A model generated the notes under the pieces. The model made no database searches. It was given only the letters and a program-made list of their open reading frames with translations, and had not been told where the DNA came from. Made by a program: the position numbers and the translations under genes. DNA of 64,000 nucleotides from Craspedostauros australis (lineage: Eukaryota), in assembly GCA_030167865.1 (NCBI GenBank), contig JALAGF010000679.1, positions 1 through 64,000 of the forward strand, given 5' to 3'. Positions within the stretch are counted from its first letter, which is position 1; every line of letters begins with the position of its first letter. Below, one piece after another: positions 1 through 64,000 of this stretch.

Positions 1-1675
1 AGAGGCAGGGTGACAATGGAGGCAGTGACGGAAACGAGCATGACACAACAAACTAAGCAGCAACCACGTGAGAAATAGATACACCTTTGAAGAATCTATT
101 ATGGATGTAGTGTGCTCATGATAGTTGGAACAAACGAGGAAGTACTGAATGGTTGATTTGTACCATAAGAAGAATGACATTGTGTGGGTAGTGGGAGAGT
201 AGAAGGAAGCACAAGTTGGCCATNACAATGAGGAATGTCCGGACAACACACACGATCAGGCNACAGGGTGTAAAAGTCAAAAATGGAGCCACGAATCTGG
301 GTTTTGCATAAATCAGGATGATTGTGCAAACAACTGACAGGAAGAATGCTGAAAGATGGCAAATTTTAAGTTTGGTTTTTGACTTTTGAACTGCTGATTA
401 TGGAAGAAACTGTTGTTGCCTTATCATGGGAAATGCAAAATTACCGCCTTCCCCCCTAGGGTAGTTCACCTCTGGATGCAGCCTCCCTGGTATCGCCGCG
501 GCCGTTGCTCTCGTTGTTGCTGCGACCTCCTGCGAGCGTTACTACTATGATGGCGACTTCTTGGATCATGATGTTGAGCGAAGCAACCAAAACTACACTG
601 GGGATTAGAGCGATGGGAAATGTCTCCCACATCTTGTCCAAGAACAAAAAGAAGCTGTCAATTGTTGAAGCCGGTTTTTCATCATTTTCTCTTTCTCTTG
701 TGTTTCATTTTGAATTTTGTGACCCGGACAAGACACTTCATGTTGCCGATGGCCTCCCGATGCGCTGCCAATGAGGGGGAAATTAAAAATGAATGGAAAA
801 TTTCGTGGCTCTCAACATGCTTGTTCGTCGGAGTCGCTGCCATGTGCCGATTGCTGCCCGAGACATGATTGAACAGCTCCGCGTCGATCGTTCGGGACAA
901 ACCTCCATCGGTAATCCCGGCGATGACGGCTGTCCTCGTGGTGGATAGTCGTGGAAAGGAGCGTGTCCAAACAGCGGACCACCAGGGTTGGACGGAAGAG
1001 AGTTCCTCCTTGTTTGTGTCGCCCTCACAATTTGGACTAAGGCGTGCCGAAAACCCCCACCTCGGCGATTTGCTGACAGGTGAACACAGGGAAGGTAAGC
1101 ACAGCCGCAACGACGCCATTGCATTACATGTATCGCACAGCGTGAGATGACCTGCACACCTGATACAAGCAACGAGTGCCCACAATCTACCATACTGGTC
1201 TGGTTGCTTCATACCTTCTGCGTTACATTAATACACTTTGTTACATATATTGGCCAGGAACGGAGGGACGATGATGGTGGCCCATCACCATTGTCATCAT
1301 TATCATGAACGTCGTTGTCGTCTTCATCGACACTGTTGTTGCAATGAAATCCACTATTCGCGATCTCCGCTGGCATCCGTGTTTTTGCTGCCCGCTGCTG
1401 TGCTTTTGTTACACTGTCGTCGTCGTCGTTGTCGCCGTTGTGTTTTGTGTGTTCGTAAAGCGCGTTCGCAGACTTTCACCACATGTTGGGGTGTTCTTGT
1501 TGTCGTCGTCTCACATTGAGCTCTCTCCCTCTCTCTCCCCACAGCTTTGCTACTCATGGCTGTCATGAAGTAGTTCCAGATACACTCTGCCCCCTTTCTC
1601 ACTTGTTCCCAACTATCCCATCAAAAAATTGCGTGGTGTTGTGCAGAACAACTGCAAAACCACGATCTTCGTTGC

Positions 1676-3027
1676 TTATTGTAAACAACGAATGGCTTGG
1701 TACCCATGCGGCACCAGCTGCTGCGGTTTGACATTCAGCTTGCGCTGCGCTGCCTTCTCCCATTTCTGCGCCAAGAGGTACTTCTTTTGGCAGGCCGTGA
1801 ACTGTTCCGCCAGTTGGACCTGCATCGCAATGGTCTTTTGAACTTTGGACTCATCCCTTTGCTTTTGCGACTTGTGCCTCAGCGCAAAGCATCGCTTGTA
1901 CGCAATGCGGTATTGAATCCGTTTGTAGCGGCACAGAGATTCCCACGTGCAGACGAGGAGGTGGATGCTGGCAACGATTGTGTTGGCGTCCTTGTCGTCC
2001 TCGTCGTTGTTGTTCTTGTTGTTTGATTTCGAGTTGTTGCTGCTATTTGTATTGGAATCGTAGGCTTGTGCTTGATTCTCCTTATTGTTGGATTTGGTGG
2101 CGATAGTTTGCAACACGAGGCAATGGAGGTAGTCTTGACATCGCTTGAGGACGGCAAAGAAACGCTCCATGTCCAAATTGCGCTGCAGCTCGTCGACACT
2201 GCATGATTTTAATGTGGTGGACAGAACGATGGGAGGCGGACAGTAATGCATGTTGAGTAAAAGTGGCGAGCGAAATGTCGAGTGACGTGTGGTCGCATCC
2301 AATCCTCTCCTCCGCCCGATTGCCAATCGATGTCCGCTCAGTCGTTCATTCATTCATGCACGTCGTCGCCGAAATTTCGACACGACAGCATGCGCACACA
2401 TACATACCTTGGTTTGGGAATGCCGGATTGTTGAAGGAGATTGAGCAATGCCTTGATGGAGCCGACAAGGGCATGATGCGCCGTCTTGAGTTCGCAATCC
2501 AATTTGCTGCGTTTGGGTTTTGAGAAAGGAAGTGGCGAGATGGGCGGCGTTCTGCTGGTGCCGGCGGAGAAGTATTGCTTTTGCAACGTCGGCGAGATCA
2601 TGGATTGGCGTTTGTATGCGGAGGAGTGGTCGGCACTGCTGCTGCTGCAGTGTTGTTGGTGTTGGCGATGATGATGATGGGTGGCATGATGAGAATCATT
2701 CTCGCTTGCGTCATCGTGCGAGTAGGAATAGCTGTGGGATGAGGAGGCTTCGATTGCTGCCGATGCGGAGCCTGCCATGATCAATGGACCTTCTGCTGCG
2801 CAGTCATCATCGTCGCAATCCCAAGACATGAATGAAGGCAGCCAGGATGCAGAGGCCACCGTGCTTGCGACGGAGCTGTCATCATCCAGGCTGTACTGCT
2901 GCTTGTTGCCATTACTGCTGCTGCTGCCATTGCTGCTGATGTTGCTGCCCGAAGAGGTGGCCTTGGTGCTGGAGGCGCAGTGATGCGATCTGACGGTGTC
3001 ATGCTGCCGAAAGATGGATGGAGCCAT
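1676..3027 (-). CDS. Hypothetical protein, 2 exons (3027-2408, 2198-1676), ~380 aa; low-complexity N-terminus, helical/coiled-coil C-terminus
   Basis: ORFs 2350..3060 and 1676..2353 join in frame through a GTATGT...TGCAG intron (2407-2199; AG|T = Ser, giving PKPSVDELQ). The start ATG is uncertain. Confidence 0.6.
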
Positions 3028-4918
3028 TTGGGAAGAGTATTGTTCACGACTGAATGTCAAGTCAATGGTGCTTATTCAGGAAGGTATGACACGTCGCTGT
3101 CCTTGCCGTCCGCAAGCTTGTGTGCCAACCTTGTGATGTTGCTGATGTATAATAAAATAGTAGAACAGTCAGTCTAGTTTGTATGGAAGTGTGGTGTCAT
3201 GTGATGTGATGTGGTCGAAGAGAGCGTGATGACGTCGGCTTGTCCTGTGCCTGTACAGCTCTGCACCTGCTTCCGTTTTCACTCCACCCCTGTCTGTCCC
3301 AGAACTCGGGAGACTTTAGCCCTGGACACTGTGCGTGAAAGAGAACGAACCACAGGAGAGGCCCTGTGTTCTGCTCGAAACGCTCCTGGAAGTTCCAGCC
3401 CCTGCTTTCTCTTTCAACACGACTGTTCAGATGCGAAGCTGCGCGATGCTCGTGCGAGCTGCGATGAAGCGTGATGCTGTGTTTTGCGAGTATTGTATTA
3501 CTTGATGCCTTTGTGTGAGATCAAATGAGAAGAGGTGTGATGAACAGGTGTGGGAAAGTGTGGCTGAAAGAGTTCTTCCAACCACTCTCAGTGAGGTTGT
3601 GTGTGCAAGTGTTGATTTGTTTGGTGTTATTTTATGCTGTTCAGCATCGTTTCGTGTGGTTTGGCGTGGTTTTGTGTCTGGTTTGCTGACTGGTGTGTGT
3701 GCGAATGTGTGTGTCATGTCGTACTGGCAGACATGGCGTACACAATTACTCGGACACGTGGCCAACACAACGGTGTGTTTGTCCATCACTGTATTGTTGC
3801 GCGTGTTTGTTCGTAGTTTGTGCCTTCCTTCTCCGCTATTTTCTCACAGGAAAGGCCTTCGTTGCCTTCTCTTCTTACGCACAACCACCAACCACAGTTG
3901 CGAGCTGCTGTCGACTGCACAGTTCACAACACATGCATCGGACACCGAGACACACAAGAGCGCAACCAGATACACGGCATTCCCTCGCGTTCCATCCTTT
4001 CGCGTGTGTTTGATTGGCTGAATTGACATTTGCCCACCTGGCGCGTGCCTTCTGTGTTGGCGAAATGGCGATAGGAAGTTTTGTTTTTCGCGTCCGACCG
4101 TGGCAAAGCACCAACCACGCAGCACGGACGAACTCGGCTCCCACACCAAACAACGCGAGGGAAATCTAAATTCGTTCATGACCAGCAATTCGGGAGCGTT
4201 CCACATCCTCACGGACAAACTTCGCTGTCGCAATTCAGCGATCAGCATGACTCGTGTGCATGATCCAGTCCGGTCAGATTGATCAATCAACATGTGATTA
4301 GAATGACTACAATAAGTACATGTATAGCTTCTCAATGATGCTCATTCTTCCACCAACTCAGTCCGATGAATCGCACCAACGATGGCTGAGGAACATGAAT
4401 GGGGTTGTTCTTTTTCGCCACTCTGTCGTTCTCCGTTGACATCATGAGTCACTCGCGCGGTCCATGCATCTGCGCGCACACGGCAAGGTAGCAAGAGAAG
4501 GGCAAGACAACCCCAAACACGCAGCCGCACAACGCGGCAGGTTGTGGACAGCGCAAGCCTGACACACGCCATGTCATCCCACCTTTCGAATTGCTCTGAA
4601 GGCACCTCACACATCCCAACCTCAACGTCAACCTCAACGTCGACGTCAACATCGGTCTTTTGGCAACAACGAGCAATCACAATTCACAAGGTTCATTGAT
4701 TGATTTGCTAACTCCAAGGCAAGAGAGAGACAGAGAGAGTGAGGAAGGTGCCAACCAAGAGTTCCACTTTGACGTTCACTTGCGTTCATCCCGCTCATCT
4801 GATCTTGCTGGATTGATTTGATCCCTCCAACCCATCATCTGCAACAGCACCGCACAATAGCAAAGCACAACAGCACAATAGCACCAACCAAGAAAAACAA
4901 GACAAACAAGAAGAGACA

Positions 4919-7900
4919 ATGTCCTCCAGCGGCCGGCTTTTCCGTACAGTGCAGCGCCTCAGGCAGCGGGCGCACCACCATATTAACAGCGCCAACGCCA
5001 ATGGCAGCAGCAGAGCAAGATCAGGACACAGTTCCTTCGCATTGCGCCATAATGCGCTGAGCACGAACGGGCCATTGCAGCTGCGCGCTCTGTCCGCCCA
5101 ATCCGTGTCAGTGACATCTCCGGTGACGTCTCCCTTGGCATCATCGTCTTCCTCCTTCTCCACAGCGGCCATCCGCACCATCGCCTCCACCCAGAATGAC
5201 CGCGCGGCCAGCCAATGGCAGCGCAGACGCATGCGCCAATCCAGGCGGACCTTCTCCATCCACGTGCCGGGTCAGGACGAAGCGGAAAGAAGGCGCAGGC
5301 GGTCGCAGAAGGATCAGGACCTCATCCTCACGGCCGCGCAATTCCCACCCCACCTGCAGACGATGCAGGCCTCGCTGGCCCAGCTCCTGGACGCCTACTT
5401 CATGGCCGCCGGTCCCAAGATCCCGAAGGGCTTCGAGAACTTCTTCCCCAAGAACAAGAAGGGAGACGCCGAAGGCCCCGACGGCAGCGACGCACCGTCC
5501 GGCTCATCTTCGTCAACGCCCAAGGAGACCAAGGAAGGCGAGCCTCGCAAGATCGACCTCAAGGGCAGCACCTTCCAGTCCTCCAACAACGCCAAGAACA
5601 AGAGCGGCGGGGGCAACAAGAACAAGAACAACAACAATAGACCGCCGTTCAACGATGACCAGCAGACCATCTCCAGCCTCCTCATGATGCTCGTCTTTGT
5701 GGTCATCGCCAGGCAGTTCATTTCAGAGTCCGAGGGTGGCGAATTCTCCAAGAACGGACAGGAGATCAACTACGTGCAGTTCCGCAACGAGCTCCTGGAT
5801 GCCGGCCAGGTGGAGAAGATCCAGGTCGTCAACAAGAACATCGCCAGGGTCATTCTGCATCCAGGATCCAAGGGCATCTCCTCCAGATCGTCAGCATCCA
5901 CGTCTGGCTCCTCTCCATTCACCACCTTCTCCAACGGTGCCATGAACCACAACGCCAACGGCCACCACGATTCCGACCAGACCTCCATGGACTTTTCGGG
6001 ATCCTCGTCCACCACCTTCGATGGCTCCTCGTCGTCCAGCCGCGCCTCATCTGCCGCGCGTGCTCCCGTCTACCACTTCCACATCGGCAGCGTCGACTCC
6101 TTCGAGGAGAAGCTCTCCAAAGCGCAAGATCACATCGATCCGAAGGAGTGGGTGCCAGTGCAGTACATCAACGAGGTCAACCTCGTCAACGAGTTCGTGC
6201 AGATCCTCCCCACCCTCCTCTTCATCGGAACCATATTCTTCGTCGGGCGCAACCTCATGCGCGGTGGCGTCGGAGGTGCCGGCGGAGCGGGCGGCGGCGG
6301 CATCTTCTCCATGGGCAAGTCCACCGCCAAGAAGATCGACGCCGAAACCGTCAACATCAATTTCTCAGACGTCGCAGGATGTCAGGAGGCCAAGCGAGAG
6401 ATCATGGAATTCGTGGACTTCCTCAAGGACGCCTCGCGATTCACCAAGCTCGGTGCCAAAATTCCAAAGGGTGCTCTGCTGTGCGGACCGCCAGGAACGG
6501 GAAAGACCCTGCTGGCCAAGGCCGTGGCAGGCGAAGCCGGTGTGCCGTTCTACAGTATTTCGGGATCGGACTTCATCGGTGCGTTTCGTCGATGGATGGA
6601 TGGATGGAATTTCCGCAATCATTGTATTGCCTGCCATATTCATGTGTTGGCTGCATGATACTCCTACTCTATTCTGTCTCACGCTGACTTTCATTCCCAC
6701 ACTGTCACATTAACACGCCACGCCCATTTTTACAACGACGTGATATTCAGAAATGTTCGTCGGTGTGGGTCCATCCCGAGTGCGCGACCTCTTCAAGGAG
6801 GCGCGCCAAAATTCACCATGCATCGTGTTCATCGACGAGATCGATGCCGTCGGACGACAGAGAGGACGCGGTGGCATGTCGGGGGGTAACGACGAACGCG
6901 AAAACACCCTCAATCAATTGCTGGTCGAGATGGATGGTTTCACCCCATCCACCGGCGTCGTCGTCCTCGGTGGTACCAACAGAATCGATATTCTCGATCA
7001 GGCCCTCACGCGTCCTGGACGTTTCGATCGTCAAATCACCGTCGACCGTCCGGATCTGCAGGGACGCAAGGAGATCTTCCATGTCCACCTCAAAGGCATC
7101 ACGCTCGAAGGCGAGGCCGACGAATACGCCGGTCGTCTCGCTGGCCTCACTCCTGGTTTTGCTGGAGCCGATATTGCCAACATCTGCAACGAAGCCGCCA
7201 TCGTGGCTGCGCGCCGCAAGGCAGAAACGGTGACGCTGGAGGACTTTGAGAAGGCCACGGATCGCATCATCGGTGGCTTGGAGAGCAACAAGCTCATGAG
7301 CAAGCACGAGCGTGAAATCGTCGCCCATCACGAGGCGGGCCACGCCGTCGCCGGCTGGTTCCTCGAGCACGCTGATCCCTTGCTCAAGGTCACCATCATT
7401 CCACGAACCAGCGGTGCCCTTGGTTTCGCTCAGTACCTGCCAAAAGAGGTCTTTCTCCGCACGCAGGACCAGATCATGGACATTGTGTGCATGGCGCTGG
7501 CCGGACGTGCCGCCGAGGAGGTCTTCTTCGGACGCGTCACGACGGGTGCATCTGACGATTTGAAGCGCGTCACGCAGCTCGTGTACAGCACCATCCAGAC
7601 GTACGGAATGAACTCCCGCGTTGGACAGCTGGCGTTCCAAAAGCAGGAAGGCGAATTCGAGAAGCCATACTCGGAGGCCACCGCGGAGGCCATGGACGAC
7701 GAGGCTCGCACCATCGTCAATGAGGCCTACCAGCGCACCGTCGATCTCATCCGCGAACGCAAGGATGAGGTGGACAAGATCGCGAAGCTGCTGCTCGAGA
7801 AGGAAACCATCACGCATGATGACATGATCGACACTATCGGCGAGCGACCATTCGAGGGTGACGCGCAATACAAGGAGTACGTCAGCCACAGATTCGAAGT

Positions 7901-8012
7901 GAACAGGAAAGCGGCCGAAGCAGCAGCAGCAGCAGCAGCTGCCAAGGAGGAAGGATCGACGACGGATGAAAGCGACGCTATTGACCCACCACTGACACCT
8001 GGATTGAGCTAG
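4919..8012 (+). CDS. AFG3: Mitochondrial m-AAA ATP-dependent zinc metalloprotease (AFG3/paraplegin/FtsH3-10-like), exons 4919-6578 and 6751-8012, ~973 aa
   Basis: Arg/Ser-rich mitochondrial-type presequence, PKGFENFFP motif, two TM helices, Walker A GPPGTGKT, Walker B VFIDEID, SRH ([10 protein letters not shown]), HEAGH zinc motif. A GT-AG intron at 6579-6750 restores SDFIEMFVG. Confidence 0.93.
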
Positions 8013-8506
8013 AGCGAGAGACGGAGCAGACATGCGCAACAATTGACGCGTTTCACTGTCTTTCTCCCATGAACACAGATCCATGCATTTTTATCTTGAC
8101 GGAAGAAACCGCAAACCAATTAATCAATCAACCATCCAAGCAACAAGCAAGCACACGCATAAATTGACACAAATGTTTGATTCGTTAGCTGCTGTTTGGA
8201 GTGTTGCAAGCTGTTGTTTCGTTTGTTGAGGGTGAAGGTGCAGTTGTTGGCAGGTGAAATCATGTCCGCTGCCAACGCGCGAGCGTGTGGGTACCACTGC
8301 GCAAGATTTGGCGCCAGCTGTGGCGGCGCGAACGTTCTCTCCACCGAGTCGAATTTGCGGATCCTGGACGTGCGTTGTCTTCTCATTTGGCGGACTGTTG
8401 GCGATTTGGGGTGAGCCAAATCGTGATGCCCCCAACGAAGACTACCGCATGTGATGACACATCATTTCTCCACAAGGGAGCTTGTCACAAGCAACGCCGA
8501 CACCAA

Positions 8507-8532
8507 GAGAGAGAGAGAGAGAGAGAGAGAGA
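8507..8532. repeat. (GA)13 microsatellite
   Basis: Read directly from the sequence. Confidence 0.9.
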
Positions 8533-8686
8533 ATAATCGTTGGAGCACCCGCTTTATCTAGCAACAGCAGGATCATAAGGGCGACCACTGCTGTCGGCAC
8601 AAATAAGGTGCAAGGAAGTGAGCAAGCAGCAAGTATTGAATACTGGAGGGTCTTGACTTGCTCGCCCCAACTCTCCACAAAACAGA

Positions 8687-8735
8687 CCAGCAACCAGCAA
8701 CCAGCAAGCAGCAACCAGCAACCAGCAACCAGCAA
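8687..8735 (+). repeat. 7-bp tandem repeat (CCAGCAA)x7, one variant unit, ending just upstream of the ATG at 8750
   Basis: Read directly from the sequence. Confidence 0.9.
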
Positions 8736-8749
8736 CTAACAGCAGCACC

Positions 8750-9232
8750 ATGTCGTCCACCACAGCCGAAGGACGCAAGGAAAAGAAGAAGATGGGATTC
8801 CCATTCTGCTGCTTCTATCCAGCATCCTTGCCCGACGACTTCTACGAGAACAAGTACGGCGCCGTGCTGTTCGGCGAAGACGCCATCCCGAGTTCCTTGA
8901 TCCAACGCAACGTCCGAACGACCGGGCACATCACGATATACAAGCGAACCGAGGACAGCACCGCCGTGGGCATCACAGAGGAGCGATTCCTGCTGTTCTA
9001 TGGACCAGCCTCCATGGAAAGGATCAACGCGACATGGTCCAATCCGAATCTCGGGCAAGTGGAGTTCAGCATCGTGACGAAGAAGGACATTGATCAGCTC
9101 TCGATCAAGTACGACGTCGGTTTGTTCAACAGCCGTTATGCCGGCAAGCTGCATTTCATCTTGGAATTGGACGATCCTCATCAGTGCCTTTCGTTGATAC
9201 AGCAGCAGCTGGCGAAGCATGGTGGTGTATGA
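8750..9232 (+). CDS. Hypothetical 160-aa beta-rich protein (paralogue A of a tandem pair)
   Basis: Intronless ORF with coding-like codon usage and an AT-rich 3' flank; aligns by eye over its whole length with 9839..10324. Confidence 0.8.
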   Translation: MSSTTAEGRKEKKKMGFPFCCFYPASLPDDFYENKYGAVLFGEDAIPSSLIQRNVRTTGHITIYKRTEDSTAVGITEERFLLFYGPASMERINATWSNPNLGQVEFSIVTKKDIDQLSIKYDVGLFNSRYAGKLHFILELDDPHQCLSLIQQQLAKHGGV

Positions 9233-9838
9233 AATAGGTCGTACGAGTAGGCAAGGAAACGCAATAAGAGATCCTGCTGGAATCGAGATGCGAACCTATG
9301 AATTATGTTGGTGGTTGTGACAATCAACGAGGAAAGCAGAAGATTGTATTATAATACTCTGTTACATATAATGATATTCTATGTTATGATTCAATTTGCT
9401 CTAGCTTATCATATCATACGATAATAGGATTGCACGATGCATTCCCTTACTTCTTCGGATCAATTATTCAATATTATCATACGATCAAGGGCGCCTTTGG
9501 TGGATTGGGACGAGGACTTCCAGATTGCCTTGGCGTGATTCAACTAGCCAGAACAAGGTTCTCGTTGATGAGAGTGGCCGTTGCAAATGACAACTCGTTC
9601 GGGTTTCTCCAAATCGAAGCAGTAGCCGAAGTTGCAAGGCAGGCATCTGGAGTGGCAGTAACAGTAACAGTAACAGTCACAAACGCACACAAGAAGCAAA
9701 AAGAACACAATCGCACAAGTACGACTGCAGAATACGAGAAAAATACCTTCGACGCGAATCGCCACAACCACAACCACATCCATACCCACAACTAAATCCA
9801 TACCCACAACCAAATCCACAACCACCGCCAGAAGCAGT

Positions 9839-10324
9839 ATGAGCGATAGCAGCAAACCAAAACAAGCGTTCTCGGGCTGTTGCCGCGCGGCAGCCACGGT
9901 GCCTGACGAGGCATTCACATCACATGGATCCATGCTGTTCTCGAATGAGGCCATCCCGACCACCATCATCAAACGCAACTTCCGCTCCCCGACTCAGAAC
10001 TCATCGTACAAGTCTTCCACGACGACATCCGCAATTGCCGTCACGACCCAACGCCTCCTCGTGTACGTGGGGTCAAGGTGCAGCAAATTCGTGGATGCGC
10101 CATGGAGCGAAAGCAGGCTGCGCAAGATCCAATTCGAATTGCAAAGCAACGACACGCACCTGTCCATGCAATGGGACGCGAGCTTGTTCGTTCCCGAGTG
10201 GTCCGGCACGTTGCAAATCATTCTGAAATTTGAAGGTCACGACGCTGCAAAGAAATGCATGTCGATCATCGAAGAACGCCTGGCAGCAGCTCGTGACGAG
10301 GAAGCGTTGGAGATGGAGGCCTGA
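9839..10324 (+). CDS. Hypothetical 161-aa beta-rich protein (paralogue B of a tandem pair)
   Basis: Shared blocks with paralogue A: GSMLFSNEAIPTTIIKRN / GAVLFGEDAIPSSLIQRN; AIAVTTQRLLVY / AVGITEERFLLF; LSMQWDASLF..WSGTL / LSIKYDVGLF..YAGKL. Confidence 0.8.
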   Translation: MSDSSKPKQAFSGCCRAAATVPDEAFTSHGSMLFSNEAIPTTIIKRNFRSPTQNSSYKSSTTTSAIAVTTQRLLVYVGSRCSKFVDAPWSESRLRKIQFELQSNDTHLSMQWDASLFVPEWSGTLQIILKFEGHDAAKKCMSIIEERLAAARDEEALEMEA

Positions 10325-11819
10325 TGGTGCACAGATACGAACTGCACGCGGTTGCATGCACGAGTACGATTACGATTACGAGTACGAGGAGTGATATGTG
10401 GAGTGGTGTGATTTGTATCATATGTATGGCAGGTGTGGGCGCTTCGAGTATGGATGATGCAGCAGGAGTGCTGCCAGTTGCCTCCCATCGACCAAATTCG
10501 ACACTGAGGATCGTGCTTTTGAGAAGAGGAAGAAACGAACAGAATTGAGAACACTAGATCGTATAATAAATTAATACATAGTTATGCCGTAGCTTCCACT
10601 AGCACAACACGTTTGCAGAAGACGTTTTCAGTACTATTCCGATCCAACAGTACCATGTAAAAAGAGGTGTTGAATGTGGACGTCGATGACAACCAAGAGG
10701 TCTATTTTTGGAGTTGACGTTGAAAAGAAACTCCATCTTTTTTGGTTGTGTGGCGGGAGTTGCTCCGCACACGAAAAAGCCGCAACCAGTGAGCGGTTGC
10801 CATTTTCTTGGCGCGGGTTCTCGTGGAGGCAATACCAGATTGTACGGCAGTTCATAAACAGTCGGTACAGCAACATAAGGTGGACACGACACACGACATT
10901 AACGGGCGATAAGAAAACAAATAAAGAGACGAGAACTGCGTGTCTTCTGCCTTATTTGACGTGCTGGACGCCCTTATCAACAGGTGCATAAGAAGACGGA
11001 GGGAAAGTGATTGTTGTGAGCACAACACAACAAGGAAAGCAATCCCCCCATCACTAATCCGGGGGCTCACTTATCGACTCAGCTTTGTCAACATCCCATT
11101 CCGCTGTTCATCCGGTCGCAACTTGTGGGTAAGTGGGCGTTCCATCACGAGTCCTCCATTGCATTCATTAGAGGAGCATTGGTACGGACACGAATGCCAA
11201 TACAGCAGACTACTGGGCGGCCTTCCGCCATGGTTTGATCACGATCTCTGCGTGTCTTTGTTCGGGTTGGGGTGTCTATGTTGCGGGTGAACATCGTGCC
11301 ATGCACATCATGCCATGAACAGCATGTGATGGGCACCATGTGATGGGCACCATGTTTGCGACCATCTCGTCCGCAGTGTCGCCAGCACGCAGGAATCTAT
11401 GAAAGCATGCTTGCGCACACGCATGGATGTCATCATGTCATCATCCCATGATGCAGAACCACCATGATGGGCACGCTGCCACCATGGTGCTCGGCAACGA
11501 GAAGGCTTTGCGGAAGGCCGCACTTCCGGCTCATTCATGCACAATCACACTCGTGCTCACATTCGTACTTGCATTCGTACTTGCACTGACCTGATTGTTC
11601 ACATGAACCAACGGACATGCCAACTCACAATTCGATTTCTCATCACTCTCCCATGCTGACAATGGCCATGCTGACAATGACCATGACGATGATCTGCCTT
11701 GCGATGCTCACCATCGACGCCAACAGCACTGACATCAGCACATCCATCAGCACATCAATCGACACATCGACAGACAGACAAACAAGCACAAGTACCACCA
11801 CCACCACCACTAACGCATC

Positions 11820-13385
11820 ATGTCGGGACAAGGCAACCAACAACATCAGCAGCACCAGCAGCAGCAGGGGGGCAACAACAACAACATGCTGCAGATCGGC
11901 GCCGGCGCAGATCAATTCGGAGGCCAGCAGCTCCAGCTCCAACAACAGCAGCAGCAGCAGCAGCAGTTCCAAGGCGCCACCAACCCGCACGCCATGGCCC
12001 AGAACCAGATGATGAACCCAGGCGCACCTCAGTTCGATGGAGGCAACGCCCTCCTGGCGCAGCAGCAGGCCCTCATGGGCATGACGCCGCAGGCATTCGA
12101 TGCCGGGGCCAGCCGTGACGCTCTCATGAGCATCCTCGCACGCCAGGGAATGGGAGGCGGCGACGGCCTGGCCAACATGGGCGGTCAGGCCGCGGCCATG
12201 CAATCGCAGCACGGCTTCGCCGGCATCCCGGGAGCCGATCAGGGCATGATGGGAGGCATGAACGCAGGCATGATGGTCGGCGGCATGAACCCAGGCATGA
12301 TGGGCGGCTTCGGCGGTCTCATCGGGGGCATGAACCCAGGCATGATGGGAATGCCTGGCATGGCCGCCGCCGGGAACTTCCTTGGAGCGGCCGGTGGCAT
12401 GCCAGGCGGGATGCCCGCGGGTATGCCTGGGACCATGCCCGGTGGCATGCCAGCTGCTGCCCAGGCCAACTCTGTGCAGCCCAACCCCATGGCCCCGGCG
12501 GGTGCCCCCGGTGCCGGCGACGACAAGATCGGCATGCCCAACGGCCAAGGCTCCATGGACCCCAACCAGGCCAACATGGCCCACCAGAACATGCTCATCC
12601 AGCAGATGCTCGCGCAGCAGGGCAACCCCAGCCTCTGGGGCCAGTACGGAGGCATGCCCGGTGCCCCCGACGCCATGATGAGCGCGGGCGCAGGCGGCCT
12701 CAACCCCAACTACCTCAGCATGCTGGGACAGGGCGGCCCGGGTCCTGCGGCGGGTCGCGATGCCGGCGACGCGGGCGTCTTCCAAGCCGGCGCCCTGCAG
12801 GACTTCGCCAAGTCCGGCAAGAAGTCGAGGCCCAAGAAGCCAAAGAACAAGCCAAAGAGACCCTTGTCCGCCTACAACATATTCTTCAAGGATGAGCGCG
12901 CCAAGATCCTCAAGGGCATCCCCGACAAGAAGAACAAGGACGCCACGGATGGCGACAAGGACGACAAGAAGGCCAAGGGCAAGGCCGGCGACGACAACGA
13001 TGCCAAGGGCAACGATGCGGACGACAAGGAAGCCAAGGACGACGAGGAGAAGAAGACCGACGAAAGCAAGGACGGCGACGCCGACGCCGACGATACCAAG
13101 AAGGCGAACGGCAAGAAGCGCAAGCGCGTTCCGCACGGCAAGATCGGTTTCGAAAGCCTCGCCAAGATCGTCGGCCAGAGGTGGAAGGAGCTGCCACCCG
13201 AAGAGCTCGAAACCTACAAGAAGAGAGCCGACGAGGACATGAAGCGCTACCGCAAGGAGATGGAGGCCTACGTCCAGAAGCAACGCGAAGGTCTGGAGCA
13301 AAGCCGCGAGCATCTGGAGAACCTCGTTAACGAGGAAACCAAGAAACGATACTTCGGGGATGCCAACGGGGTCAACCAGGGTTGA
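11820..13385 (+). CDS. HMG-box DNA-binding protein (diatom-type split HMG box) with a Q/G/M-rich low-complexity N-terminus, 521 aa
   Basis: KPKRPLSAYNIFFKDER ... acidic/Lys insert ... PHGKIGFESLAKIVGQRWKEL...YKKRADEDMKRYRKEM. Confidence 0.9.
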   Translation: MSGQGNQQHQQHQQQQGGNNNNMLQIGAGADQFGGQQLQLQQQQQQQQQFQGATNPHAMAQNQMMNPGAPQFDGGNALLAQQQALMGMTPQAFDAGASRDALMSILARQGMGGGDGLANMGGQAAAMQSQHGFAGIPGADQGMMGGMNAGMMVGGMNPGMMGGFGGLIGGMNPGMMGMPGMAAAGNFLGAAGGMPGGMPAGMPGTMPGGMPAAAQANSVQPNPMAPAGAPGAGDDKIGMPNGQGSMDPNQANMAHQNMLIQQMLAQQGNPSLWGQYGGMPGAPDAMMSAGAGGLNPNYLSMLGQGGPGPAAGRDAGDAGVFQAGALQDFAKSGKKSRPKKPKNKPKRPLSAYNIFFKDERAKILKGIPDKKNKDATDGDKDDKKAKGKAGDDNDAKGNDADDKEAKDDEEKKTDESKDGDADADDTKKANGKKRKRVPHGKIGFESLAKIVGQRWKELPPEELETYKKRADEDMKRYRKEMEAYVQKQREGLEQSREHLENLVNEETKKRYFGDANGVNQG

Positions 13386-13849
13386 GACTCGCAGACCATC
13401 GGTGACCATGATCCACGATGCCTGCAGTCTCATGCATGTTGCTGGGGATACACTGTCCATCACACGCGCGAATGTGCCTGCGCACGCATGTCTATGTGTG
13501 GATGTTGCACAAAACCGTCTTTGGTCTCGTACGTCTGTATCAAATGTAAAGGAGCATCGAGTACAGCACTCTCCCAATACGTAGTACTGCTCTATGCCAC
13601 ACAATATCAATCTCTACCATACAATACCACACTCTACTTCCCTACTCATACTGCCATGCTCCACTGTCATCGCATCTGCAACCCATCATCACGTTCCGTC
13701 TTTGCCGATGGCTGCGTTCGACGAGGACGCAGTTATGGAGAGAGTAGAGGACTCTCCGATACTCCTCTCCGTCGTGCCAACATGCGTCGTGCATTCGATT
13801 GGGCGTGCCGGTTCATGAGGTGCTCTCGTCTTCGGCATCCGCCATCTTT

Positions 13850-15821
13850 TCAGCACTGCCGATGTGATGCGGTTCGGCCAGGCCTTCCTCCGTTCCCTTG
13901 TTTGACCTGGGTCGTCCTCTGCACTTTCGAGGCAAGTTGTCGCCGCTGGATGGTCGCACGATCAGCGTACCATTTGTTCTTGATGCAGTTTCGCGAACGT
14001 CCAGGCAACGACTTGGCGATCATGCTCCATTGGTTGCCGACGCGTTGCTGTTCGCGATAGAGAATTTCCGTCTCCTCCTCGCTCCACCCGGCACTCGTAT
14101 GCGCCACGGATGGATCCAGCTTGTTCATGTAGCGTTCTCGGACCTGATCTCCCGTCCGTCCTGACATCTCCTTGGCGATCTCGCACCATCGCAGACCCTC
14201 GTGGCGCAACTTGATGATGAGGTGGTCCTCATCCTTCGTGTATGGCTCGCTATTGATTCCAGGCCGCAATCTCTGTTGTGAGTCAAAGCGTTGGTGGGTG
14301 GAATGGAATGGAATGGATTAGCGTCGAGGAGAAGAGAGTGCAGAAGTGCAGAAGCGCAGAGCAGGGAAATCCAATGAGCATCGTTATCGTCGGCGCGAAT
14401 CGTCAAATAGCTGTCGACGAATGGCACACACAGCACGAACAGAGGACGAGCACGAATACGACGAAGCCTGAGCAATATGAGAGCTTGCCGTTGGAGAAGC
14501 CCTGAAGATTGTTCTGTGCTTCTCCCCCATTTCTTCATTCAACAACTGTGGCAGCGAACGACATCGGACGATCAGCGTGATCAGCTTACCTTGTTCCATC
14601 GAGATTTGCATTGTGCCGCGTTGCGCACAGATGCAAAGGCAAGCCGAGCGATTTGAGACCACTTGTATGGAGGCCTGCGCTGGTCTAACACCACCTGTCT
14701 CAACTTGTCATCCTCCTCTGGTGTCCATCGCTGATGCTTGCGCGCCATGTGACGGGATTGCACAGACAGCATTGACTTTGAAGCCTGATAGCGTTTCTCT
14801 GTGATGGACTGCTTCGCTTTGTGCTTCTTGGGCATTATCTTGGGAGCGGCGCCGATGGTGACCGGCTGATACTTTTGGATGTGTAGCTTCAATTTTGTAT
14901 TCGCAGGAGCCGTGATGCAGAGTAGTATTTTCTTGGTGCCCGCACAGTCAATCTTGAGTCTGTGATCGACGGATTGTTCGTGATCGTGCTGCTTGTCGTC
15001 GAGGCTTGCGATGGGCCCATCGCTCTTCGCGGTGCTTGAGTGGCGGGGCGTATGCTCGGCAACGTGCTGCTGCTCGTCGGCCTGATACTGCAAGTTGATC
15101 GGAGGCATCAATTGTATCATGTGGCGAACATCCCGTTTCTCTGTGCTCATGCCCAGCAGCTGCACGTGTGTCGGTACATATGTGTATATGTGCGTGTGTG
15201 GGGGTGTGAGGATGCGTTGGTTCGAATGTGAGGTGACAACATGGTGAAGCCATCAGAAAGAGAGGTGGACAGAGAGATGCATCGAGAGATGGATAGAGGT
15301 GAGAAGCAGAGTGCATGATGCAGATCATTGGCAACCAGATCAGGAAGCGCGGAAACAAGCCAGGCATGCAACCAAGCAAGATGGTTGGCAATGGTTTGGT
15401 TCCGGACCAGTCTTCTCTAACTCTCTCGCTGTGTTTCCGTCTTTGTTGCTGCTGGTGCTACGAAAACTGGACGTACCGATGGATGGCGCCGTTCGCAGAC
15501 GATCGGCGTTGATGGGATGATGTCTTGCATCAAACTAAGGCCGGTGATGGGTGTGAAAGGCGAGAACGCACCATGCCTGAAGAAGAGACTGGTGTCGGTC
15601 GATGGTGCACTCGCGGCGTGGCTTGCCGCGTTGCCCATCTGAGGCGTCATGAGCTGCAAATCATCGACGGGAGGGCAGGAATCGTGGCGTCGTTGCACCG
15701 TTCGAAGGGATGGAGAGAGGAATGAATTCACCATTGCGTCGGCAGTGTTGCTGGTCATCGCGAGTGTGTTGCGTTTGCGGCTGTGAACGACTGGTGTGGT
15801 TGCCGTTCTTGTCATCATCAT
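13850..15821 (-). CDS. Three-repeat Myb transcription factor (3R-Myb-like); exons 15821-15477, 15159-14590, 14272-13850; ~445 aa
   Basis: Repeats RWTPEEDDKL...QCKSRWNK|RLRP, PYTKDEDHLII...QVRERYMNKLDP and GWSEEETEIL...NQWSMIAKSLPGRSRNCIKNKWY. Both GT-AG introns are phase 0. The first exon and start are less certain. Confidence 0.85.
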
Positions 15822-16550
15822 TGTCGTTGTCGTCTTTGTGTATTTGTGTGATTGTGCATATGTGTGCTTGCGTGGTTGGTTCGAAGGGCATGTCAGTGTC
15901 GTTGGATGAAATCAATTCGTTCTATTCTGGTCGGATGCTTTTTTGAATTGCGCGATTCGTGATGGGATGGGGTGGGATGGGATGGCAAGATCAACCCAAG
16001 AGATGATCGACATCCCGCAGGTTTCCACACATCGGCAACCAAGAAGAACGACACAAACAACGCGATCAACGCGGTGCTTCTTGTTGCGGAAAAAGTGAGA
16101 TCGCAGCGCCACGCAGAAGATACCACAGAAATTGAAACGGTTTTCCGATTCGACGGACTCGATGCAATGGATGCAGAAAATGCGTTATTTAGACGTTAAT
16201 ACAAAACCAAAACAAAAATGGACGCAGACCGACCGAGAACGTGCCGATGCCGTGCATGTTCGTCTTCTTGTCATTTGCCACCGATTGCTTGTTGGACGGC
16301 ATCATCCCATCTCCCATGGATCATAAGTACTCATGCGATCAAGAATACAAGTGAGCGACTTGGTGGCAGAGAATGAAGAGTGATTGGAACACTTGAACAC
16401 TTGAACACTCGGAGGACTGGAAGAGACAGTGGATGGGACGATTGTACGCACACGTGCGATAGGTGCCCCAAGACGAAAGAGCAGCATGTATGGTAGAGCG
16501 GGGGCGTACAGTTGCTCCTATTCTATCACATGCAACAGTACTCGCGCATC

Positions 16551-17264
16551 ATGGCAGAGCGAGGAGCAAAGACGACGGTGATCGAAGTGTGCCAAGGTCC
16601 GGACTGCTTCGGCGGAGGTGGAGGAGCTGTTCTGTTGGACATCGAAGAACTCGTGCAAGAGCACTTCTTCCTGAATCCGCCTCAGCTCAATCAGCAAGCA
16701 TGCCATTCAACGAAGTGCGGCACTCAGAACGACGTTGCCAACAGCAGCAGCAGCAGCTCCGACGACAGCGACACGGACGACGAAGGCCCGCTGCCATACC
16801 GCGTTGTCCGCGGTGGCTGTCGCAATCAGTGTGCGGTCGGTCCGAACGTCCACATCGTGACGAAGCATCCGAGGCATGGAAAACGATCCTCCTTTCAACA
16901 TCGCATCCACATTCCCAGCGTCCAGGATTTGGAGATTTGTCAGACGGTGGCGCAGCAGGCAGGATTGGGTTCCGATGCAGATCGCGCAGTGGAACCTGGC
17001 ATCATGGTCAAGATGCTTCGGAAACGGGCTGCGCGTCTGCGGTGGGAGTTGCTACGAGACATGGCGCGGTATCGTGCGAGGAGAAACAAGAACAAGAAGA
17101 GCGATGCGGAAGCGTTGTATTTGCAATACAGCGAGTTTGCCAAGACGGAGCGCAGCGCCAATCGTCCCGAGGCGGAGGCTGTGCGGGGACGGACAGAACG
17201 GCGATTGCAGCATTTGGATGGCATGATCAGGAACATGACTGGAAGCAAAGACGAGCAAGGGTGA
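16551..17264 (+). CDS. Thioredoxin-like [2Fe-2S] ferredoxin-domain protein
   Basis: IEVCQGPDC...GGCRNQCAVGPNV matches the C-X4-C...C-X3-C-xxGP signature of the NuoE/thioredoxin-like ferredoxin family. Alternative ATG at 16530. Confidence 0.75.
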   Translation: MAERGAKTTVIEVCQGPDCFGGGGGAVLLDIEELVQEHFFLNPPQLNQQACHSTKCGTQNDVANSSSSSSDDSDTDDEGPLPYRVVRGGCRNQCAVGPNVHIVTKHPRHGKRSSFQHRIHIPSVQDLEICQTVAQQAGLGSDADRAVEPGIMVKMLRKRAARLRWELLRDMARYRARRNKNKKSDAEALYLQYSEFAKTERSANRPEAEAVRGRTERRLQHLDGMIRNMTGSKDEQG

Positions 17265-18341
17265 ATCGAGTACTGTCTGGACTTGACTATGATATGATAG
17301 AGCATGTACATAGCATGTACAAAACATGTACAAAGCAGTAAAGTAGAGATATTCAATCTGCAGCTTCTATACGTCGATAATACGGCCTGGCGAAGTTCAA
17401 GAGCCGCCGCTGCCGGGCCATACAGAGCCTGCTGCTATTTCAGCATGCAGTATGACGTATTAATTTACATTAGAGAAGAGTACTCTACAAAACATAACAG
17501 TATTTACGAGGTAGCTGTCCATTTGAAGAATTGCATGTTGCTTGTGCGGTGTAGGTAGGTGAGGATCGCAAGTGTATTCGTCGAAGGTGGTGGCAGGTAC
17601 TACTAGGAGAAAAGAGAACCATCGTGCATACATTTTCTTACGGTAGAGGACCCTCTTCACTCGAATCCGATTCGTACGTTGCAGTCCAATCGATACCGAT
17701 ATCAACAGCCACAAGCAAGACAAGGAACAAATCATGAAAGTGACAGGGGGCATGTGCGTATGTGCTATGATTGGCTAGAGTAGAGTGTGGAGTATGCGCA
17801 TCTTCCGTGCTCTTGAGCGAGTGTGTAGAGCACAATTGCATGGCCATGTCGCAATCACCGTTGAGTCTCTCTCTCTCTATTCGTCCTCGTCGCCAGGCCA
17901 GGTTTTAGTGCGAATCAGTTTCTCCACAGGCTCAGTTTCTGCGTCCTTCACAGTTCCCGGCTGTGCCGACTCTCGTTCCATCGTCTTGTGCCTTGGGTAG
18001 CTTTGCTCTGACAAGCTTTGTCACTTGCTTCCCTCCCAATCTCACCGTTGATTGGGTTGGTTCAATCGCCCACTGCGTTGTTGATTGATTCCTTGATTCA
18101 TGCCTTTTTTCCTTTCTTGGTCTGTTTGCTTGGTCTGCATCTCCTTGTCTCCTTCGGCACAGGCTTGCTTGTGCAGCATATGCGGCGCGTGCACATGCGT
18201 CTATCCATATTGGTAGTGTGATATTGGTATGGTACGATATCTATCATGTGATGTGATGTGGTATCACGTGATGTGACGGGTTGTGTCGGTAGTGGTGGAC
18301 TTGGGGTACTAGAGTATGGTTGAGTATCGTTCCTCAAAGAT

Positions 18342-19196
18342 CTAGTTTTCTTGCAGTTCGTGTATTTCCTCTTCGTCGTCTTCGCGCAGATGCTCGAACT
18401 TTTCATCCTCGTCCTCCTCGTAGTCGCTGAGCATGTAGGTTTCCGACGAGACGAATGATTCGGAGAAGACGGATAGATCGCACTGATCGTCCGCTGGATG
18501 TTGCTGCAGGTGTCGCATGTGAACAGGGATGGAATCGACGGTGTGGAGGGACTCGTCGATGTCAAAGGATGAGCTCGCGATGGAGTGGGCGCCGTTGGCC
18601 CTGCGGTCCCTCCTGAGCGTGGCCACGGCCGGCACACCCGAGACGACGCCGCCGTCGCTGGATTTGATCTGTCGTTTCCGGAGCATGACGGAGTCCAGCG
18701 TCTGGTTGGAGGCCGACGTGAAGACGGAGTCGCCATCGTCGGGGATGGTGCCTTCGGCCATGGCGCCGTTGGCTGCAGAGGCCGCGCGCAGGTGCTGGTG
18801 CTTGCGGTGGGCGCGGAGGGAGTTGGAGCTGTGTGATCTGTTGGGCACCTTGCGCTGGAAGGATCCGGTCCTGAGGGGAGCGGCCCTGTTGAACATGCCG
18901 CTGTGGGCGCGGCTGACGGTGCGCGGCACATCCTGGGTGGCAAGATCCGCCGAGAAGGCCGGGCGTCCGATGCGGTTGCTCTGCGTTCGGCGCGGTGCGG
19001 ACCGGCGGCTGGGGCCGCTGTTGTAACGCGCCACGCCGCGACGGGCCGGTGCCTTTCGGCTGGGTCCGGCGGCGGCCGCAGAGTTGGCTGCGGAGGCCTG
19101 CGCCAGCTTGCTCATCGCCCGCAGCTTCGACACGGGTTCCGTCTGCATGGGTGTCACTGTGTCATCCATCTGCTGTTCTACTGCTGGTTCGGCCAT
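18342..19196 (-). CDS. Hypothetical intrinsically disordered protein, 284 aa (basic RxxS-rich N-half, acidic C-tail)
   Basis: ATG-to-stop ORF with strong GC3 codon bias and a C/A-rich leader upstream on the minus strand; no recognisable domain. Confidence 0.7.
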   Translation of the reverse strand: MAEPAVEQQMDDTVTPMQTEPVSKLRAMSKLAQASAANSAAAAGPSRKAPARRGVARYNSGPSRRSAPRRTQSNRIGRPAFSADLATQDVPRTVSRAHSGMFNRAAPLRTGSFQRKVPNRSHSSNSLRAHRKHQHLRAASAANGAMAEGTIPDDGDSVFTSASNQTLDSVMLRKRQIKSSDGGVVSGVPAVATLRRDRRANGAHSIASSSFDIDESLHTVDSIPVHMRHLQQHPADDQCDLSVFSESFVSSETYMLSDYEEDEDEKFEHLREDDEEEIHELQEN

Positions 19197-22100
19197 CTTG
19201 TCGTATTGTGGTTGTTGGTGCTTGCTGTGATTGTTGCTTTGGGTGGAAGGGAGCTTTTGGAGTCGTTGTCGTCCCCTTGCTGTTTCTATGAGTGTCTGTT
19301 ATGTCTGCTGTGTCTACAGTGTCTACCGGAATGGCTGTTGCTAATGCTGACGCCGCGCGTGACACTGATGCCTTCGCTTCTCTCTCACTCTCTCTTCCCG
19401 CAAGTACCTCTCTCTATATTGCCTGTCGGTCTGGTCAAGGTGGATAATGCGCCTTGTTGATGTTGAGTCTGTGCTGACGACTGTTGGATGATGGATGCTG
19501 GGTATAGTTAGTATTGGTATGCTATTGGTATTGTACGATCGTGGTTGGTTACGAGCAGCCGATCAAAATAGGTGTAGCGATGTTCGAATGCCTTCGACTC
19601 TTGGAGGTGTGTGTGTGTTTGTGCGCACTCGTACGAGTATGTTCGGTCCGCGCAGAGTGAGGGTGTGTGCGTGAAAGTCCCCTTCTGCTGGAACGTCCAA
19701 AAATTACGGCGGAACAAAAGTTACTCGGACTATCGCGGGAAGGGATTGGTTTCTTCGTTTCTCTGTTGATGGTGCCCGTGCTAGCCTGGCTGATACGGAC
19801 GCGATGCTGCGAGTTCCTTTCTTGCTGTGGTATTGAGATGGCGATGAAGATGGTGGCGATGGTGTTGGAGATGCTCTTTGCCTCTTGGTTGTTTGCTGTC
19901 AGGGTGTGTGTCCTCTTGACGAAGGTGTAACGTTGCTGCTGTTGCTGCTATTGCTGCTATTGTCAAGTGAAGCCTCTCTCTTGCTTCTTGCCTGTTGTTT
20001 CTTGTTGGAGGTTGGTGGTGAAGATGATGCCCAAATCGGGAACGGTCTCTCCACGGCTGTTTCTCGACTCGTTTTTCCCTTGATGTCTTCCCTTTGTTGT
20101 CCGTCTGTGTGTGTGCGTTTTGCACTCCCACGCTGTCTTCTTCCATGTCGTTCTGCTCCGAATCCTCGCTCAACACAAAACACCACGCCACATCGCGCAC
20201 TGTTTTCGCCCGCACAAGCGACACGACACGGTATTCTGTGCTCACTCCACGCATCTGCTCCGATGTCTGTGCAAACGACTGTTCTACGCGAAGTTCCCTG
20301 GGTGCGATTCGCGGCATCCGATTGGCGGAAGGAGTGCACTCTTTCCACAATCGTGTTGGGAGCTCGCCGTTGTACGACGAAATCCTACCATGTCCTCAAC
20401 ACAGACTCATGCTGGGGAGAAACGGTCATTTCGCGAAATGCCTTCTGTGTCGTCCATAGTTTCGTTGCTCACGAGGACCCGGCGTAACTCCTAGCGTTGG
20501 ACTCAGACATCCACGACAACGAATGAATCACTCGATCGAAGCTGCAGACTCATTGGACTTACCATTGAAAAGGCTAAAATACGTTAGTTTAGGAAGATGT
20601 ATGAACTATGATCTACAGGCACAAATCAAGAGAAAGTCGAGTTGGCATCTCTGCGAGTGAACAGCTCCGCTGGCACGAATAGTTGCACAAGCTGCTCGAC
20701 TCCGTGTTCGTACTCCAGTCTTCACGATCACTTTCATGGCTTCACGATCGTGGATTGCAGTTGTTCCTGGTGCCATGCTTTCGTTGACCTGCTCTTCCTG
20801 TCCCGGAGCGAGGAGTACGAGTATGTTCAAGAACACAGTTGCGAGTTCAAGGACGAACATGATTCAATGCGATTGGGACGTTGGACGAAACCGAAGAAGG
20901 CACGACTTTCCGAACAATGGACACTTCGACCTCTCAATCTCTCTCTCACTTTTCTTGTTCCTCTTCTTATCTTTATTCTGATTCTGTGGGATCAGGGCTC
21001 TTCCATCTTCCAGCTGCAGCAAATTGATGCGTCCAACTCGGACGCGACGTGACAAATTGCGTCTCAAGAGAGAAGGGCTGCGCATTTGGTAGTGTATTGG
21101 TGTGTGGTATCTGGGCAGGCAATTCTGAAAGATCTGGAGATCTGGGCGACGTCTTGCGGTTGTGGATTTGGTTGATGAAACAACACATCTGCTCCATGTG
21201 GCCAGGCTCAGCCGCGCCGTTGTCCACAACCCGCCAACAACCATCAACTACAAGCTATTGGGGTCACGTGCAACCAGCATAGTAGTACGGATACTCGTAC
21301 CATGGTGTGTTCACCAACGTGGGCAAGATCCGCCAGTGGCCTGGCATCCCGAGCCAGATCCCTGCTGCTCGTCAAAGGATTGGTGTGGTGCCTGGAAGAT
21401 TCAGAGGAACACAAAATGCGAAGCCGCGGTTGCGATTCTTTATTGCGTGATCATCATTGTGTGTCCGGTCCTGGGGCGCTCCACAAGTTATTCGTGCTCG
21501 TACGGCGGAGAATATTCATACGAGCACTCGTATGGTATGTACGTGATCTCGATCATCTCTGTGGGTAGAGAGCACTCCTGCCGCCGTCTTTTTGTCCTCA
21601 TTACACTCGTTGCCGTTGGTGTTGGCGCAATCGTCAACGGCGATGTCTTGCTTTCGTCGCTTTGCTGTCGATGTGTTGTTGTTGCGTTTGGTGCAGACTT
21701 TCATCCGGCTGCGCAAGCACAAGTACGAGGACGAGCTACAAGTATCATACCGATAGCGCCGAGAGCAAGCCTTTTGCTGCTCTGCTATCATAGATCGTAC
21801 ACGCCCGTCCTCTCATGTTGGTTAGTCTGTTGCTCTGTGGGAAATGACCATGCCACTCTGAAGAGCTTCAGCACAGAAACGCACAGAAAACATGCGCACC
21901 CCGACCAGTACCACCCTTCACAATCCACCATCCACCGGAGAAGGTGGCCAGAGTATAGTGCGCACACGGTTTCCTTCCTGACTTGCGGATACGACTAAGG
22001 CCACACGAGCAGAGAAGCTGGAGTAGGACCATCCGCACAAGTGAAGGTGTTCCGCTCTACTCTTCTCTGCTGAACTCCGTACGCATCGTATGGCAATTCC

Positions 22101-25100
22101 CAATACCAAGACGGAGAAACAATCGTCGGTTGGATGGACTTGTGTACTGTGTATCATGCCGTACCTCCTACCATGTTGGTGAGAGAGGGTCCGGCCGAAG
22201 TTGCGGGTGCCTTCGGGTGAAGTATCGTTGCCTTTGTTCGTGAAGATGGTTGACATGGCACAAGTACCTCTTGTTACTCCGCTGTGCATCACCCTTGCGG
22301 ACTTGTGCGCTTTCTATCGAATTGTGTTGCCCGGCGGCGCCGCATGTGTTGCTGCCCTGCCGAGTGTACTCGCGCCATCTCCGGTTGCCAACAACAGAGC
22401 TGCAATGACAGCGGCTAAAGGACTAGAGACACCGAGACCGAGACGCTCCCTCTCTCTCTCTCTCTGGAGACGCGCCACCTTTCATCTATCTTTGGTAGCA
22501 CCAGGGCAGAGTCTGCTCACAAGAGGGCCATCTCTGCACGATACTGCTGGTGTAGATTGTAGTGCACGGTGGAGATGGAAGGAATGGACATGCTCATACT
22601 CACATGAACCACAACACTGTGCACAATCGATAAAAAGGATTCACAGCGGATGCTCTCAGCGTCGACAGACATCCCTCTCGTCTCCGAAATACTTCTGCCC
22701 CTCTCCTCGCTCCGGAGGCCTTGCGTTCCTGGAACTACCACCAGGTCAGGGAGGACATAACCTGGATCGTCAGTTCCTCTTGCGTCGAATGCCGTGGTTC
22801 TTTCACTTGCCAAGGAGTAGGAGTATTTCTCATCTTGGATTTGAGCGTGTTGTACTCGTACTGGTAGCTCATACTTATCCTTGCATCGTGTTCAGATCGT
22901 GGGTTGTCATCACGTTGGATTGCGTTCTTCACATGGGTTCGTGTGTGAAGCACTCATCTGTTTCTGTAGCTTGCACAGTCAACACGATCGTACCAGTGGA
23001 ACGTCTCTGTGATCTGCCACGACCACCAGAGGTGCAGACAGAAACAGGGAGAAAGAGGAAGAAACGACAGACATGATTCACAAGGGTGCATGAAGTCTTG
23101 GAATGGTCCCGCAAACGGACTGACACCACAGGTCAGGTTTGATTTATTCTGGACTGGAAGAACTGCGACTTCTGAGGTGATGTCATGACAAGACCGACGA
23201 AGCCACCCGACAAACAGGAGGAGCCTCAGCGCGGACAGGAACCATAGCAAGAGAACACCACAAGACAGCATCAACCAATGTCAATGGACATTCAGTACGC
23301 CAGTTGATCGTAACGATAGAGACAGGCTGGCACTTTCGGGTACCGTGGCTGCGTCCTCTGCGATGCTCACATTTTGATTCGATGGTGGTGGGGCAGCGAC
23401 AATGGCAATGGCAATGGCAATGGCAATGACAATGACGATGACGGGAGCCGTCTACACCAGACACCTCACGGTGCTCCTCAACACAAAAAGGCCTCCCTTG
23501 TGCTCTCAAGTTTGCTCTGACATGAGCATCTGCGTTGGCATGAGTATGAGTCTTTACCTACGGATGCGGCCCTGCCATGTGTGTTGCGATGTCTGCCGGG
23601 CTCCATCATCGGACCCCTCCATCCACAGGAGGCCAGATCATCCCGTGCCTTTTGTGACCTCGGGAGGGCGTGTCGCGCGTCCAGATGATACTTCATTGAA
23701 GCAAGAGTCGAGGGTTCGGTAGGTTTCATGTGACACGATGGTGGCATTGTCTTGGCAGGCAAGAACATTTAGCTGACACCATGACGTCCATCGTGGACTT
23801 GGAAGGTTCGGAGTGCGGCGCTTATGTCCCTGTTTGTGCATACTATTAGACGATGGTGGGCTCCTTTGCTTGACTCTATGGGTACTCTGCTTGGATACAT
23901 CGCACCCATCACATCTGTGGGTAGCGCATGGAGACAAGGGGTCGACGTTCACGGATGGCGTTGCCATTCTCAGCTCTCCAGTCACAGAAACTGGAGGAGT
24001 GCGGTGGGGAGACAAGGGTCCCTTTCTCTCCACACATGGAACAGTACCGGCATCAGCAACAACTGGAGCGACAACCACAGCAACCGCACCGACTGCAGCA
24101 ACTGCTCCCACCAATAATGACAATGATGATGGCGACGACGGTAGGGATGGAACCGTCCATTCACCCTTGATTCTTCTTGTTCGCCCCAATCCAAAAAGTG
24201 GTGGTGTTTCTCCAAACGCCCAAGGCGCTTTTCTTTGTTCTGTTGACCGCGTTTGAGAACCCCACGACATGTTCCGCTCTGCACGCGTGACAACGTGCGA
24301 CGTGGGTTTAATAAATGGCAGGGCTTGCTTTCTGGCTGCTTTCGACATGGTTGGTTGTGCGACGATGACGTGATACTTCCACACAATTCTCAAAGTGTCG
24401 CTCCGAACTCATCGAGAAACCGATTGTGCAGCGATAAAAAGGTGTCTCTGCAAGAAGCGGTAGTTGAGTTTCTGTTGGTCCTATCTTGAAGTGGACGAAT
24501 CGGTCCCAATAGAATTGCAAGCGTACTTTGTTTCGTTGCAATTCATGTTTCCTTTGGGATTAAACTGGCATTGTGAACAGTGTCCTTGGCACAATGACCC
24601 ACAGAAGGCCGGTACGAACGGAACAACCCTCCACAAGAAAAGGCCGCCCCGGCAGGGGCACAATAGCACTGCAGAGAACGACGCAACGAGAACACCAAAA
24701 GCCTCCGTTCCTGTGATTTCTGCGCGTGTTCGTTTTTGTGCGAGGCGTTGGAGAAGCCACGTTGTGCGTGGTACTGTCGTTGCAATTACGAGTGGTAACA
24801 ATTCACCAACGAAAAGACAGAAAGGACGACCGGACCTGTTCCGGCAATGCGACAGAAACAGCAACAGTTGGGGGGAGGAAGAACATTCGCAACCAGGGTC
24901 GCTGGTGCAACTGCATCTGCCCTGCTCGCACTATTGTGACCACCACAAACGCTTTCATCATCCTTGACACGGGCGAAAACACACACATCGTCAAAACGAA
25001 AACGTAAATAGCTCTCGGCACAAGACATCCAACCCCACCGATACCGTGGTTGGCGGACATCTACTCTGCGTGGTTGGAACGAGTACGAGTTCTGCGTGTG

Positions 25101-25590
25101 CATCCATGCATGTGCACAACACACACACGACAGAACACAAACACAGAGAGCCGTCATCGCTGACACGGCAGGCATCCTAATCCTCACACAACTCTACCAA
25201 TACTCCTCCACTTCACTCCACTCCATCAGCAGACCATCTCACGAGACCAATACGTCGTACACAACCCCACCCCGCAGAAGCTCAAGAGGCTGCAACATCT
25301 CAGACTCACAAAAACCAAATCGAGCCAAGCCAAAGCCACAACATCTCCACCATCCAACCACAACCACAACCACAACCACAACCACAAACACACACAAACC
25401 TTACCACCATCATCACTAAATTTGGCCAACAGCTGACCAAACACACATACTAATACCAATACGAATACTAATACAAACACTATTGGAAACACCCAAGGCC
25501 ACCAAAGACAGCAGCAACCCACCGCAGCCCATTGCCTCCTCCACATCCTCCCACAATACCAATACCAATACCAACAACAGCACAACCAAG

Positions 25591-26373
25591 ATGCCAGTCG
25601 TCAAGAGATCACCCAAGTTCGCCATCCAGCGGCTGCTGAACCCCATGACGCTCGCCTCCACCATCGGCAGCAGCATGGGATCCCTGCAGACGTCATCCGA
25701 GTCACCATCGTCACGATCATCGGAAGACAGCTCGAACTCCAACAGCTCCACGATCGCCACCAACGCCGTCGGCCACAAGCAGGCGCAGCAGCAGACACCG
25801 CCATCACCCGCCGCGCCCACTCGATCGAGGGTCACGTTCACAAAGACCGTCACGATCCGACGAACGATCTCGGCGTGCGATTACACGCCACAGGAACGCC
25901 GCGCCTGCTGGTACAACGACGCCGAGATGAGGGTCATGAAGCAGGAACGACGCGCCACCATCAAGCTCATGGAGAGCGTGGCGGTGGGCAAAGGCTCGCA
26001 CAACACCAATTACTACTGCGCCGTCGACGACGACAAGGACTTTTGCTACCGCGGCCTCGAGCACAAGACGAAGAACGGTTCGCGCATGCGCCAATTCAAC
26101 CAGGTCGATGCCGCGATGGCCGTCATGGACGAGCAGGAGCTGCAAGCGGCGCACGGTATCAACGATCCGGAGACCTTGTCGAGAGTGTACATTTCCTGCA
26201 CGTTGGCGTGTCAAGCGGCGGCGCTCGAGAAGGGACTGCGCGATCAGATGGTCGTCCTTGACCAGAGAGTGCACGTGACCAACATGACGCACAAGCAGCA
26301 CCCGCACCACCAACAACAACAACCAATCCCCCACATGAGACAGCCAAGAAGACTATCGAATGCGGCGGCGTAG
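25591..26373 (+). CDS. Diatom-type hypothetical protein of the 'VxF...WY...RGLE...DEQ' family, 260 aa
   Basis: RVTFTKTVTI...ERRACWY...CYRGLEHKT...AVMDEQELQ...DPETLSRVY...AALEKGLRD; strong coding bias. Confidence 0.8.
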   Translation: MPVVKRSPKFAIQRLLNPMTLASTIGSSMGSLQTSSESPSSRSSEDSSNSNSSTIATNAVGHKQAQQQTPPSPAAPTRSRVTFTKTVTIRRTISACDYTPQERRACWYNDAEMRVMKQERRATIKLMESVAVGKGSHNTNYYCAVDDDKDFCYRGLEHKTKNGSRMRQFNQVDAAMAVMDEQELQAAHGINDPETLSRVYISCTLACQAAALEKGLRDQMVVLDQRVHVTNMTHKQHPHHQQQQPIPHMRQPRRLSNAAA

Positions 26374-27186
26374 ACAAAGGATACTTATTATAATGCTCAC
26401 ATGTTCCACTGATATCATATCATACAACACTACAGTACCAACAAACCATATACTAGTAATGCGCTCCCAACCAATTGAATGGCTTCCACATGTTTGCGCG
26501 CATGTGGCAGTGTTATGAATTTTTATATGAACGTGGATTTGAACAGAGCCGAGTCGAACAGAGTACGAGGATAGAGGAGGACTCTTGTGTTGCTTTCCAG
26601 AGGATCACGTGTTGTGAATGGAGAGGACTATGGTGTGCAATGAACTGCGCCCACCAATCCACCATGTGCTTCTCTCTGGATGTGTTTCGGCAGTCACGAC
26701 TTGTGCCGCATCGATGACGTTTTGGCGATGACCGTCGGAGTGGAACAAGTACTCGTATCGGTGCGCGGCATTGGTTGCGACCATCTGCTTTCGATGGAAC
26801 ATTGGTTGATTGGCACAAGTTGGTCTCAGCATGATGTCGTCGTTGATGGTGGCACACGTCACGTGGTTCTGGCAATGCGCATACCTCGTGCGGGTCAGAG
26901 TAGCAGCTTGTGGAGGAGAGAGTGAGGTCATCAACGCCATGAGAAAGTGACGGCAGCCTCCAAACACAGACACAGTGAACAAGATGTGTTCTGTGGTGAG
27001 GACAAACACACACTATCCCTCTCTCTCTCCAGTTAGATAGACATTTGCACTCAAATACTATGGTATTATACATACTACTGAGTCTAATTTCTCTAATATT
27101 TGATTTTGTTGTGCTGTGTTCTTGGTGGCAAGCCTACGAGCTGCTACTACCTGCCTCCTCTTGCACCATACCTACTGCTGCCTGTT

Positions 27187-28812
27187 TCACAATGGCACGC
27201 CGTCATCATCATCGTCACCATCCTTATCAATCAGCGCCCAATTATCGTAGACGATTTCAACCACCGATCGCTTCTTGTGCTGGTGCAAGTCTTCAAAACT
27301 CGCACTGCTGGAATGGCTGAGGTCATCCTCGAATTCGTCCTCCGTCAGCGATCCTGTCTCGTTGTCGCTTTGCTCGCCATCACATCGAGTCCTCCGCCTG
27401 GACTTGTGCTTCTTGTGCGGCATGTTCTTCAAGAGACGTCGGAAGTAGTTGACCTGTCGCAGGAGACGGAACGCGATGGCGCCCTTCATGTTGCGCAGGA
27501 AGAGCATGTACTTGGGCAGGTACTTGATGATCAAGCGCAGCAATCGGTACGCCCCGACGCCATGGTGCTTCGTGTGTCTCGCAACCTTGCCGAACCAACG
27601 CACGTGGCGTGTTCGCAGGTGAGCGGTGACACGAATGACAGCCTTGGAGCGGAAGAAGTTTCTCATCCAGAAGCCGCGTCGTTTCTGCACGTCCAGGATG
27701 GGTTGCACGTAGATGTGCTCCCACGGGAACAGCGACAGAGTGTCGATGGCGAACCACGATGTGAGATACCGCGCGAAGATGCTCTTGTGGTCTCTGAGGA
27801 TGGTGCCTTCTGCCGTGCGTCGCTCAGTCGTGAAGTTGAGCAGGATGTCGATCATGAACCAGATGTCGCACATGGTCATGAACATGCCACCGAACTTGCG
27901 ATCTCGGATGGCTGCGTGAGTTGCGTACGCGTATGCGAAGGAGAGAACTACCGTCATGGTATCCCAGAGAATCTTGAGAGGATGCTCCATGGGAATGACC
28001 CATCGGCTGCGCTTCGCTGTTGGCGAGGGACGGGCTCTGCTCGCGTTCGCATCCTGGCTGTGCTTCGATTGACGGTACCGTCTCATGCCTGTCGCAGTGC
28101 TGGAAGTGGTGGATGGTCGCATGCTGTGATCCGCAACGTCGTGGTCACACGACTGCAGCGATGACATGGATGTTGACACCTTCATGGAAGGCTTCTTGCG
28201 CTGTCTCAGCCCAGTCGAGGCTGTGGTTGCGGTTGCCATTGTACTTGCTCTTGGCCTTGCCACTGATGATGCTGGGGCTGGCTCATTGAGAAGGAACCTT
28301 GCATTGGCTGTGGATGCGTCCTTGGTGCTTGTGAGAAGGAGATTCGGAAGATCGTCCCAGGACCTGCAGTCCCTCAAGGTGGCATCCAGGCTGCGCGAAG
28401 TTGGCAGGTTCGTGGTGTTGCCTGCCTCGTTTGCCTCGCTGTCATCCATGGAAGGCGAGAGGAGGACGTTCTCATGGCTCCTGGTCCTGCGGAACTCCGG
28501 TCGGGGCTTGTCGTCCATGTCCGGTCCCACCCAGGCCGTCTTGAGCGGCGTGTCGAAGCAGAGGCTTCCGTGACGGCTGCGAGTCCTGCGATGGAAGCTG
28601 GGCATGGATAGGATGGACTGCAGCGAGCATGACGAACTCCGGGATGGCAGGAGCGGCGTTGATACAGATGGAAGATTCGTGCTGTTCACGGTGGAGCCAT
28701 CGCTGTCATCTCCATCCGTTCTCACGGGAGTATCAGGTGGAGTAAGCTGCTGTGCGTTGAGTTCCTGTCGTGCTTCTTCATGCTGCTGCTGCTGTTGATG
28801 GGCGTGTTCCAT
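27187..28812 (-). CDS. Membrane protein with a CNG/EAG/plant-Shaker-type S1-S4 ion-transport N-terminal domain but no pore or cyclic-nucleotide-binding domain, 541 aa
   Basis: WVIPMEHPLKILWD (pre-S1/S1), DIWFMIDILLNFTT (S2), DHKSIFARYLTSWFAIDTLSLFPWE (S2-S3), then Arg-rich helices; acidic tail up to the stop. Confidence 0.8.
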   Translation of the reverse strand: MEHAHQQQQQHEEARQELNAQQLTPPDTPVRTDGDDSDGSTVNSTNLPSVSTPLLPSRSSSCSLQSILSMPSFHRRTRSRHGSLCFDTPLKTAWVGPDMDDKPRPEFRRTRSHENVLLSPSMDDSEANEAGNTTNLPTSRSLDATLRDCRSWDDLPNLLLTSTKDASTANARFLLNEPAPASSVARPRASTMATATTASTGLRQRKKPSMKVSTSMSSLQSCDHDVADHSMRPSTTSSTATGMRRYRQSKHSQDANASRARPSPTAKRSRWVIPMEHPLKILWDTMTVVLSFAYAYATHAAIRDRKFGGMFMTMCDIWFMIDILLNFTTERRTAEGTILRDHKSIFARYLTSWFAIDTLSLFPWEHIYVQPILDVQKRRGFWMRNFFRSKAVIRVTAHLRTRHVRWFGKVARHTKHHGVGAYRLLRLIIKYLPKYMLFLRNMKGAIAFRLLRQVNYFRRLLKNMPHKKHKSRRRTRCDGEQSDNETGSLTEDEFEDDLSHSSSASFEDLHQHKKRSVVEIVYDNWALIDKDGDDDDDGVPL

Positions 28813-31718
28813 GATTGATCCGGTGTCCGCTTTGCCCTTGCGTTATGTTGTGTTGGGTGGTGGTCTGCTCTGTCAGAGAATGGTTTCTGTTGATGTCGCT
28901 GTTGTGGTATGTGAAGATAATGAGAAGTTGTTGTGCTCGCACAGCATCAGAGAGCAATTCGTAATCCGCCAACCGCAGCTCAACTGAAATGCCTGATGGC
29001 AGAGCCTTCGATGCCGATCTTGATGGGAAGAACGAGAGAGCAGCCGTGAGTTCGTGTTCTTGGCTGATCGACTATGACCAAAAAGTGATGTTTCCGTTCG
29101 TGATGGGGTTGCCGTTTTTGTGCGACCGTGTTGATGGCCGTGGTGTCAGAGAAGGTGTCAGCGCCAACAACAATGCCGATGGTTCCACGATACGTGTTCT
29201 CTGTCAATGGAGAGAGAGGAGGTGACTGTGGCCGTTGAGTGTCAGCAACGATGCCCAAGAGAGGAACACGAGGGCAACAAGTTGAAAGACTGTTTGTGTG
29301 TGGACATGGACATCGACATGTGCATCCACATGGACATGAGTGGCGATGCGATGATGCGTTCGCAAAGGCCAAATGGTCAGAGATCCACGACGGGATCACC
29401 AAACCAAGGCAAAGTGAGAGAATGGAAGAGTGACGGTTGGATGAGTTGGTTTGGTCGAAGAAGAAAATCGAAGAGCCGACTGACTGTCGTGGAGTTCGTT
29501 TCTGTGCATTTTCCGCGCTTGTGCGCGAAAGTGTGCTGCCCGAACGACACAAACACTGGCACAAGCAAGACAGGACTTCCATGCCGGTTGTGTCGTGTAT
29601 TTTGCGTGGTGACGAACCCTTTGGGCAGCGACGTCTTGCTTTTCCTGCGTTTGCCTGCTTCCTGTCATTAAATATCAATGGACGAATGCACTTATTTGTT
29701 CCATGTCGCATCTGTCGTGGACTCTGCGTCATCTTCAAAACCACGACAGACCACCAACAAAGCCAACGGAAACGGTTTCGGCAGATTCTCTTGGAACGGC
29801 GGCCTGATGTCGCTTGCGACATATCAATGGTGAATCAGATTCAAAACGTGACTGATTCGACGGCGTTCCACAACGAACAGAACACAAATCCCCAAACGAA
29901 TCCGTGTGGCGAACATGGCACATCGCGCGCATCGCGACACAACACAAACACAGAGAGAACAACGACCATGACGGCCATTTGCGTTCTCGTCATCGTCATG
30001 TTTTCACGAGGCGCGTTGTGCCATGGTGTGTTGTGTCGTGCTTCTGGTTGTTTCATGACATGTGTCCCACGCAACTCACCTGTGCTTTGTTTCTCTTGCG
30101 TTGTTTGCGGGTTGCTCCTTTGCGGCTCTTTGTCGTGGCTGAGGAGTCTAGTGGTATGCCTGATTATGTTGTTTCAGTCGTTGCGTTGCGCCGTTGGGTA
30201 ATTGGTGGAAGCGGGTGTGCGTCTTATGATCCTTCAGGAGCCGCCGACCAATCAATTCAGTACAACCGGGTGCACAGATGAGGACGATACGATACGTTGT
30301 GTTGTGATGTGTTGCGTCACGTTGTTCAGTTTGTTTGCTGATTGATGGCTTGACGATGTTTGGATGTTGTGTCATCGGTTGGATGGGTCACAATCGTGGG
30401 GTGGAGTTTGTGTTGTGATCTGTTTGGATGTGGTCAACGCTTGATGGGGCTCCTTCTCCTCTTGCCGTCGATTGTCGCGTGATGGGTTGGGTTCAGATCT
30501 CCCTGTTCTCTTCTGTCTTCGTGTTGGCGTTGTTGTTGTCACTGTCCACGACGTGATGGCTGCGATGATGGCTCCGATGATGGTGACGGCAGTTCAGTTG
30601 TCCCTGTGGTCGGCATTGATGTTGTTGTTGGTGGTGGTGGTGGTGATGGCTTTGGCGGTTCTGATTTTTCTCTCGTGTTTCGATTCTTTGGTTTTTGTCC
30701 ACGATGTTCTTCACGCGTCCCAAGCACTCCCGAAACCCGAACATGTCGATGAGACGGCCAGACGAAACAGAAAAACAGTCGTGTGCTCCAGATGGCTGCT
30801 GGCGTCACACGCGTCACTCTCAACAGACAAATCGTGCTAGCAATTTACATTCATTTTATTAATGCATGAGGGTTTATATAATCGGGCAGCACGACAAATT
30901 CGTCGTTCCAAATCAAGCCGTTACCATCGTGTCTCATCTCGCCAAATCGCGCGCAAATCGAAGATGCGACGCGCCAAGAAAAGGCCGATGTGAGCGAAAC
31001 AAGGAGAGAACGCCAGGTATCACGAGAGAAAGACCAAGGTCAACAACCAGGACGACAAGAATCGGATCAAATGCATGTTCTTGACATCTGCAATGAGATC
31101 ATCAATCGTGAGAGCAACGTCTGTCGGTGACATCCAAACTGCCTGATCAACTCATCATCCATTTGTATCGGCAATAGTGCCACAGGAGTCAAGACTTGGG
31201 CGTTAACAGTGCCAAGACAGAACAAATACAGTGCGATAGCAACTGAAGCACCATCGACAGCGTCATCGGAAACATCAACAGCGATCGGCAGGTCGTGACG
31301 TTGCATTGGTTCTTCTCGTCTCTTTCATGCCTCCATTCCTTTATTCTGTGTGCACGTCATAGTTCTCTCGCAGCGACACAACAACACCGTCGCTGAATCG
31401 GAGTAAAGGAGAGGAGCGGAGTGGAGTGGAGTGGACAAGAGAGAGGAAAGCGTCTCCCATACCAAGACTCCAGCAACCGCAACGACGCTCGACATTCGCT
31501 CATTCGTTCATTCATTCATTCATTGCCCAGGAATCTGCGCAGGAAGGCATCCCGGTGTCGTGCGTGATCATTGAGCAACCTCAGGATCTCTCTCCAGCAA
31601 CTGCAACGACAACAAAGACAATAACAGCGACAGCAACAGCCAAATACACGGCATCCCTCCGCTGACACCTGCTCGTGCAAGTGCAGATCAATTTGGAGAT
31701 CAATTCACAGACGACGAT

Positions 31719-34700
31719 ATGAGGTACACAGGCAACCTGCACAAGCTGATCGACGTGGCAAACGCCTCGCGCGACAGCCGCTCCAAGTGGGCGCACGTCC
31801 TGCACTACCTCGAGGGCCATACGGTGGCGCACACCAACCATGAGAATCCGCCTCACGATTCGCCCCTGCCGCCCTTCACGGCGCCGTCCGTGGAGCTGGA
31901 GGCCGAGCTGTTTGACCTGCAGGGTCCCAAGCGAGACGAGACGCCGTTGCGCATCGCCTGCAAGGCCGCACCGGCGCAGATCATCGGGGCGCTGTGCCAT
32001 CTGGCGCCGGAAGCCGCGAGGGTCGAGGACTCGCGATGTCGCATCCCGCTGCATTGGGCGTGCCGCAGACCGTCGGACAACGCGGAAACGAACAAGGTCT
32101 TGAAGATCCTCATTCTGGCGTACCCCGAGGGTCTCCTGCAACGTGACGATGGTGGCAGAACGCCCTTGCATTGGCTCTTCTGGTACCACGCCCCCACGCG
32201 CACGCCCAAGGTCGTGGAGATGTTTGCCCACTCGCTGCACCCCAACGATCTGGCCGACGTCAAGCAACCGCGGTTGGGCATCGATGATCGCTGGCCGTTG
32301 CCGGAGGTGCCGCAGACGGGTGGCGACGTCCCGGAGAATGCCTACATCATCGCTGACGCGCGTCATGGTGTGCTGCCGTTGCATTACGCCGTCATGCAGG
32401 GCGCGTCCAAGGATACCATCAAGGCGCTGCTGCATGCCTATCCGGCTTCCAAGATGTGCAAGGATCGCAAGGGACGCACGCCCTTGGCATGGTACCTGGG
32501 TGCGGGACATCTGATCGACAGCCGCAAGCATGTGTGCGGTGAGACCAACGACCCCAACGCGCCGCCGTGGTGGGAGATGAAGCTGTCCACGAAGGTCATT
32601 CAGATGCTTCTGTCCAGCCGCGCGGCGAGGACGCAGGACGACACGGGACGCATGCCGCTGCATTGGGCCTGCCATCTCATCGCGCGCAGCCAGTACGCGA
32701 AGAGCCATGGTTGCCTGGCCTTGAAGGCCGTGCAGCTCATCCTCGACAACTACGCCGACGTCCTCACGTGCAAGGACAAGGAGGGCAGAACGCCGTTGCA
32801 GCTCTTCTTCGATGTCGTCGTCGCGCTGCAGAAGCAGGATTTCGAGCGCGACTTTGGAAACCAGACGCTGCGCGATAACATCGATCTCAAGCTCGGGGGA
32901 CCGGTGGCATGGGATCCGCCCTCGCAGCTCATCGAACTGCTCTTGAAGAGCCCGGAATCGGATGGGCATGAAGTGTCGTACAGGACGGATCATGAGCGTC
33001 CCGTCTCGGCGGCTGCCATCGAGGACACCGTCGGTGCGTTGCCCATTCATGCTGCGTTGCGCGTTGCCACGGCGCCTCAGATCATCCGCATGCTCATCCA
33101 AGCGAATCCCACCAGTTTGGTGCACACATCGGAGGAGGTGCTGCAAACACCGCTGGTCCATGCCTTGAAGTCACCCTACACGGCGCCGCTGCAGTCTCAC
33201 GAGACCATCGATCTTCTCATGCAGGCCTACGTGACATCCAGACACGGAACCTTCATGGATGGACGCCTGGCGCTCAAGATGGAGGATTCGGCCGGCAAGT
33301 ACCCCCTGCATTACGCCAGCGAGAATCAGGCCTCGCTGGAGATCGTCAAGATCCTGTGCGAGAAGTTCCCGCGCGCTGCCATGTTCCAAAGCTCCGACGG
33401 TGATCTGCCGCTCCACGGCCTGCTCTCAAAGGCCAATCTCTTCGAACCACCGGAATCGGGCATAGCCACCGGCGCGTCGCTGGCGCAGTCCATGGCTTTC
33501 CTTTCCGACAAGGAAATCGCATGGAAGAAGGAGCTCGAGAAGGTGCAGCGCTCCGTCATCGACGTCCTCGTGCAGCCGCTCATTGAGTCGGAGCAGCATC
33601 TCAAAATCGGCAGTTCCGCGCATGGAATGACGCCGTTGCATATCGTGGTGGCCTTCGACGCCGTGTCCTACGAGACCGTGTACCGCATGCTCGATACCTG
33701 CCCCGCAACGGCAGGCATGATAACGACGGCAGAAGGATACAACTTCTCCTGCATGGACTTGCACGAACTGCGCAAGAAAGACAGCGACGACATCGACCAG
33801 TGGAACGCAATGCGCGAGCTCCTCTTCGCCTTCTGTCCCACCATCGACGCGTGGCGTTCCAAGGACGACCTCCTCGAGGCATGCGTCAAGCTCATCCGGC
33901 AGGAAGCCGAGACCAACTCCAGCTTCCACCTCGATCGCCTTGGCAGCATCCAGGACAAGAAGGATGGCGCCCTGTCCATCGCGGAAACTTTGTCCTCCAT
34001 CGCTCCGCCGGAAATCGACACAGCGTACCGACCAAAGCAGAAGCTGCCGGGTGTGATCTCGCCATCCAAGAGCGCTGCCTTGTCACCTGGCGCAGCCGAG
34101 CCGTCATCACGCAAGAAGTACCAACGCAAGCAACGCCCGCGCAAACGGCCGGAGCCCAAGTTCGAGGTGCACAAGTCCATCTACGACGATGACAACTTCG
34201 TGGGCAGCTACGAGGTTTCCGACAATTCGGATGAGTCCGACGTTGACGAGGAGTACTACTCGAGCGGAGAGTCCGAGTACAATTCGCAGGACGAGGAGGA
34301 CACTTTCTTCGACCGCAGCATCATCCACAACGGATCCTCCATGGAGACGGGATCGTGGGCGGGCAGCGTGCAGCAGAACCAGAGCATGGGATCGCGCAAA
34401 AAGTCGCAGCAGTCCGGCTCCTCGATGCCAAAGATGATCGTCGAGTCGCCGGCGCATTTTGAAGAGAAGAAGATGGAGGAGGACGCAGCCGCGATGAAGC
34501 CGATGGATCTGCGATCCGCGCTCAGCGACTCCAACAACCTGCTCAGCGACGTGGCGATGCGATTGTGGACCTTCTTCGTCCTGTACAACAACAAGAAGAA
34601 GCCAGAAGATAACTACCTCAGACAGGTCGAAGCCGTTCTGAACGACATGGACTTTGAGATCGTCGAGAAGCTCCTGGGCATGGCAGTCCCGGACTATGGT

Positions 34701-37487
34701 GCGCAATACCTGGACCAAGGCCAAAGCCTCGAGGGCATCACGTTACAGGACGTCGCCAGTCCCCGGCCGAAGGCCCTGTTCCACAGCTTCTCGCACTTCC
34801 TTGGCAAGTTCGAATTCCCCACTGAGCGCGATGGAGTTCTGTTGCATCGCAGCAACGACAACAGCACCGTCCTCGTGCGAGCGGTGGAGCACGTCATTGC
34901 GACGGAGTCATTCCGCGAAGGCAAGAAGCTTGCCCCAGGCACGGCAGAGGAGGCCATCTGGAGTCACGGCGAGGCTGAGCGCGATGAAGATGATTACATG
35001 GAATCCAAATTCGAGCTAGGCAGAAGGCGCGTCTACTTCAAATTCATGAAGCACCCTGATGCGTACGAGAATGAGGTGCAGTGCCGCAAGCAGCTGAGCA
35101 TGGACAGCGCAGATGGAAGGACCGATGGTGACGGCAGCAATCGCAATGGCAACGGCAACCTGCTCGTGCCGTTGCGTCAGAAGTACAGCTTCTTCGGCGA
35201 TACCAACGCAGACAAGCGGTACAAGCACGATGCCTCCGACGAACGCTTCAACATGCTTCACTTCCTCGGCAACGAGTCCATCTGCCTCACGGATTACCCG
35301 TACGCCCTCGTCTTCCCACATTCCGAGGAGGGTGATCTATTCGACTACTTCTACCATCACGGCGTGGAGGACATGGATGAAGTGGCAGATATCGCAGCGC
35401 AGGTCGCGCGCACTCTGCAGCTCATGCATACGAAGCGCGTCATCCATGGCAACGTCTCCATGCGCACCATCTTCATGGTGCCACGTGTTGAGGATACGCA
35501 ACGATCGTGGGCCATGTCCGACTTTTCCAACTCGAGCCAGCTCAGAGGCGGACAGCCAGCATTCTCCGGCAGCATCTCGCATGATGGATCGGCGCAGTTC
35601 TCAACATCCACCCTGCCACCGGAGATGTTCGTCAAGCTGACAGCGGGAGAATCCAGGATGTACCATGCCTACTGGGAGGCTGTGAAGGAACAGTACGACG
35701 TCGAGGTTGATCAAACCGTGGTGACGCCGCGTGTGGACATTGAAACAGGCAGCACATACGTGGTCCGGTGCCACTACGTTCCCAAGGAGGAGTACAGCGC
35801 TGCAGGCAAACCCCAGGACAAGAAGAAGCTGCCCGAACTTCCGTACAAGCTGCTGCCAACCCGCGAGAGCATCGACATTTGGTGCTTCGGCCAAGTGCTG
35901 TACGCTCTGTGCACGGGTGGACGGCCGCTGTTCCCGTTGAACACGAAGAGCCTTCAGCTGCTGGATTACGTCGACATCAATGGGTGGACCGACGAGAAGG
36001 CCACTTCGCTGATCACGGAGCACGTGAAGGACCCGCTGGCGCAGGACCTGCTGCTGCAGCTGCTGTCATGCTACGAGAACCGATCGACTCTGAAGATGGA
36101 GGCAATCCTTAAGCACCCATTCCTCAGGAATGCCGGCAGAAGCGGCAGAGACGATGACGATGATGACGACTACTACGGTGCCTTCAGCAGCACGAACCCA
36201 GCCCAGGATGCGGCTGCAAAGCGCATCATCGAACGCCGAACGCAGGCCACGATGAAGCAGCGACGATGGCGCCAGACCGTGATCACAGAACGGGCAGAGA
36301 CCGACTGGTTGCAGCAGCGCACAGCCTCCATCAACTGCTGGAACTTCAAGACGCTGTGTCGCATCAACTTCTCGGCAACGGAGATGGTGAAAGCCCACCT
36401 GGGCCGCCAGACGGAAGCGCTGGCGATGCCGTGCGGCATCATCATTCTGCCGTACAAGCTATCGGCGAAGAACAAGAAGGGCATGCTGGCACCGACGTCG
36501 AAGAAGGACGTGGAACGCTCGGAACGCATGGGGACGTTGCTGCTTTCGCTGGCGAGGGTGTGCTCGTTTGCCGTCCATGTGACGGAGACGATAGCCTCGG
36601 GCGAAGGTCCGTGGACCGCAAGGCACCTGATCGAGTCGCTGAAGTACACCGACCTTTCGTTCCAAGATATGTACAAGGATGTCGAGAAGATCGCCGCCGA
36701 ACACGTCGAAGCGTATCGCTCTGATCCCTCGATGGTGGCACGCAAGCTGGTGTCGAGGAAGGTGCGTGAGATCGTCAGGTTCTTCCGCGATGCCAAGTCG
36801 GCCTACATCTACCTCGTCGACGAAGCCAGCGGCGTGCCTCTGGCCGACAATCAGTACGAGCCGTACCCGCTGTCCGTGCCCGAGGCGGGCATCGAGAACA
36901 TCCTGCTGAAGATGCTGCCCTTCATGCACATTTGCTGCATGTACGCTCGTGGATCCGCCGGTGGCATCTCCGGGTTGGTGAAGCTCATCTTCGAGGCAGC
37001 GTACCCGCACGTGCCACCCTCGTGGAACTCGTCCGCGAACGGGCTGACACACAGACTGAACGACCCCCAATCGTTGAAGGAGGCGGCGTACCTGCAGGAC
37101 AACATTGCATTCATGACGGGATCCAAGACCGCCGATCCTTGCGGCGACTTGCTCTTCATCCGTGACGTGATGCTGAGACGCGACATGGCGCGCAAGTTCT
37201 GCGACATGGTCCGCATCCAGTCCGCCAACGCGACGTTCTGGACCACGAAGGAGAATGCCGAGGAGATTCAGGAGGCGACAGAGTCGTACACGTTCCGTGA
37301 CGCCCTGGAGATCCAGCGCACGCTGGAGGCCAAGCTGGACAAGAACGAGATGACGATCAAGAAGCTGGAGGAGGAGATCGAACGCCTCAAGTTCCACAAC
37401 AAGATGAACTTGACCTTGCCTGACAACGTCGATGGTGCGGATGGCAACGAATCCGATGACATCTCCGAGGCCAACGCCGTCGAGTAG
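31719..37487 (+). CDS. Giant ankyrin-repeat protein with a C-terminal degenerate protein kinase (pseudokinase) domain and coiled-coil tail, 1922 aa, intronless
   Basis: More than 10 ankyrin-like motifs (IPLHWAC, GRTPLHW, LPLHYAV, GRMPLHWAC, LPIHAAL, YPLHYAS, GMTPLHIV). Kinase subdomains: VYFKFM, ENEV, GDLFDY, VIHGNVS, SDFS, TLPPEM, DIWCFGQVLY, ILKHPFL. Confidence 0.9.
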   Translation: MRYTGNLHKLIDVANASRDSRSKWAHVLHYLEGHTVAHTNHENPPHDSPLPPFTAPSVELEAELFDLQGPKRDETPLRIACKAAPAQIIGALCHLAPEAARVEDSRCRIPLHWACRRPSDNAETNKVLKILILAYPEGLLQRDDGGRTPLHWLFWYHAPTRTPKVVEMFAHSLHPNDLADVKQPRLGIDDRWPLPEVPQTGGDVPENAYIIADARHGVLPLHYAVMQGASKDTIKALLHAYPASKMCKDRKGRTPLAWYLGAGHLIDSRKHVCGETNDPNAPPWWEMKLSTKVIQMLLSSRAARTQDDTGRMPLHWACHLIARSQYAKSHGCLALKAVQLILDNYADVLTCKDKEGRTPLQLFFDVVVALQKQDFERDFGNQTLRDNIDLKLGGPVAWDPPSQLIELLLKSPESDGHEVSYRTDHERPVSAAAIEDTVGALPIHAALRVATAPQIIRMLIQANPTSLVHTSEEVLQTPLVHALKSPYTAPLQSHETIDLLMQAYVTSRHGTFMDGRLALKMEDSAGKYPLHYASENQASLEIVKILCEKFPRAAMFQSSDGDLPLHGLLSKANLFEPPESGIATGASLAQSMAFLSDKEIAWKKELEKVQRSVIDVLVQPLIESEQHLKIGSSAHGMTPLHIVVAFDAVSYETVYRMLDTCPATAGMITTAEGYNFSCMDLHELRKKDSDDIDQWNAMRELLFAFCPTIDAWRSKDDLLEACVKLIRQEAETNSSFHLDRLGSIQDKKDGALSIAETLSSIAPPEIDTAYRPKQKLPGVISPSKSAALSPGAAEPSSRKKYQRKQRPRKRPEPKFEVHKSIYDDDNFVGSYEVSDNSDESDVDEEYYSSGESEYNSQDEEDTFFDRSIIHNGSSMETGSWAGSVQQNQSMGSRKKSQQSGSSMPKMIVESPAHFEEKKMEEDAAAMKPMDLRSALSDSNNLLSDVAMRLWTFFVLYNNKKKPEDNYLRQVEAVLNDMDFEIVEKLLGMAVPDYGAQYLDQGQSLEGITLQDVASPRPKALFHSFSHFLGKFEFPTERDGVLLHRSNDNSTVLVRAVEHVIATESFREGKKLAPGTAEEAIWSHGEAERDEDDYMESKFELGRRRVYFKFMKHPDAYENEVQCRKQLSMDSADGRTDGDGSNRNGNGNLLVPLRQKYSFFGDTNADKRYKHDASDERFNMLHFLGNESICLTDYPYALVFPHSEEGDLFDYFYHHGVEDMDEVADIAAQVARTLQLMHTKRVIHGNVSMRTIFMVPRVEDTQRSWAMSDFSNSSQLRGGQPAFSGSISHDGSAQFSTSTLPPEMFVKLTAGESRMYHAYWEAVKEQYDVEVDQTVVTPRVDIETGSTYVVRCHYVPKEEYSAAGKPQDKKKLPELPYKLLPTRESIDIWCFGQVLYALCTGGRPLFPLNTKSLQLLDYVDINGWTDEKATSLITEHVKDPLAQDLLLQLLSCYENRSTLKMEAILKHPFLRNAGRSGRDDDDDDDYYGAFSSTNPAQDAAAKRIIERRTQATMKQRRWRQTVITERAETDWLQQRTASINCWNFKTLCRINFSATEMVKAHLGRQTEALAMPCGIIILPYKLSAKNKKGMLAPTSKKDVERSERMGTLLLSLARVCSFAVHVTETIASGEGPWTARHLIESLKYTDLSFQDMYKDVEKIAAEHVEAYRSDPSMVARKLVSRKVREIVRFFRDAKSAYIYLVDEASGVPLADNQYEPYPLSVPEAGIENILLKMLPFMHICCMYARGSAGGISGLVKLIFEAAYPHVPPSWNSSANGLTHRLNDPQSLKEAAYLQDNIAFMTGSKTADPCGDLLFIRDVMLRRDMARKFCDMVRIQSANATFWTTKENAEEIQEATESYTFRDALEIQRTLEAKLDKNEMTIKKLEEEIERLKFHNKMNLTLPDNVDGADGNESDDISEANAVE

Positions 37488-37627
37488 AGCCCATTGTCAA
37501 TATTACATACAATAGTAGAATACGATCGCAGGAGTTTCATGAATGTTATTGTATAATAGGTCGTAACAGTATCAACACACAATGTATTTCAGCACATCCT
37601 CGGACTTTTTCTGGAGTGTTCGTGCAT

Positions 37628-38785
37628 TCACTTGGTGTCCGCCGTCTTGTCATAATGATGTCCATGCTTGCTCATCCGTTTCCAATAATCTCGAAACAAC
37701 GCCTCGAAGGTCCCCAGATGTATCGGTTCGATGCCGAGACGATCCAATGCGTAGCACCACAGCGGCTGATCGCGCCACGAATCCAATTCCTGCGAGTAAC
37801 GATCCCAGAAGAAGGTGGTCGCCTGCTGCCAGTGCACGCTGTTGGGATCGTATCCGATGTAATGGTTGGCGTAGAGCGTGCAGTTGGCATTGAAATCAGG
37901 CTGCGCCTGCATCCATCGTTTGGACGCCTCCACGTTGTCGCGGACGTCCTTGTTGCTGTGCAAGATGCGATCGAATTCCTGAAAGGCCCCGCCTCCTTTG
38001 TCGTGCTTGTTCTGTGCGATGCCGTATTTGGAGAGATGGATGGTGCGCGCGAGGTTCTTGTAGCGCTGCGAGTGCTTCGATTTGGGTCCGCAGAATCCGT
38101 CCATGTAGAAGACGGCCTGGCATCTGGCGATTTCGGGGTGTTGCCAACCCATGAATTTGGGCCACCGCGATTTGGTGATGGAGCGGCGGTAGTGCTGGGG
38201 TATTTGTATCGCTGTGTTTGAGTTGGCATGTTGCGCGGCGGTGGTGATGATCTTGGTCCAACCCTCGGCCTCGAGATCGGGCATGTTGGTGAATGCGAAA
38301 TATCGGAATGTCGGGTTGGCGTCACGCTGCGATGCAACATCCGGTGGATGATCGGCGAATTCCGGATCCGTTCCGTACACGGCCGTGACGAAGCAGACCT
38401 CGTAGGGCGTGTCCGGCGTTGGTTCCCACAGCGACGCATTGGGACTTGGCCGTTGCGTTGTGGGTTGCGTTGCAGATTGAGCGGATGCGAGGATGTTGAC
38501 AGTTGTGTTGGCAGTTGTGTTGGCAGCTTCCACGTCCACCAACTCTGGCACGTTCATCATGGACATGATCGATGAGTGCATAACAGAAGTTGGAGATTGG
38601 TGGATGGATGCAAATTGCCATGCTGAGAAGAAGGAGATGGTTATGCAGAATGGGAGCATGAGCCTGAAGATCGTCACCATCTTGCACCCTGGATCTGAGG
38701 ATGGCTGAGAGCGGACATTCCCTCGCCGAAGGTGTTGGTGTTGTTGCTGTTGTTGTTGGTGCGGTTGGTGATGAGGCCTCCTCAT
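37628..38785 (-). CDS. Type II membrane glycosyltransferase-like protein (DUF616/TOD1-MUCI70-like), ~385 aa
   Basis: N-terminal signal-anchor helix and T/P-rich stem, then CFVTAVYG, YFAFTN, SRWPKF, VFYMDG and RDQPLWCYAL motifs typical of DUF616. Confidence 0.7.
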   Translation of the reverse strand: MRRPHHQPHQQQQQQHQHLRRGNVRSQPSSDPGCKMVTIFRLMLPFCITISFFSAWQFASIHQSPTSVMHSSIMSMMNVPELVDVEAANTTANTTVNILASAQSATQPTTQRPSPNASLWEPTPDTPYEVCFVTAVYGTDPEFADHPPDVASQRDANPTFRYFAFTNMPDLEAEGWTKIITTAAQHANSNTAIQIPQHYRRSITKSRWPKFMGWQHPEIARCQAVFYMDGFCGPKSKHSQRYKNLARTIHLSKYGIAQNKHDKGGGAFQEFDRILHSNKDVRDNVEASKRWMQAQPDFNANCTLYANHYIGYDPNSVHWQQATTFFWDRYSQELDSWRDQPLWCYALDRLGIEPIHLGTFEALFRDYWKRMSKHGHHYDKTADTK

Positions 38786-39100
38786 GGTGGCGGAGTCTTT
38801 GGGTGTGGTGTCATAGGCCGTATTATAGAATACTATTCTAGAATGTATGGCACGTCCGAGTAACCGCAATACACATCCAGCTTCTGCTTGACTCGGAGGT
38901 ATGCTTCCTACTATTCTTGCGTCGCTGAATCCGTCTCCTGCAGGGCATCAAGATGGCGAGCATCACCAATCACAGCACGCCACAGAGAGAGATGGAGAGA
39001 GGGAGGGAGGGAGTTGGAGGTCCGAGCAACGGTCACAAGAGAAGAGGGTGCCTGTTGCTCACAACTCAATCCATCACTCACTGTCTCTCTTGAGTTGGAC

Positions 39101-39160
39101 CAAGAAAGGAAACAAGAATGGAGACAAGAGAGGAAACAAGAATGGAGAGAAGAGAGGAAG
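39101..39160 (+). repeat. 24-bp purine-rich tandem repeat (CAAGA[A/G]AGGAAACAAGAATGGAGA), ~2.5 copies
   Basis: Read directly; lies in the divergent intergenic region between the genes starting at 38785 and 39693. Confidence 0.8.
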
Positions 39161-39692
39161 GTGCAACAAACAAGAGGAGGAAAGAAAGCGAACGGCTCCT
39201 TTCACCATGGCGGAGGGGTTGTCTTTTTTGGCGGCATCCGTGATCCACGGTCATGTTTTGTGAAGGAATGGGTCTTGGGGAATGTCGCTCCGCCAACCAA
39301 AATGACCCTCGACTCGTCGGACCCACAAGTTGAATTTTCAAAAAGATCATTTTTCGTCGACGGTGGCAGCGTCAAACAAGAACAACAGAACGAGAGGAAC
39401 AACGATGACGAAAGCCACGCTGGCAGCTGCCCAACAGTACGCCAGAATCGGTAACGTAGTGACATGTCATCACCACTCCGCGCAAAAACGGCATCATACA
39501 CACGCACAAATGCACGCGCACAAATACACGCGCAAACGAGGAAGGATAACTGCGCGAGAGAAGTCCGCGACAACAAGACCAACAACAACATCCTCCACAC
39601 AACCACACAAAAACCGGAAGAGCCCGTCCATTCATGCGACGTTGACGCAAAGCGCTGACCAACGACATTGATCGTTGCCACACCCACCCACG

Positions 39693-41369
39693 ATGGATAA
39701 CGTCATTCGGGTCACGCGCTTGGCCAGTTCCTCCACTCTTGGGAGGGCATCCGGTGCGGTGAGTTCTCAGGCAGCAACCAAGATGGGTTCGGAGTCCGAA
39801 CAACCGCAGAAGCAGCAGCAACGGCATGAACAGAAGCAACAGCAGAAACAGCAGCAGCAACAGCAGCAGCAACAGGAGAAACAGCAACAACAACAGCAGC
39901 AACAGCAGCAACAGCAACAACAATCACAAAGAAAGCAACCACCAGCACCACAACAGCAGCAACAACAGCAACAACAGCACACGCGCCCAGAGAAGGCTGC
40001 AGCGCCCATCATAGTTGTTGAAGGAGTTCCAGTGAAAGAGCTGATGTCATCACCGCAAAAGGTCGCAGCCCGAGTCATTGCCAGCACCTCCATCAGCACC
40101 TCCACCGCCAGCTCAAACCAAAGGGCAAGCAAAGGCTCTAATAACAGCATCAACAACAACAACAAGAACAAGATGACCAAGAGCAATGGGACTGCGAAGT
40201 TCGCCTCTTCCCAAACGCCAACCATGCCATACGCGCACATTTACACGCAGAGCAGGAGCAAACAACGCCCTTCCACTCCCATGTCCACGATCCGTAAAAA
40301 GTTAAGCCGCCGGGTGCAAAAAAGACGTTTGAGACGTCACGCATCGTGCGGAGGCAGCGCCACTTCCTCCCTCACACCATCCCACGCTAGCACCTTCGAC
40401 GACAGCGACACTCTCAACGACGAGTCCGTCTTCTCGTCCGAAAGCAAGCGCCGCGTGCGTTGGCATCCATCCTGCGATCGGCGGGACCAGCTGCGGCGTT
40501 CGCGCACCATCAGCATGCCGAGCTTCATCGGCGCTGTCATCGGTGCCACCTCCTCCGTTGTTCCGGACGACGACGCCGACGATACCTCCGCCGCACATGC
40601 ACCTGCCGAGCCATCCGTCCCCAGGCGCACATCCAGCATCCTCCGCAACTCGCGTGTCATCAACGTCAGGAGTCTCATGGAGAGGCTTCCGGAGTACGAC
40701 CCTCTGGACTTCCCGGCCTCCGACGATAGCCCCGCCCGCGCTCGTTATCCCTCCTCTTTTGCTGGTTACGCTAACCACCACGGAGATGATGACAGCGACG
40801 ATGACCACGACGATGATGACTTCAACACAGGAGGTACCGTCGTCCGCATGAAGTCCATCAAGTTCTCCCATCCGCTCAATCACCAGATCAACGATCAGAG
40901 CGACAGCCAAACTCCATCCGACACCAACGAAGTCGTCCGCATGAGCCCGATGGCCATCCCCCATCTCATCAGCAACGACCTTGGGCGCACACCTCCCAAC
41001 GTGGAGGACGTCCGTCGCACGGAGGCACCCACCAAGCTCACCACCTTCAGCCCCTTCAACGCGGACGAACCCAGCGCGCTCTGGAACGGCAGCACCCAGG
41101 AGCATCATCCATCCTCCCTCCCGTACAACTCCTTCCTCGGAATCATCATCCTTGGCATGCTCACCCCCGCCACGCTTTGGGTGCCCGTCACCATCGTGGC
41201 CCTCATCTATTTCGCCATGTCCTCCTTCATCAACCTCTGGCAGACGGAACAACAAGACCAAGCCACCACACCGGAAGACACCTCGGGCTACTACAGGATA
41301 CTCTACATGATTTACAGGGAAATCGTCTGCGGAGGTTCCGATCCTCCACCATCCGAACCGCGCAGCTAA
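39693..41369 (+). CDS. Hypothetical protein with polyQ N-terminus, disordered middle and a C-terminal transmembrane hairpin, ~558 aa
   Basis: CAG/CAA tract at ~39810-39978; hydrophobic FLGIIILGMLTPATLWVPVTIVALIYFAMSSFI; coding codon bias. Confidence 0.7.
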   Translation: MDNVIRVTRLASSSTLGRASGAVSSQAATKMGSESEQPQKQQQRHEQKQQQKQQQQQQQQQEKQQQQQQQQQQQQQQSQRKQPPAPQQQQQQQQQHTRPEKAAAPIIVVEGVPVKELMSSPQKVAARVIASTSISTSTASSNQRASKGSNNSINNNNKNKMTKSNGTAKFASSQTPTMPYAHIYTQSRSKQRPSTPMSTIRKKLSRRVQKRRLRRHASCGGSATSSLTPSHASTFDDSDTLNDESVFSSESKRRVRWHPSCDRRDQLRRSRTISMPSFIGAVIGATSSVVPDDDADDTSAAHAPAEPSVPRRTSSILRNSRVINVRSLMERLPEYDPLDFPASDDSPARARYPSSFAGYANHHGDDDSDDDHDDDDFNTGGTVVRMKSIKFSHPLNHQINDQSDSQTPSDTNEVVRMSPMAIPHLISNDLGRTPPNVEDVRRTEAPTKLTTFSPFNADEPSALWNGSTQEHHPSSLPYNSFLGIIILGMLTPATLWVPVTIVALIYFAMSSFINLWQTEQQDQATTPEDTSGYYRILYMIYREIVCGGSDPPPSEPRS

Positions 41370-42277
41370 ACTGCGCAGCTTCGCCAAAAAGGTACGTACC
41401 CGATGATCCTGACCATTGTTTATCAACTTACGCGAATGCACACATGTGCATGCATGAGTGTGTCTTCCTTCCTGTCAATACACATCCCAAACACTGCTGC
41501 TGCTCCGCGCCGACAATAGCAACAGCCGCAACAAAGCATTCACGGACGGCGATGACGATGAGAGTGATGACGCCAATAACAATTACACAATGATAGGTCG
41601 TCAGAATTATCGACGAGAAAGCTTACTAGCGCATGACTCATCGGCCCAAACACCATGGATGATCGATCCTGTGCTTCATCCAGTTCCACACCCTCCAACC
41701 TCCTCACACAACTGCTGTTTCATGCCCTGCCTGACGCGCTTCATTCCCTCCATCTTCAAACTCCAACAGCCACATCTCGGGAGGCACTACCACAGTTTTG
41801 AGTCTGGATTGGGTAATTTCTTATACTTGTTTAGGTCTTATTGTTTTCATCTGTACAATCAGTCTGTACTCAATCGATGCACGTATTGTGGGATGAACCA
41901 AGATGCAGCTTCGTGGTCATCGGCGTGCCTCGGACGTCGTGTCTGAAAGTTCGTTGTTGCATTGGATTGCGTTCGGTTGGCGTGTTGGTACACATCTACA
42001 CCTCGCAACGCCAGCGTCCATCTATCGTCTCAGCGATGCCGTTACTTGGTCGGAGACATTCGTGCGCATGATCTGATATGTGCTAAGACAGTCCTGTGCA
42101 CGCCGTCGCATCCCGAGCACAGCTACAGAAGAAGTCTACCCCCGGATAGTGATGTATGCCAGAATATGATACAGTGATCGTGCCTATTGTTTGTTATTTC
42201 AGTTCCATCATGCGAGTGCGACGGAGTGTTTTGTCCAGAGAGAGAGAGAGAAGCAAAATACGGGCGCCCCTGCCTCC

Positions 42278-42631
42278 TTACTTCTGCGATGGGTTCTTGG
42301 CATTCTTGATGCCGGCCATACGGGCCAGGTTGGGTGCGAAGAATGGCAGACTCAGTGCCAGACCACCGGCCAGGGCACCGCCCACAATCAATCCGCCGCT
42401 GCTGCCGCCCTCGCTGCTCGACGTCTTCTTTGGGACCACAGTCTGCTCCACGTCCATGGAGTATTCATCCTTCGCCAAAACGGGTGCGGCGGCCGTCAGG
42501 GTCGCCACCGTTGCGGCGCTGCTGCTCAGGAATGCGCGGCGACCGCCATTCACTGGACTGGGCTGCAGGGCGCATGTCGATGAGATGGTCGCGAGGACGA
42601 TGAGAAGGAGTGCGGAGAGCGTGGTATTCAT
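42278..42631 (-). CDS. Small plastid thylakoid membrane protein, 117-aa precursor
   Basis: Signal peptide ending STCA|L (ASAF-like), twin-arginine RRAFL plus Ala-rich h-region ending VLA|K, and a single C-terminal TM helix GLIVGGALAGGLALSLPFF. Confidence 0.75.
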   Translation of the reverse strand: MNTTLSALLLIVLATISSTCALQPSPVNGGRRAFLSSSAATVATLTAAAPVLAKDEYSMDVEQTVVPKKTSSSEGGSSGGLIVGGALAGGLALSLPFFAPNLARMAGIKNAKNPSQK

Positions 42632-43117
42632 TGTGATGTGCGTTCTGTTGAGTGGAATTGGTTGGAATCTGGGATTGTAGAATTTATGAGGAGGAAAGTG
42701 AAGGGCGACGTTGCGCCTCGTTGGCTGTGGAGGGACGACGACGACAACGACAACAACGATGGGGATGATGATGGGCGAGTTTGTCTGAGGTGCGATGCCG
42801 AATCTGAGAACCACATGCGTGCAGTGGCGAGAGAAACGTCAGAAACGCGATTTTGTGTGCGTGTGGGTCAGGGATCCAGAAACGGACCGGCGCGTACGAC
42901 TAGCTTCGTATTAGCCTTTTCTATGTTGTGGCGGGTATATAGACAAATATAGCCATACCACAAATTGATGACTCGTTGTCCAAAGGAGGAGCCCCACCCG
43001 CCCACTCGCAATTGCCGACTATCTCTCTCTCTCTACTCACAGACAGACTCACGCATTCGATAATCGCCTGGTGGAACCTGATGGGAGCTAATCATAACAT
43101 GCTGATATATTGTTTGC

Positions 43118-46100
43118 CTAGAATACATCCTTGGATGGCGTCACATCACCATCGATGCCTATCCATCCATCCGGCCATTCGAATGCGAATGCAAAGTGGT
43201 CAATGTTCTCCCAATGGTGAGACTTCTCCTTGTTCGGGAGGAAGGAGTACCAGGTGTCCATCATCGTCATGCCGTGGTACCCGCGCATGCGGTTGATGTA
43301 CCCCGTGAACGTCGAGAACCACGTGCCAGCGAATGCACGGCCTCGACTTGATATTATCGTGTCGATCATGCCGAAGTAGTTGGGGTCGAGGTCGCCCAAG
43401 CCGGCCAGTTCGAAGTAATCATCGAGGAAGCGGATGTCGAAGTGGGCGGCGAGCGGGTCGAAGAACGTCTTGTTGCGTTCGTCCGTGGCGATGAACAGGA
43501 TCTCCTTCGGCTTCCAAATCTCCTTCGTGTTCTCGTACCATTCCTCTGCCGGTATCTTGACTTTCTTGTACTGCAGTTCGCCGCGTCTGACGTGAAGGGC
43601 GGAGAAGCCTCCGGCGCCTTCCTCGTCGGGGTCGAAACCGCGTTCCGCGGCCTCTGCCTGCAAGGCCTTGACGATCTTGCCAGCAGAGCAGTAGATCTGG
43701 TCGTTGTAACGCAAGTAGTCTCTGACGAACCGCTTGTAGTAATTGCCAATGGCTGGATTGGTGAAGTGTATGAACCCGTAGAAATGTGCCAGCAACCGCC
43801 ACTCCTTCTCACCCGCGCGGAAATGAACAACGGCTTGCTGGTTCATATCTGGATTCCAGAAGGCGCGCTTTCTCGTCTGATGTTGGCATAGTCACAGCAT
43901 GATGGATGGAATGATGCATGGTGCATGGTATGAATACACACCAATCAAGACGTCGGGTTGGACGCCAGGTTTGTTGTGCATAGTAATCGGATGTACGAGT
44001 ACATGAGTTTGGAGAGAGATGCGTGAGTTTGCGCCTGTACCACATGCAGACTCCGACCATGCTCGAGTCAACACCATTCACGCTACATCCAGCTATCCAA
44101 TCATCCACCAAGCCATGCAGGCACATTCATTTGCGATCTGCGCAGCACTTACCCCACAAAAGGTGGAAATGCTCTCTTCGCTCTCGTCGGACACTTCATC
44201 GCCGTTGAACACGTCTTCATCAAACACAAAGCAGTAGTCCTTCGCTCTTGCGTCCGGCACATGCCCAACCTGGCTCAAGTACTGCGCGATGTTCTCGCAA
44301 GCATTGTCCATCTTCTTCATCTTGTTGCAAACCTTGACACTTTTCATGACGCCTTCTCTCATATCTTCTGGAATTGGAGCAACCCCGTTGGCTCCACCTT
44401 CCTTCTCCACGAACTCCTCTGTGGAGATGATCTTGACCTTCTTCTGGAATTCTTCGGTGTCGAGCGGGAAGAAGTCGGCAAAGCCGCGATGGATGTTTTT
44501 CAAGTCGCCCTGTGTGGTTTGGGAAGGCATGGTATGGCATGGTGCGGCAACAATGTGCATTTTTTGGCAGGTCGCATTGTAGAAGATAATGATGAGTGAT
44601 TTGGATGTATGTGGCAAACAAAAGAACGCGTTGCTCTTTCAAGTCATTCATGTCATCACAACGTAATAACTACCAACGCAAACGCTTGCCAGCCAGCCAA
44701 CGAGCCAACCACTCGGTTCCCACAACGACAACGACTTACCCGAAGACGATACAGCGGTGCCTTCGGTGGCAGGACCAAGGTTCGGCCTGTTGCAGCCGCA
44801 ATGACGAAAATGATCTCCATGGACATACGGATGTTGTTCCAACCGCCTGTGTCAACCGTAAAGGTGATGTACTTCTCAGCATCACCGTCGCTGCCCTTGA
44901 ACGGTGGCTGGAACTGCTGGTCACGTTCGCCCTGAGGATCGTTCCAGTACGCCAACGAGTCGACGTTGATGTCACAATTGATGTGCGCCCGTGCTGCGCT
45001 GTTCAACGCAGGAGTTTCATCAACCGGTAATCCGGCCACACCACGGGCCGGTGGCTTCGATGCGAATCCTTCATCCGTCTTCAGATCCGCCAAGGTGTAC
45101 TTGTTCACGAAGGTGCGTTTGCTTTTGGTGACGGCCTTGCCCTCTGCTGGCGGCGAGATTGGTTCCGCGACTGGCTCCAGCTCGTGCTCGATCCATTCGT
45201 CACCATCAATCCCGGTCCAGCCCACGGGCCACTCCTTGGCCGGGTAGTTGCCGACGGGGTACGTCCATCCCTGCATGGAATCCTTGCGTTCCAACCAGCT
45301 GTACCAAGAGTCATCCATGGAATGTCCGAGGTACCCGCGCATGCGGTTGATGTAACCAGTGAAAGTGGAGAACCACGTGCCAGCGAACTTCCTGCCATGA
45401 CTCGCCACGATGGTGTCGATCATGCCGAGGTAGTACTTGTCCAGATCCTCCAAACCTGCAATCTCCCAGTAATCATCGAGGAAACGGACAGGATTGTGCT
45501 CCTTGATGGGATCGAAGAAGGTCTTGTTGCGTTCGTCAGTCGCGATGAAGATGGTCTCGCCTGGCTGCCACAGCTCCTTGGTGTTCTCGTACCACTCTTC
45601 CGCAGGCAGCTTGACCATCTTGTACTGGAAGTCGCCTCGGCGGATGTGCATCGACGACCATCTGCCATACCCCGCATCTTCGTTCAGTGCGTGGACGATC
45701 TTGCCTGCCGCGCAGAAGATCTGGTCCTTGTAGTGCAGGTAGTCCCTGACGAAGCGCTTGTAGAAGTTGTCAATGACGGGATCTGTGAAGTACATGAAGG
45801 TGTAAAAGTGCTGCAGGATGCGATGCTTCATGTTCGCCGCGTCCCAATGAATGAGCTTGGCGTCACGCAGCTCCTTGTCGAGGTAGTGGATCTTGCGCTT
45901 CTCGCCGCAGAAGCGTTGAATGGCCTCCTTGACTTCGCCGTCAGGTTCCTCCTCCGTCTCGAGGTATTGCTTGTCAAAGATGAAGCAGCTCTTGGAGCCG
46001 GACATATCCGGTTGCATACCCTTTTCTCTCAAGACCTCGTGCAGAATTTCGCAGGAGATCTCGGAAGTCGGGTTGTGCAGGCACTTCTCCGCCACAGGCC

Positions 46101-47148
46101 TGAGCTTTTCCATGCCTTCGTCGTCGAGGCCCAGAATGCCCATGCCCTCCTTTTCCAGAAATTCGGACATGGTGATGACCTTGACCCTGTTTTGGAACTC
46201 CGGCGTGTGGATCGGGAAGAAGTTGCCGAACGATTTGACGTTCTCCTTGCCGGTTCCCAGCAGGTAGAACGGAGCCTTGGGCGGCAACACCAAGGTGCGT
46301 CCCGAGACGGCAGCAAGCACGAAAATGATCTCCATGCTCATGCGGATGTTGTTCCAGCCACCTGGATCCGCCTCAAAGGTCAAGTAGGACCCCGGTTGCG
46401 ACAGGAAGGGACTGATGAATTCTTCATCGCGCTTGCCCTGCGGACTGTTCCAGTACGCGATGTCATCCACGTTGATGTCGCACTCGATGTGACCTGGTGC
46501 AGCACCCACCAACGCTGGCGTTTTGGACATGGGCAATCCTGACACGCCACGGGCCAGCTGTTGCTTGGGTGCTGTCTTCACGATGCCAGTGTCTGTATTC
46601 TCGTTCACCTTATTCTCATTGTTGTTGTTCTCAATGTTCTCAATGTTCTCATTGTTGTTGTTGTCGTCGCCGGTGTTACTGATGACATTGTTGCTTTCCT
46701 GATCACCGACCACCGCATTATCCTCTGCAGGAGCAGCAACGGTGACAGCAGCAGCATTATTCGCCGGTACTTGCTGTGAATCAGCGTTGACCCTCTCCGG
46801 AAAGGTCTTCGCGTGCGCTTGATGTCTGAAAGACGCACCTGCCTTGTCGGATAGCTTCTGCTCCTTCCTGATGGCCTCCCTCAGTTGCTGCGATCTCTTG
46901 ACCATGGCATCCAGCGAGGCTGGAGCGTGGAAGTGCTTCGAATTGCCGCTGCTGCTGTGCTCCAAGAGCAGCACGGGCAGGAACGTGGTGAAGGCGAGTA
47001 TCAAGGCTCCCACGGCCACCATGGTGATCTTGGGCTTCGTCCATTTCGTGACCAGGTGCGTGGGTACCTCCTTCTGCGGTCCGCGCACCGCCCGTTTCGA
47101 CCTGTACTTCGCCCTCGGCCTCGGGGCGTTCATCAGGGACGACAACAT
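43118..47148 (-). CDS. GDP-fucose protein O-fucosyltransferase-family (POFUT2/O-FucT-like) type II membrane protein with two tandem catalytic domains; exons 47148-44740, 44509-44153, 43876-43118; ~1174 aa
   Basis: Motifs GGWNNIRMSME...GRTLVLPP, H[IV]RRG[DE][FL]QY, FIATDERNK and GMIDTI...FAGTWFSTFTGYINRMRGY each occur twice; two phase-0 GTAAGT...CAG introns. Confidence 0.88.
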
Positions 47149-47633
47149 GTCTGCTGTTACAGTCGCAAGTATGGGATAATATTATAAAATATAATAGTAT
47201 GCACTGTGCCAATACTCTCCTGGTGTACGTATGGCACGATCGTACAACTATAGTATGAGAATGCACTGCTCCCAATCTGCTCTGCGTTGCAACATGGAAA
47301 TGACACCCCAACCACCAAGGAAAATGCCAAACACAAAGGAGAGGCGTTGAGAATTTGTGCCGTTTGTGTCCAGAAAAGTCATCGCAACGGATTGCTTCGG
47401 TGGTAGTATAACCACGACTGATAATTCGTGAATCAACGCTTCACTTTGTCTTGAACCTATTAGTGATTGTTATTACATTTTCGCCGGAGCTCCAGTATTA
47501 TTTCAATGTCTCCCCAAATTGTGACGATTTTCAACAATGTTCACGAAACTGCATGTTGGTTCAGCGGAGGCTCTAATCTCACTTTTACTTCTGCGCGTAC
47601 ATCATATTATACCTGGAAGTGTGTAAAGCTGAT

Positions 47634-50600
47634 CTACAATTCATCCTCTTCTGGTTCTTCTTCAGCGGACTTAACCTCCTCGGTGGATTCCTCCTTCGCT
47701 GGTTCTGCCTCCTCCTTGGTTTCGGCATCGGCATCGGCATCAGCATCGGACTTGGCCTCGGCGGCAGGCTCCTCGTCGCTGGCCTTGCCGTCAGCATCAG
47801 CATCCGTGGCGTTCTTCTTCTCGGCCTCCTCTGGCTTCTTGGCTGGCTTTGGTTTTGGCTTCTTGCTCAGCTTCGTCACCAACTTCTCGATGGACTTGGT
47901 CTGGGTTGGAACATCGTTGCTGGTGAAGGCCGGGTCTTCGTGCGGGGCCTTCTCAGCCTGAGCGGCCTGCTGCTCCTCGATCCACTTCCTGGCGTCGGAC
48001 ACCTTGGCGAGTACGTCGGATCGCTCCTCGTCGGTGACCTGCGGCTTCTCGTCGGCCCACTTGGTCATGAGGCTCTCGACCTTGGCCAGCTTCTTCTCGA
48101 GGGCCTTGATGGCAGCCGGGCGGTCCGTCAGCTCGGAGGCGCGGAACCACACCTTGCTGGCCGGTCCGGAGATCTCGGCGTACTTGGCCTGCATCACGGC
48201 GAGGTCGGCACCATCGGCGTCGTAGAGCCATTCCTCCGCATCCTCGGCGATCTTGCTCAGCTCCGCGCGCTGTTCTTCGGTGGAGACCTTGTTGACGAGC
48301 TCCTCGTCATCGATGAGCTTGTTGCGGATGTAGTAGATGTAGCTCTCGACCTTGTTCTTCGCTGCCTCGAGCAGCATGCGCTCCTCGTCCTTGCGGTCCA
48401 ACTCGACCATCTTGGCCTTGGATTCTGCCATGATCTCGGCGGAGTATGGCTGCACCTTGCCGACGTAGTACTTGACGACATCGAGCTTCTTCTTGTGGAC
48501 GCGTTTCTTTTCCTTTCGCATGAACGCAGGTTTTTTTATGCGGAGACCAAACAAATTCTTTTTTCAGATCAGTACTGGTGTCCTCATTCGTTCATGCATT
48601 CAACAGTTGATTCAAATCGCTGATTCATTTGGCATCACTTGATTCAACGCGTCTCCATCCAATCAAATCCACAAATGTGCTCATCCAATCGTTGCAATTC
48701 CATTGATGGCCCTTCATCTCAAACGCATCACTTCAGCAAACTGCAATCATCATGCATCCACCAACCATATTCACAGCCACAGTCACAGCCACAATGACCA
48801 GGCAAACGAGCATCCCACAATTTCTTACCTTCTCAACCTTGACGGTCTTCTTCTCATCCTTCTTTTTCTTGTCATCCTCGGCATCATCGCCTTCCTTCTT
48901 CTCAGCATCCTCGGCCTTGTCTTCGTCTTCCTTCTTGTCGCTGTCGTCCTCCTCGGTGGCGGTTTCGTTGTCCTTGACCTCGACCTCTTCTTCGACGGTG
49001 TAAATCTCCTCCAACGCGATTTCGGCACGCACGAGCTCAACGATGCCGCTTGTGCTCAATTCGAATTGCAGGGAGACCTTTGGCTTGCCGAGTCCCTTCT
49101 CTTCCATTTCCTTGGCAAAGGCTTCGACGCCGGTGATGTTGTATCGCTGCAGCTCGAGGGCGTCGCCTTCCGGGAAGTTCTCGGCCTCATCGTAGGCCAA
49201 GGCGCAGTGCACATCCTGATCGTGCGTGAAGGCGATCGTCTTCTTGACGCCGACGCGACCCAGGGCCTTGAACATGGTGGCCTGCTTGGCCCACACCTCT
49301 TCGTCTTCCGAGGCTGGTTCCTGCGGTGTGAGGTCGCTCAGTGCGAGACCGATGGCGAATGGGTTGACGTCGGTGAGACCCACGTGTCGCACGCGGAAGG
49401 CGGTGGAGACGTTGGCACCGAAGAAGGCGGCGCCCAGCGCCATACTCTCATCGGAGTTGATGTGCATACCGAGCTCCTTGCCGTTCAAGGCGGCGGAGAG
49501 GTCGGCCTGGATCTTGGGCACGCGCATGGCACCGCCGATCATTTCGATTTCATCGACGTCGTCGAGGGTGAGTTCGGCCAAGGCAAGAGCATCGGTCACT
49601 GGCTTCACGGCACGTTCCATCAAATCAGCACACAGCTCTTCCAGTTTGTTGCGGGAGACATGGAGGGACAGGGTGATGTCGTCGTAGAGGGAGTCCATGT
49701 GGACCGGGATGTCCTGGTTGGCGGACAGCACGTGCTTGACCTTGTTGGCCTGCAGACGGATCTTGGTCATGGCGCGCGGGATGTCGCGGATGTCCTTGTC
49801 GTGCTTGCGTGCGCTGCGCCATTTCTCGTTGAAGGTGTCGGCGAAGTATTCGACCAGCCGGTTGTCCAGGGCGTTGCCTCCGAGGGTGGCATCCCATCCC
49901 TTGGCGAGGACCTCGATGGAACCCACTCGCTTCATCTTTTTGCTGTACTTGGATTCCGGGATCTCGTAGGAGTGGTACTTGACCAGCGACACCTGCAGCG
50001 AGCTGGCTCCCAAGTTGTAGAATAGGTAAATCTGCGGCTCCTCGAGAACCTTGCCCATTCCGAAGTTGAGGGCGGCGGCCGTGTTTTCGTCGATGAGACC
50101 CAGCACGTTGAGGCCGGCGAGTTCCGCAGAATCCAGCATGGCCTGACGCTCGTACTGCGTGGCGAAGGATGGAATGGTGAGGACGCAGTCGCGGATCTCG
50201 CCCAACGCGGCGCCCTTCTCGATGCCGTAGGCCTTGGTGATTTCCTTGGCATGACCGAAGACCATGGCGGTGAGTTCCTCCGGCGTGAAGGAATCCTTCT
50301 TGTCGACAATGAGGTCCAATCCCTTCCTCGTCTCGTTGTACACCGGAATCAATGGCATATGGCGCTCCGTCAAGACCTAACATGTGATTGCGTGTGTGCG
50401 TGTGTGCGGTCGAATATTTGGTTGAATATGTGAATGGCAGGTGGAGCACGATGGCGTGTAGTTGTGTGAGTGATGATGCCAGTCATAATGCGAATATTGC
50501 ACAAGATCATCTCTGGAGAGACGAGAGCATGTTGCACTTCTTTTCACTGAAACGCACTGCACTGCACTTCACTTCATTCCACCCTTGTTGGAGTACACTC

Positions 50601-50945
50601 CATGACAGTCACCAAACGTACCTGCACGGCCGGATGCGCATCATCGCGTCCCAGCATGACCGAGAAGGACCCTGGCGTCCTGGTGGGCTTGCGCGCCAAG
50701 AGACTCTTGGCATCGGCACCGTAAAAGCGGCTGCCCTGATCGAAGAGGATCATCTGCTCCGTCTTGCGCTTGGAGTGCAGGTTGGTGACGATTTCCAACG
50801 GCGCCCCTCTCTGGACGAGGGCGACCTTCATGTACAAAGATCCCATGTCGACTCCCAGAATTGCCTTGGCGGTCACGCAGCTGAACAGCCCGCCGGCTAT
50901 GCACAGCAGCGCTGCGGCTTTGGACATTGTTGTCATTGTCGTCAT
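47634..50945 (-). CDS. HYOU1: ER Hsp70-family chaperone/nucleotide exchange factor HYOU1 (Grp170/Lhs1); exons 50945-50622, 50376-48829, 48512-47634; ~916 aa
   Basis: Signal peptide, ILGVDMGSLYMKVA, SKRKT, YNLGASS, LGGNALD, IGGAMRVPKIQ, INSDESMALGAA, EAAKNKVESYIY, C-terminal EDEL retention signal. The start may be 50927. Confidence 0.93.
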
Positions 50946-51290
50946 TCTTGCAGAGTGGAGCAGTCGAATGCCAACTCGTTTCTTCCTGTTGCTCTTGCTG
51001 TTGCTCTTGGTCGTATCGTATCGTATGGGACTCCGCTTTGGCTGGAGAATTTGTGAATTCTCGCAACCTTATCGAGCAGTTGCGCAAGTATTCCTGTTTG
51101 GATGCAGTGGTGGAGGAATGAGTGGAAGGATGCGATGTGGCGGATCGAATCGATGATGGTCGGCGCTGTTCCGATCCCAACAGTCACAAACTTGAACCCA
51201 ACGCTTCTCGTGTGCGTGGGTTGTGCCGCTGTGTGTCGTGGCATTGTTGCCGTTCTCAGTGGTTCCATCGAGCACGACGTGTGCAGTTTT

Positions 51291-51353
51291 GCCACATGAC
51301 GAAAACGTGCGGTGATGGAATGATGACGTGACTAATCCACGTGATTCGATTGG
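51291..51353. promoter_or_regulatory. Cluster of UPR-like elements (TGACGTGA, CCACGTG, ATTGG/CCAAT) upstream of HYOU1
   Basis: GATGACGTGA at 51322-51331, CCACGTG at 51337-51343 and ATTGG at 51349-51353, ~380 bp 5' of the HYOU1 ATG. Function is inferred by analogy with animal/plant UPRE and ERSE. Confidence 0.45.
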
Positions 51354-51965
51354 GCAACGGCTCCAGGCAAGACGCGTGGAGTTTTTATGCTCCGTTGAGT
51401 CGAGGAGCCGATCTTCCAAGAAACAAGAATCTGGATGTCGCTTCACCGTGTGCCATACGGTCATTTCTTATGCTGTTTAATTTGGATGTAGGACAGACGT
51501 AGAAGTGACACAGTTGAACACGAAGCGGTCTAAACATCGAGGATAGATTTGTATCGTTTCATTTCATCTCAAGATGACATGGAGTGGAGTACTATACATT
51601 TGTATAGTTTTACTTGCATTCAGTGCCTCCTCAGCAAGATGACAAGCACAGGAAGTATGGAAACGCAAGCACTGTTCATTGCTGCAAAGCAGTTGTCTTC
51701 ATTCCCAACACAGTGTTGTGTCTGATTGGATGGGAATCTGTTGGTGTTGAAACGCAGTTCGTTGGAAGAAACAGGATCTTCTTTGCCATCACCATCATCA
51801 TCATCACTGGATTCGTCGGCACCACAAGCAACACACAAACAGAAATTCCATCGCTGAGTGGCAACGCACTTCATTACATCACAGCTTGATATCATAGCCA
51901 TCGCCACCGCTACCACCACCACCACCACCACCACCAATACATAGCGTTGCCATCACCAGCTTGCC

Positions 51966-52727
51966 ATGAAGACAGTCGCCCCAATGTTTCGTTGCCTCCT
52001 TCTCGTCTCGATATCTGCGTCTCTGCTGTCGACATCATCGGCATGGAGCACCCCACAGCAGCACCAACAGAGGCATGCCGCTCGTTTCATTCAACATGAT
52101 GTGACCACCAAAGCCATCGAAAATAGCAGTGACAATGATAGTGGTGGCACGGCTCATTCCAGACGCATGTGGATGCGAAGTATCGCCACCGGCGCACTGG
52201 GCGTCGCGACCTCCCTCGCGACGACGACATCACCCGATGCCAACAACCCACGGCGCCGCGGTGGATTCGTGAAGTCCGCTTCGGCCGCACCACCGATCGC
52301 GGTCATCGCCGAAGAGCTGGGGTACTTCCCCGTGCAGAACAAGGATGGTCAGGTGCAGTACATCCCCAAGAAGATTGCCAGAGCATCGACCGATCAGGCC
52401 GTGCAGCTGGCCAAGACGATGCAGCAGCAGGGCGTGACGATGTACGGGGCGTACTGGTGCCCGCATTGCGCGCGGCAGCGTGAGGTCTTTGGCAAGGAGG
52501 CGTGGTCGTACATCAACTACGTCGAATGCTCTCCCAAGGGATTCGGCTTTCAGGGCATGTGCAGCAACGTCGATGGTTATCCGACGTGGAAGAGAAAGAC
52601 CGGACGGGACATCATCAGCGGCGAAACCTCGTTGGAGGCGTTGGCAAAGGCTGTTGGCTTTGCTGGGTTCGACCCTGCCCTCGAGGATCCTGTTCCCTTG
52701 GTCGGGTCAACCTGCAAGATACGATGA
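51966..52727 (+). CDS. Plastid thylakoid-lumen thioredoxin/DsbA-like protein (stand-alone Trx domain of the LTO1/VKOR-DsbA type), 253 aa
   Basis: Signal peptide SSA|W, SRR twin-arginine motif and ASA| lumenal cleavage site; MYGAYWCPHC..Q...FG.EAW..I.YVEC and GYPTW motifs. Confidence 0.82.
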   Translation: MKTVAPMFRCLLLVSISASLLSTSSAWSTPQQHQQRHAARFIQHDVTTKAIENSSDNDSGGTAHSRRMWMRSIATGALGVATSLATTTSPDANNPRRRGGFVKSASAAPPIAVIAEELGYFPVQNKDGQVQYIPKKIARASTDQAVQLAKTMQQQGVTMYGAYWCPHCARQREVFGKEAWSYINYVECSPKGFGFQGMCSNVDGYPTWKRKTGRDIISGETSLEALAKAVGFAGFDPALEDPVPLVGSTCKIR

Positions 52728-53065
52728 GATGACATGAGATGAGATAAGATGAGGCTGGAGCGGACAGAACTGGAGTACCATGCATTGACTGCAATCGACA
52801 AGAGTCGAGCGCTAACTATCCCACTGTCAGTTGTGAGACAGCGAGCCATGCGAGTACTCGTAGCCAAATTACCACACTCCACACGCGATTGTTTCCATTC
52901 AACATCAATGTCGTTTTCGCGGTTCGTGTGATATTGTTCCTGTTGTTGCTGCTGCTGCGAAACTCGCTGCTGATGATCTCACAATACGTTCCTATTGTCC
53001 ACAGTTCATGCATGCATGCATACATGCACGCAAAGTATTGCTCTACTATATTCCGTGGTGATGGT

Positions 53066-54222
53066 TTAGTTGGCCTCATCCAGGTAATCTTGGATCTGCT
53101 CAGGCGTCAGCACGCTGAACTTGCCATCTGACTTGACGATGCCGACCTCGATGTTGTCTGCCTTCATTTCACCCTCGAATCCTTCACGCAGCGTCAGCAA
53201 GGCGGTGTGGATGGCATCCTCCAGCTCCATCACGTCTGTGGATCGTCGCTCCAGGAAGTTCTTGGCATTGACGTAGTTTCTTCCGATCGCAGTGGCCTTC
53301 CACGAGAAGTACGCGCCGGAGGGATCCACCTGATACAGCCGAGGCGTTCCGTCTCCGTCGAGACCTCCAACCAACAACGAAATGCCGAATGGTCGAACAC
53401 CTCCGCGCTGAGTGTATTCTTGCATGACGCCGGCGATGTCCTTCACAAGCTGCGATATCGGCTGCACCTCGCGGTACGTTCGGAAGTAGGCCTGCGACGA
53501 CTTCCGCGCACGTTGGACTGTGACGAGGAACACAAAATGGCGATGTATGGTGCAGTAGGATAGCGTAGGAGAGCACAAGGTAGAATAGAGAATAGAATAG
53601 CGTTTGATGCACATGCGAAACGCAGTTGGCAGGGATCGAGCAGAAGGATGAGAGGGATGAGAACGTCAGGGATGGTGAGAGTGAAAGTGAATGGACAGGA
53701 ATGTTTGGTGTGTGTGAGTGGGTGGATAAAGAACGAATCGTGGAGACCAAGAAGCTGAGACCACAACCCGTGACAGTGGCAATCAAAGCTTCTCAACAAA
53801 AGCAACCAAAACGGAAGAACGAGACTCAAGATGTCGAACTACACCCCATGTCTGGATGCAAACCATGGTGCCGCGACAGCTGCTTGGCAGCACCAGAACA
53901 TGCAGAGTCTTTCCACCACAGCCCAGACGCATCTCAGATGCAGTGCTGCACAGTTTTGCTCACCGATCACTCTGTAATCCGGCCCGACGCCAGCGTAGCA
54001 AATGCCAGCGGTTGGCGTGATCTTCTCCACCTTGTGCACGTTGACGACGTCGATGAGCTCGCTGGAGAGCTTCTTGTCTGTGGCGATCACAATTCCATCC
54101 TTCGCGCAGATCCCCAACGTTGTCTGCCCATTGGCCACAGCGTTCAGCGCGTACTCGATCTGCAGCAGCTTTCCAGTTCTGGAAAACGTTGTCAGCGAAA
54201 AGCTGTATGCCGAATCTCCCAT
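53066..54222 (-). CDS. PSMA2: 20S proteasome subunit alpha type-2; exons 54222-53964 and 53517-53066; 236 aa
   Basis: [71 protein letters not shown]. Phase-1 intron at 53963-53518 (GTGAGC...CAG). Confidence 0.96.
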
Positions 54223-55202
54223 GATGATGATGTCTGTTGTTGGTTGCTTGTTTCTTGGGTGCTGTTCCGGAATGTGTATGCTCTTGTCGTTGGCGGATCT
54301 GTCTTTCCTTTTTGATGTGTGTTCGATGGATACCTCTCTTGGTGGATCTGTCTGCTGTGTGTTGTGTGGGGTCTTTGTGATGGTGTTTGTGTGTGTGTTT
54401 GTGTTGGTCTCGTTGTCCCAAGCGGCTGAAATCCCATCGTATCTTGTTGCGACTGTTACCATGGTCGATGTTTCGTTTTGTTTTCTTGTGTTGGGCGAAT
54501 TTCGGGTCGAAGGAGTCGCCTACGAACTCATTCGATCTGACAAGAAAACAGACAAGTGGGGAAGTTTGAGAAGGAAACTAAAAGAGGAAAGTAATCGGAC
54601 AAGACGACAGAGGACAATGAAACTCCGAAAGTCGACATTCCGAAGCGAGGTCATCGTCGCAGTCGTTGCGTACGAGACACGATACAGGTAGCTGTAGCGT
54701 GGAAGAGATTCGAATAGTGTCATACGTAGAGGACTCTAATCCTCTATTATTATATTACGGGCATTGGGTAAACCGTTCTTGTTCGCAAGATAATACACTT
54801 CGTGGGCGGATCCGGACAGCTCCGTGTTTTGTATCGGCCACGATAGCGAGATCCATCACGATCGTGGTCGGATAGCTACCGTCACATTTCCATTTCCGCG
54901 GACCACAACGTGCTCATCACGATGAGCAACAGTTCCACGCTGGTGGACGACAACTGCGCACAGCCATTGCCACTCCACGAGTATCCAACAACGGGATGTA
55001 ACAGAAGAAAGCTCACAATTTCGGCCAACCACCAAGCGCAATCGGCGAGTTGCCAAAGTCGACGCACTCCCTCCTTCTCGCTGGACCTTGCTCTTCGATG
55101 GGTGAGAGTACGCCTGCCCACACCAAGTATCGAATTCTCGTGTAAGTTCGCACTCATACGAGCTACTACATCATCACTACCATTCGGCAATACAATAAAA
55201 AC

Positions 55203-55829
55203 ATGGCAATCAATCACTACGATGAGATGGACGAAGAGACGGCGGACGACATTATGGTATTCCTCGAGCTATGGAGGCAGTACAATCCGCGCAGACTTTT
55301 CGATGGCGTGAAGAACCACCGACATCAAGCCGCGTTGCAGTTGGCGAGCCAAAATGGACTTTTGGAAGTGATGAAATGCTTGGTGGAATGGGACGAAACC
55401 AGCGTCGACATGCACACAATCAGCAGCACCTGGCAATACGCTGCACTCCAAGAAGCAAGCCAAAGGGGTCATCTGGAAGTTGTGGAATGCTTGATAGAAT
55501 CACGCAGTGCTCGCGCCACAATTCGGAACAACACGAATCAAACTTCAGAGCAACATTCGCGCGAACATCCCAGCTGCGACAACCATACCCACGCGACGAC
55601 GTCTTTGAGAGCGTGTGGTAGAGTTGAAGGCTGGCAAGGTCAATGCGCCACCGCCATAGCAAATCAAAGAGTCAGATGGGCCAAGATGGTCTCAACTGAG
55701 ATGGACCCCCAGACTCCTCATCAGCAGACTTGCGTTGGTGAGTTGCGTGCGACGGCTGACGAGATGTGGCGTTCTTGGACATGCACACGACAGTTGAGGA
55801 AGACGCGACTTGCGCAGAGAAAGCCGTAG
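55203..55829 (+). CDS. Short ankyrin-repeat ORF (2 degenerate repeats); possibly a pseudogene
   Basis: ALQLASQNGLLEVMKCLVE and ALQEASQRGHLEVVECLIE match ankyrin helices, but TPLH is replaced; codon bias is weak and the 3' part looks non-coding. Confidence 0.45.
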   Translation: MAINHYDEMDEETADDIMVFLELWRQYNPRRLFDGVKNHRHQAALQLASQNGLLEVMKCLVEWDETSVDMHTISSTWQYAALQEASQRGHLEVVECLIESRSARATIRNNTNQTSEQHSREHPSCDNHTHATTSLRACGRVEGWQGQCATAIANQRVRWAKMVSTEMDPQTPHQQTCVGELRATADEMWRSWTCTRQLRKTRLAQRKP

Positions 55830-57348
55830 GGCCTTGCTCATTGGTAATAGCTCGTGAGTCCGAGCAAGTGGTCTCTGTCTCTCTCTCGAAAGTGCATGCG
55901 GTAATAGTGCGACCGCGGCTGTTGCGGAGAATTGAGGGGCTTTGTGTTTGTCGGCGTCGCCAGAATCACAAATGTCACCGTCGATACCTCCATTCGTTGG
56001 AGTGCGTGATTCATTTCTGTTCTTTGACCGAACACGTACTTATTTAGTATCTTTTTACTATGACCATCCAAACCGGGATTTCACGGCACGCCGTCCAAGT
56101 TTGTGACAGCCGGGAGAGCCTCCAATGACATTTCCACCTTGCCGTTCATTTTTTGGCAGACGGGAGAACTGTTTCCGGAGGGACTAAATCCCACCAAGCC
56201 ACAAATTCCATGACAAAGGTGACAGATGAAAGAGGACGAAAACAGTCAAAAGAGAGAGAGAGAGAGGAAGCCAGGGGGAGCGGATCTATCCTACGAGTGC
56301 GAGCAACCAGTGTGTGAGGAGTACCACGCGTATGCACCCACGAAGAAATGAGACGGAAAGAGAATGGCAGAGGGGGGCTTTGTGCACCCAGATCACGCAG
56401 AGTTCAGCAAATGACCAAGGGGGGAGGCAAAAGAACGACGAGATGATTCTGCGTCAACGATGAAGGAATGGGGCATCCGATCATCGGAGGCACGATCGCA
56501 TCTACCGGCCGCATTTGGCCCCGACAATGATGCAAAGATGACGATAGTTGTCGTGTAGGAGCACTCGTATTCATGTGTATTTGGAGCAGAGAGTGGCGTG
56601 TGTTTCATGAGAATGCGAAAGATACCGCAAGTGCCAACGGTAGTGCAAGAAGCGGCACAACCAGGAACGAGGGCATCATTTTTGTTCGCTGTCTGCAGGA
56701 CGTGCTCTCCTCCCCGCGCGGTGTTTGAGTGCCTCATGCTGCATACTCGTTTGTGTAGTGTTGTGAAGATCCGAGCCGTGGCACCCAGTACGAGCCAAGA
56801 GAGGAGGCGTTCTTCGTTTCGACTGCGATTTCGTTTTGGTCTTCGCCGATTGCTTAGATTTCGAGTGCGCGTACGAGTGCAGTAGCGACAGCAGGCCTCT
56901 CGGAGCGGAATTATGCTTGGCTTTGTGCATGCGTGCGCGCGTTGACGGCTCATTTGTCATGCTTTGCTGGAGAGTGCATCGCATGATGCTGCATGCCTCT
57001 GTTTGCAAGTTGGATTGTGAGCACGAGTATGATATGCCAAAGCAAGGGAATTGGTTGTTCGGTTCATGAATATCTACAATCTGTGCTCTTACTGCTTTAC
57101 TCTACATATAATCGATTGGGACCTGACTTGCAATGTTGCAGCTGCTGGTACTTGTGCTGATGACATGGATATGGACATGGCTGCAAGGAGAGCACTTGTG
57201 ATTATGCACAGTGTTGCTGGTGATATGATATGATACATGTTGAGACTGATGTTGTGTGCGCGGTGGTATATGCACGGGGGACGACAAATGCCTAACGTTG
57301 TCATTGTCGTCGTCGTCGTGATTTCTACGGGCGTTGGTCATGGGCCGA

Positions 57349-58839
57349 TCAGGCTGCCATGGTTCCCAAGAAAGATGGGTGTTGCTGATGGTAGGCATGC
57401 TGGTATTGCCCAGTTACATGCATGTTGATGTTGACGTTGTTGTTGCTATACACGTCGTCAACATCCTTTGCATCGTCATCAGTATCATCATCATCATCGT
57501 CGTCGTCCGTGAGATGGGGGAATGATGGGAAGTCTTGGACCGCCGCGGTGGACATAGGATCCTCTTCATTCATGAGGAAGAATTGGCATCCCTCGAATGA
57601 CACCGGGTCGTTGATGGGCTTGAATTCATCGTCGGACAGGTCATCCGGGTCGATGATGGAGTTCGCGGAAGTGATCGTTGCCAACGTGGATGTGACGGAG
57701 TCGATCATCATTGGGACGGTGTTGGAGGTGTTATCGGAGGTTGGTGTCCATGGCAGGTCTGGAACTTGGGTCAAGGACTGGACGATGTCATGGAAGCTCA
57801 GGCATTCGTTGGGTTCTGCCGAGAGCGTCAGATCCTTGCTCATCATCATAAGCGATGGAACAGAGGTTGTGGATGCCGAAACATCTTGCGTTGGGTATGA
57901 TGGTAGTCTGTGCTTGTGCTGCGACTGTTGTTGTTGCTGCTTTGGTTGCTGCTTCTGCTTGGTGTCAGCAGGAATGAGAGACGGCCTTGATCTTGAGCTG
58001 GGTGAAGCTCGTGGGCGGCTCTTGAGACCATTCAAGGTAGTGCCTGTGGCCTTGAAGGACGACAGCTTCGATGTTGCCTTTGTGACAGCGGCCGCAGCTC
58101 CAGTCGATGATCTTGGCTTTCTTGGCACCTTGGAAGAGAGGATGGTATTGGTGGTGGTGCTGGCGATGCTGGTTGTAGTGGTGACGGCAGCGTCGGGGGC
58201 AGGTGCTTGGCTTGCGAAATCTGGCACGGCAGCATCGCTGTCGGCGCCTGACGATGTGCCTTCCTTCTTGGCATGATTCTGCCGGGACATTTGCTGGCAT
58301 CTCATGCGATCATTCTTGGTGAAGGAGGTGTGCCAATAGGCGCCCTTGTCTGGATGGGAGCTCTTGGTGATGCGTTTGAAGCCCCAGAGGTTGAGCTGTC
58401 GCTGGAACGACTTGTACTTCGTCTGCTTGAAGTGCTTGTGCATGATGGTGGCGACGAAGGCCTTGCTGTTGTGGACCCTGAATGCGCGACCATGCGGCAG
58501 CCACGAGACGATGGAGTCGAGTCCCTTGCTCTCGCAATCCGCCAGCATGTCAAACAGCTTCCATGGGAACAATGTGTTGCCCTGCTGTCTTGCGCTGTTG
58601 TTGCTGCTGCTGCTGCTGTTGATGCTCACGGCACTGCCCGTGCTGCTTCGGCGGGAAGACGATCTGCCTCTGCCTGGGCTTCCAGTCGTGGAGACCACAC
58701 GAGCCACCTTCGTGGGCATTGCCGGGGTCATTGTCGTGCTCACCGAGTGGGGAGCATTGTCGGAAGAGAACGCGGCTGCTTTTGTTGGCACCGTCGTTGA
58801 CACCGCCTTCGACGGCTTCGAGGATGATTGGCAAACCAT
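57349..58839 (-). CDS. Heat shock factor (HSF-type DNA-binding domain) transcription factor, 496 aa
   Basis: FPWKLFDML...IVSWLPHGRAFRVH...FKQTKYKSFQRQLNLWGFKRI...DKGAYWHTSF; FEGCQFF motif near the C-terminus. Confidence 0.92.
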   Translation of the reverse strand: MVCQSSSKPSKAVSTTVPTKAAAFSSDNAPHSVSTTMTPAMPTKVARVVSTTGSPGRGRSSSRRSSTGSAVSINSSSSSNNSARQQGNTLFPWKLFDMLADCESKGLDSIVSWLPHGRAFRVHNSKAFVATIMHKHFKQTKYKSFQRQLNLWGFKRITKSSHPDKGAYWHTSFTKNDRMRCQQMSRQNHAKKEGTSSGADSDAAVPDFASQAPAPDAAVTTTTSIASTTTNTILSSKVPRKPRSSTGAAAAVTKATSKLSSFKATGTTLNGLKSRPRASPSSRSRPSLIPADTKQKQQPKQQQQQSQHKHRLPSYPTQDVSASTTSVPSLMMMSKDLTLSAEPNECLSFHDIVQSLTQVPDLPWTPTSDNTSNTVPMMIDSVTSTLATITSANSIIDPDDLSDDEFKPINDPVSFEGCQFFLMNEEDPMSTAAVQDFPSFPHLTDDDDDDDDTDDDAKDVDDVYSNNNVNINMHVTGQYQHAYHQQHPSFLGTMAA

Positions 58840-60670
58840 GATGGTGGATGTCGAACTCTACGTGCGCTGTCTTTGGATGAATAATGAGGTGCGTCCGACT
58901 GTGTGTTGGTTTATGATGAAGGTCGGATGGGAAGGGAAGAGATGAGGGGCGGAAGTGATCGATGGATGTGTTTGTTTGCTTTGTGGGAAGATCTTTGCGA
59001 GGGTTTGGATGATTATGTCAACGTGCGCCCTTCTTTGTGTTGTGGTGGAGAGTGTGCGAGCAGAGTAGCAGAGTCGTACTAATACTGCGCGAACAGAGTG
59101 GCAGGGTGGAGCATGCAGAGTAATCGTAAAGTATCACCGTCTGGGTGTTTGTGATTGTGCCGTCGTTTGGTTTTGTATCAATGGGATGAGCAACAAAATG
59201 AAACACCACAAGAGAGCTGACGCATCGTACGAGTCGCACGAGGTGAGTACTCACTCCGTTGGTCTTGGTGCGTGGGTACTCTCTGGCACTGCGGTGCAAA
59301 TGCGCGCGAACAGAGAGAACAGAGGGCCACCTTCTTCCGTGCAAGATGTTGGGAGGAAGTGTGTCGTGATCGTTGTCGCCGTCATCTTCCGTTTGCTCGT
59401 TCGTGTGTGTTCGTGTGCGCGTGGGTCTTGGTGCGCGCCTTTGCGTGTGTTGCATTTGTGCCTTGGGTAGTTGAGTGGTTGGGGAACGACACGCCCTCCC
59501 TGTCCGACTTTTCGGCTTGTCCAAAGCGAGGATGACGCCGACAGAAGGACAACGGCCAAATGATTTGTGTCCAAGGTGATGTCATGTCGGCGCGGTAGCC
59601 TTCTGCTGCGTGCAGATGAGTGACATTTGTCTGAGTGATGGGGTTGGGTCATGGGCAGATGGCGAAAACGAGAACGTCTTCCTGCCTCCCGAAGATGCAC
59701 TCTTTGGAGGCGCACAAAGATACGTGTTCGCACACACACCGAACGAAACAGACAAGTGTCACATGGTCGTTGAACAGACACAACAGACAAGGGCTGGCGT
59801 GACACAGTGCCGCGCTCATGACAAAGTGAGAAATTTCGGTGGGCGATTTTCCCATGCTCGTGATTTCCACTCCTAAATCGAGACTGCGTGTCTCGTGTCT
59901 CACCTCTTGTTCCTCATCAAGTCGCGCCCAATACGTCTCTGCTCAAAGCACTCGTGCCACTCGCGAGCAGCTGCCTCAGAGGGAAATGCACCACCTTCTT
60001 CAACCATGTTCTGTTCCTTTGAGCTCATGTCAACGAATCAGAATCGAGTGTCACGACAGTTCTCTTTCCACCTGACGCGTTTGACAACGACTGCCTCTAC
60101 ATCCACGTCACCGAACCTCTGCGACGAAAGGCTCCAAAGAGTCTCTCCCATGGCGCACCGGAAAGAACATGAGCACAACCACCAACACGAGCACAGATCG
60201 TACCACGCGAAAAGGGATCACACCTATGACGAGCATTGGTTGGAGATGAGGTTCGATTACGAGACAACACAACACATCACAAATGTTACTCCACTCCGCC
60301 CCGTTCTATTCTTCCGGTCGGACAAGAGTATCGGCAGATTGGGAGAGTGGCCATGGGAGATATCTCGACATGTTACTATTGGTATTGCAATGACACGAAG
60401 AACAGGCAGAGCAGGAGTACTGCCCTCGGCTCCATTCCTCCAAAGTGTTGTCGACGGTGTTGTTGTGGAATGCCTCGATGCCGATGATGATGTTGCCGTG
60501 CAGCCCACAACCGCACCGCACCATACGTGCACGTACGCGCACTCGCAACCAGTGAACGACGCAGATCCACGAATAACAAGCGAATTCATCGGATGGATCC
60601 AGCTACCGGCAATTCTCACAAGCCCTAACGCCTGCTACATTCTCGCACAATCCACGTGAGCTCGAGCGCC

Positions 60671-62644
60671 TCAAGTCTCCATCGCATCGCTCTTGCCGCT
60701 GTTGACCCCGTCAATCTTCGTTGCGTCCTTCCCATCAGCTTGCCCTCGCTTCTCCTCCTGCTTGTCGTCCATCGCCATCTCCTGTGGCTTCTGCTCCTGT
60801 TCTGGCTGCCTGTACGCTTCCATGGCATCCTCCAGATCCGACACGTTGAGGTTGCGCTTCTTGCGTTCCGCGTACACGTCCTTGACATGCTGCTCCAAAT
60901 GGCTGGCGTACGAATCCTGCAAGACCTGCGCCTCCGTGCGCACCAAATCTTGGAACGTCTGCAAGAGATCCGGTTTGCGGAATGGCTTCTCCTTCTGCGA
61001 CTTGGTCAGCGCCTCATCCACGGTGATGGGCGGCTTGATGTACTCGCTGATAGGCTTCATCTTGATCCCCGTCGGCAGTTTGCGTGGTTGGCACACGAAG
61101 TGAGGACCTGGATTGAACTTAACGGTCGCGCCCATGTAGAGGGAGATGGCGGGATAGTAGACGCCGGAGGGAACATCGAACGCGACGCCGCCCTGCGTCT
61201 TGCCCTTCGAAATGACGAACTGTCCCATGGGTGCGCCATTCTTGAAGAACCGAATGTGGTTCGCTTTTCCCGTCATGGTCGCAACTGTGCTTCCGTTGGT
61301 TCCGGTCGCGGTGGTATCGCCAGGACCGCCATCCCCGCCTGCCTGCGATGAACTCGTGGGTCCACCGTAACCAGGCATGCCTCTCGCGCTGCTGAAATTC
61401 CTAGCGCTACCGCCGGTGGTGCGCGGACCTCGGCCGGACAGCATGTCCGCTGAATCCTTCTCGTTGACGAGGCAGATTGCGCAACCAATGACGTCGCCAG
61501 GACCGAACTCCTCCCCACCCCAATGATCCTCGCGATGGCTGCAATGGATCTTGGAACCTCCGATGTCGCGAATTCCAAAGCTCCACTTGTCGTACCCAAC
61601 AGGAGCCTGCAAATCGCCAGTGCGCATGCTGAAGCCCAGACGGACGTGGCCACCAAAGGTTGGACTGGATGGGGTCTTCACACCCTCCTTCTCATCCCTC
61701 AACGCCTGCTGAATTTGCGCCTGCAGGTTCTTGCCCAGCCGCGCGTTCGATGGCAGGCCGGCCACGATCTCAGATATGGGAGGCGGGTCGAGGATGATGG
61801 CCTCGTAGTAGTAGTGGCCTGCTGACACCCCGTGCGTGGCACGCGTCATGCGGTACCCCCGCATGCCACCCTTGACATGCAACCGACGATCGTCCACCAG
61901 CTTGAGCTGCGGTGCAGAGTCCGTCTTGGAGAGATGCATGTGGGGCGGACACTCCTGTACGGCCTTCACCGCTGCCTGTCGCACCTGCTCCTTCGTGGGC
62001 AGGGATGGAGATCCGCCTGAGCCGGATGATTGGTTGGCGGACGTGATTGTCGCAGCCGTCAGCAACGAATGCAATCCGCTCAGTCCCATCGAGAAGCACA
62101 GCTGGGCTGCGGCTGCCGCGGAAGCCGCAGACACAACCTGCTGCTGCATTCCAGCAACATCCGGACTTCGAGCTCGCTTCTTGTTTGCCTTTGTTTGCGC
62201 TGCGGATGGCACAGAGGCTGGAATTGGTGCCGGCACTGCGTCCGCAAGCTCCGCCTCCGTCTCATGGTCAATATCAGCCTCTGCTGCGGGCGCATTCGTA
62301 GCCGCAGGTGCGGTGGAATCTGCGGCTGGTTCTGCAGCTGACGGCGGTGGTTCGGTCGCCGATGGCGTTGTCGCCTTGTCTGCCTCCGTTTCTTTGGATT
62401 CAGCATCTGGAGCTGGTTTAGACTCAGCCTTGGCGTCTGTGGTTGCGGATGTAGCATCACCGCCAGCTTCAACCACGGCTGAGGCCTTCTTGGTCTCTGG
62501 TGAGGACCTTTCCGCCATCGGGACATCGTCAGATGCTTTGGCGGAGGCGGAATCCGTTGGCTTTTCAGGAGACGACGCGGCTGCCTCGGCATTGGCGGGT
62601 GCTTCGCTTGACGCGGGCATCTCCTCCGTCTCCATTGCACTCAT
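60671..62644 (-). CDS. ASH2: Set1/COMPASS subunit ASH2/TRAUCO-like SPRY-domain protein
   Basis: LSKTDSAPQL, GYRMTRATHGV..GHYYYE, HVRLGFS...LQAPVGYDKWSFG.RD..GSKIH, GDVIGC, IRFFKNG, YYPAISLY...VKFNPGP. The ORF is open to 62803; the ATG at 62644 is preferred. Confidence 0.88.
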   Translation of the reverse strand: MSAMETEEMPASSEAPANAEAAASSPEKPTDSASAKASDDVPMAERSSPETKKASAVVEAGGDATSATTDAKAESKPAPDAESKETEADKATTPSATEPPPSAAEPAADSTAPAATNAPAAEADIDHETEAELADAVPAPIPASVPSAAQTKANKKRARSPDVAGMQQQVVSAASAAAAAQLCFSMGLSGLHSLLTAATITSANQSSGSGGSPSLPTKEQVRQAAVKAVQECPPHMHLSKTDSAPQLKLVDDRRLHVKGGMRGYRMTRATHGVSAGHYYYEAIILDPPPISEIVAGLPSNARLGKNLQAQIQQALRDEKEGVKTPSSPTFGGHVRLGFSMRTGDLQAPVGYDKWSFGIRDIGGSKIHCSHREDHWGGEEFGPGDVIGCAICLVNEKDSADMLSGRGPRTTGGSARNFSSARGMPGYGGPTSSSQAGGDGGPGDTTATGTNGSTVATMTGKANHIRFFKNGAPMGQFVISKGKTQGGVAFDVPSGVYYPAISLYMGATVKFNPGPHFVCQPRKLPTGIKMKPISEYIKPPITVDEALTKSQKEKPFRKPDLLQTFQDLVRTEAQVLQDSYASHLEQHVKDVYAERKKRNLNVSDLEDAMEAYRQPEQEQKPQEMAMDDKQEEKRGQADGKDATKIDGVNSGKSDAMET

Positions 62645-63367
62645 GGTTGCCTCGTCTTTGTCTTGGATTCCTCCAATCTTGTTGACGTCGCTGTTGTGCA
62701 ATACTCGGGATCCTTTGGATGTTGTCAGTGCTGTCAGTGCTGTCCTCTGGTGTGTGGTGATTGGCTGTTGTGGTGGTTGGCCGTTGTGGCGTTTTGGATT
62801 CATCCTTTGTTTGTGATGATGGGAGCGTTGTGTTTAGCAGTTCGTCTAATTCTGAAAAGATGAATTACTTGAGAACTCACTTGTACTGACATTGTACGTA
62901 CGATTATACACTGAAAAATGAACCATATTAATCTACAAAATGGAATCTCTAATTTATCGAAACTGTAATCTTGTCGGCAACGCCGAAGAGCGGAAAGAAG
63001 AAAGTTGAATAGGAGATAGAATATAATAGAATACCAAAGATGGCAATGGTATGAGCGCGAGTGTGGATAGAGATGATTGAGGAGCGTTAGTTGCAGTGGC
63101 TAGATACAGTCATCCATCGTCCATCGTCCATGGTGAGATAGGGAACATGTAGCGACCGTAAAGTGCTCAGATATGCTTGAATAAAATTGGTTTGATCGCT
63201 CAAGGAGAGCTTGCGCTCTCTTGCGATTGTGTAAGGTGATAATGCTTTTCCTCATCGTACTCGTACGAATGTCCCTTCTCTCTACCATGCTCGTGCCATG
63301 CGCGAGTTGGCATGGGATATTACTGCGTACCTTGTTGTTCAAGTGAAAGAAAGGTAATCGGTCGTTC

Positions 63368-64000
63368 TCACTCGATGACGGTGGGTGGCTTGCGTTCCTT
63401 CTCACGGAACTGCTTGTGCGCTTCATCCCAGGCCTGCAGGAATGCCTTGGATCTGTCAGTGTCGCCACTGGCATCGCTCTTGCCATCCGTGGCAGACGGG
63501 CGCGGATCGATCTCATCAAATTGCAGAAACGGGCGTTTCCACCAAATGAACATCCCGTGCATCGGAACTGCCTTGTACACCGTGAACATGAGAAACCGGC
63601 GCACGGCATCTGAGGAACGCTCGACGATCCATTCCACATCCTCCTCATCTTGCGCGAAATGTGCCGGGTGCGGCAATTCGTCACTGAACCACAGCACGTC
63701 GGCCTTGTGGATCTTCAAGGACGGTTTCATGGAGCCGACGCCATGAAATCGATCCGCAAAGGCGAGGATGCCATGGTCGGAAATCTTGAATTTGCTAGAA
63801 GGCACCGTGGTTGCGTCTTCCTTGATTTCGAACCGCATCGTGACGGAATACCGATCCTGGCTCCAGTACAGTGTATCCCCCGATTTCGTCGTCAGCTTAC
63901 CGCCATGATCTGTCCATTTGATCTCGTCCTTATCGATGCCAGCTTCCTTGGTTTGGCTGGTGGCTCCTCGTCCCGAAGCTGGCTTCAACGGGCCTTCTCC
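63368..64000 (-). CDS. CS/p23 (NudC-like) domain protein, 5'-truncated by the window edge
   Basis: LYWSQDRYSVTMRFEI...ELPHP...VEWIVE...LMFTVYKAVPMHGMFIWWKR...EID pattern of NudC-type CS domains. Confidence 0.6.
   Translation of the reverse strand, partial: GEGPLKPASGRGATSQTKEAGIDKDEIKWTDHGGKLTTKSGDTLYWSQDRYSVTMRFEIKEDATTVPSSKFKISDHGILAFADRFHGVGSMKPSLKIHKADVLWFSDELPHPAHFAQDEEDVEWIVERSSDAVRRFLMFTVYKAVPMHGMFIWWKRPFLQFDEIDPRPSATDGKSDASGDTDRSKAFLQAWDEAHKQFREKERKPPTVIE

What the first reader, a model, noticed from the sequence alone, without database searches (positions are those of the whole stretch)
27187..28812. Pore-less voltage-sensor-like protein derived from the CNG/EAG/Shaker-type channel family
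Seen: clear S1-S3 signatures at ~28003-27715, followed by several Arg-rich amphipathic segments (IRVTAHLRTRHVRW, YRLLRLIIKY, FRLLRQVNYFRRLLK), then an acidic tail and stop. There is no S5-P-S6, no TxGYG/GFG filter, no CNBD and no sign of a downstream exon. Established: stand-alone voltage-sensor domains function in Hv1 and VSP, but those are not of the CNBD-channel type. Inference: an undescribed sensor-only protein (proton or ion conduit, dominant regulator of channels, or voltage-coupled scaffold). The intact long ORF argues against simple decay.
Basis: partly seen in the sequence, partly recalled or inferred. Interest (0 to 1): 0.7.

Follow-up and report, generated by a model that had tools for sequence, protein, structure and literature searches.

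The report
Pore-less voltage-sensor protein of diatoms
This intact diatom gene encodes the voltage-sensing half of an HCN/EAG-type ion channel with no pore at all, and it belongs to a large, strongly conserved diatom family that seems never to have been described or tested.

Summary
ORF 27187-28812 (-) encodes a 541-aa protein. [quoted passage not shown] The family profile matches KCNH1 at E 7.6e-17 and HCN3 at 4e-14. In an unbiased fold search, all 17 chains with Z>=8 are CNBD-family channels.

There is no pore, C-linker or CNBD in this gene or downstream of it. None is found in any of the 231 relatives that reach the last helix.

At least 183 clusters at 50% identity match at E<=1e-30. Every named member is a diatom or carries a truncated organism label. 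The core is under strong purifying selection, with median dN/dS 0.06.

- One of the "Arg-rich segments" is the real S4, according to two AlphaFold models.
- A second S4-like helix sits in a conserved insert between S3 and S4 with net charge about +15.
- Most members end in an acidic tail with the motif D-D-D-G-V-P-L.

Function is untested. My leading guess (about 0.35) is a stand-alone voltage sensor that conducts protons or cations through the VSD, as in Hv1 and HCNL1. The main rival is a voltage-dependent regulator of partner proteins. I found no description in print. I rate it a new variant of a known kind.

The parts
27187..28812 (-). Whole ORF, 541 aa plus stop codon (27187-27189); no intron detected
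   Evidence: A contig of run X1 is colinear over 27066-28422 with 0 differences and no joints.
28009..28812 (-). N-terminal region, residues 1-268. It is Ser/Thr/Arg/Pro-rich, probably disordered and cytoplasmic. It is conserved only with the closest relative, and its length varies widely in the family (0-792 aa).
   Evidence: Composition; alignment A1; N-terminal length distribution. This region was not folded.
27901..28008 (-). Pre-S1 motif (W-V-I-P-x-E-H-P) and S1, residues 269-304. W283 and D284 lie at the inner end; H299-x-x-I-R-D-R forms the S1-S2 loop.
   Evidence: HMM alignment to KCNH1 and HCN3. Helix at model residues 24-50. D284 conserved in 233/238 and H299 in 235/241.
27829..27885 (-). 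S2, residues 310-328. Position 316 is acidic or amide, F319 is the charge-transfer-centre Phe, followed by D322, N326 and F327.
   Evidence: F319 238/242, D322 242/242, N326 237/242, F327 242/242. Aligned to KCNH1 S2.
27679..27789 (-). S3 and its outward extension, residues 342-378, with D357 in the inner half and E365 in the outer half
   Evidence: D357 243/243 and E365 241/243. Helices at model residues 88-98, 100-107 and 110-124.
27562..27672 (-). Conserved basic insert between S3 and S4, residues 381-417. It comprises an S4-like helix ('S4a': R388, A391, R394, A/R397, R400, H403 at every third position), a short helix, and a G418-x-G420 turn.
   Evidence: Helices at model residues 127-148 and 150-163. 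Conservation. The insert is left unaligned when the model is superposed on channel VSDs (inferred from ranges and aligned counts). Best self-similarity to the later S4 is at offset 52.
27424..27552 (-). Final long helix, residues 421-463, which is S4 by position in the bundle. In-register residues are K434, L437, R440, K443, I446 (hydrophobic gap), R449, R452, N455 (His in 190/232 relatives) and R458.
   Evidence: Helix at model residues 167-209. The VIA alignments end at model residues 208-219, opposite the last residues of S4 in HCN1 (290), Eag1 (346), hERG (544-545) and GORK (194). The second model (P0108) shows the same. Residue counts.
27190..27423 (-). C-terminal tail, residues 464-541. 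A short basic cluster is followed by an acidic, probably disordered stretch with net charge -17 from residue 478.
   Evidence: pLDDT is below 55 for model residues 211-287.
27190..27240 (-). Conserved C-terminal motif, residues 525-541: W-x-x-[LIVM], then an acidic run, then G-V-P-L at the very end
   Evidence: 64 of 120 aligned proteins end in GVPL; 137 of 231 end in P-[LFYWM], and 127 of these have an acidic run before it.

Best explanation
The gene encodes a stand-alone, membrane-embedded voltage-sensor domain. It descends from the KCNH/HCN/CNG (CNBD-type) channel clade and has lost the pore, C-linker and CNBD. It has been kept as such throughout the diatoms.

Shown: a four-helix S1-S4 bundle with the complete set of voltage-sensor hallmarks. 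These are the S2 Phe 'plug' (F319), the counter-charges D284, E/D316, D322, D357 and E365, and an S4 with basic residues at every third position.

Inferred: S4 moves with membrane potential. Because no effector domain follows it, the output is most likely a conductance through the sensor itself. This would be a proton or small-cation 'gating-pore' path, as in Hv1 and above all in HCNL1, where a hydrophobic residue interrupts the Arg ladder of an HCN-type S4. Here the ladder is always interrupted by Val, Leu, Ile or Met at position 446, and one rung (position 455) is usually His.

The conserved, strongly basic, His-containing insert between S3 and S4 and the conserved His299 would lie on the outer (extracellular or lumenal) side. 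They could tune gating by pH or metal ions. The acidic C-terminal motif probably serves sorting or partner binding.
For: Homology to CNBD-channel sensors:
- The family profile against the PDB returned 52 distinct sequences at E<=0.01, all CNBD-family channels, with KCNH1 at 7.6e-17 and HCN3 at 4.3e-14.
- Foldseek gave 29 matches at E<=0.001, all of those listed being CNBD-family channels.
- The VIA wide search over 48,161 chains gave 17 with Z>=8, all CNBD-family channels. The next hit is Z 7.5 and is an unrelated helical bundle.

Fold: two AlphaFold2 models have core pLDDT of 75-94 and 84-94.

Sensor residues kept across 243 family proteins:
- F319 238/242, D322 242/242, D357 243/243, E365 241/243, D284 233/238.
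- S4 rungs: position 440 basic in 229/234, 443 in 232/233, 449 in 232/232, R452 in 230/231.
- Position 446 is hydrophobic in 232/232 and position 455 is His in 190/232.

The acidic positions match those that Liu et al. 2003 (PMC2217355, abstract and section headings read) describe for hERG S1-S3, except the outermost S2 one.

No pore anywhere.

Purifying selection: median dN/dS 0.061 and maximum 0.18 over 72 pairs.

Precedent: in HCNL1 protons pass through an HCN-type VSD because a Met interrupts the S4 Arg series (PMC7306766, abstract and passages read).
Against: - No current, gating charge or localisation has been measured, so the conduction step is inference only.
- The hydrophobic plug F319 is intact, and there is no acidic residue in the middle of S1 like the one the Hv review names as the Hv1 selectivity residue.
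- The recalled Hv1 S4 signature R-x-W-R-x-x-R occurs in 1 of 243 members.
- Classic HCN channels also have an interruption (Ser) in their Arg ladder and do not conduct protons through the sensor (passage), so a gap alone is not sufficient.
- In the window's own protein, rung 455 is Asn rather than His.
- Diatoms already have Hv-type channels (review PMC10377628, passages read).
- TMEM266, another sensor-only protein, shows voltage-driven movements and, according to a review, does not appear to form a channel.
- I could not see model coordinates. The placement of the insert and the S4 assignment rest on alignment ranges and aligned counts only.
Confidence: 0.35

Rival explanations
1. It is a voltage-dependent regulator that conducts nothing itself. 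The sensor moves with voltage and passes the signal to other proteins. This could happen in the membrane, for example by acting in trans on a pore-only channel subunit or a transporter. It could also happen through the conserved S3-S4 insert, or through the acidic C-terminal motif whose exposure changes when S4 moves.
For: - KCNH channels cut between S4 and S5 still give voltage-gated currents when the two halves are co-expressed (PMC4389246, abstract read).
- A sensor-only protein and the pore-only Kir2.1 can form complexes (PMC13755035, abstract read).
- TMEM266 is a working sensor without a known conductance (PMC6392501, abstract read; review passage).
- The stretch 429-444 and the insert are conserved at nearly every position, not on one helix face only, as would be expected for packing or contact surfaces.
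- The conserved terminal motif is present in 137 of 231 members.
Against: - No partner is known.
- No conserved neighbouring gene was seen. Downstream genes differ among the 16 loci scanned, including DUF218, HEAT, RAMP4, ceramidase and aminotransferase. Eukaryotic gene order is a weak guide in any case.
- The lipid-facing positions of S1 vary freely among hydrophobic residues, which gives no sign of a fixed in-membrane interface there.
- A well-supported clade of 22 members lacks the C-terminal motif yet keeps the core.
- I could not search diatom proteomes for pore-only CNBD-type subunits.
Confidence: 0.3
2. It is a membrane protein that keeps the sensor fold but no longer senses voltage. 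It could be a scaffold, a lipid- or silica-facing protein, or an ion or pH receptor that uses the basic, His-containing outer insert.
For: - The insert between S3 and S4 (residues 373-433) has a median net charge of +15 in 234 members. That is unusual for an outer loop and hints at a job other than plain voltage sensing.
- The termini are long and variable, and no recognisable domain was found in 29 long members.
Against: Exactly the residues that make a sensor electrically active are the most conserved in the family. These are the Phe plug, four or five counter-charges and six S4 rungs. A scaffold would not need them.
Confidence: 0.2
3. It is a decayed or mis-annotated channel gene: a pseudogene, or a gene whose pore exons were missed.
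For: Only the general expectation that S1-S4 of this clade is followed by S5-P-S6 and a CNBD.
Against: - The ORF is intact at 541 aa, and its C-terminal motif is shared with relatives from many genera.
- 0 of 231 relatives carry a hydrophobic segment after S4.
- No pore half of Ion_trans and no cNMP_binding hit was found. This covers 89 downstream same-strand ORFs from 16 genomic loci and 8 ORFs downstream in the window.
- Median dN/dS is 0.061.
- A contig is colinear across the stop codon.
Confidence: 0.02

Closest known systems
Voltage-sensor domains of KCNH (EAG/ERG/ELK), HCN, plant Shaker-like (AKT/KAT/GORK/SKOR) and CNG/CNGC channels, i.e. the CNBD-channel clade
   Same: - Sequence: E 7.6e-17 to KCNH1 and 4.3e-14 to HCN3.
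- Fold: Z 10-13.5 with 117-157 aligned residues.
- The pre-S1 motif and the W-D at the inner end of S1.
- The S2 pattern acid-x-x-F-x-x-D-x-x-x-N-F.
- The S3 Asp, and the outer S3 acid that Liu et al. call EAG-specific.
   Different: - No S5-P-S6 pore, no C-linker, no CNBD, and no PAS or HCN domain.
- About 55-65 extra, conserved, basic residues between S3 and S4.
- After S4 there is only a disordered acidic tail.
HCNL1 (zebrafish sperm HCN-like proton channel; PMC7306766)
   Same: It is an HCN-type sensor used as the permeation path. The S4 Arg ladder is interrupted by a hydrophobic residue: Met169 in HCNL1, and Val/Leu/Ile/Met at position 446 here.
   Different: HCNL1 still has a plugged pore domain and a CNBD, and it is a tetramer. 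The position of the gap in the ladder is not shown to be equivalent. HCNL1 is an animal protein. Conduction by the diatom protein is untested.
Hv1 voltage-gated proton channel
   Same: It is a sensor-only membrane protein with cytoplasmic termini. Diatoms have Hv homologues as well.
   Different: - Hv1 is nearer to Nav/Cav sensors (review passage).
- It has a mid-S1 Asp selectivity residue and an invariant S4 Trp, plus a C-terminal coiled coil.
- None of these is seen here, and no Hv1 chain appeared in the sequence or fold lists that I read.
TMEM266 (HVRP1)
   Same: It is a sensor-only protein with partly structured termini. It has proven voltage-driven movements and an extracellular Zn2+ site, and its output is unknown.
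   Different: It is a vertebrate protein, Nav-like in origin, and has a coiled coil after S4. There is no detectable sequence relation.
Voltage-sensing phosphatases (Ci-VSP/TPTE) and SLC9C1
   Same: The sensor is coupled to something other than a pore.
   Different: Both carry a recognisable effector domain, a phosphatase or a Na+/H+ exchanger plus CNBD. The diatom family has none: Pfam found nothing else in P0001 or in 29 long members.
Engineered split KCNH channels (PMC4389246)
   Same: A KCNH-type S1-S4 polypeptide exists as a separate protein.
   Different: The engineered halves need the matching pore half to work. No natural pore-only partner has been identified here.

Membership tests
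[quoted passage not shown] | Four-helix transmembrane bundle superposable on solved sensors | tested here: met
   Two AF2 models were compared with solved chains. Z was 10-11.8 for the window protein and up to 13.5 for P0108. The isolated KvAP sensor 1ors_C aligned over 127 of its 132 residues, at Z 6.6.
[quoted passage not shown] | Charge-transfer centre: an aromatic residue in S2 with acidic residues in S2 and S3 | tested here: met
   F319 238/242, D322 242/242, D357 243/243. These are aligned to the corresponding KCNH1 residues.
[quoted passage not shown] | S4 with basic residues at every third position | tested here: met
   In the final helix, positions 434, 440, 443, 449, 452 and 458 are basic in 210-232 of about 231-238 members. 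A second such series lies in the insert at positions 388, 394, 397 and 400.
[quoted passage not shown] | S4 actually moves with voltage (gating charge) | not testable with these tools
   Needs electrophysiology or voltage-clamp fluorometry.
CNBD-family channels (KCNH, HCN, CNG) | Sensor sequence of this clade | tested here: met
   All 52 PDB sequences at E<=0.01 belong to this clade. All 17 chains at Z>=8 in the wide fold search do too.
CNBD-family channels (KCNH, HCN, CNG) | Pore domain S5-P-S6 with a selectivity filter | tested here: not met
   - No hydrophobic segment follows S4 in 0 of 231 members.
- Pfam Ion_trans matches reach at most profile position 170 of 241 in the 29 long members scanned.
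- P0001 has no G[YF]G motif, and T-x-G-[YF]-G occurs in only 2 of 243 members.
CNBD-family channels (KCNH, HCN, CNG) | C-linker and cyclic-nucleotide-binding (homology) domain | tested here: not met
   No cNMP_binding hit was found in P0001, in 29 long members, or in 97 downstream ORFs.
Hv1 proton channels | Sensor-only architecture | tested here: met
Hv1 proton channels | Mid-S1 Asp selectivity residue, invariant S4 Trp in an R-x-W-R-x-x-R motif (motif recalled), and sequence relation to Hv1 | tested here: not met
   The only conserved S1 acid is D284, at the inner end. The motif occurs in 1 of 243 members. No residue-level alignment to an Hv1 sequence was made, so the S1 point rests on position within the helix only.
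Hv1 proton channels | C-terminal coiled coil that dimerises the channel | tested here: inconclusive
   The tail after S4 has pLDDT below 55 and no predicted helix. In P0108 the S4 helix runs on to residue 327.
Voltage-sensing phosphatases | PTEN-like phosphatase and C2 domain after S4 | tested here: not met
   No Pfam domain other than weak Ion_trans.

The most novel reading that the evidence does not exclude
Diatoms own a lineage-specific class of stand-alone HCN/EAG-type voltage sensors that work without any pore domain. Each monomer would be a voltage-gated proton or cation pathway (a natural, pore-free counterpart of HCNL1). It would be capped on the outer side by a basic, His-containing helical module that arose by duplication of S4 and tunes gating by external or lumenal pH or metal ions. 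As a diatom-wide multigene family, it could control pH or voltage of a diatom-specific compartment, or of the plasma membrane during excitability.
Probability: 0.25. Interest if true: 0.85.

Novelty: new variant of a known kind. Interest (0 to 1): 0.62.

Why it matters
According to a 2024 review (passages read), the known sensor proteins that lack a pore of their own are Hv1, TMEM266, the voltage-sensing phosphatases and SLC9C1. The review relates Hv1, TMEM266 and SLC9C1 to Nav/Cav-type sensors.

A second, independent origin of a sensor-only protein from the HCN/EAG clade would show that shedding the pore is a repeatable evolutionary route. This one has been kept under strong selection across centric and pennate diatoms, often in several copies per genome.

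The family also offers a small protein, with a core of about 200 residues, for studying how an HCN/EAG-type sensor behaves on its own. Diatoms are electrically excitable and ecologically dominant, so an unstudied, conserved voltage-sensing family is a direct lead into their membrane physiology. The question can be tested with standard expression and recording, and with gene knock-out in model diatoms.

Tried and rejected
- **Own genome:** none is held for this window, so paralogues in the same genome could not be counted.
- **RNA evidence for this gene:** no RNA holder is listed. The one holder, X1, is labelled RNA only by a guess. Its contigs cover 27066-28422, 28578-28795 and 28774-29095 and nothing on the flanks I laid. 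I do not count this as evidence of expression.
- **Poly(A) tails:** 0 of 79 metagenome loci end in a poly(A) run, so the loci cannot be sorted into transcripts and genomic DNA in this way.
- **Longer fused forms:** 'longer' searches found none for 948-2705 aa. For 1562-4460 aa they found only one distant full-length channel, P0260, at E 5.5e-5. The tool itself calls such blanks weak evidence.
- **S4a-to-S4 region alone against the PDB** (profile A3, E up to 10): only two designed helical repeat proteins matched. I reject this as compositional. The post-S3 part has no detectable sequence relative among solved structures.
- **Internal duplication of S4:** the best profile self-match is at offset 52, with score 5.8 against a mean of -20.2 (sd 9.9) over 35 offsets. 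13 of 5000 column shuffles reach that score. After allowing for the choice among 35 offsets this is suggestive only.
- **My first topology:** I took S4 to be residues 386-408, followed by two amphipathic surface helices, on the basis of hydrophobic moments. I dropped this after the two models and their superpositions.
- **ESM Atlas:** it does not hold the window protein or P0016. For P0249 it returned the family's own cluster and other short Ion_trans clusters, with no structure search.
- **Oligomer prediction:** not available.
- **Hv1, VSP and TMEM266 chains:** none appeared in the lists that I read. This does not show that the folds differ.
- **Literature:** searches found no description of this family. 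Term searches inside a survey of CNBD channels in eukaryotes (PMC7576140), a survey of diatom Ca2+ channels (PMC11085791) and the Seminavis genome paper (PMC7335047) also found none. Supplements were not opened and might list the genes. Subscription journals are not covered.
- **Earlier notes of this scan:** none concerns this sequence.
Full report
**1. The observation**

The minus-strand ORF 27187..28812 encodes 541 residues. It starts at the first ATG after an in-frame stop and ends at a stop codon. A single-sequence search of the PDB gives E 6.7e-07 for KCNH1 and 3.3e-06 for HCN3. Pfam gives only a sub-threshold Ion_trans hit to profile positions 17-115 of 241, the sensor half.

The three quoted Arg-rich strings are at residues 393-406, 422-431 and 448-462. 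The tail from residue 478 has net charge -17.

**2. A large, conserved family**

A word-indexed search with residues 255-480 returned 123 proteins at E<=0.001. They are 43-79% identical over the core and 298-892 aa long. A profile search of 1.84 billion cluster representatives gave 183 clusters at E<=1e-30, 649 at E<=1e-10 and 6693 at E<=1e-3. Only the best 150 were listed, so I did not see where the family ends and ordinary channels begin.

All organism names that the tools printed are diatoms or truncated labels:
- Stauroneis, Nitzschia, Pseudo-nitzschia, Seminavis, Cylindrotheca and Entomoneis.
- Chaetoceros and Stephanodiscus (two paralogues).
- One label that begins 'Kryp'.

Both pennate and centric diatoms are covered. 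The assignment of these genera to the two groups is my own knowledge. Several members come from a transcriptome collection and are labelled 'type:complete' by their source. One of these is the closest relative, P0002, which is 79% identical in the core.

**3. No pore, here or in any relative**

In the window:
- The 2.7 kb downstream holds no ORF that resembles S5-P-S6 or a CNBD.
- The eight largest stop-to-stop ORFs on the gene's strand have no Pfam hit at E<=0.01.
- A contig of public run X1 is colinear with the genome from 27066 to 28422, across the stop codon, with no joint. The kind of this run is not on record.

In the family (243 proteins aligned locally):
- 231 reach the last helix. In these, the part after it has a median of 66 aa and a maximum of 322 aa.
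- In 0 of the 231 does that part contain a 19-residue window with Kyte-Doolittle mean >=1.6.
- Among 29 members longer than about 660 aa, 17 have a weak Ion_trans hit that never goes beyond profile position 170 of 241. The other 12 have no hit, and none has any other domain.

In other genomes:
- I took 18 genomic loci from metagenomes with 1-3 kb of sequence downstream. I scanned 89 same-strand downstream ORFs of 70 aa or more, which came from 16 of these loci.
- None has the pore half of Ion_trans or a cNMP_binding domain.
- One ORF (L043:4207-6384) is a tandem second copy of the same sensor-only family.
- The other downstream genes differ from locus to locus.

**4. Selection**

I computed Nei-Gojobori dN/dS over the 194 core codons for 72 pairs of metagenome relatives with 70-98.5% amino-acid identity and dS<2. 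The values range from 0.02 to 0.18, with a median of 0.061. The pairs are not independent, and some loci are near-duplicates. For the window gene itself, dS against all these loci is saturated.

**5. Which channel clade**

The family profile (A2, 120 sequences) against all PDB sequences returned 52 distinct sequences at E<=0.01. All of them are CNBD-family channels:

| Channel | E-value |
|---|---|
| KCNH1 | 7.6e-17 |
| KCNH5 | 3e-16 |
| HCN3 | 4.3e-14 |
| HCN4, HCN1, KCNH2 | listed next |
| AKT1, GORK | about 1e-8 |
| LliK | 1e-7 |
| CNGA1 | 8e-4 |

The aligned part runs from the pre-S1 motif to the end of S3. A profile comparison with a 1953-aa protist channel that carries a CNBD (P0260) gives 96% probability over the same part.

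**6. Structure**

AlphaFold2 on residues 255-541 with the 120-sequence alignment gave mean pLDDT 74 and pTM 0.61. The core (model residues 11-210) scored 75-94, and the tail scored below 55. The helices, in P0001 numbering, are 278-304, 310-328, 342-378 (in three pieces), 381-402, 404-417 and one long helix 421-463.

- Foldseek against the PDB: 29 matches at E<=0.001. All those listed are CNBD-family channels, and S1-S3 fits at rmsd 2.1 Å over 101 columns to KCNH5.
- VIA-align, as a second look at Foldseek's matches: Z 10-11.8.
- The wide search over 48,161 chains, which does not lean on Foldseek: 17 chains with Z>=8, all CNBD-family channels. The next is an unrelated bundle at Z 7.5. Kv4.2 scores 6.9 and KvAP 6.6-6.8.

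In every row the aligned range of the model ends at residues 208-219 (P0001 462-473). This is opposite the last residues of S4 in the target: HCN1 290, Eag1 346, hERG 544-545, GORK 194, and KvAP sensor 151. The targets' S1-S4 residues are almost all aligned, for example 131 of 137 for GORK. About 55-65 model residues stay unaligned.

I read this as follows. The last helix is S4, and residues about 373-433 form an insert between S3 and S4. I could not inspect coordinates, so this is an inference from ranges and counts.

A second model, of the 395-aa Stephanodiscus member with a 149-sequence alignment, has pLDDT 84-94 over its core. It gives the same answer, with Z up to 13.5. There the last helix is kinked once, at the conserved R-N-M-K-G.

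**7. Sensor residues**

Counts are over the 243 aligned proteins.

| Element | Residues and conservation |
|---|---|
| S1 | W283 237/238; D284 233/238; T287 237/240 |
| S1-S2 loop | H299 235/241; I302; R305 |
| S2 | position 316: E115, D47, Q37, N34; F319 238/242; D322 242/242; N326; F327 |
| S3 | D357 243/243; E365 241/243 |

Liu et al. 2003 (abstract and headings read) list six acidic residues for hERG. They are D411 in the inner half of S1, D456, D460 (middle) and D466 (inner half) in S2, and D501 (inner) and D509 (outer) in S3. They call D411, D460 and D509 unique to the EAG family.

By order and depth, the diatom residues D284, 316, D322, D357 and E365 correspond to D411, D460, D466, D501 and D509. 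The residue-to-residue link between hERG and KCNH1 numbering is my inference. The outermost S2 acid has no counterpart: position 312 is hydrophobic.

The every-third series in S4 is shown below.

| Position | Content |
|---|---|
| 434 | K, basic in 232/238 |
| 437 | L or M |
| 440 | basic in 229/234 |
| 443 | basic in 232/233 |
| 446 | V, L, I or M in 232/232 |
| 449 | basic in 232/232 |
| 452 | R in 230/231 |
| 455 | H in 190/232 (Asn in the window protein) |
| 458 | R177, H23, K10 of 231 |

**8. The insert**

Residues 381-402 carry a second every-third series:
- R388: 243/243 basic
- A391: Ala in 204
- 394: basic in 232/243
- 397: basic in 189/237 (Ala in the window protein)
- 400: basic in 226/234
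- H403: 212/234

A short helix and an almost invariant G418 (231/234) follow. The stretch 373-433 has a median net charge of +15 in 234 members.

A profile self-comparison puts the best match of 384-408 at offset 52, onto 436-460. It shares F, R, V, R-x-L-R-x-x-H. The score is 5.8, against a mean of -20.2 (sd 9.9) over 35 offsets, and 13 of 5000 column shuffles reach it. A duplication of S4 is therefore suggested but not shown.

If the family keeps the channel orientation (N-terminus inside), the insert lies on the outer or lumenal side. Where it sits relative to the bilayer is unknown.

**9. The ends**

The N-terminal 268 residues are Ser/Thr/Arg/Pro-rich. They are conserved only with the nearest relative, and their length varies from 0 to 792 aa in the family. 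P0001 has several R-x-x-S/T sites, which are possible kinase sites. This reading is inference.

Of the 231 members that reach the last helix, 137 end in P-[LFYWM], and 127 of these have an acidic run before it. In alignment A2, 64 of 120 end in G-V-P-L. A W-x-x-[LIVM] lies a few residues upstream.

A midpoint-rooted FastTree of the cores shows clades in which almost every member has the motif, and one clade of 22 tips (support 1.0) without it. A sorting or partner-binding role is my guess. I ran no test of it.

**10. How it may work**

Shown: a complete sensor of the CNBD-channel type, conserved at exactly the positions that make sensors electrically active, with nothing recognisable attached to it.

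Inferred: it senses voltage. For the output I rank three readings.

(a) *Conduction through the sensor itself, about 0.35.*
- The precedents are Hv1 and, for this clade, HCNL1, in which a Met interrupts the S4 Arg ladder and lets protons pass.
- The abstract of PMC5065317, seen in a search listing, states that an Arg-to-His change in S4 gives a proton shuttle in channels and in Ci-VSP.
- The invariant hydrophobic gap at 446 and the His at 455 fit this reading.
- Classic HCN channels also have a gap and do not conduct. The Phe plug is intact, and the window protein has Asn at 455.

(b) *A regulator acting on partners, about 0.30.* Split KCNH channels and the complexes of Kir2.1 with a sensor show that separate sensors can work on separate pores. 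TMEM266 shows that a sensor can exist without a current.

(c) *A fold kept for a non-electrical job, about 0.20.* This is hard to reconcile with the conservation pattern.

A decayed or truncated channel is close to excluded (0.02).

**11. Novelty**

The review 'Voltage sensors' (2024, passages read) treats Hv1, TMEM266, SLC9C1 and the VSPs as the sensors without a pore of their own. It relates Hv1, TMEM266 and SLC9C1 to Nav-type sensors. Seven full-text searches found no description of a sensor-only protein of the CNBD clade in diatoms. Term searches in three surveys also found none. Supplements were not opened.

Earlier notes of this scan list several other pore-less sensor proteins in bacteria, archaea and a green alga. 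None is related to this family. They show that sensors without pores are more common than the textbooks say, which tempers the claim. I therefore rate this as a new variant of a known kind, with interest about 0.6.

Noticed in passing
L043:4207-6384 (+), downstream of the family gene at L043:1858-3831: A second ORF of 726 aa with an Ion_trans hit to profile positions 40-139 only. This is a tandem paralogue of the same sensor-only family in an unnamed metagenome contig.
   Followed up: partly
P0001 residues 415-421 and the same loop in relatives: In 20 of 243 family members the turn between the insert and S4 reads G-Y-G or G-F-G (for example in L056 and L069). This mimics a K+ filter motif, but there are no flanking pore helices. 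I take it for chance within the conserved G-x-G turn.
   Followed up: partly
ESM Atlas answer for P0249: A cluster of 106 proteins of about 222 aa is called 'Ion transport protein domain-containing', with Haptophyta the commonest taxon and Ion_trans on 68% of members. It scores 0.91 by language-model features. It may be another short sensor-only family, or Hv-type channels.
   Followed up: no
window 4919-6658 (+) and 6753-8012 (+): Two adjacent ORFs together make an FtsH-type protease. The first has FtsH_ext plus the start of the AAA domain. The second has the rest of AAA, the AAA lid and Peptidase_M41. A short intron near 6659-6752 probably separates them.
   Followed up: no
window 31719-37487 (+): A 1922-aa ORF with ankyrin repeats and a weak protein-kinase match (residues 1186-1279).
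   Followed up: no
window about 25300-25450: A simple-sequence repeat. The six-frame translations read as runs of LW, GC, HN, TN and QP dipeptides. It lies upstream of the 260-aa ORF 25591-26373 (+), which has no Pfam hit.
   Followed up: no
window 27313-28164 (+): A 283-aa antisense ORF lies wholly inside the sensor gene. It has no support of its own, and I take it for a by-product of the codon composition of the real gene.
   Followed up: no
P0108 residues 82-111: In the Stephanodiscus member, AlphaFold predicts a confident (pLDDT 76-94), very basic helix just before S1. In some superpositions it partly aligns with the region before S1 of HCN channels. The window protein shows no helix there.
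   Followed up: no
window 44656-47148 (-), 48733-50358 (-), 57349-58839 (-): Neighbouring genes are ordinary eukaryotic ones: a GDP-fucose O-fucosyltransferase, an Hsp70 fragment and an HSF-type DNA-binding protein. No other channel-related gene was found among the 16 large ORFs of the window that I scanned.
   Followed up: partly
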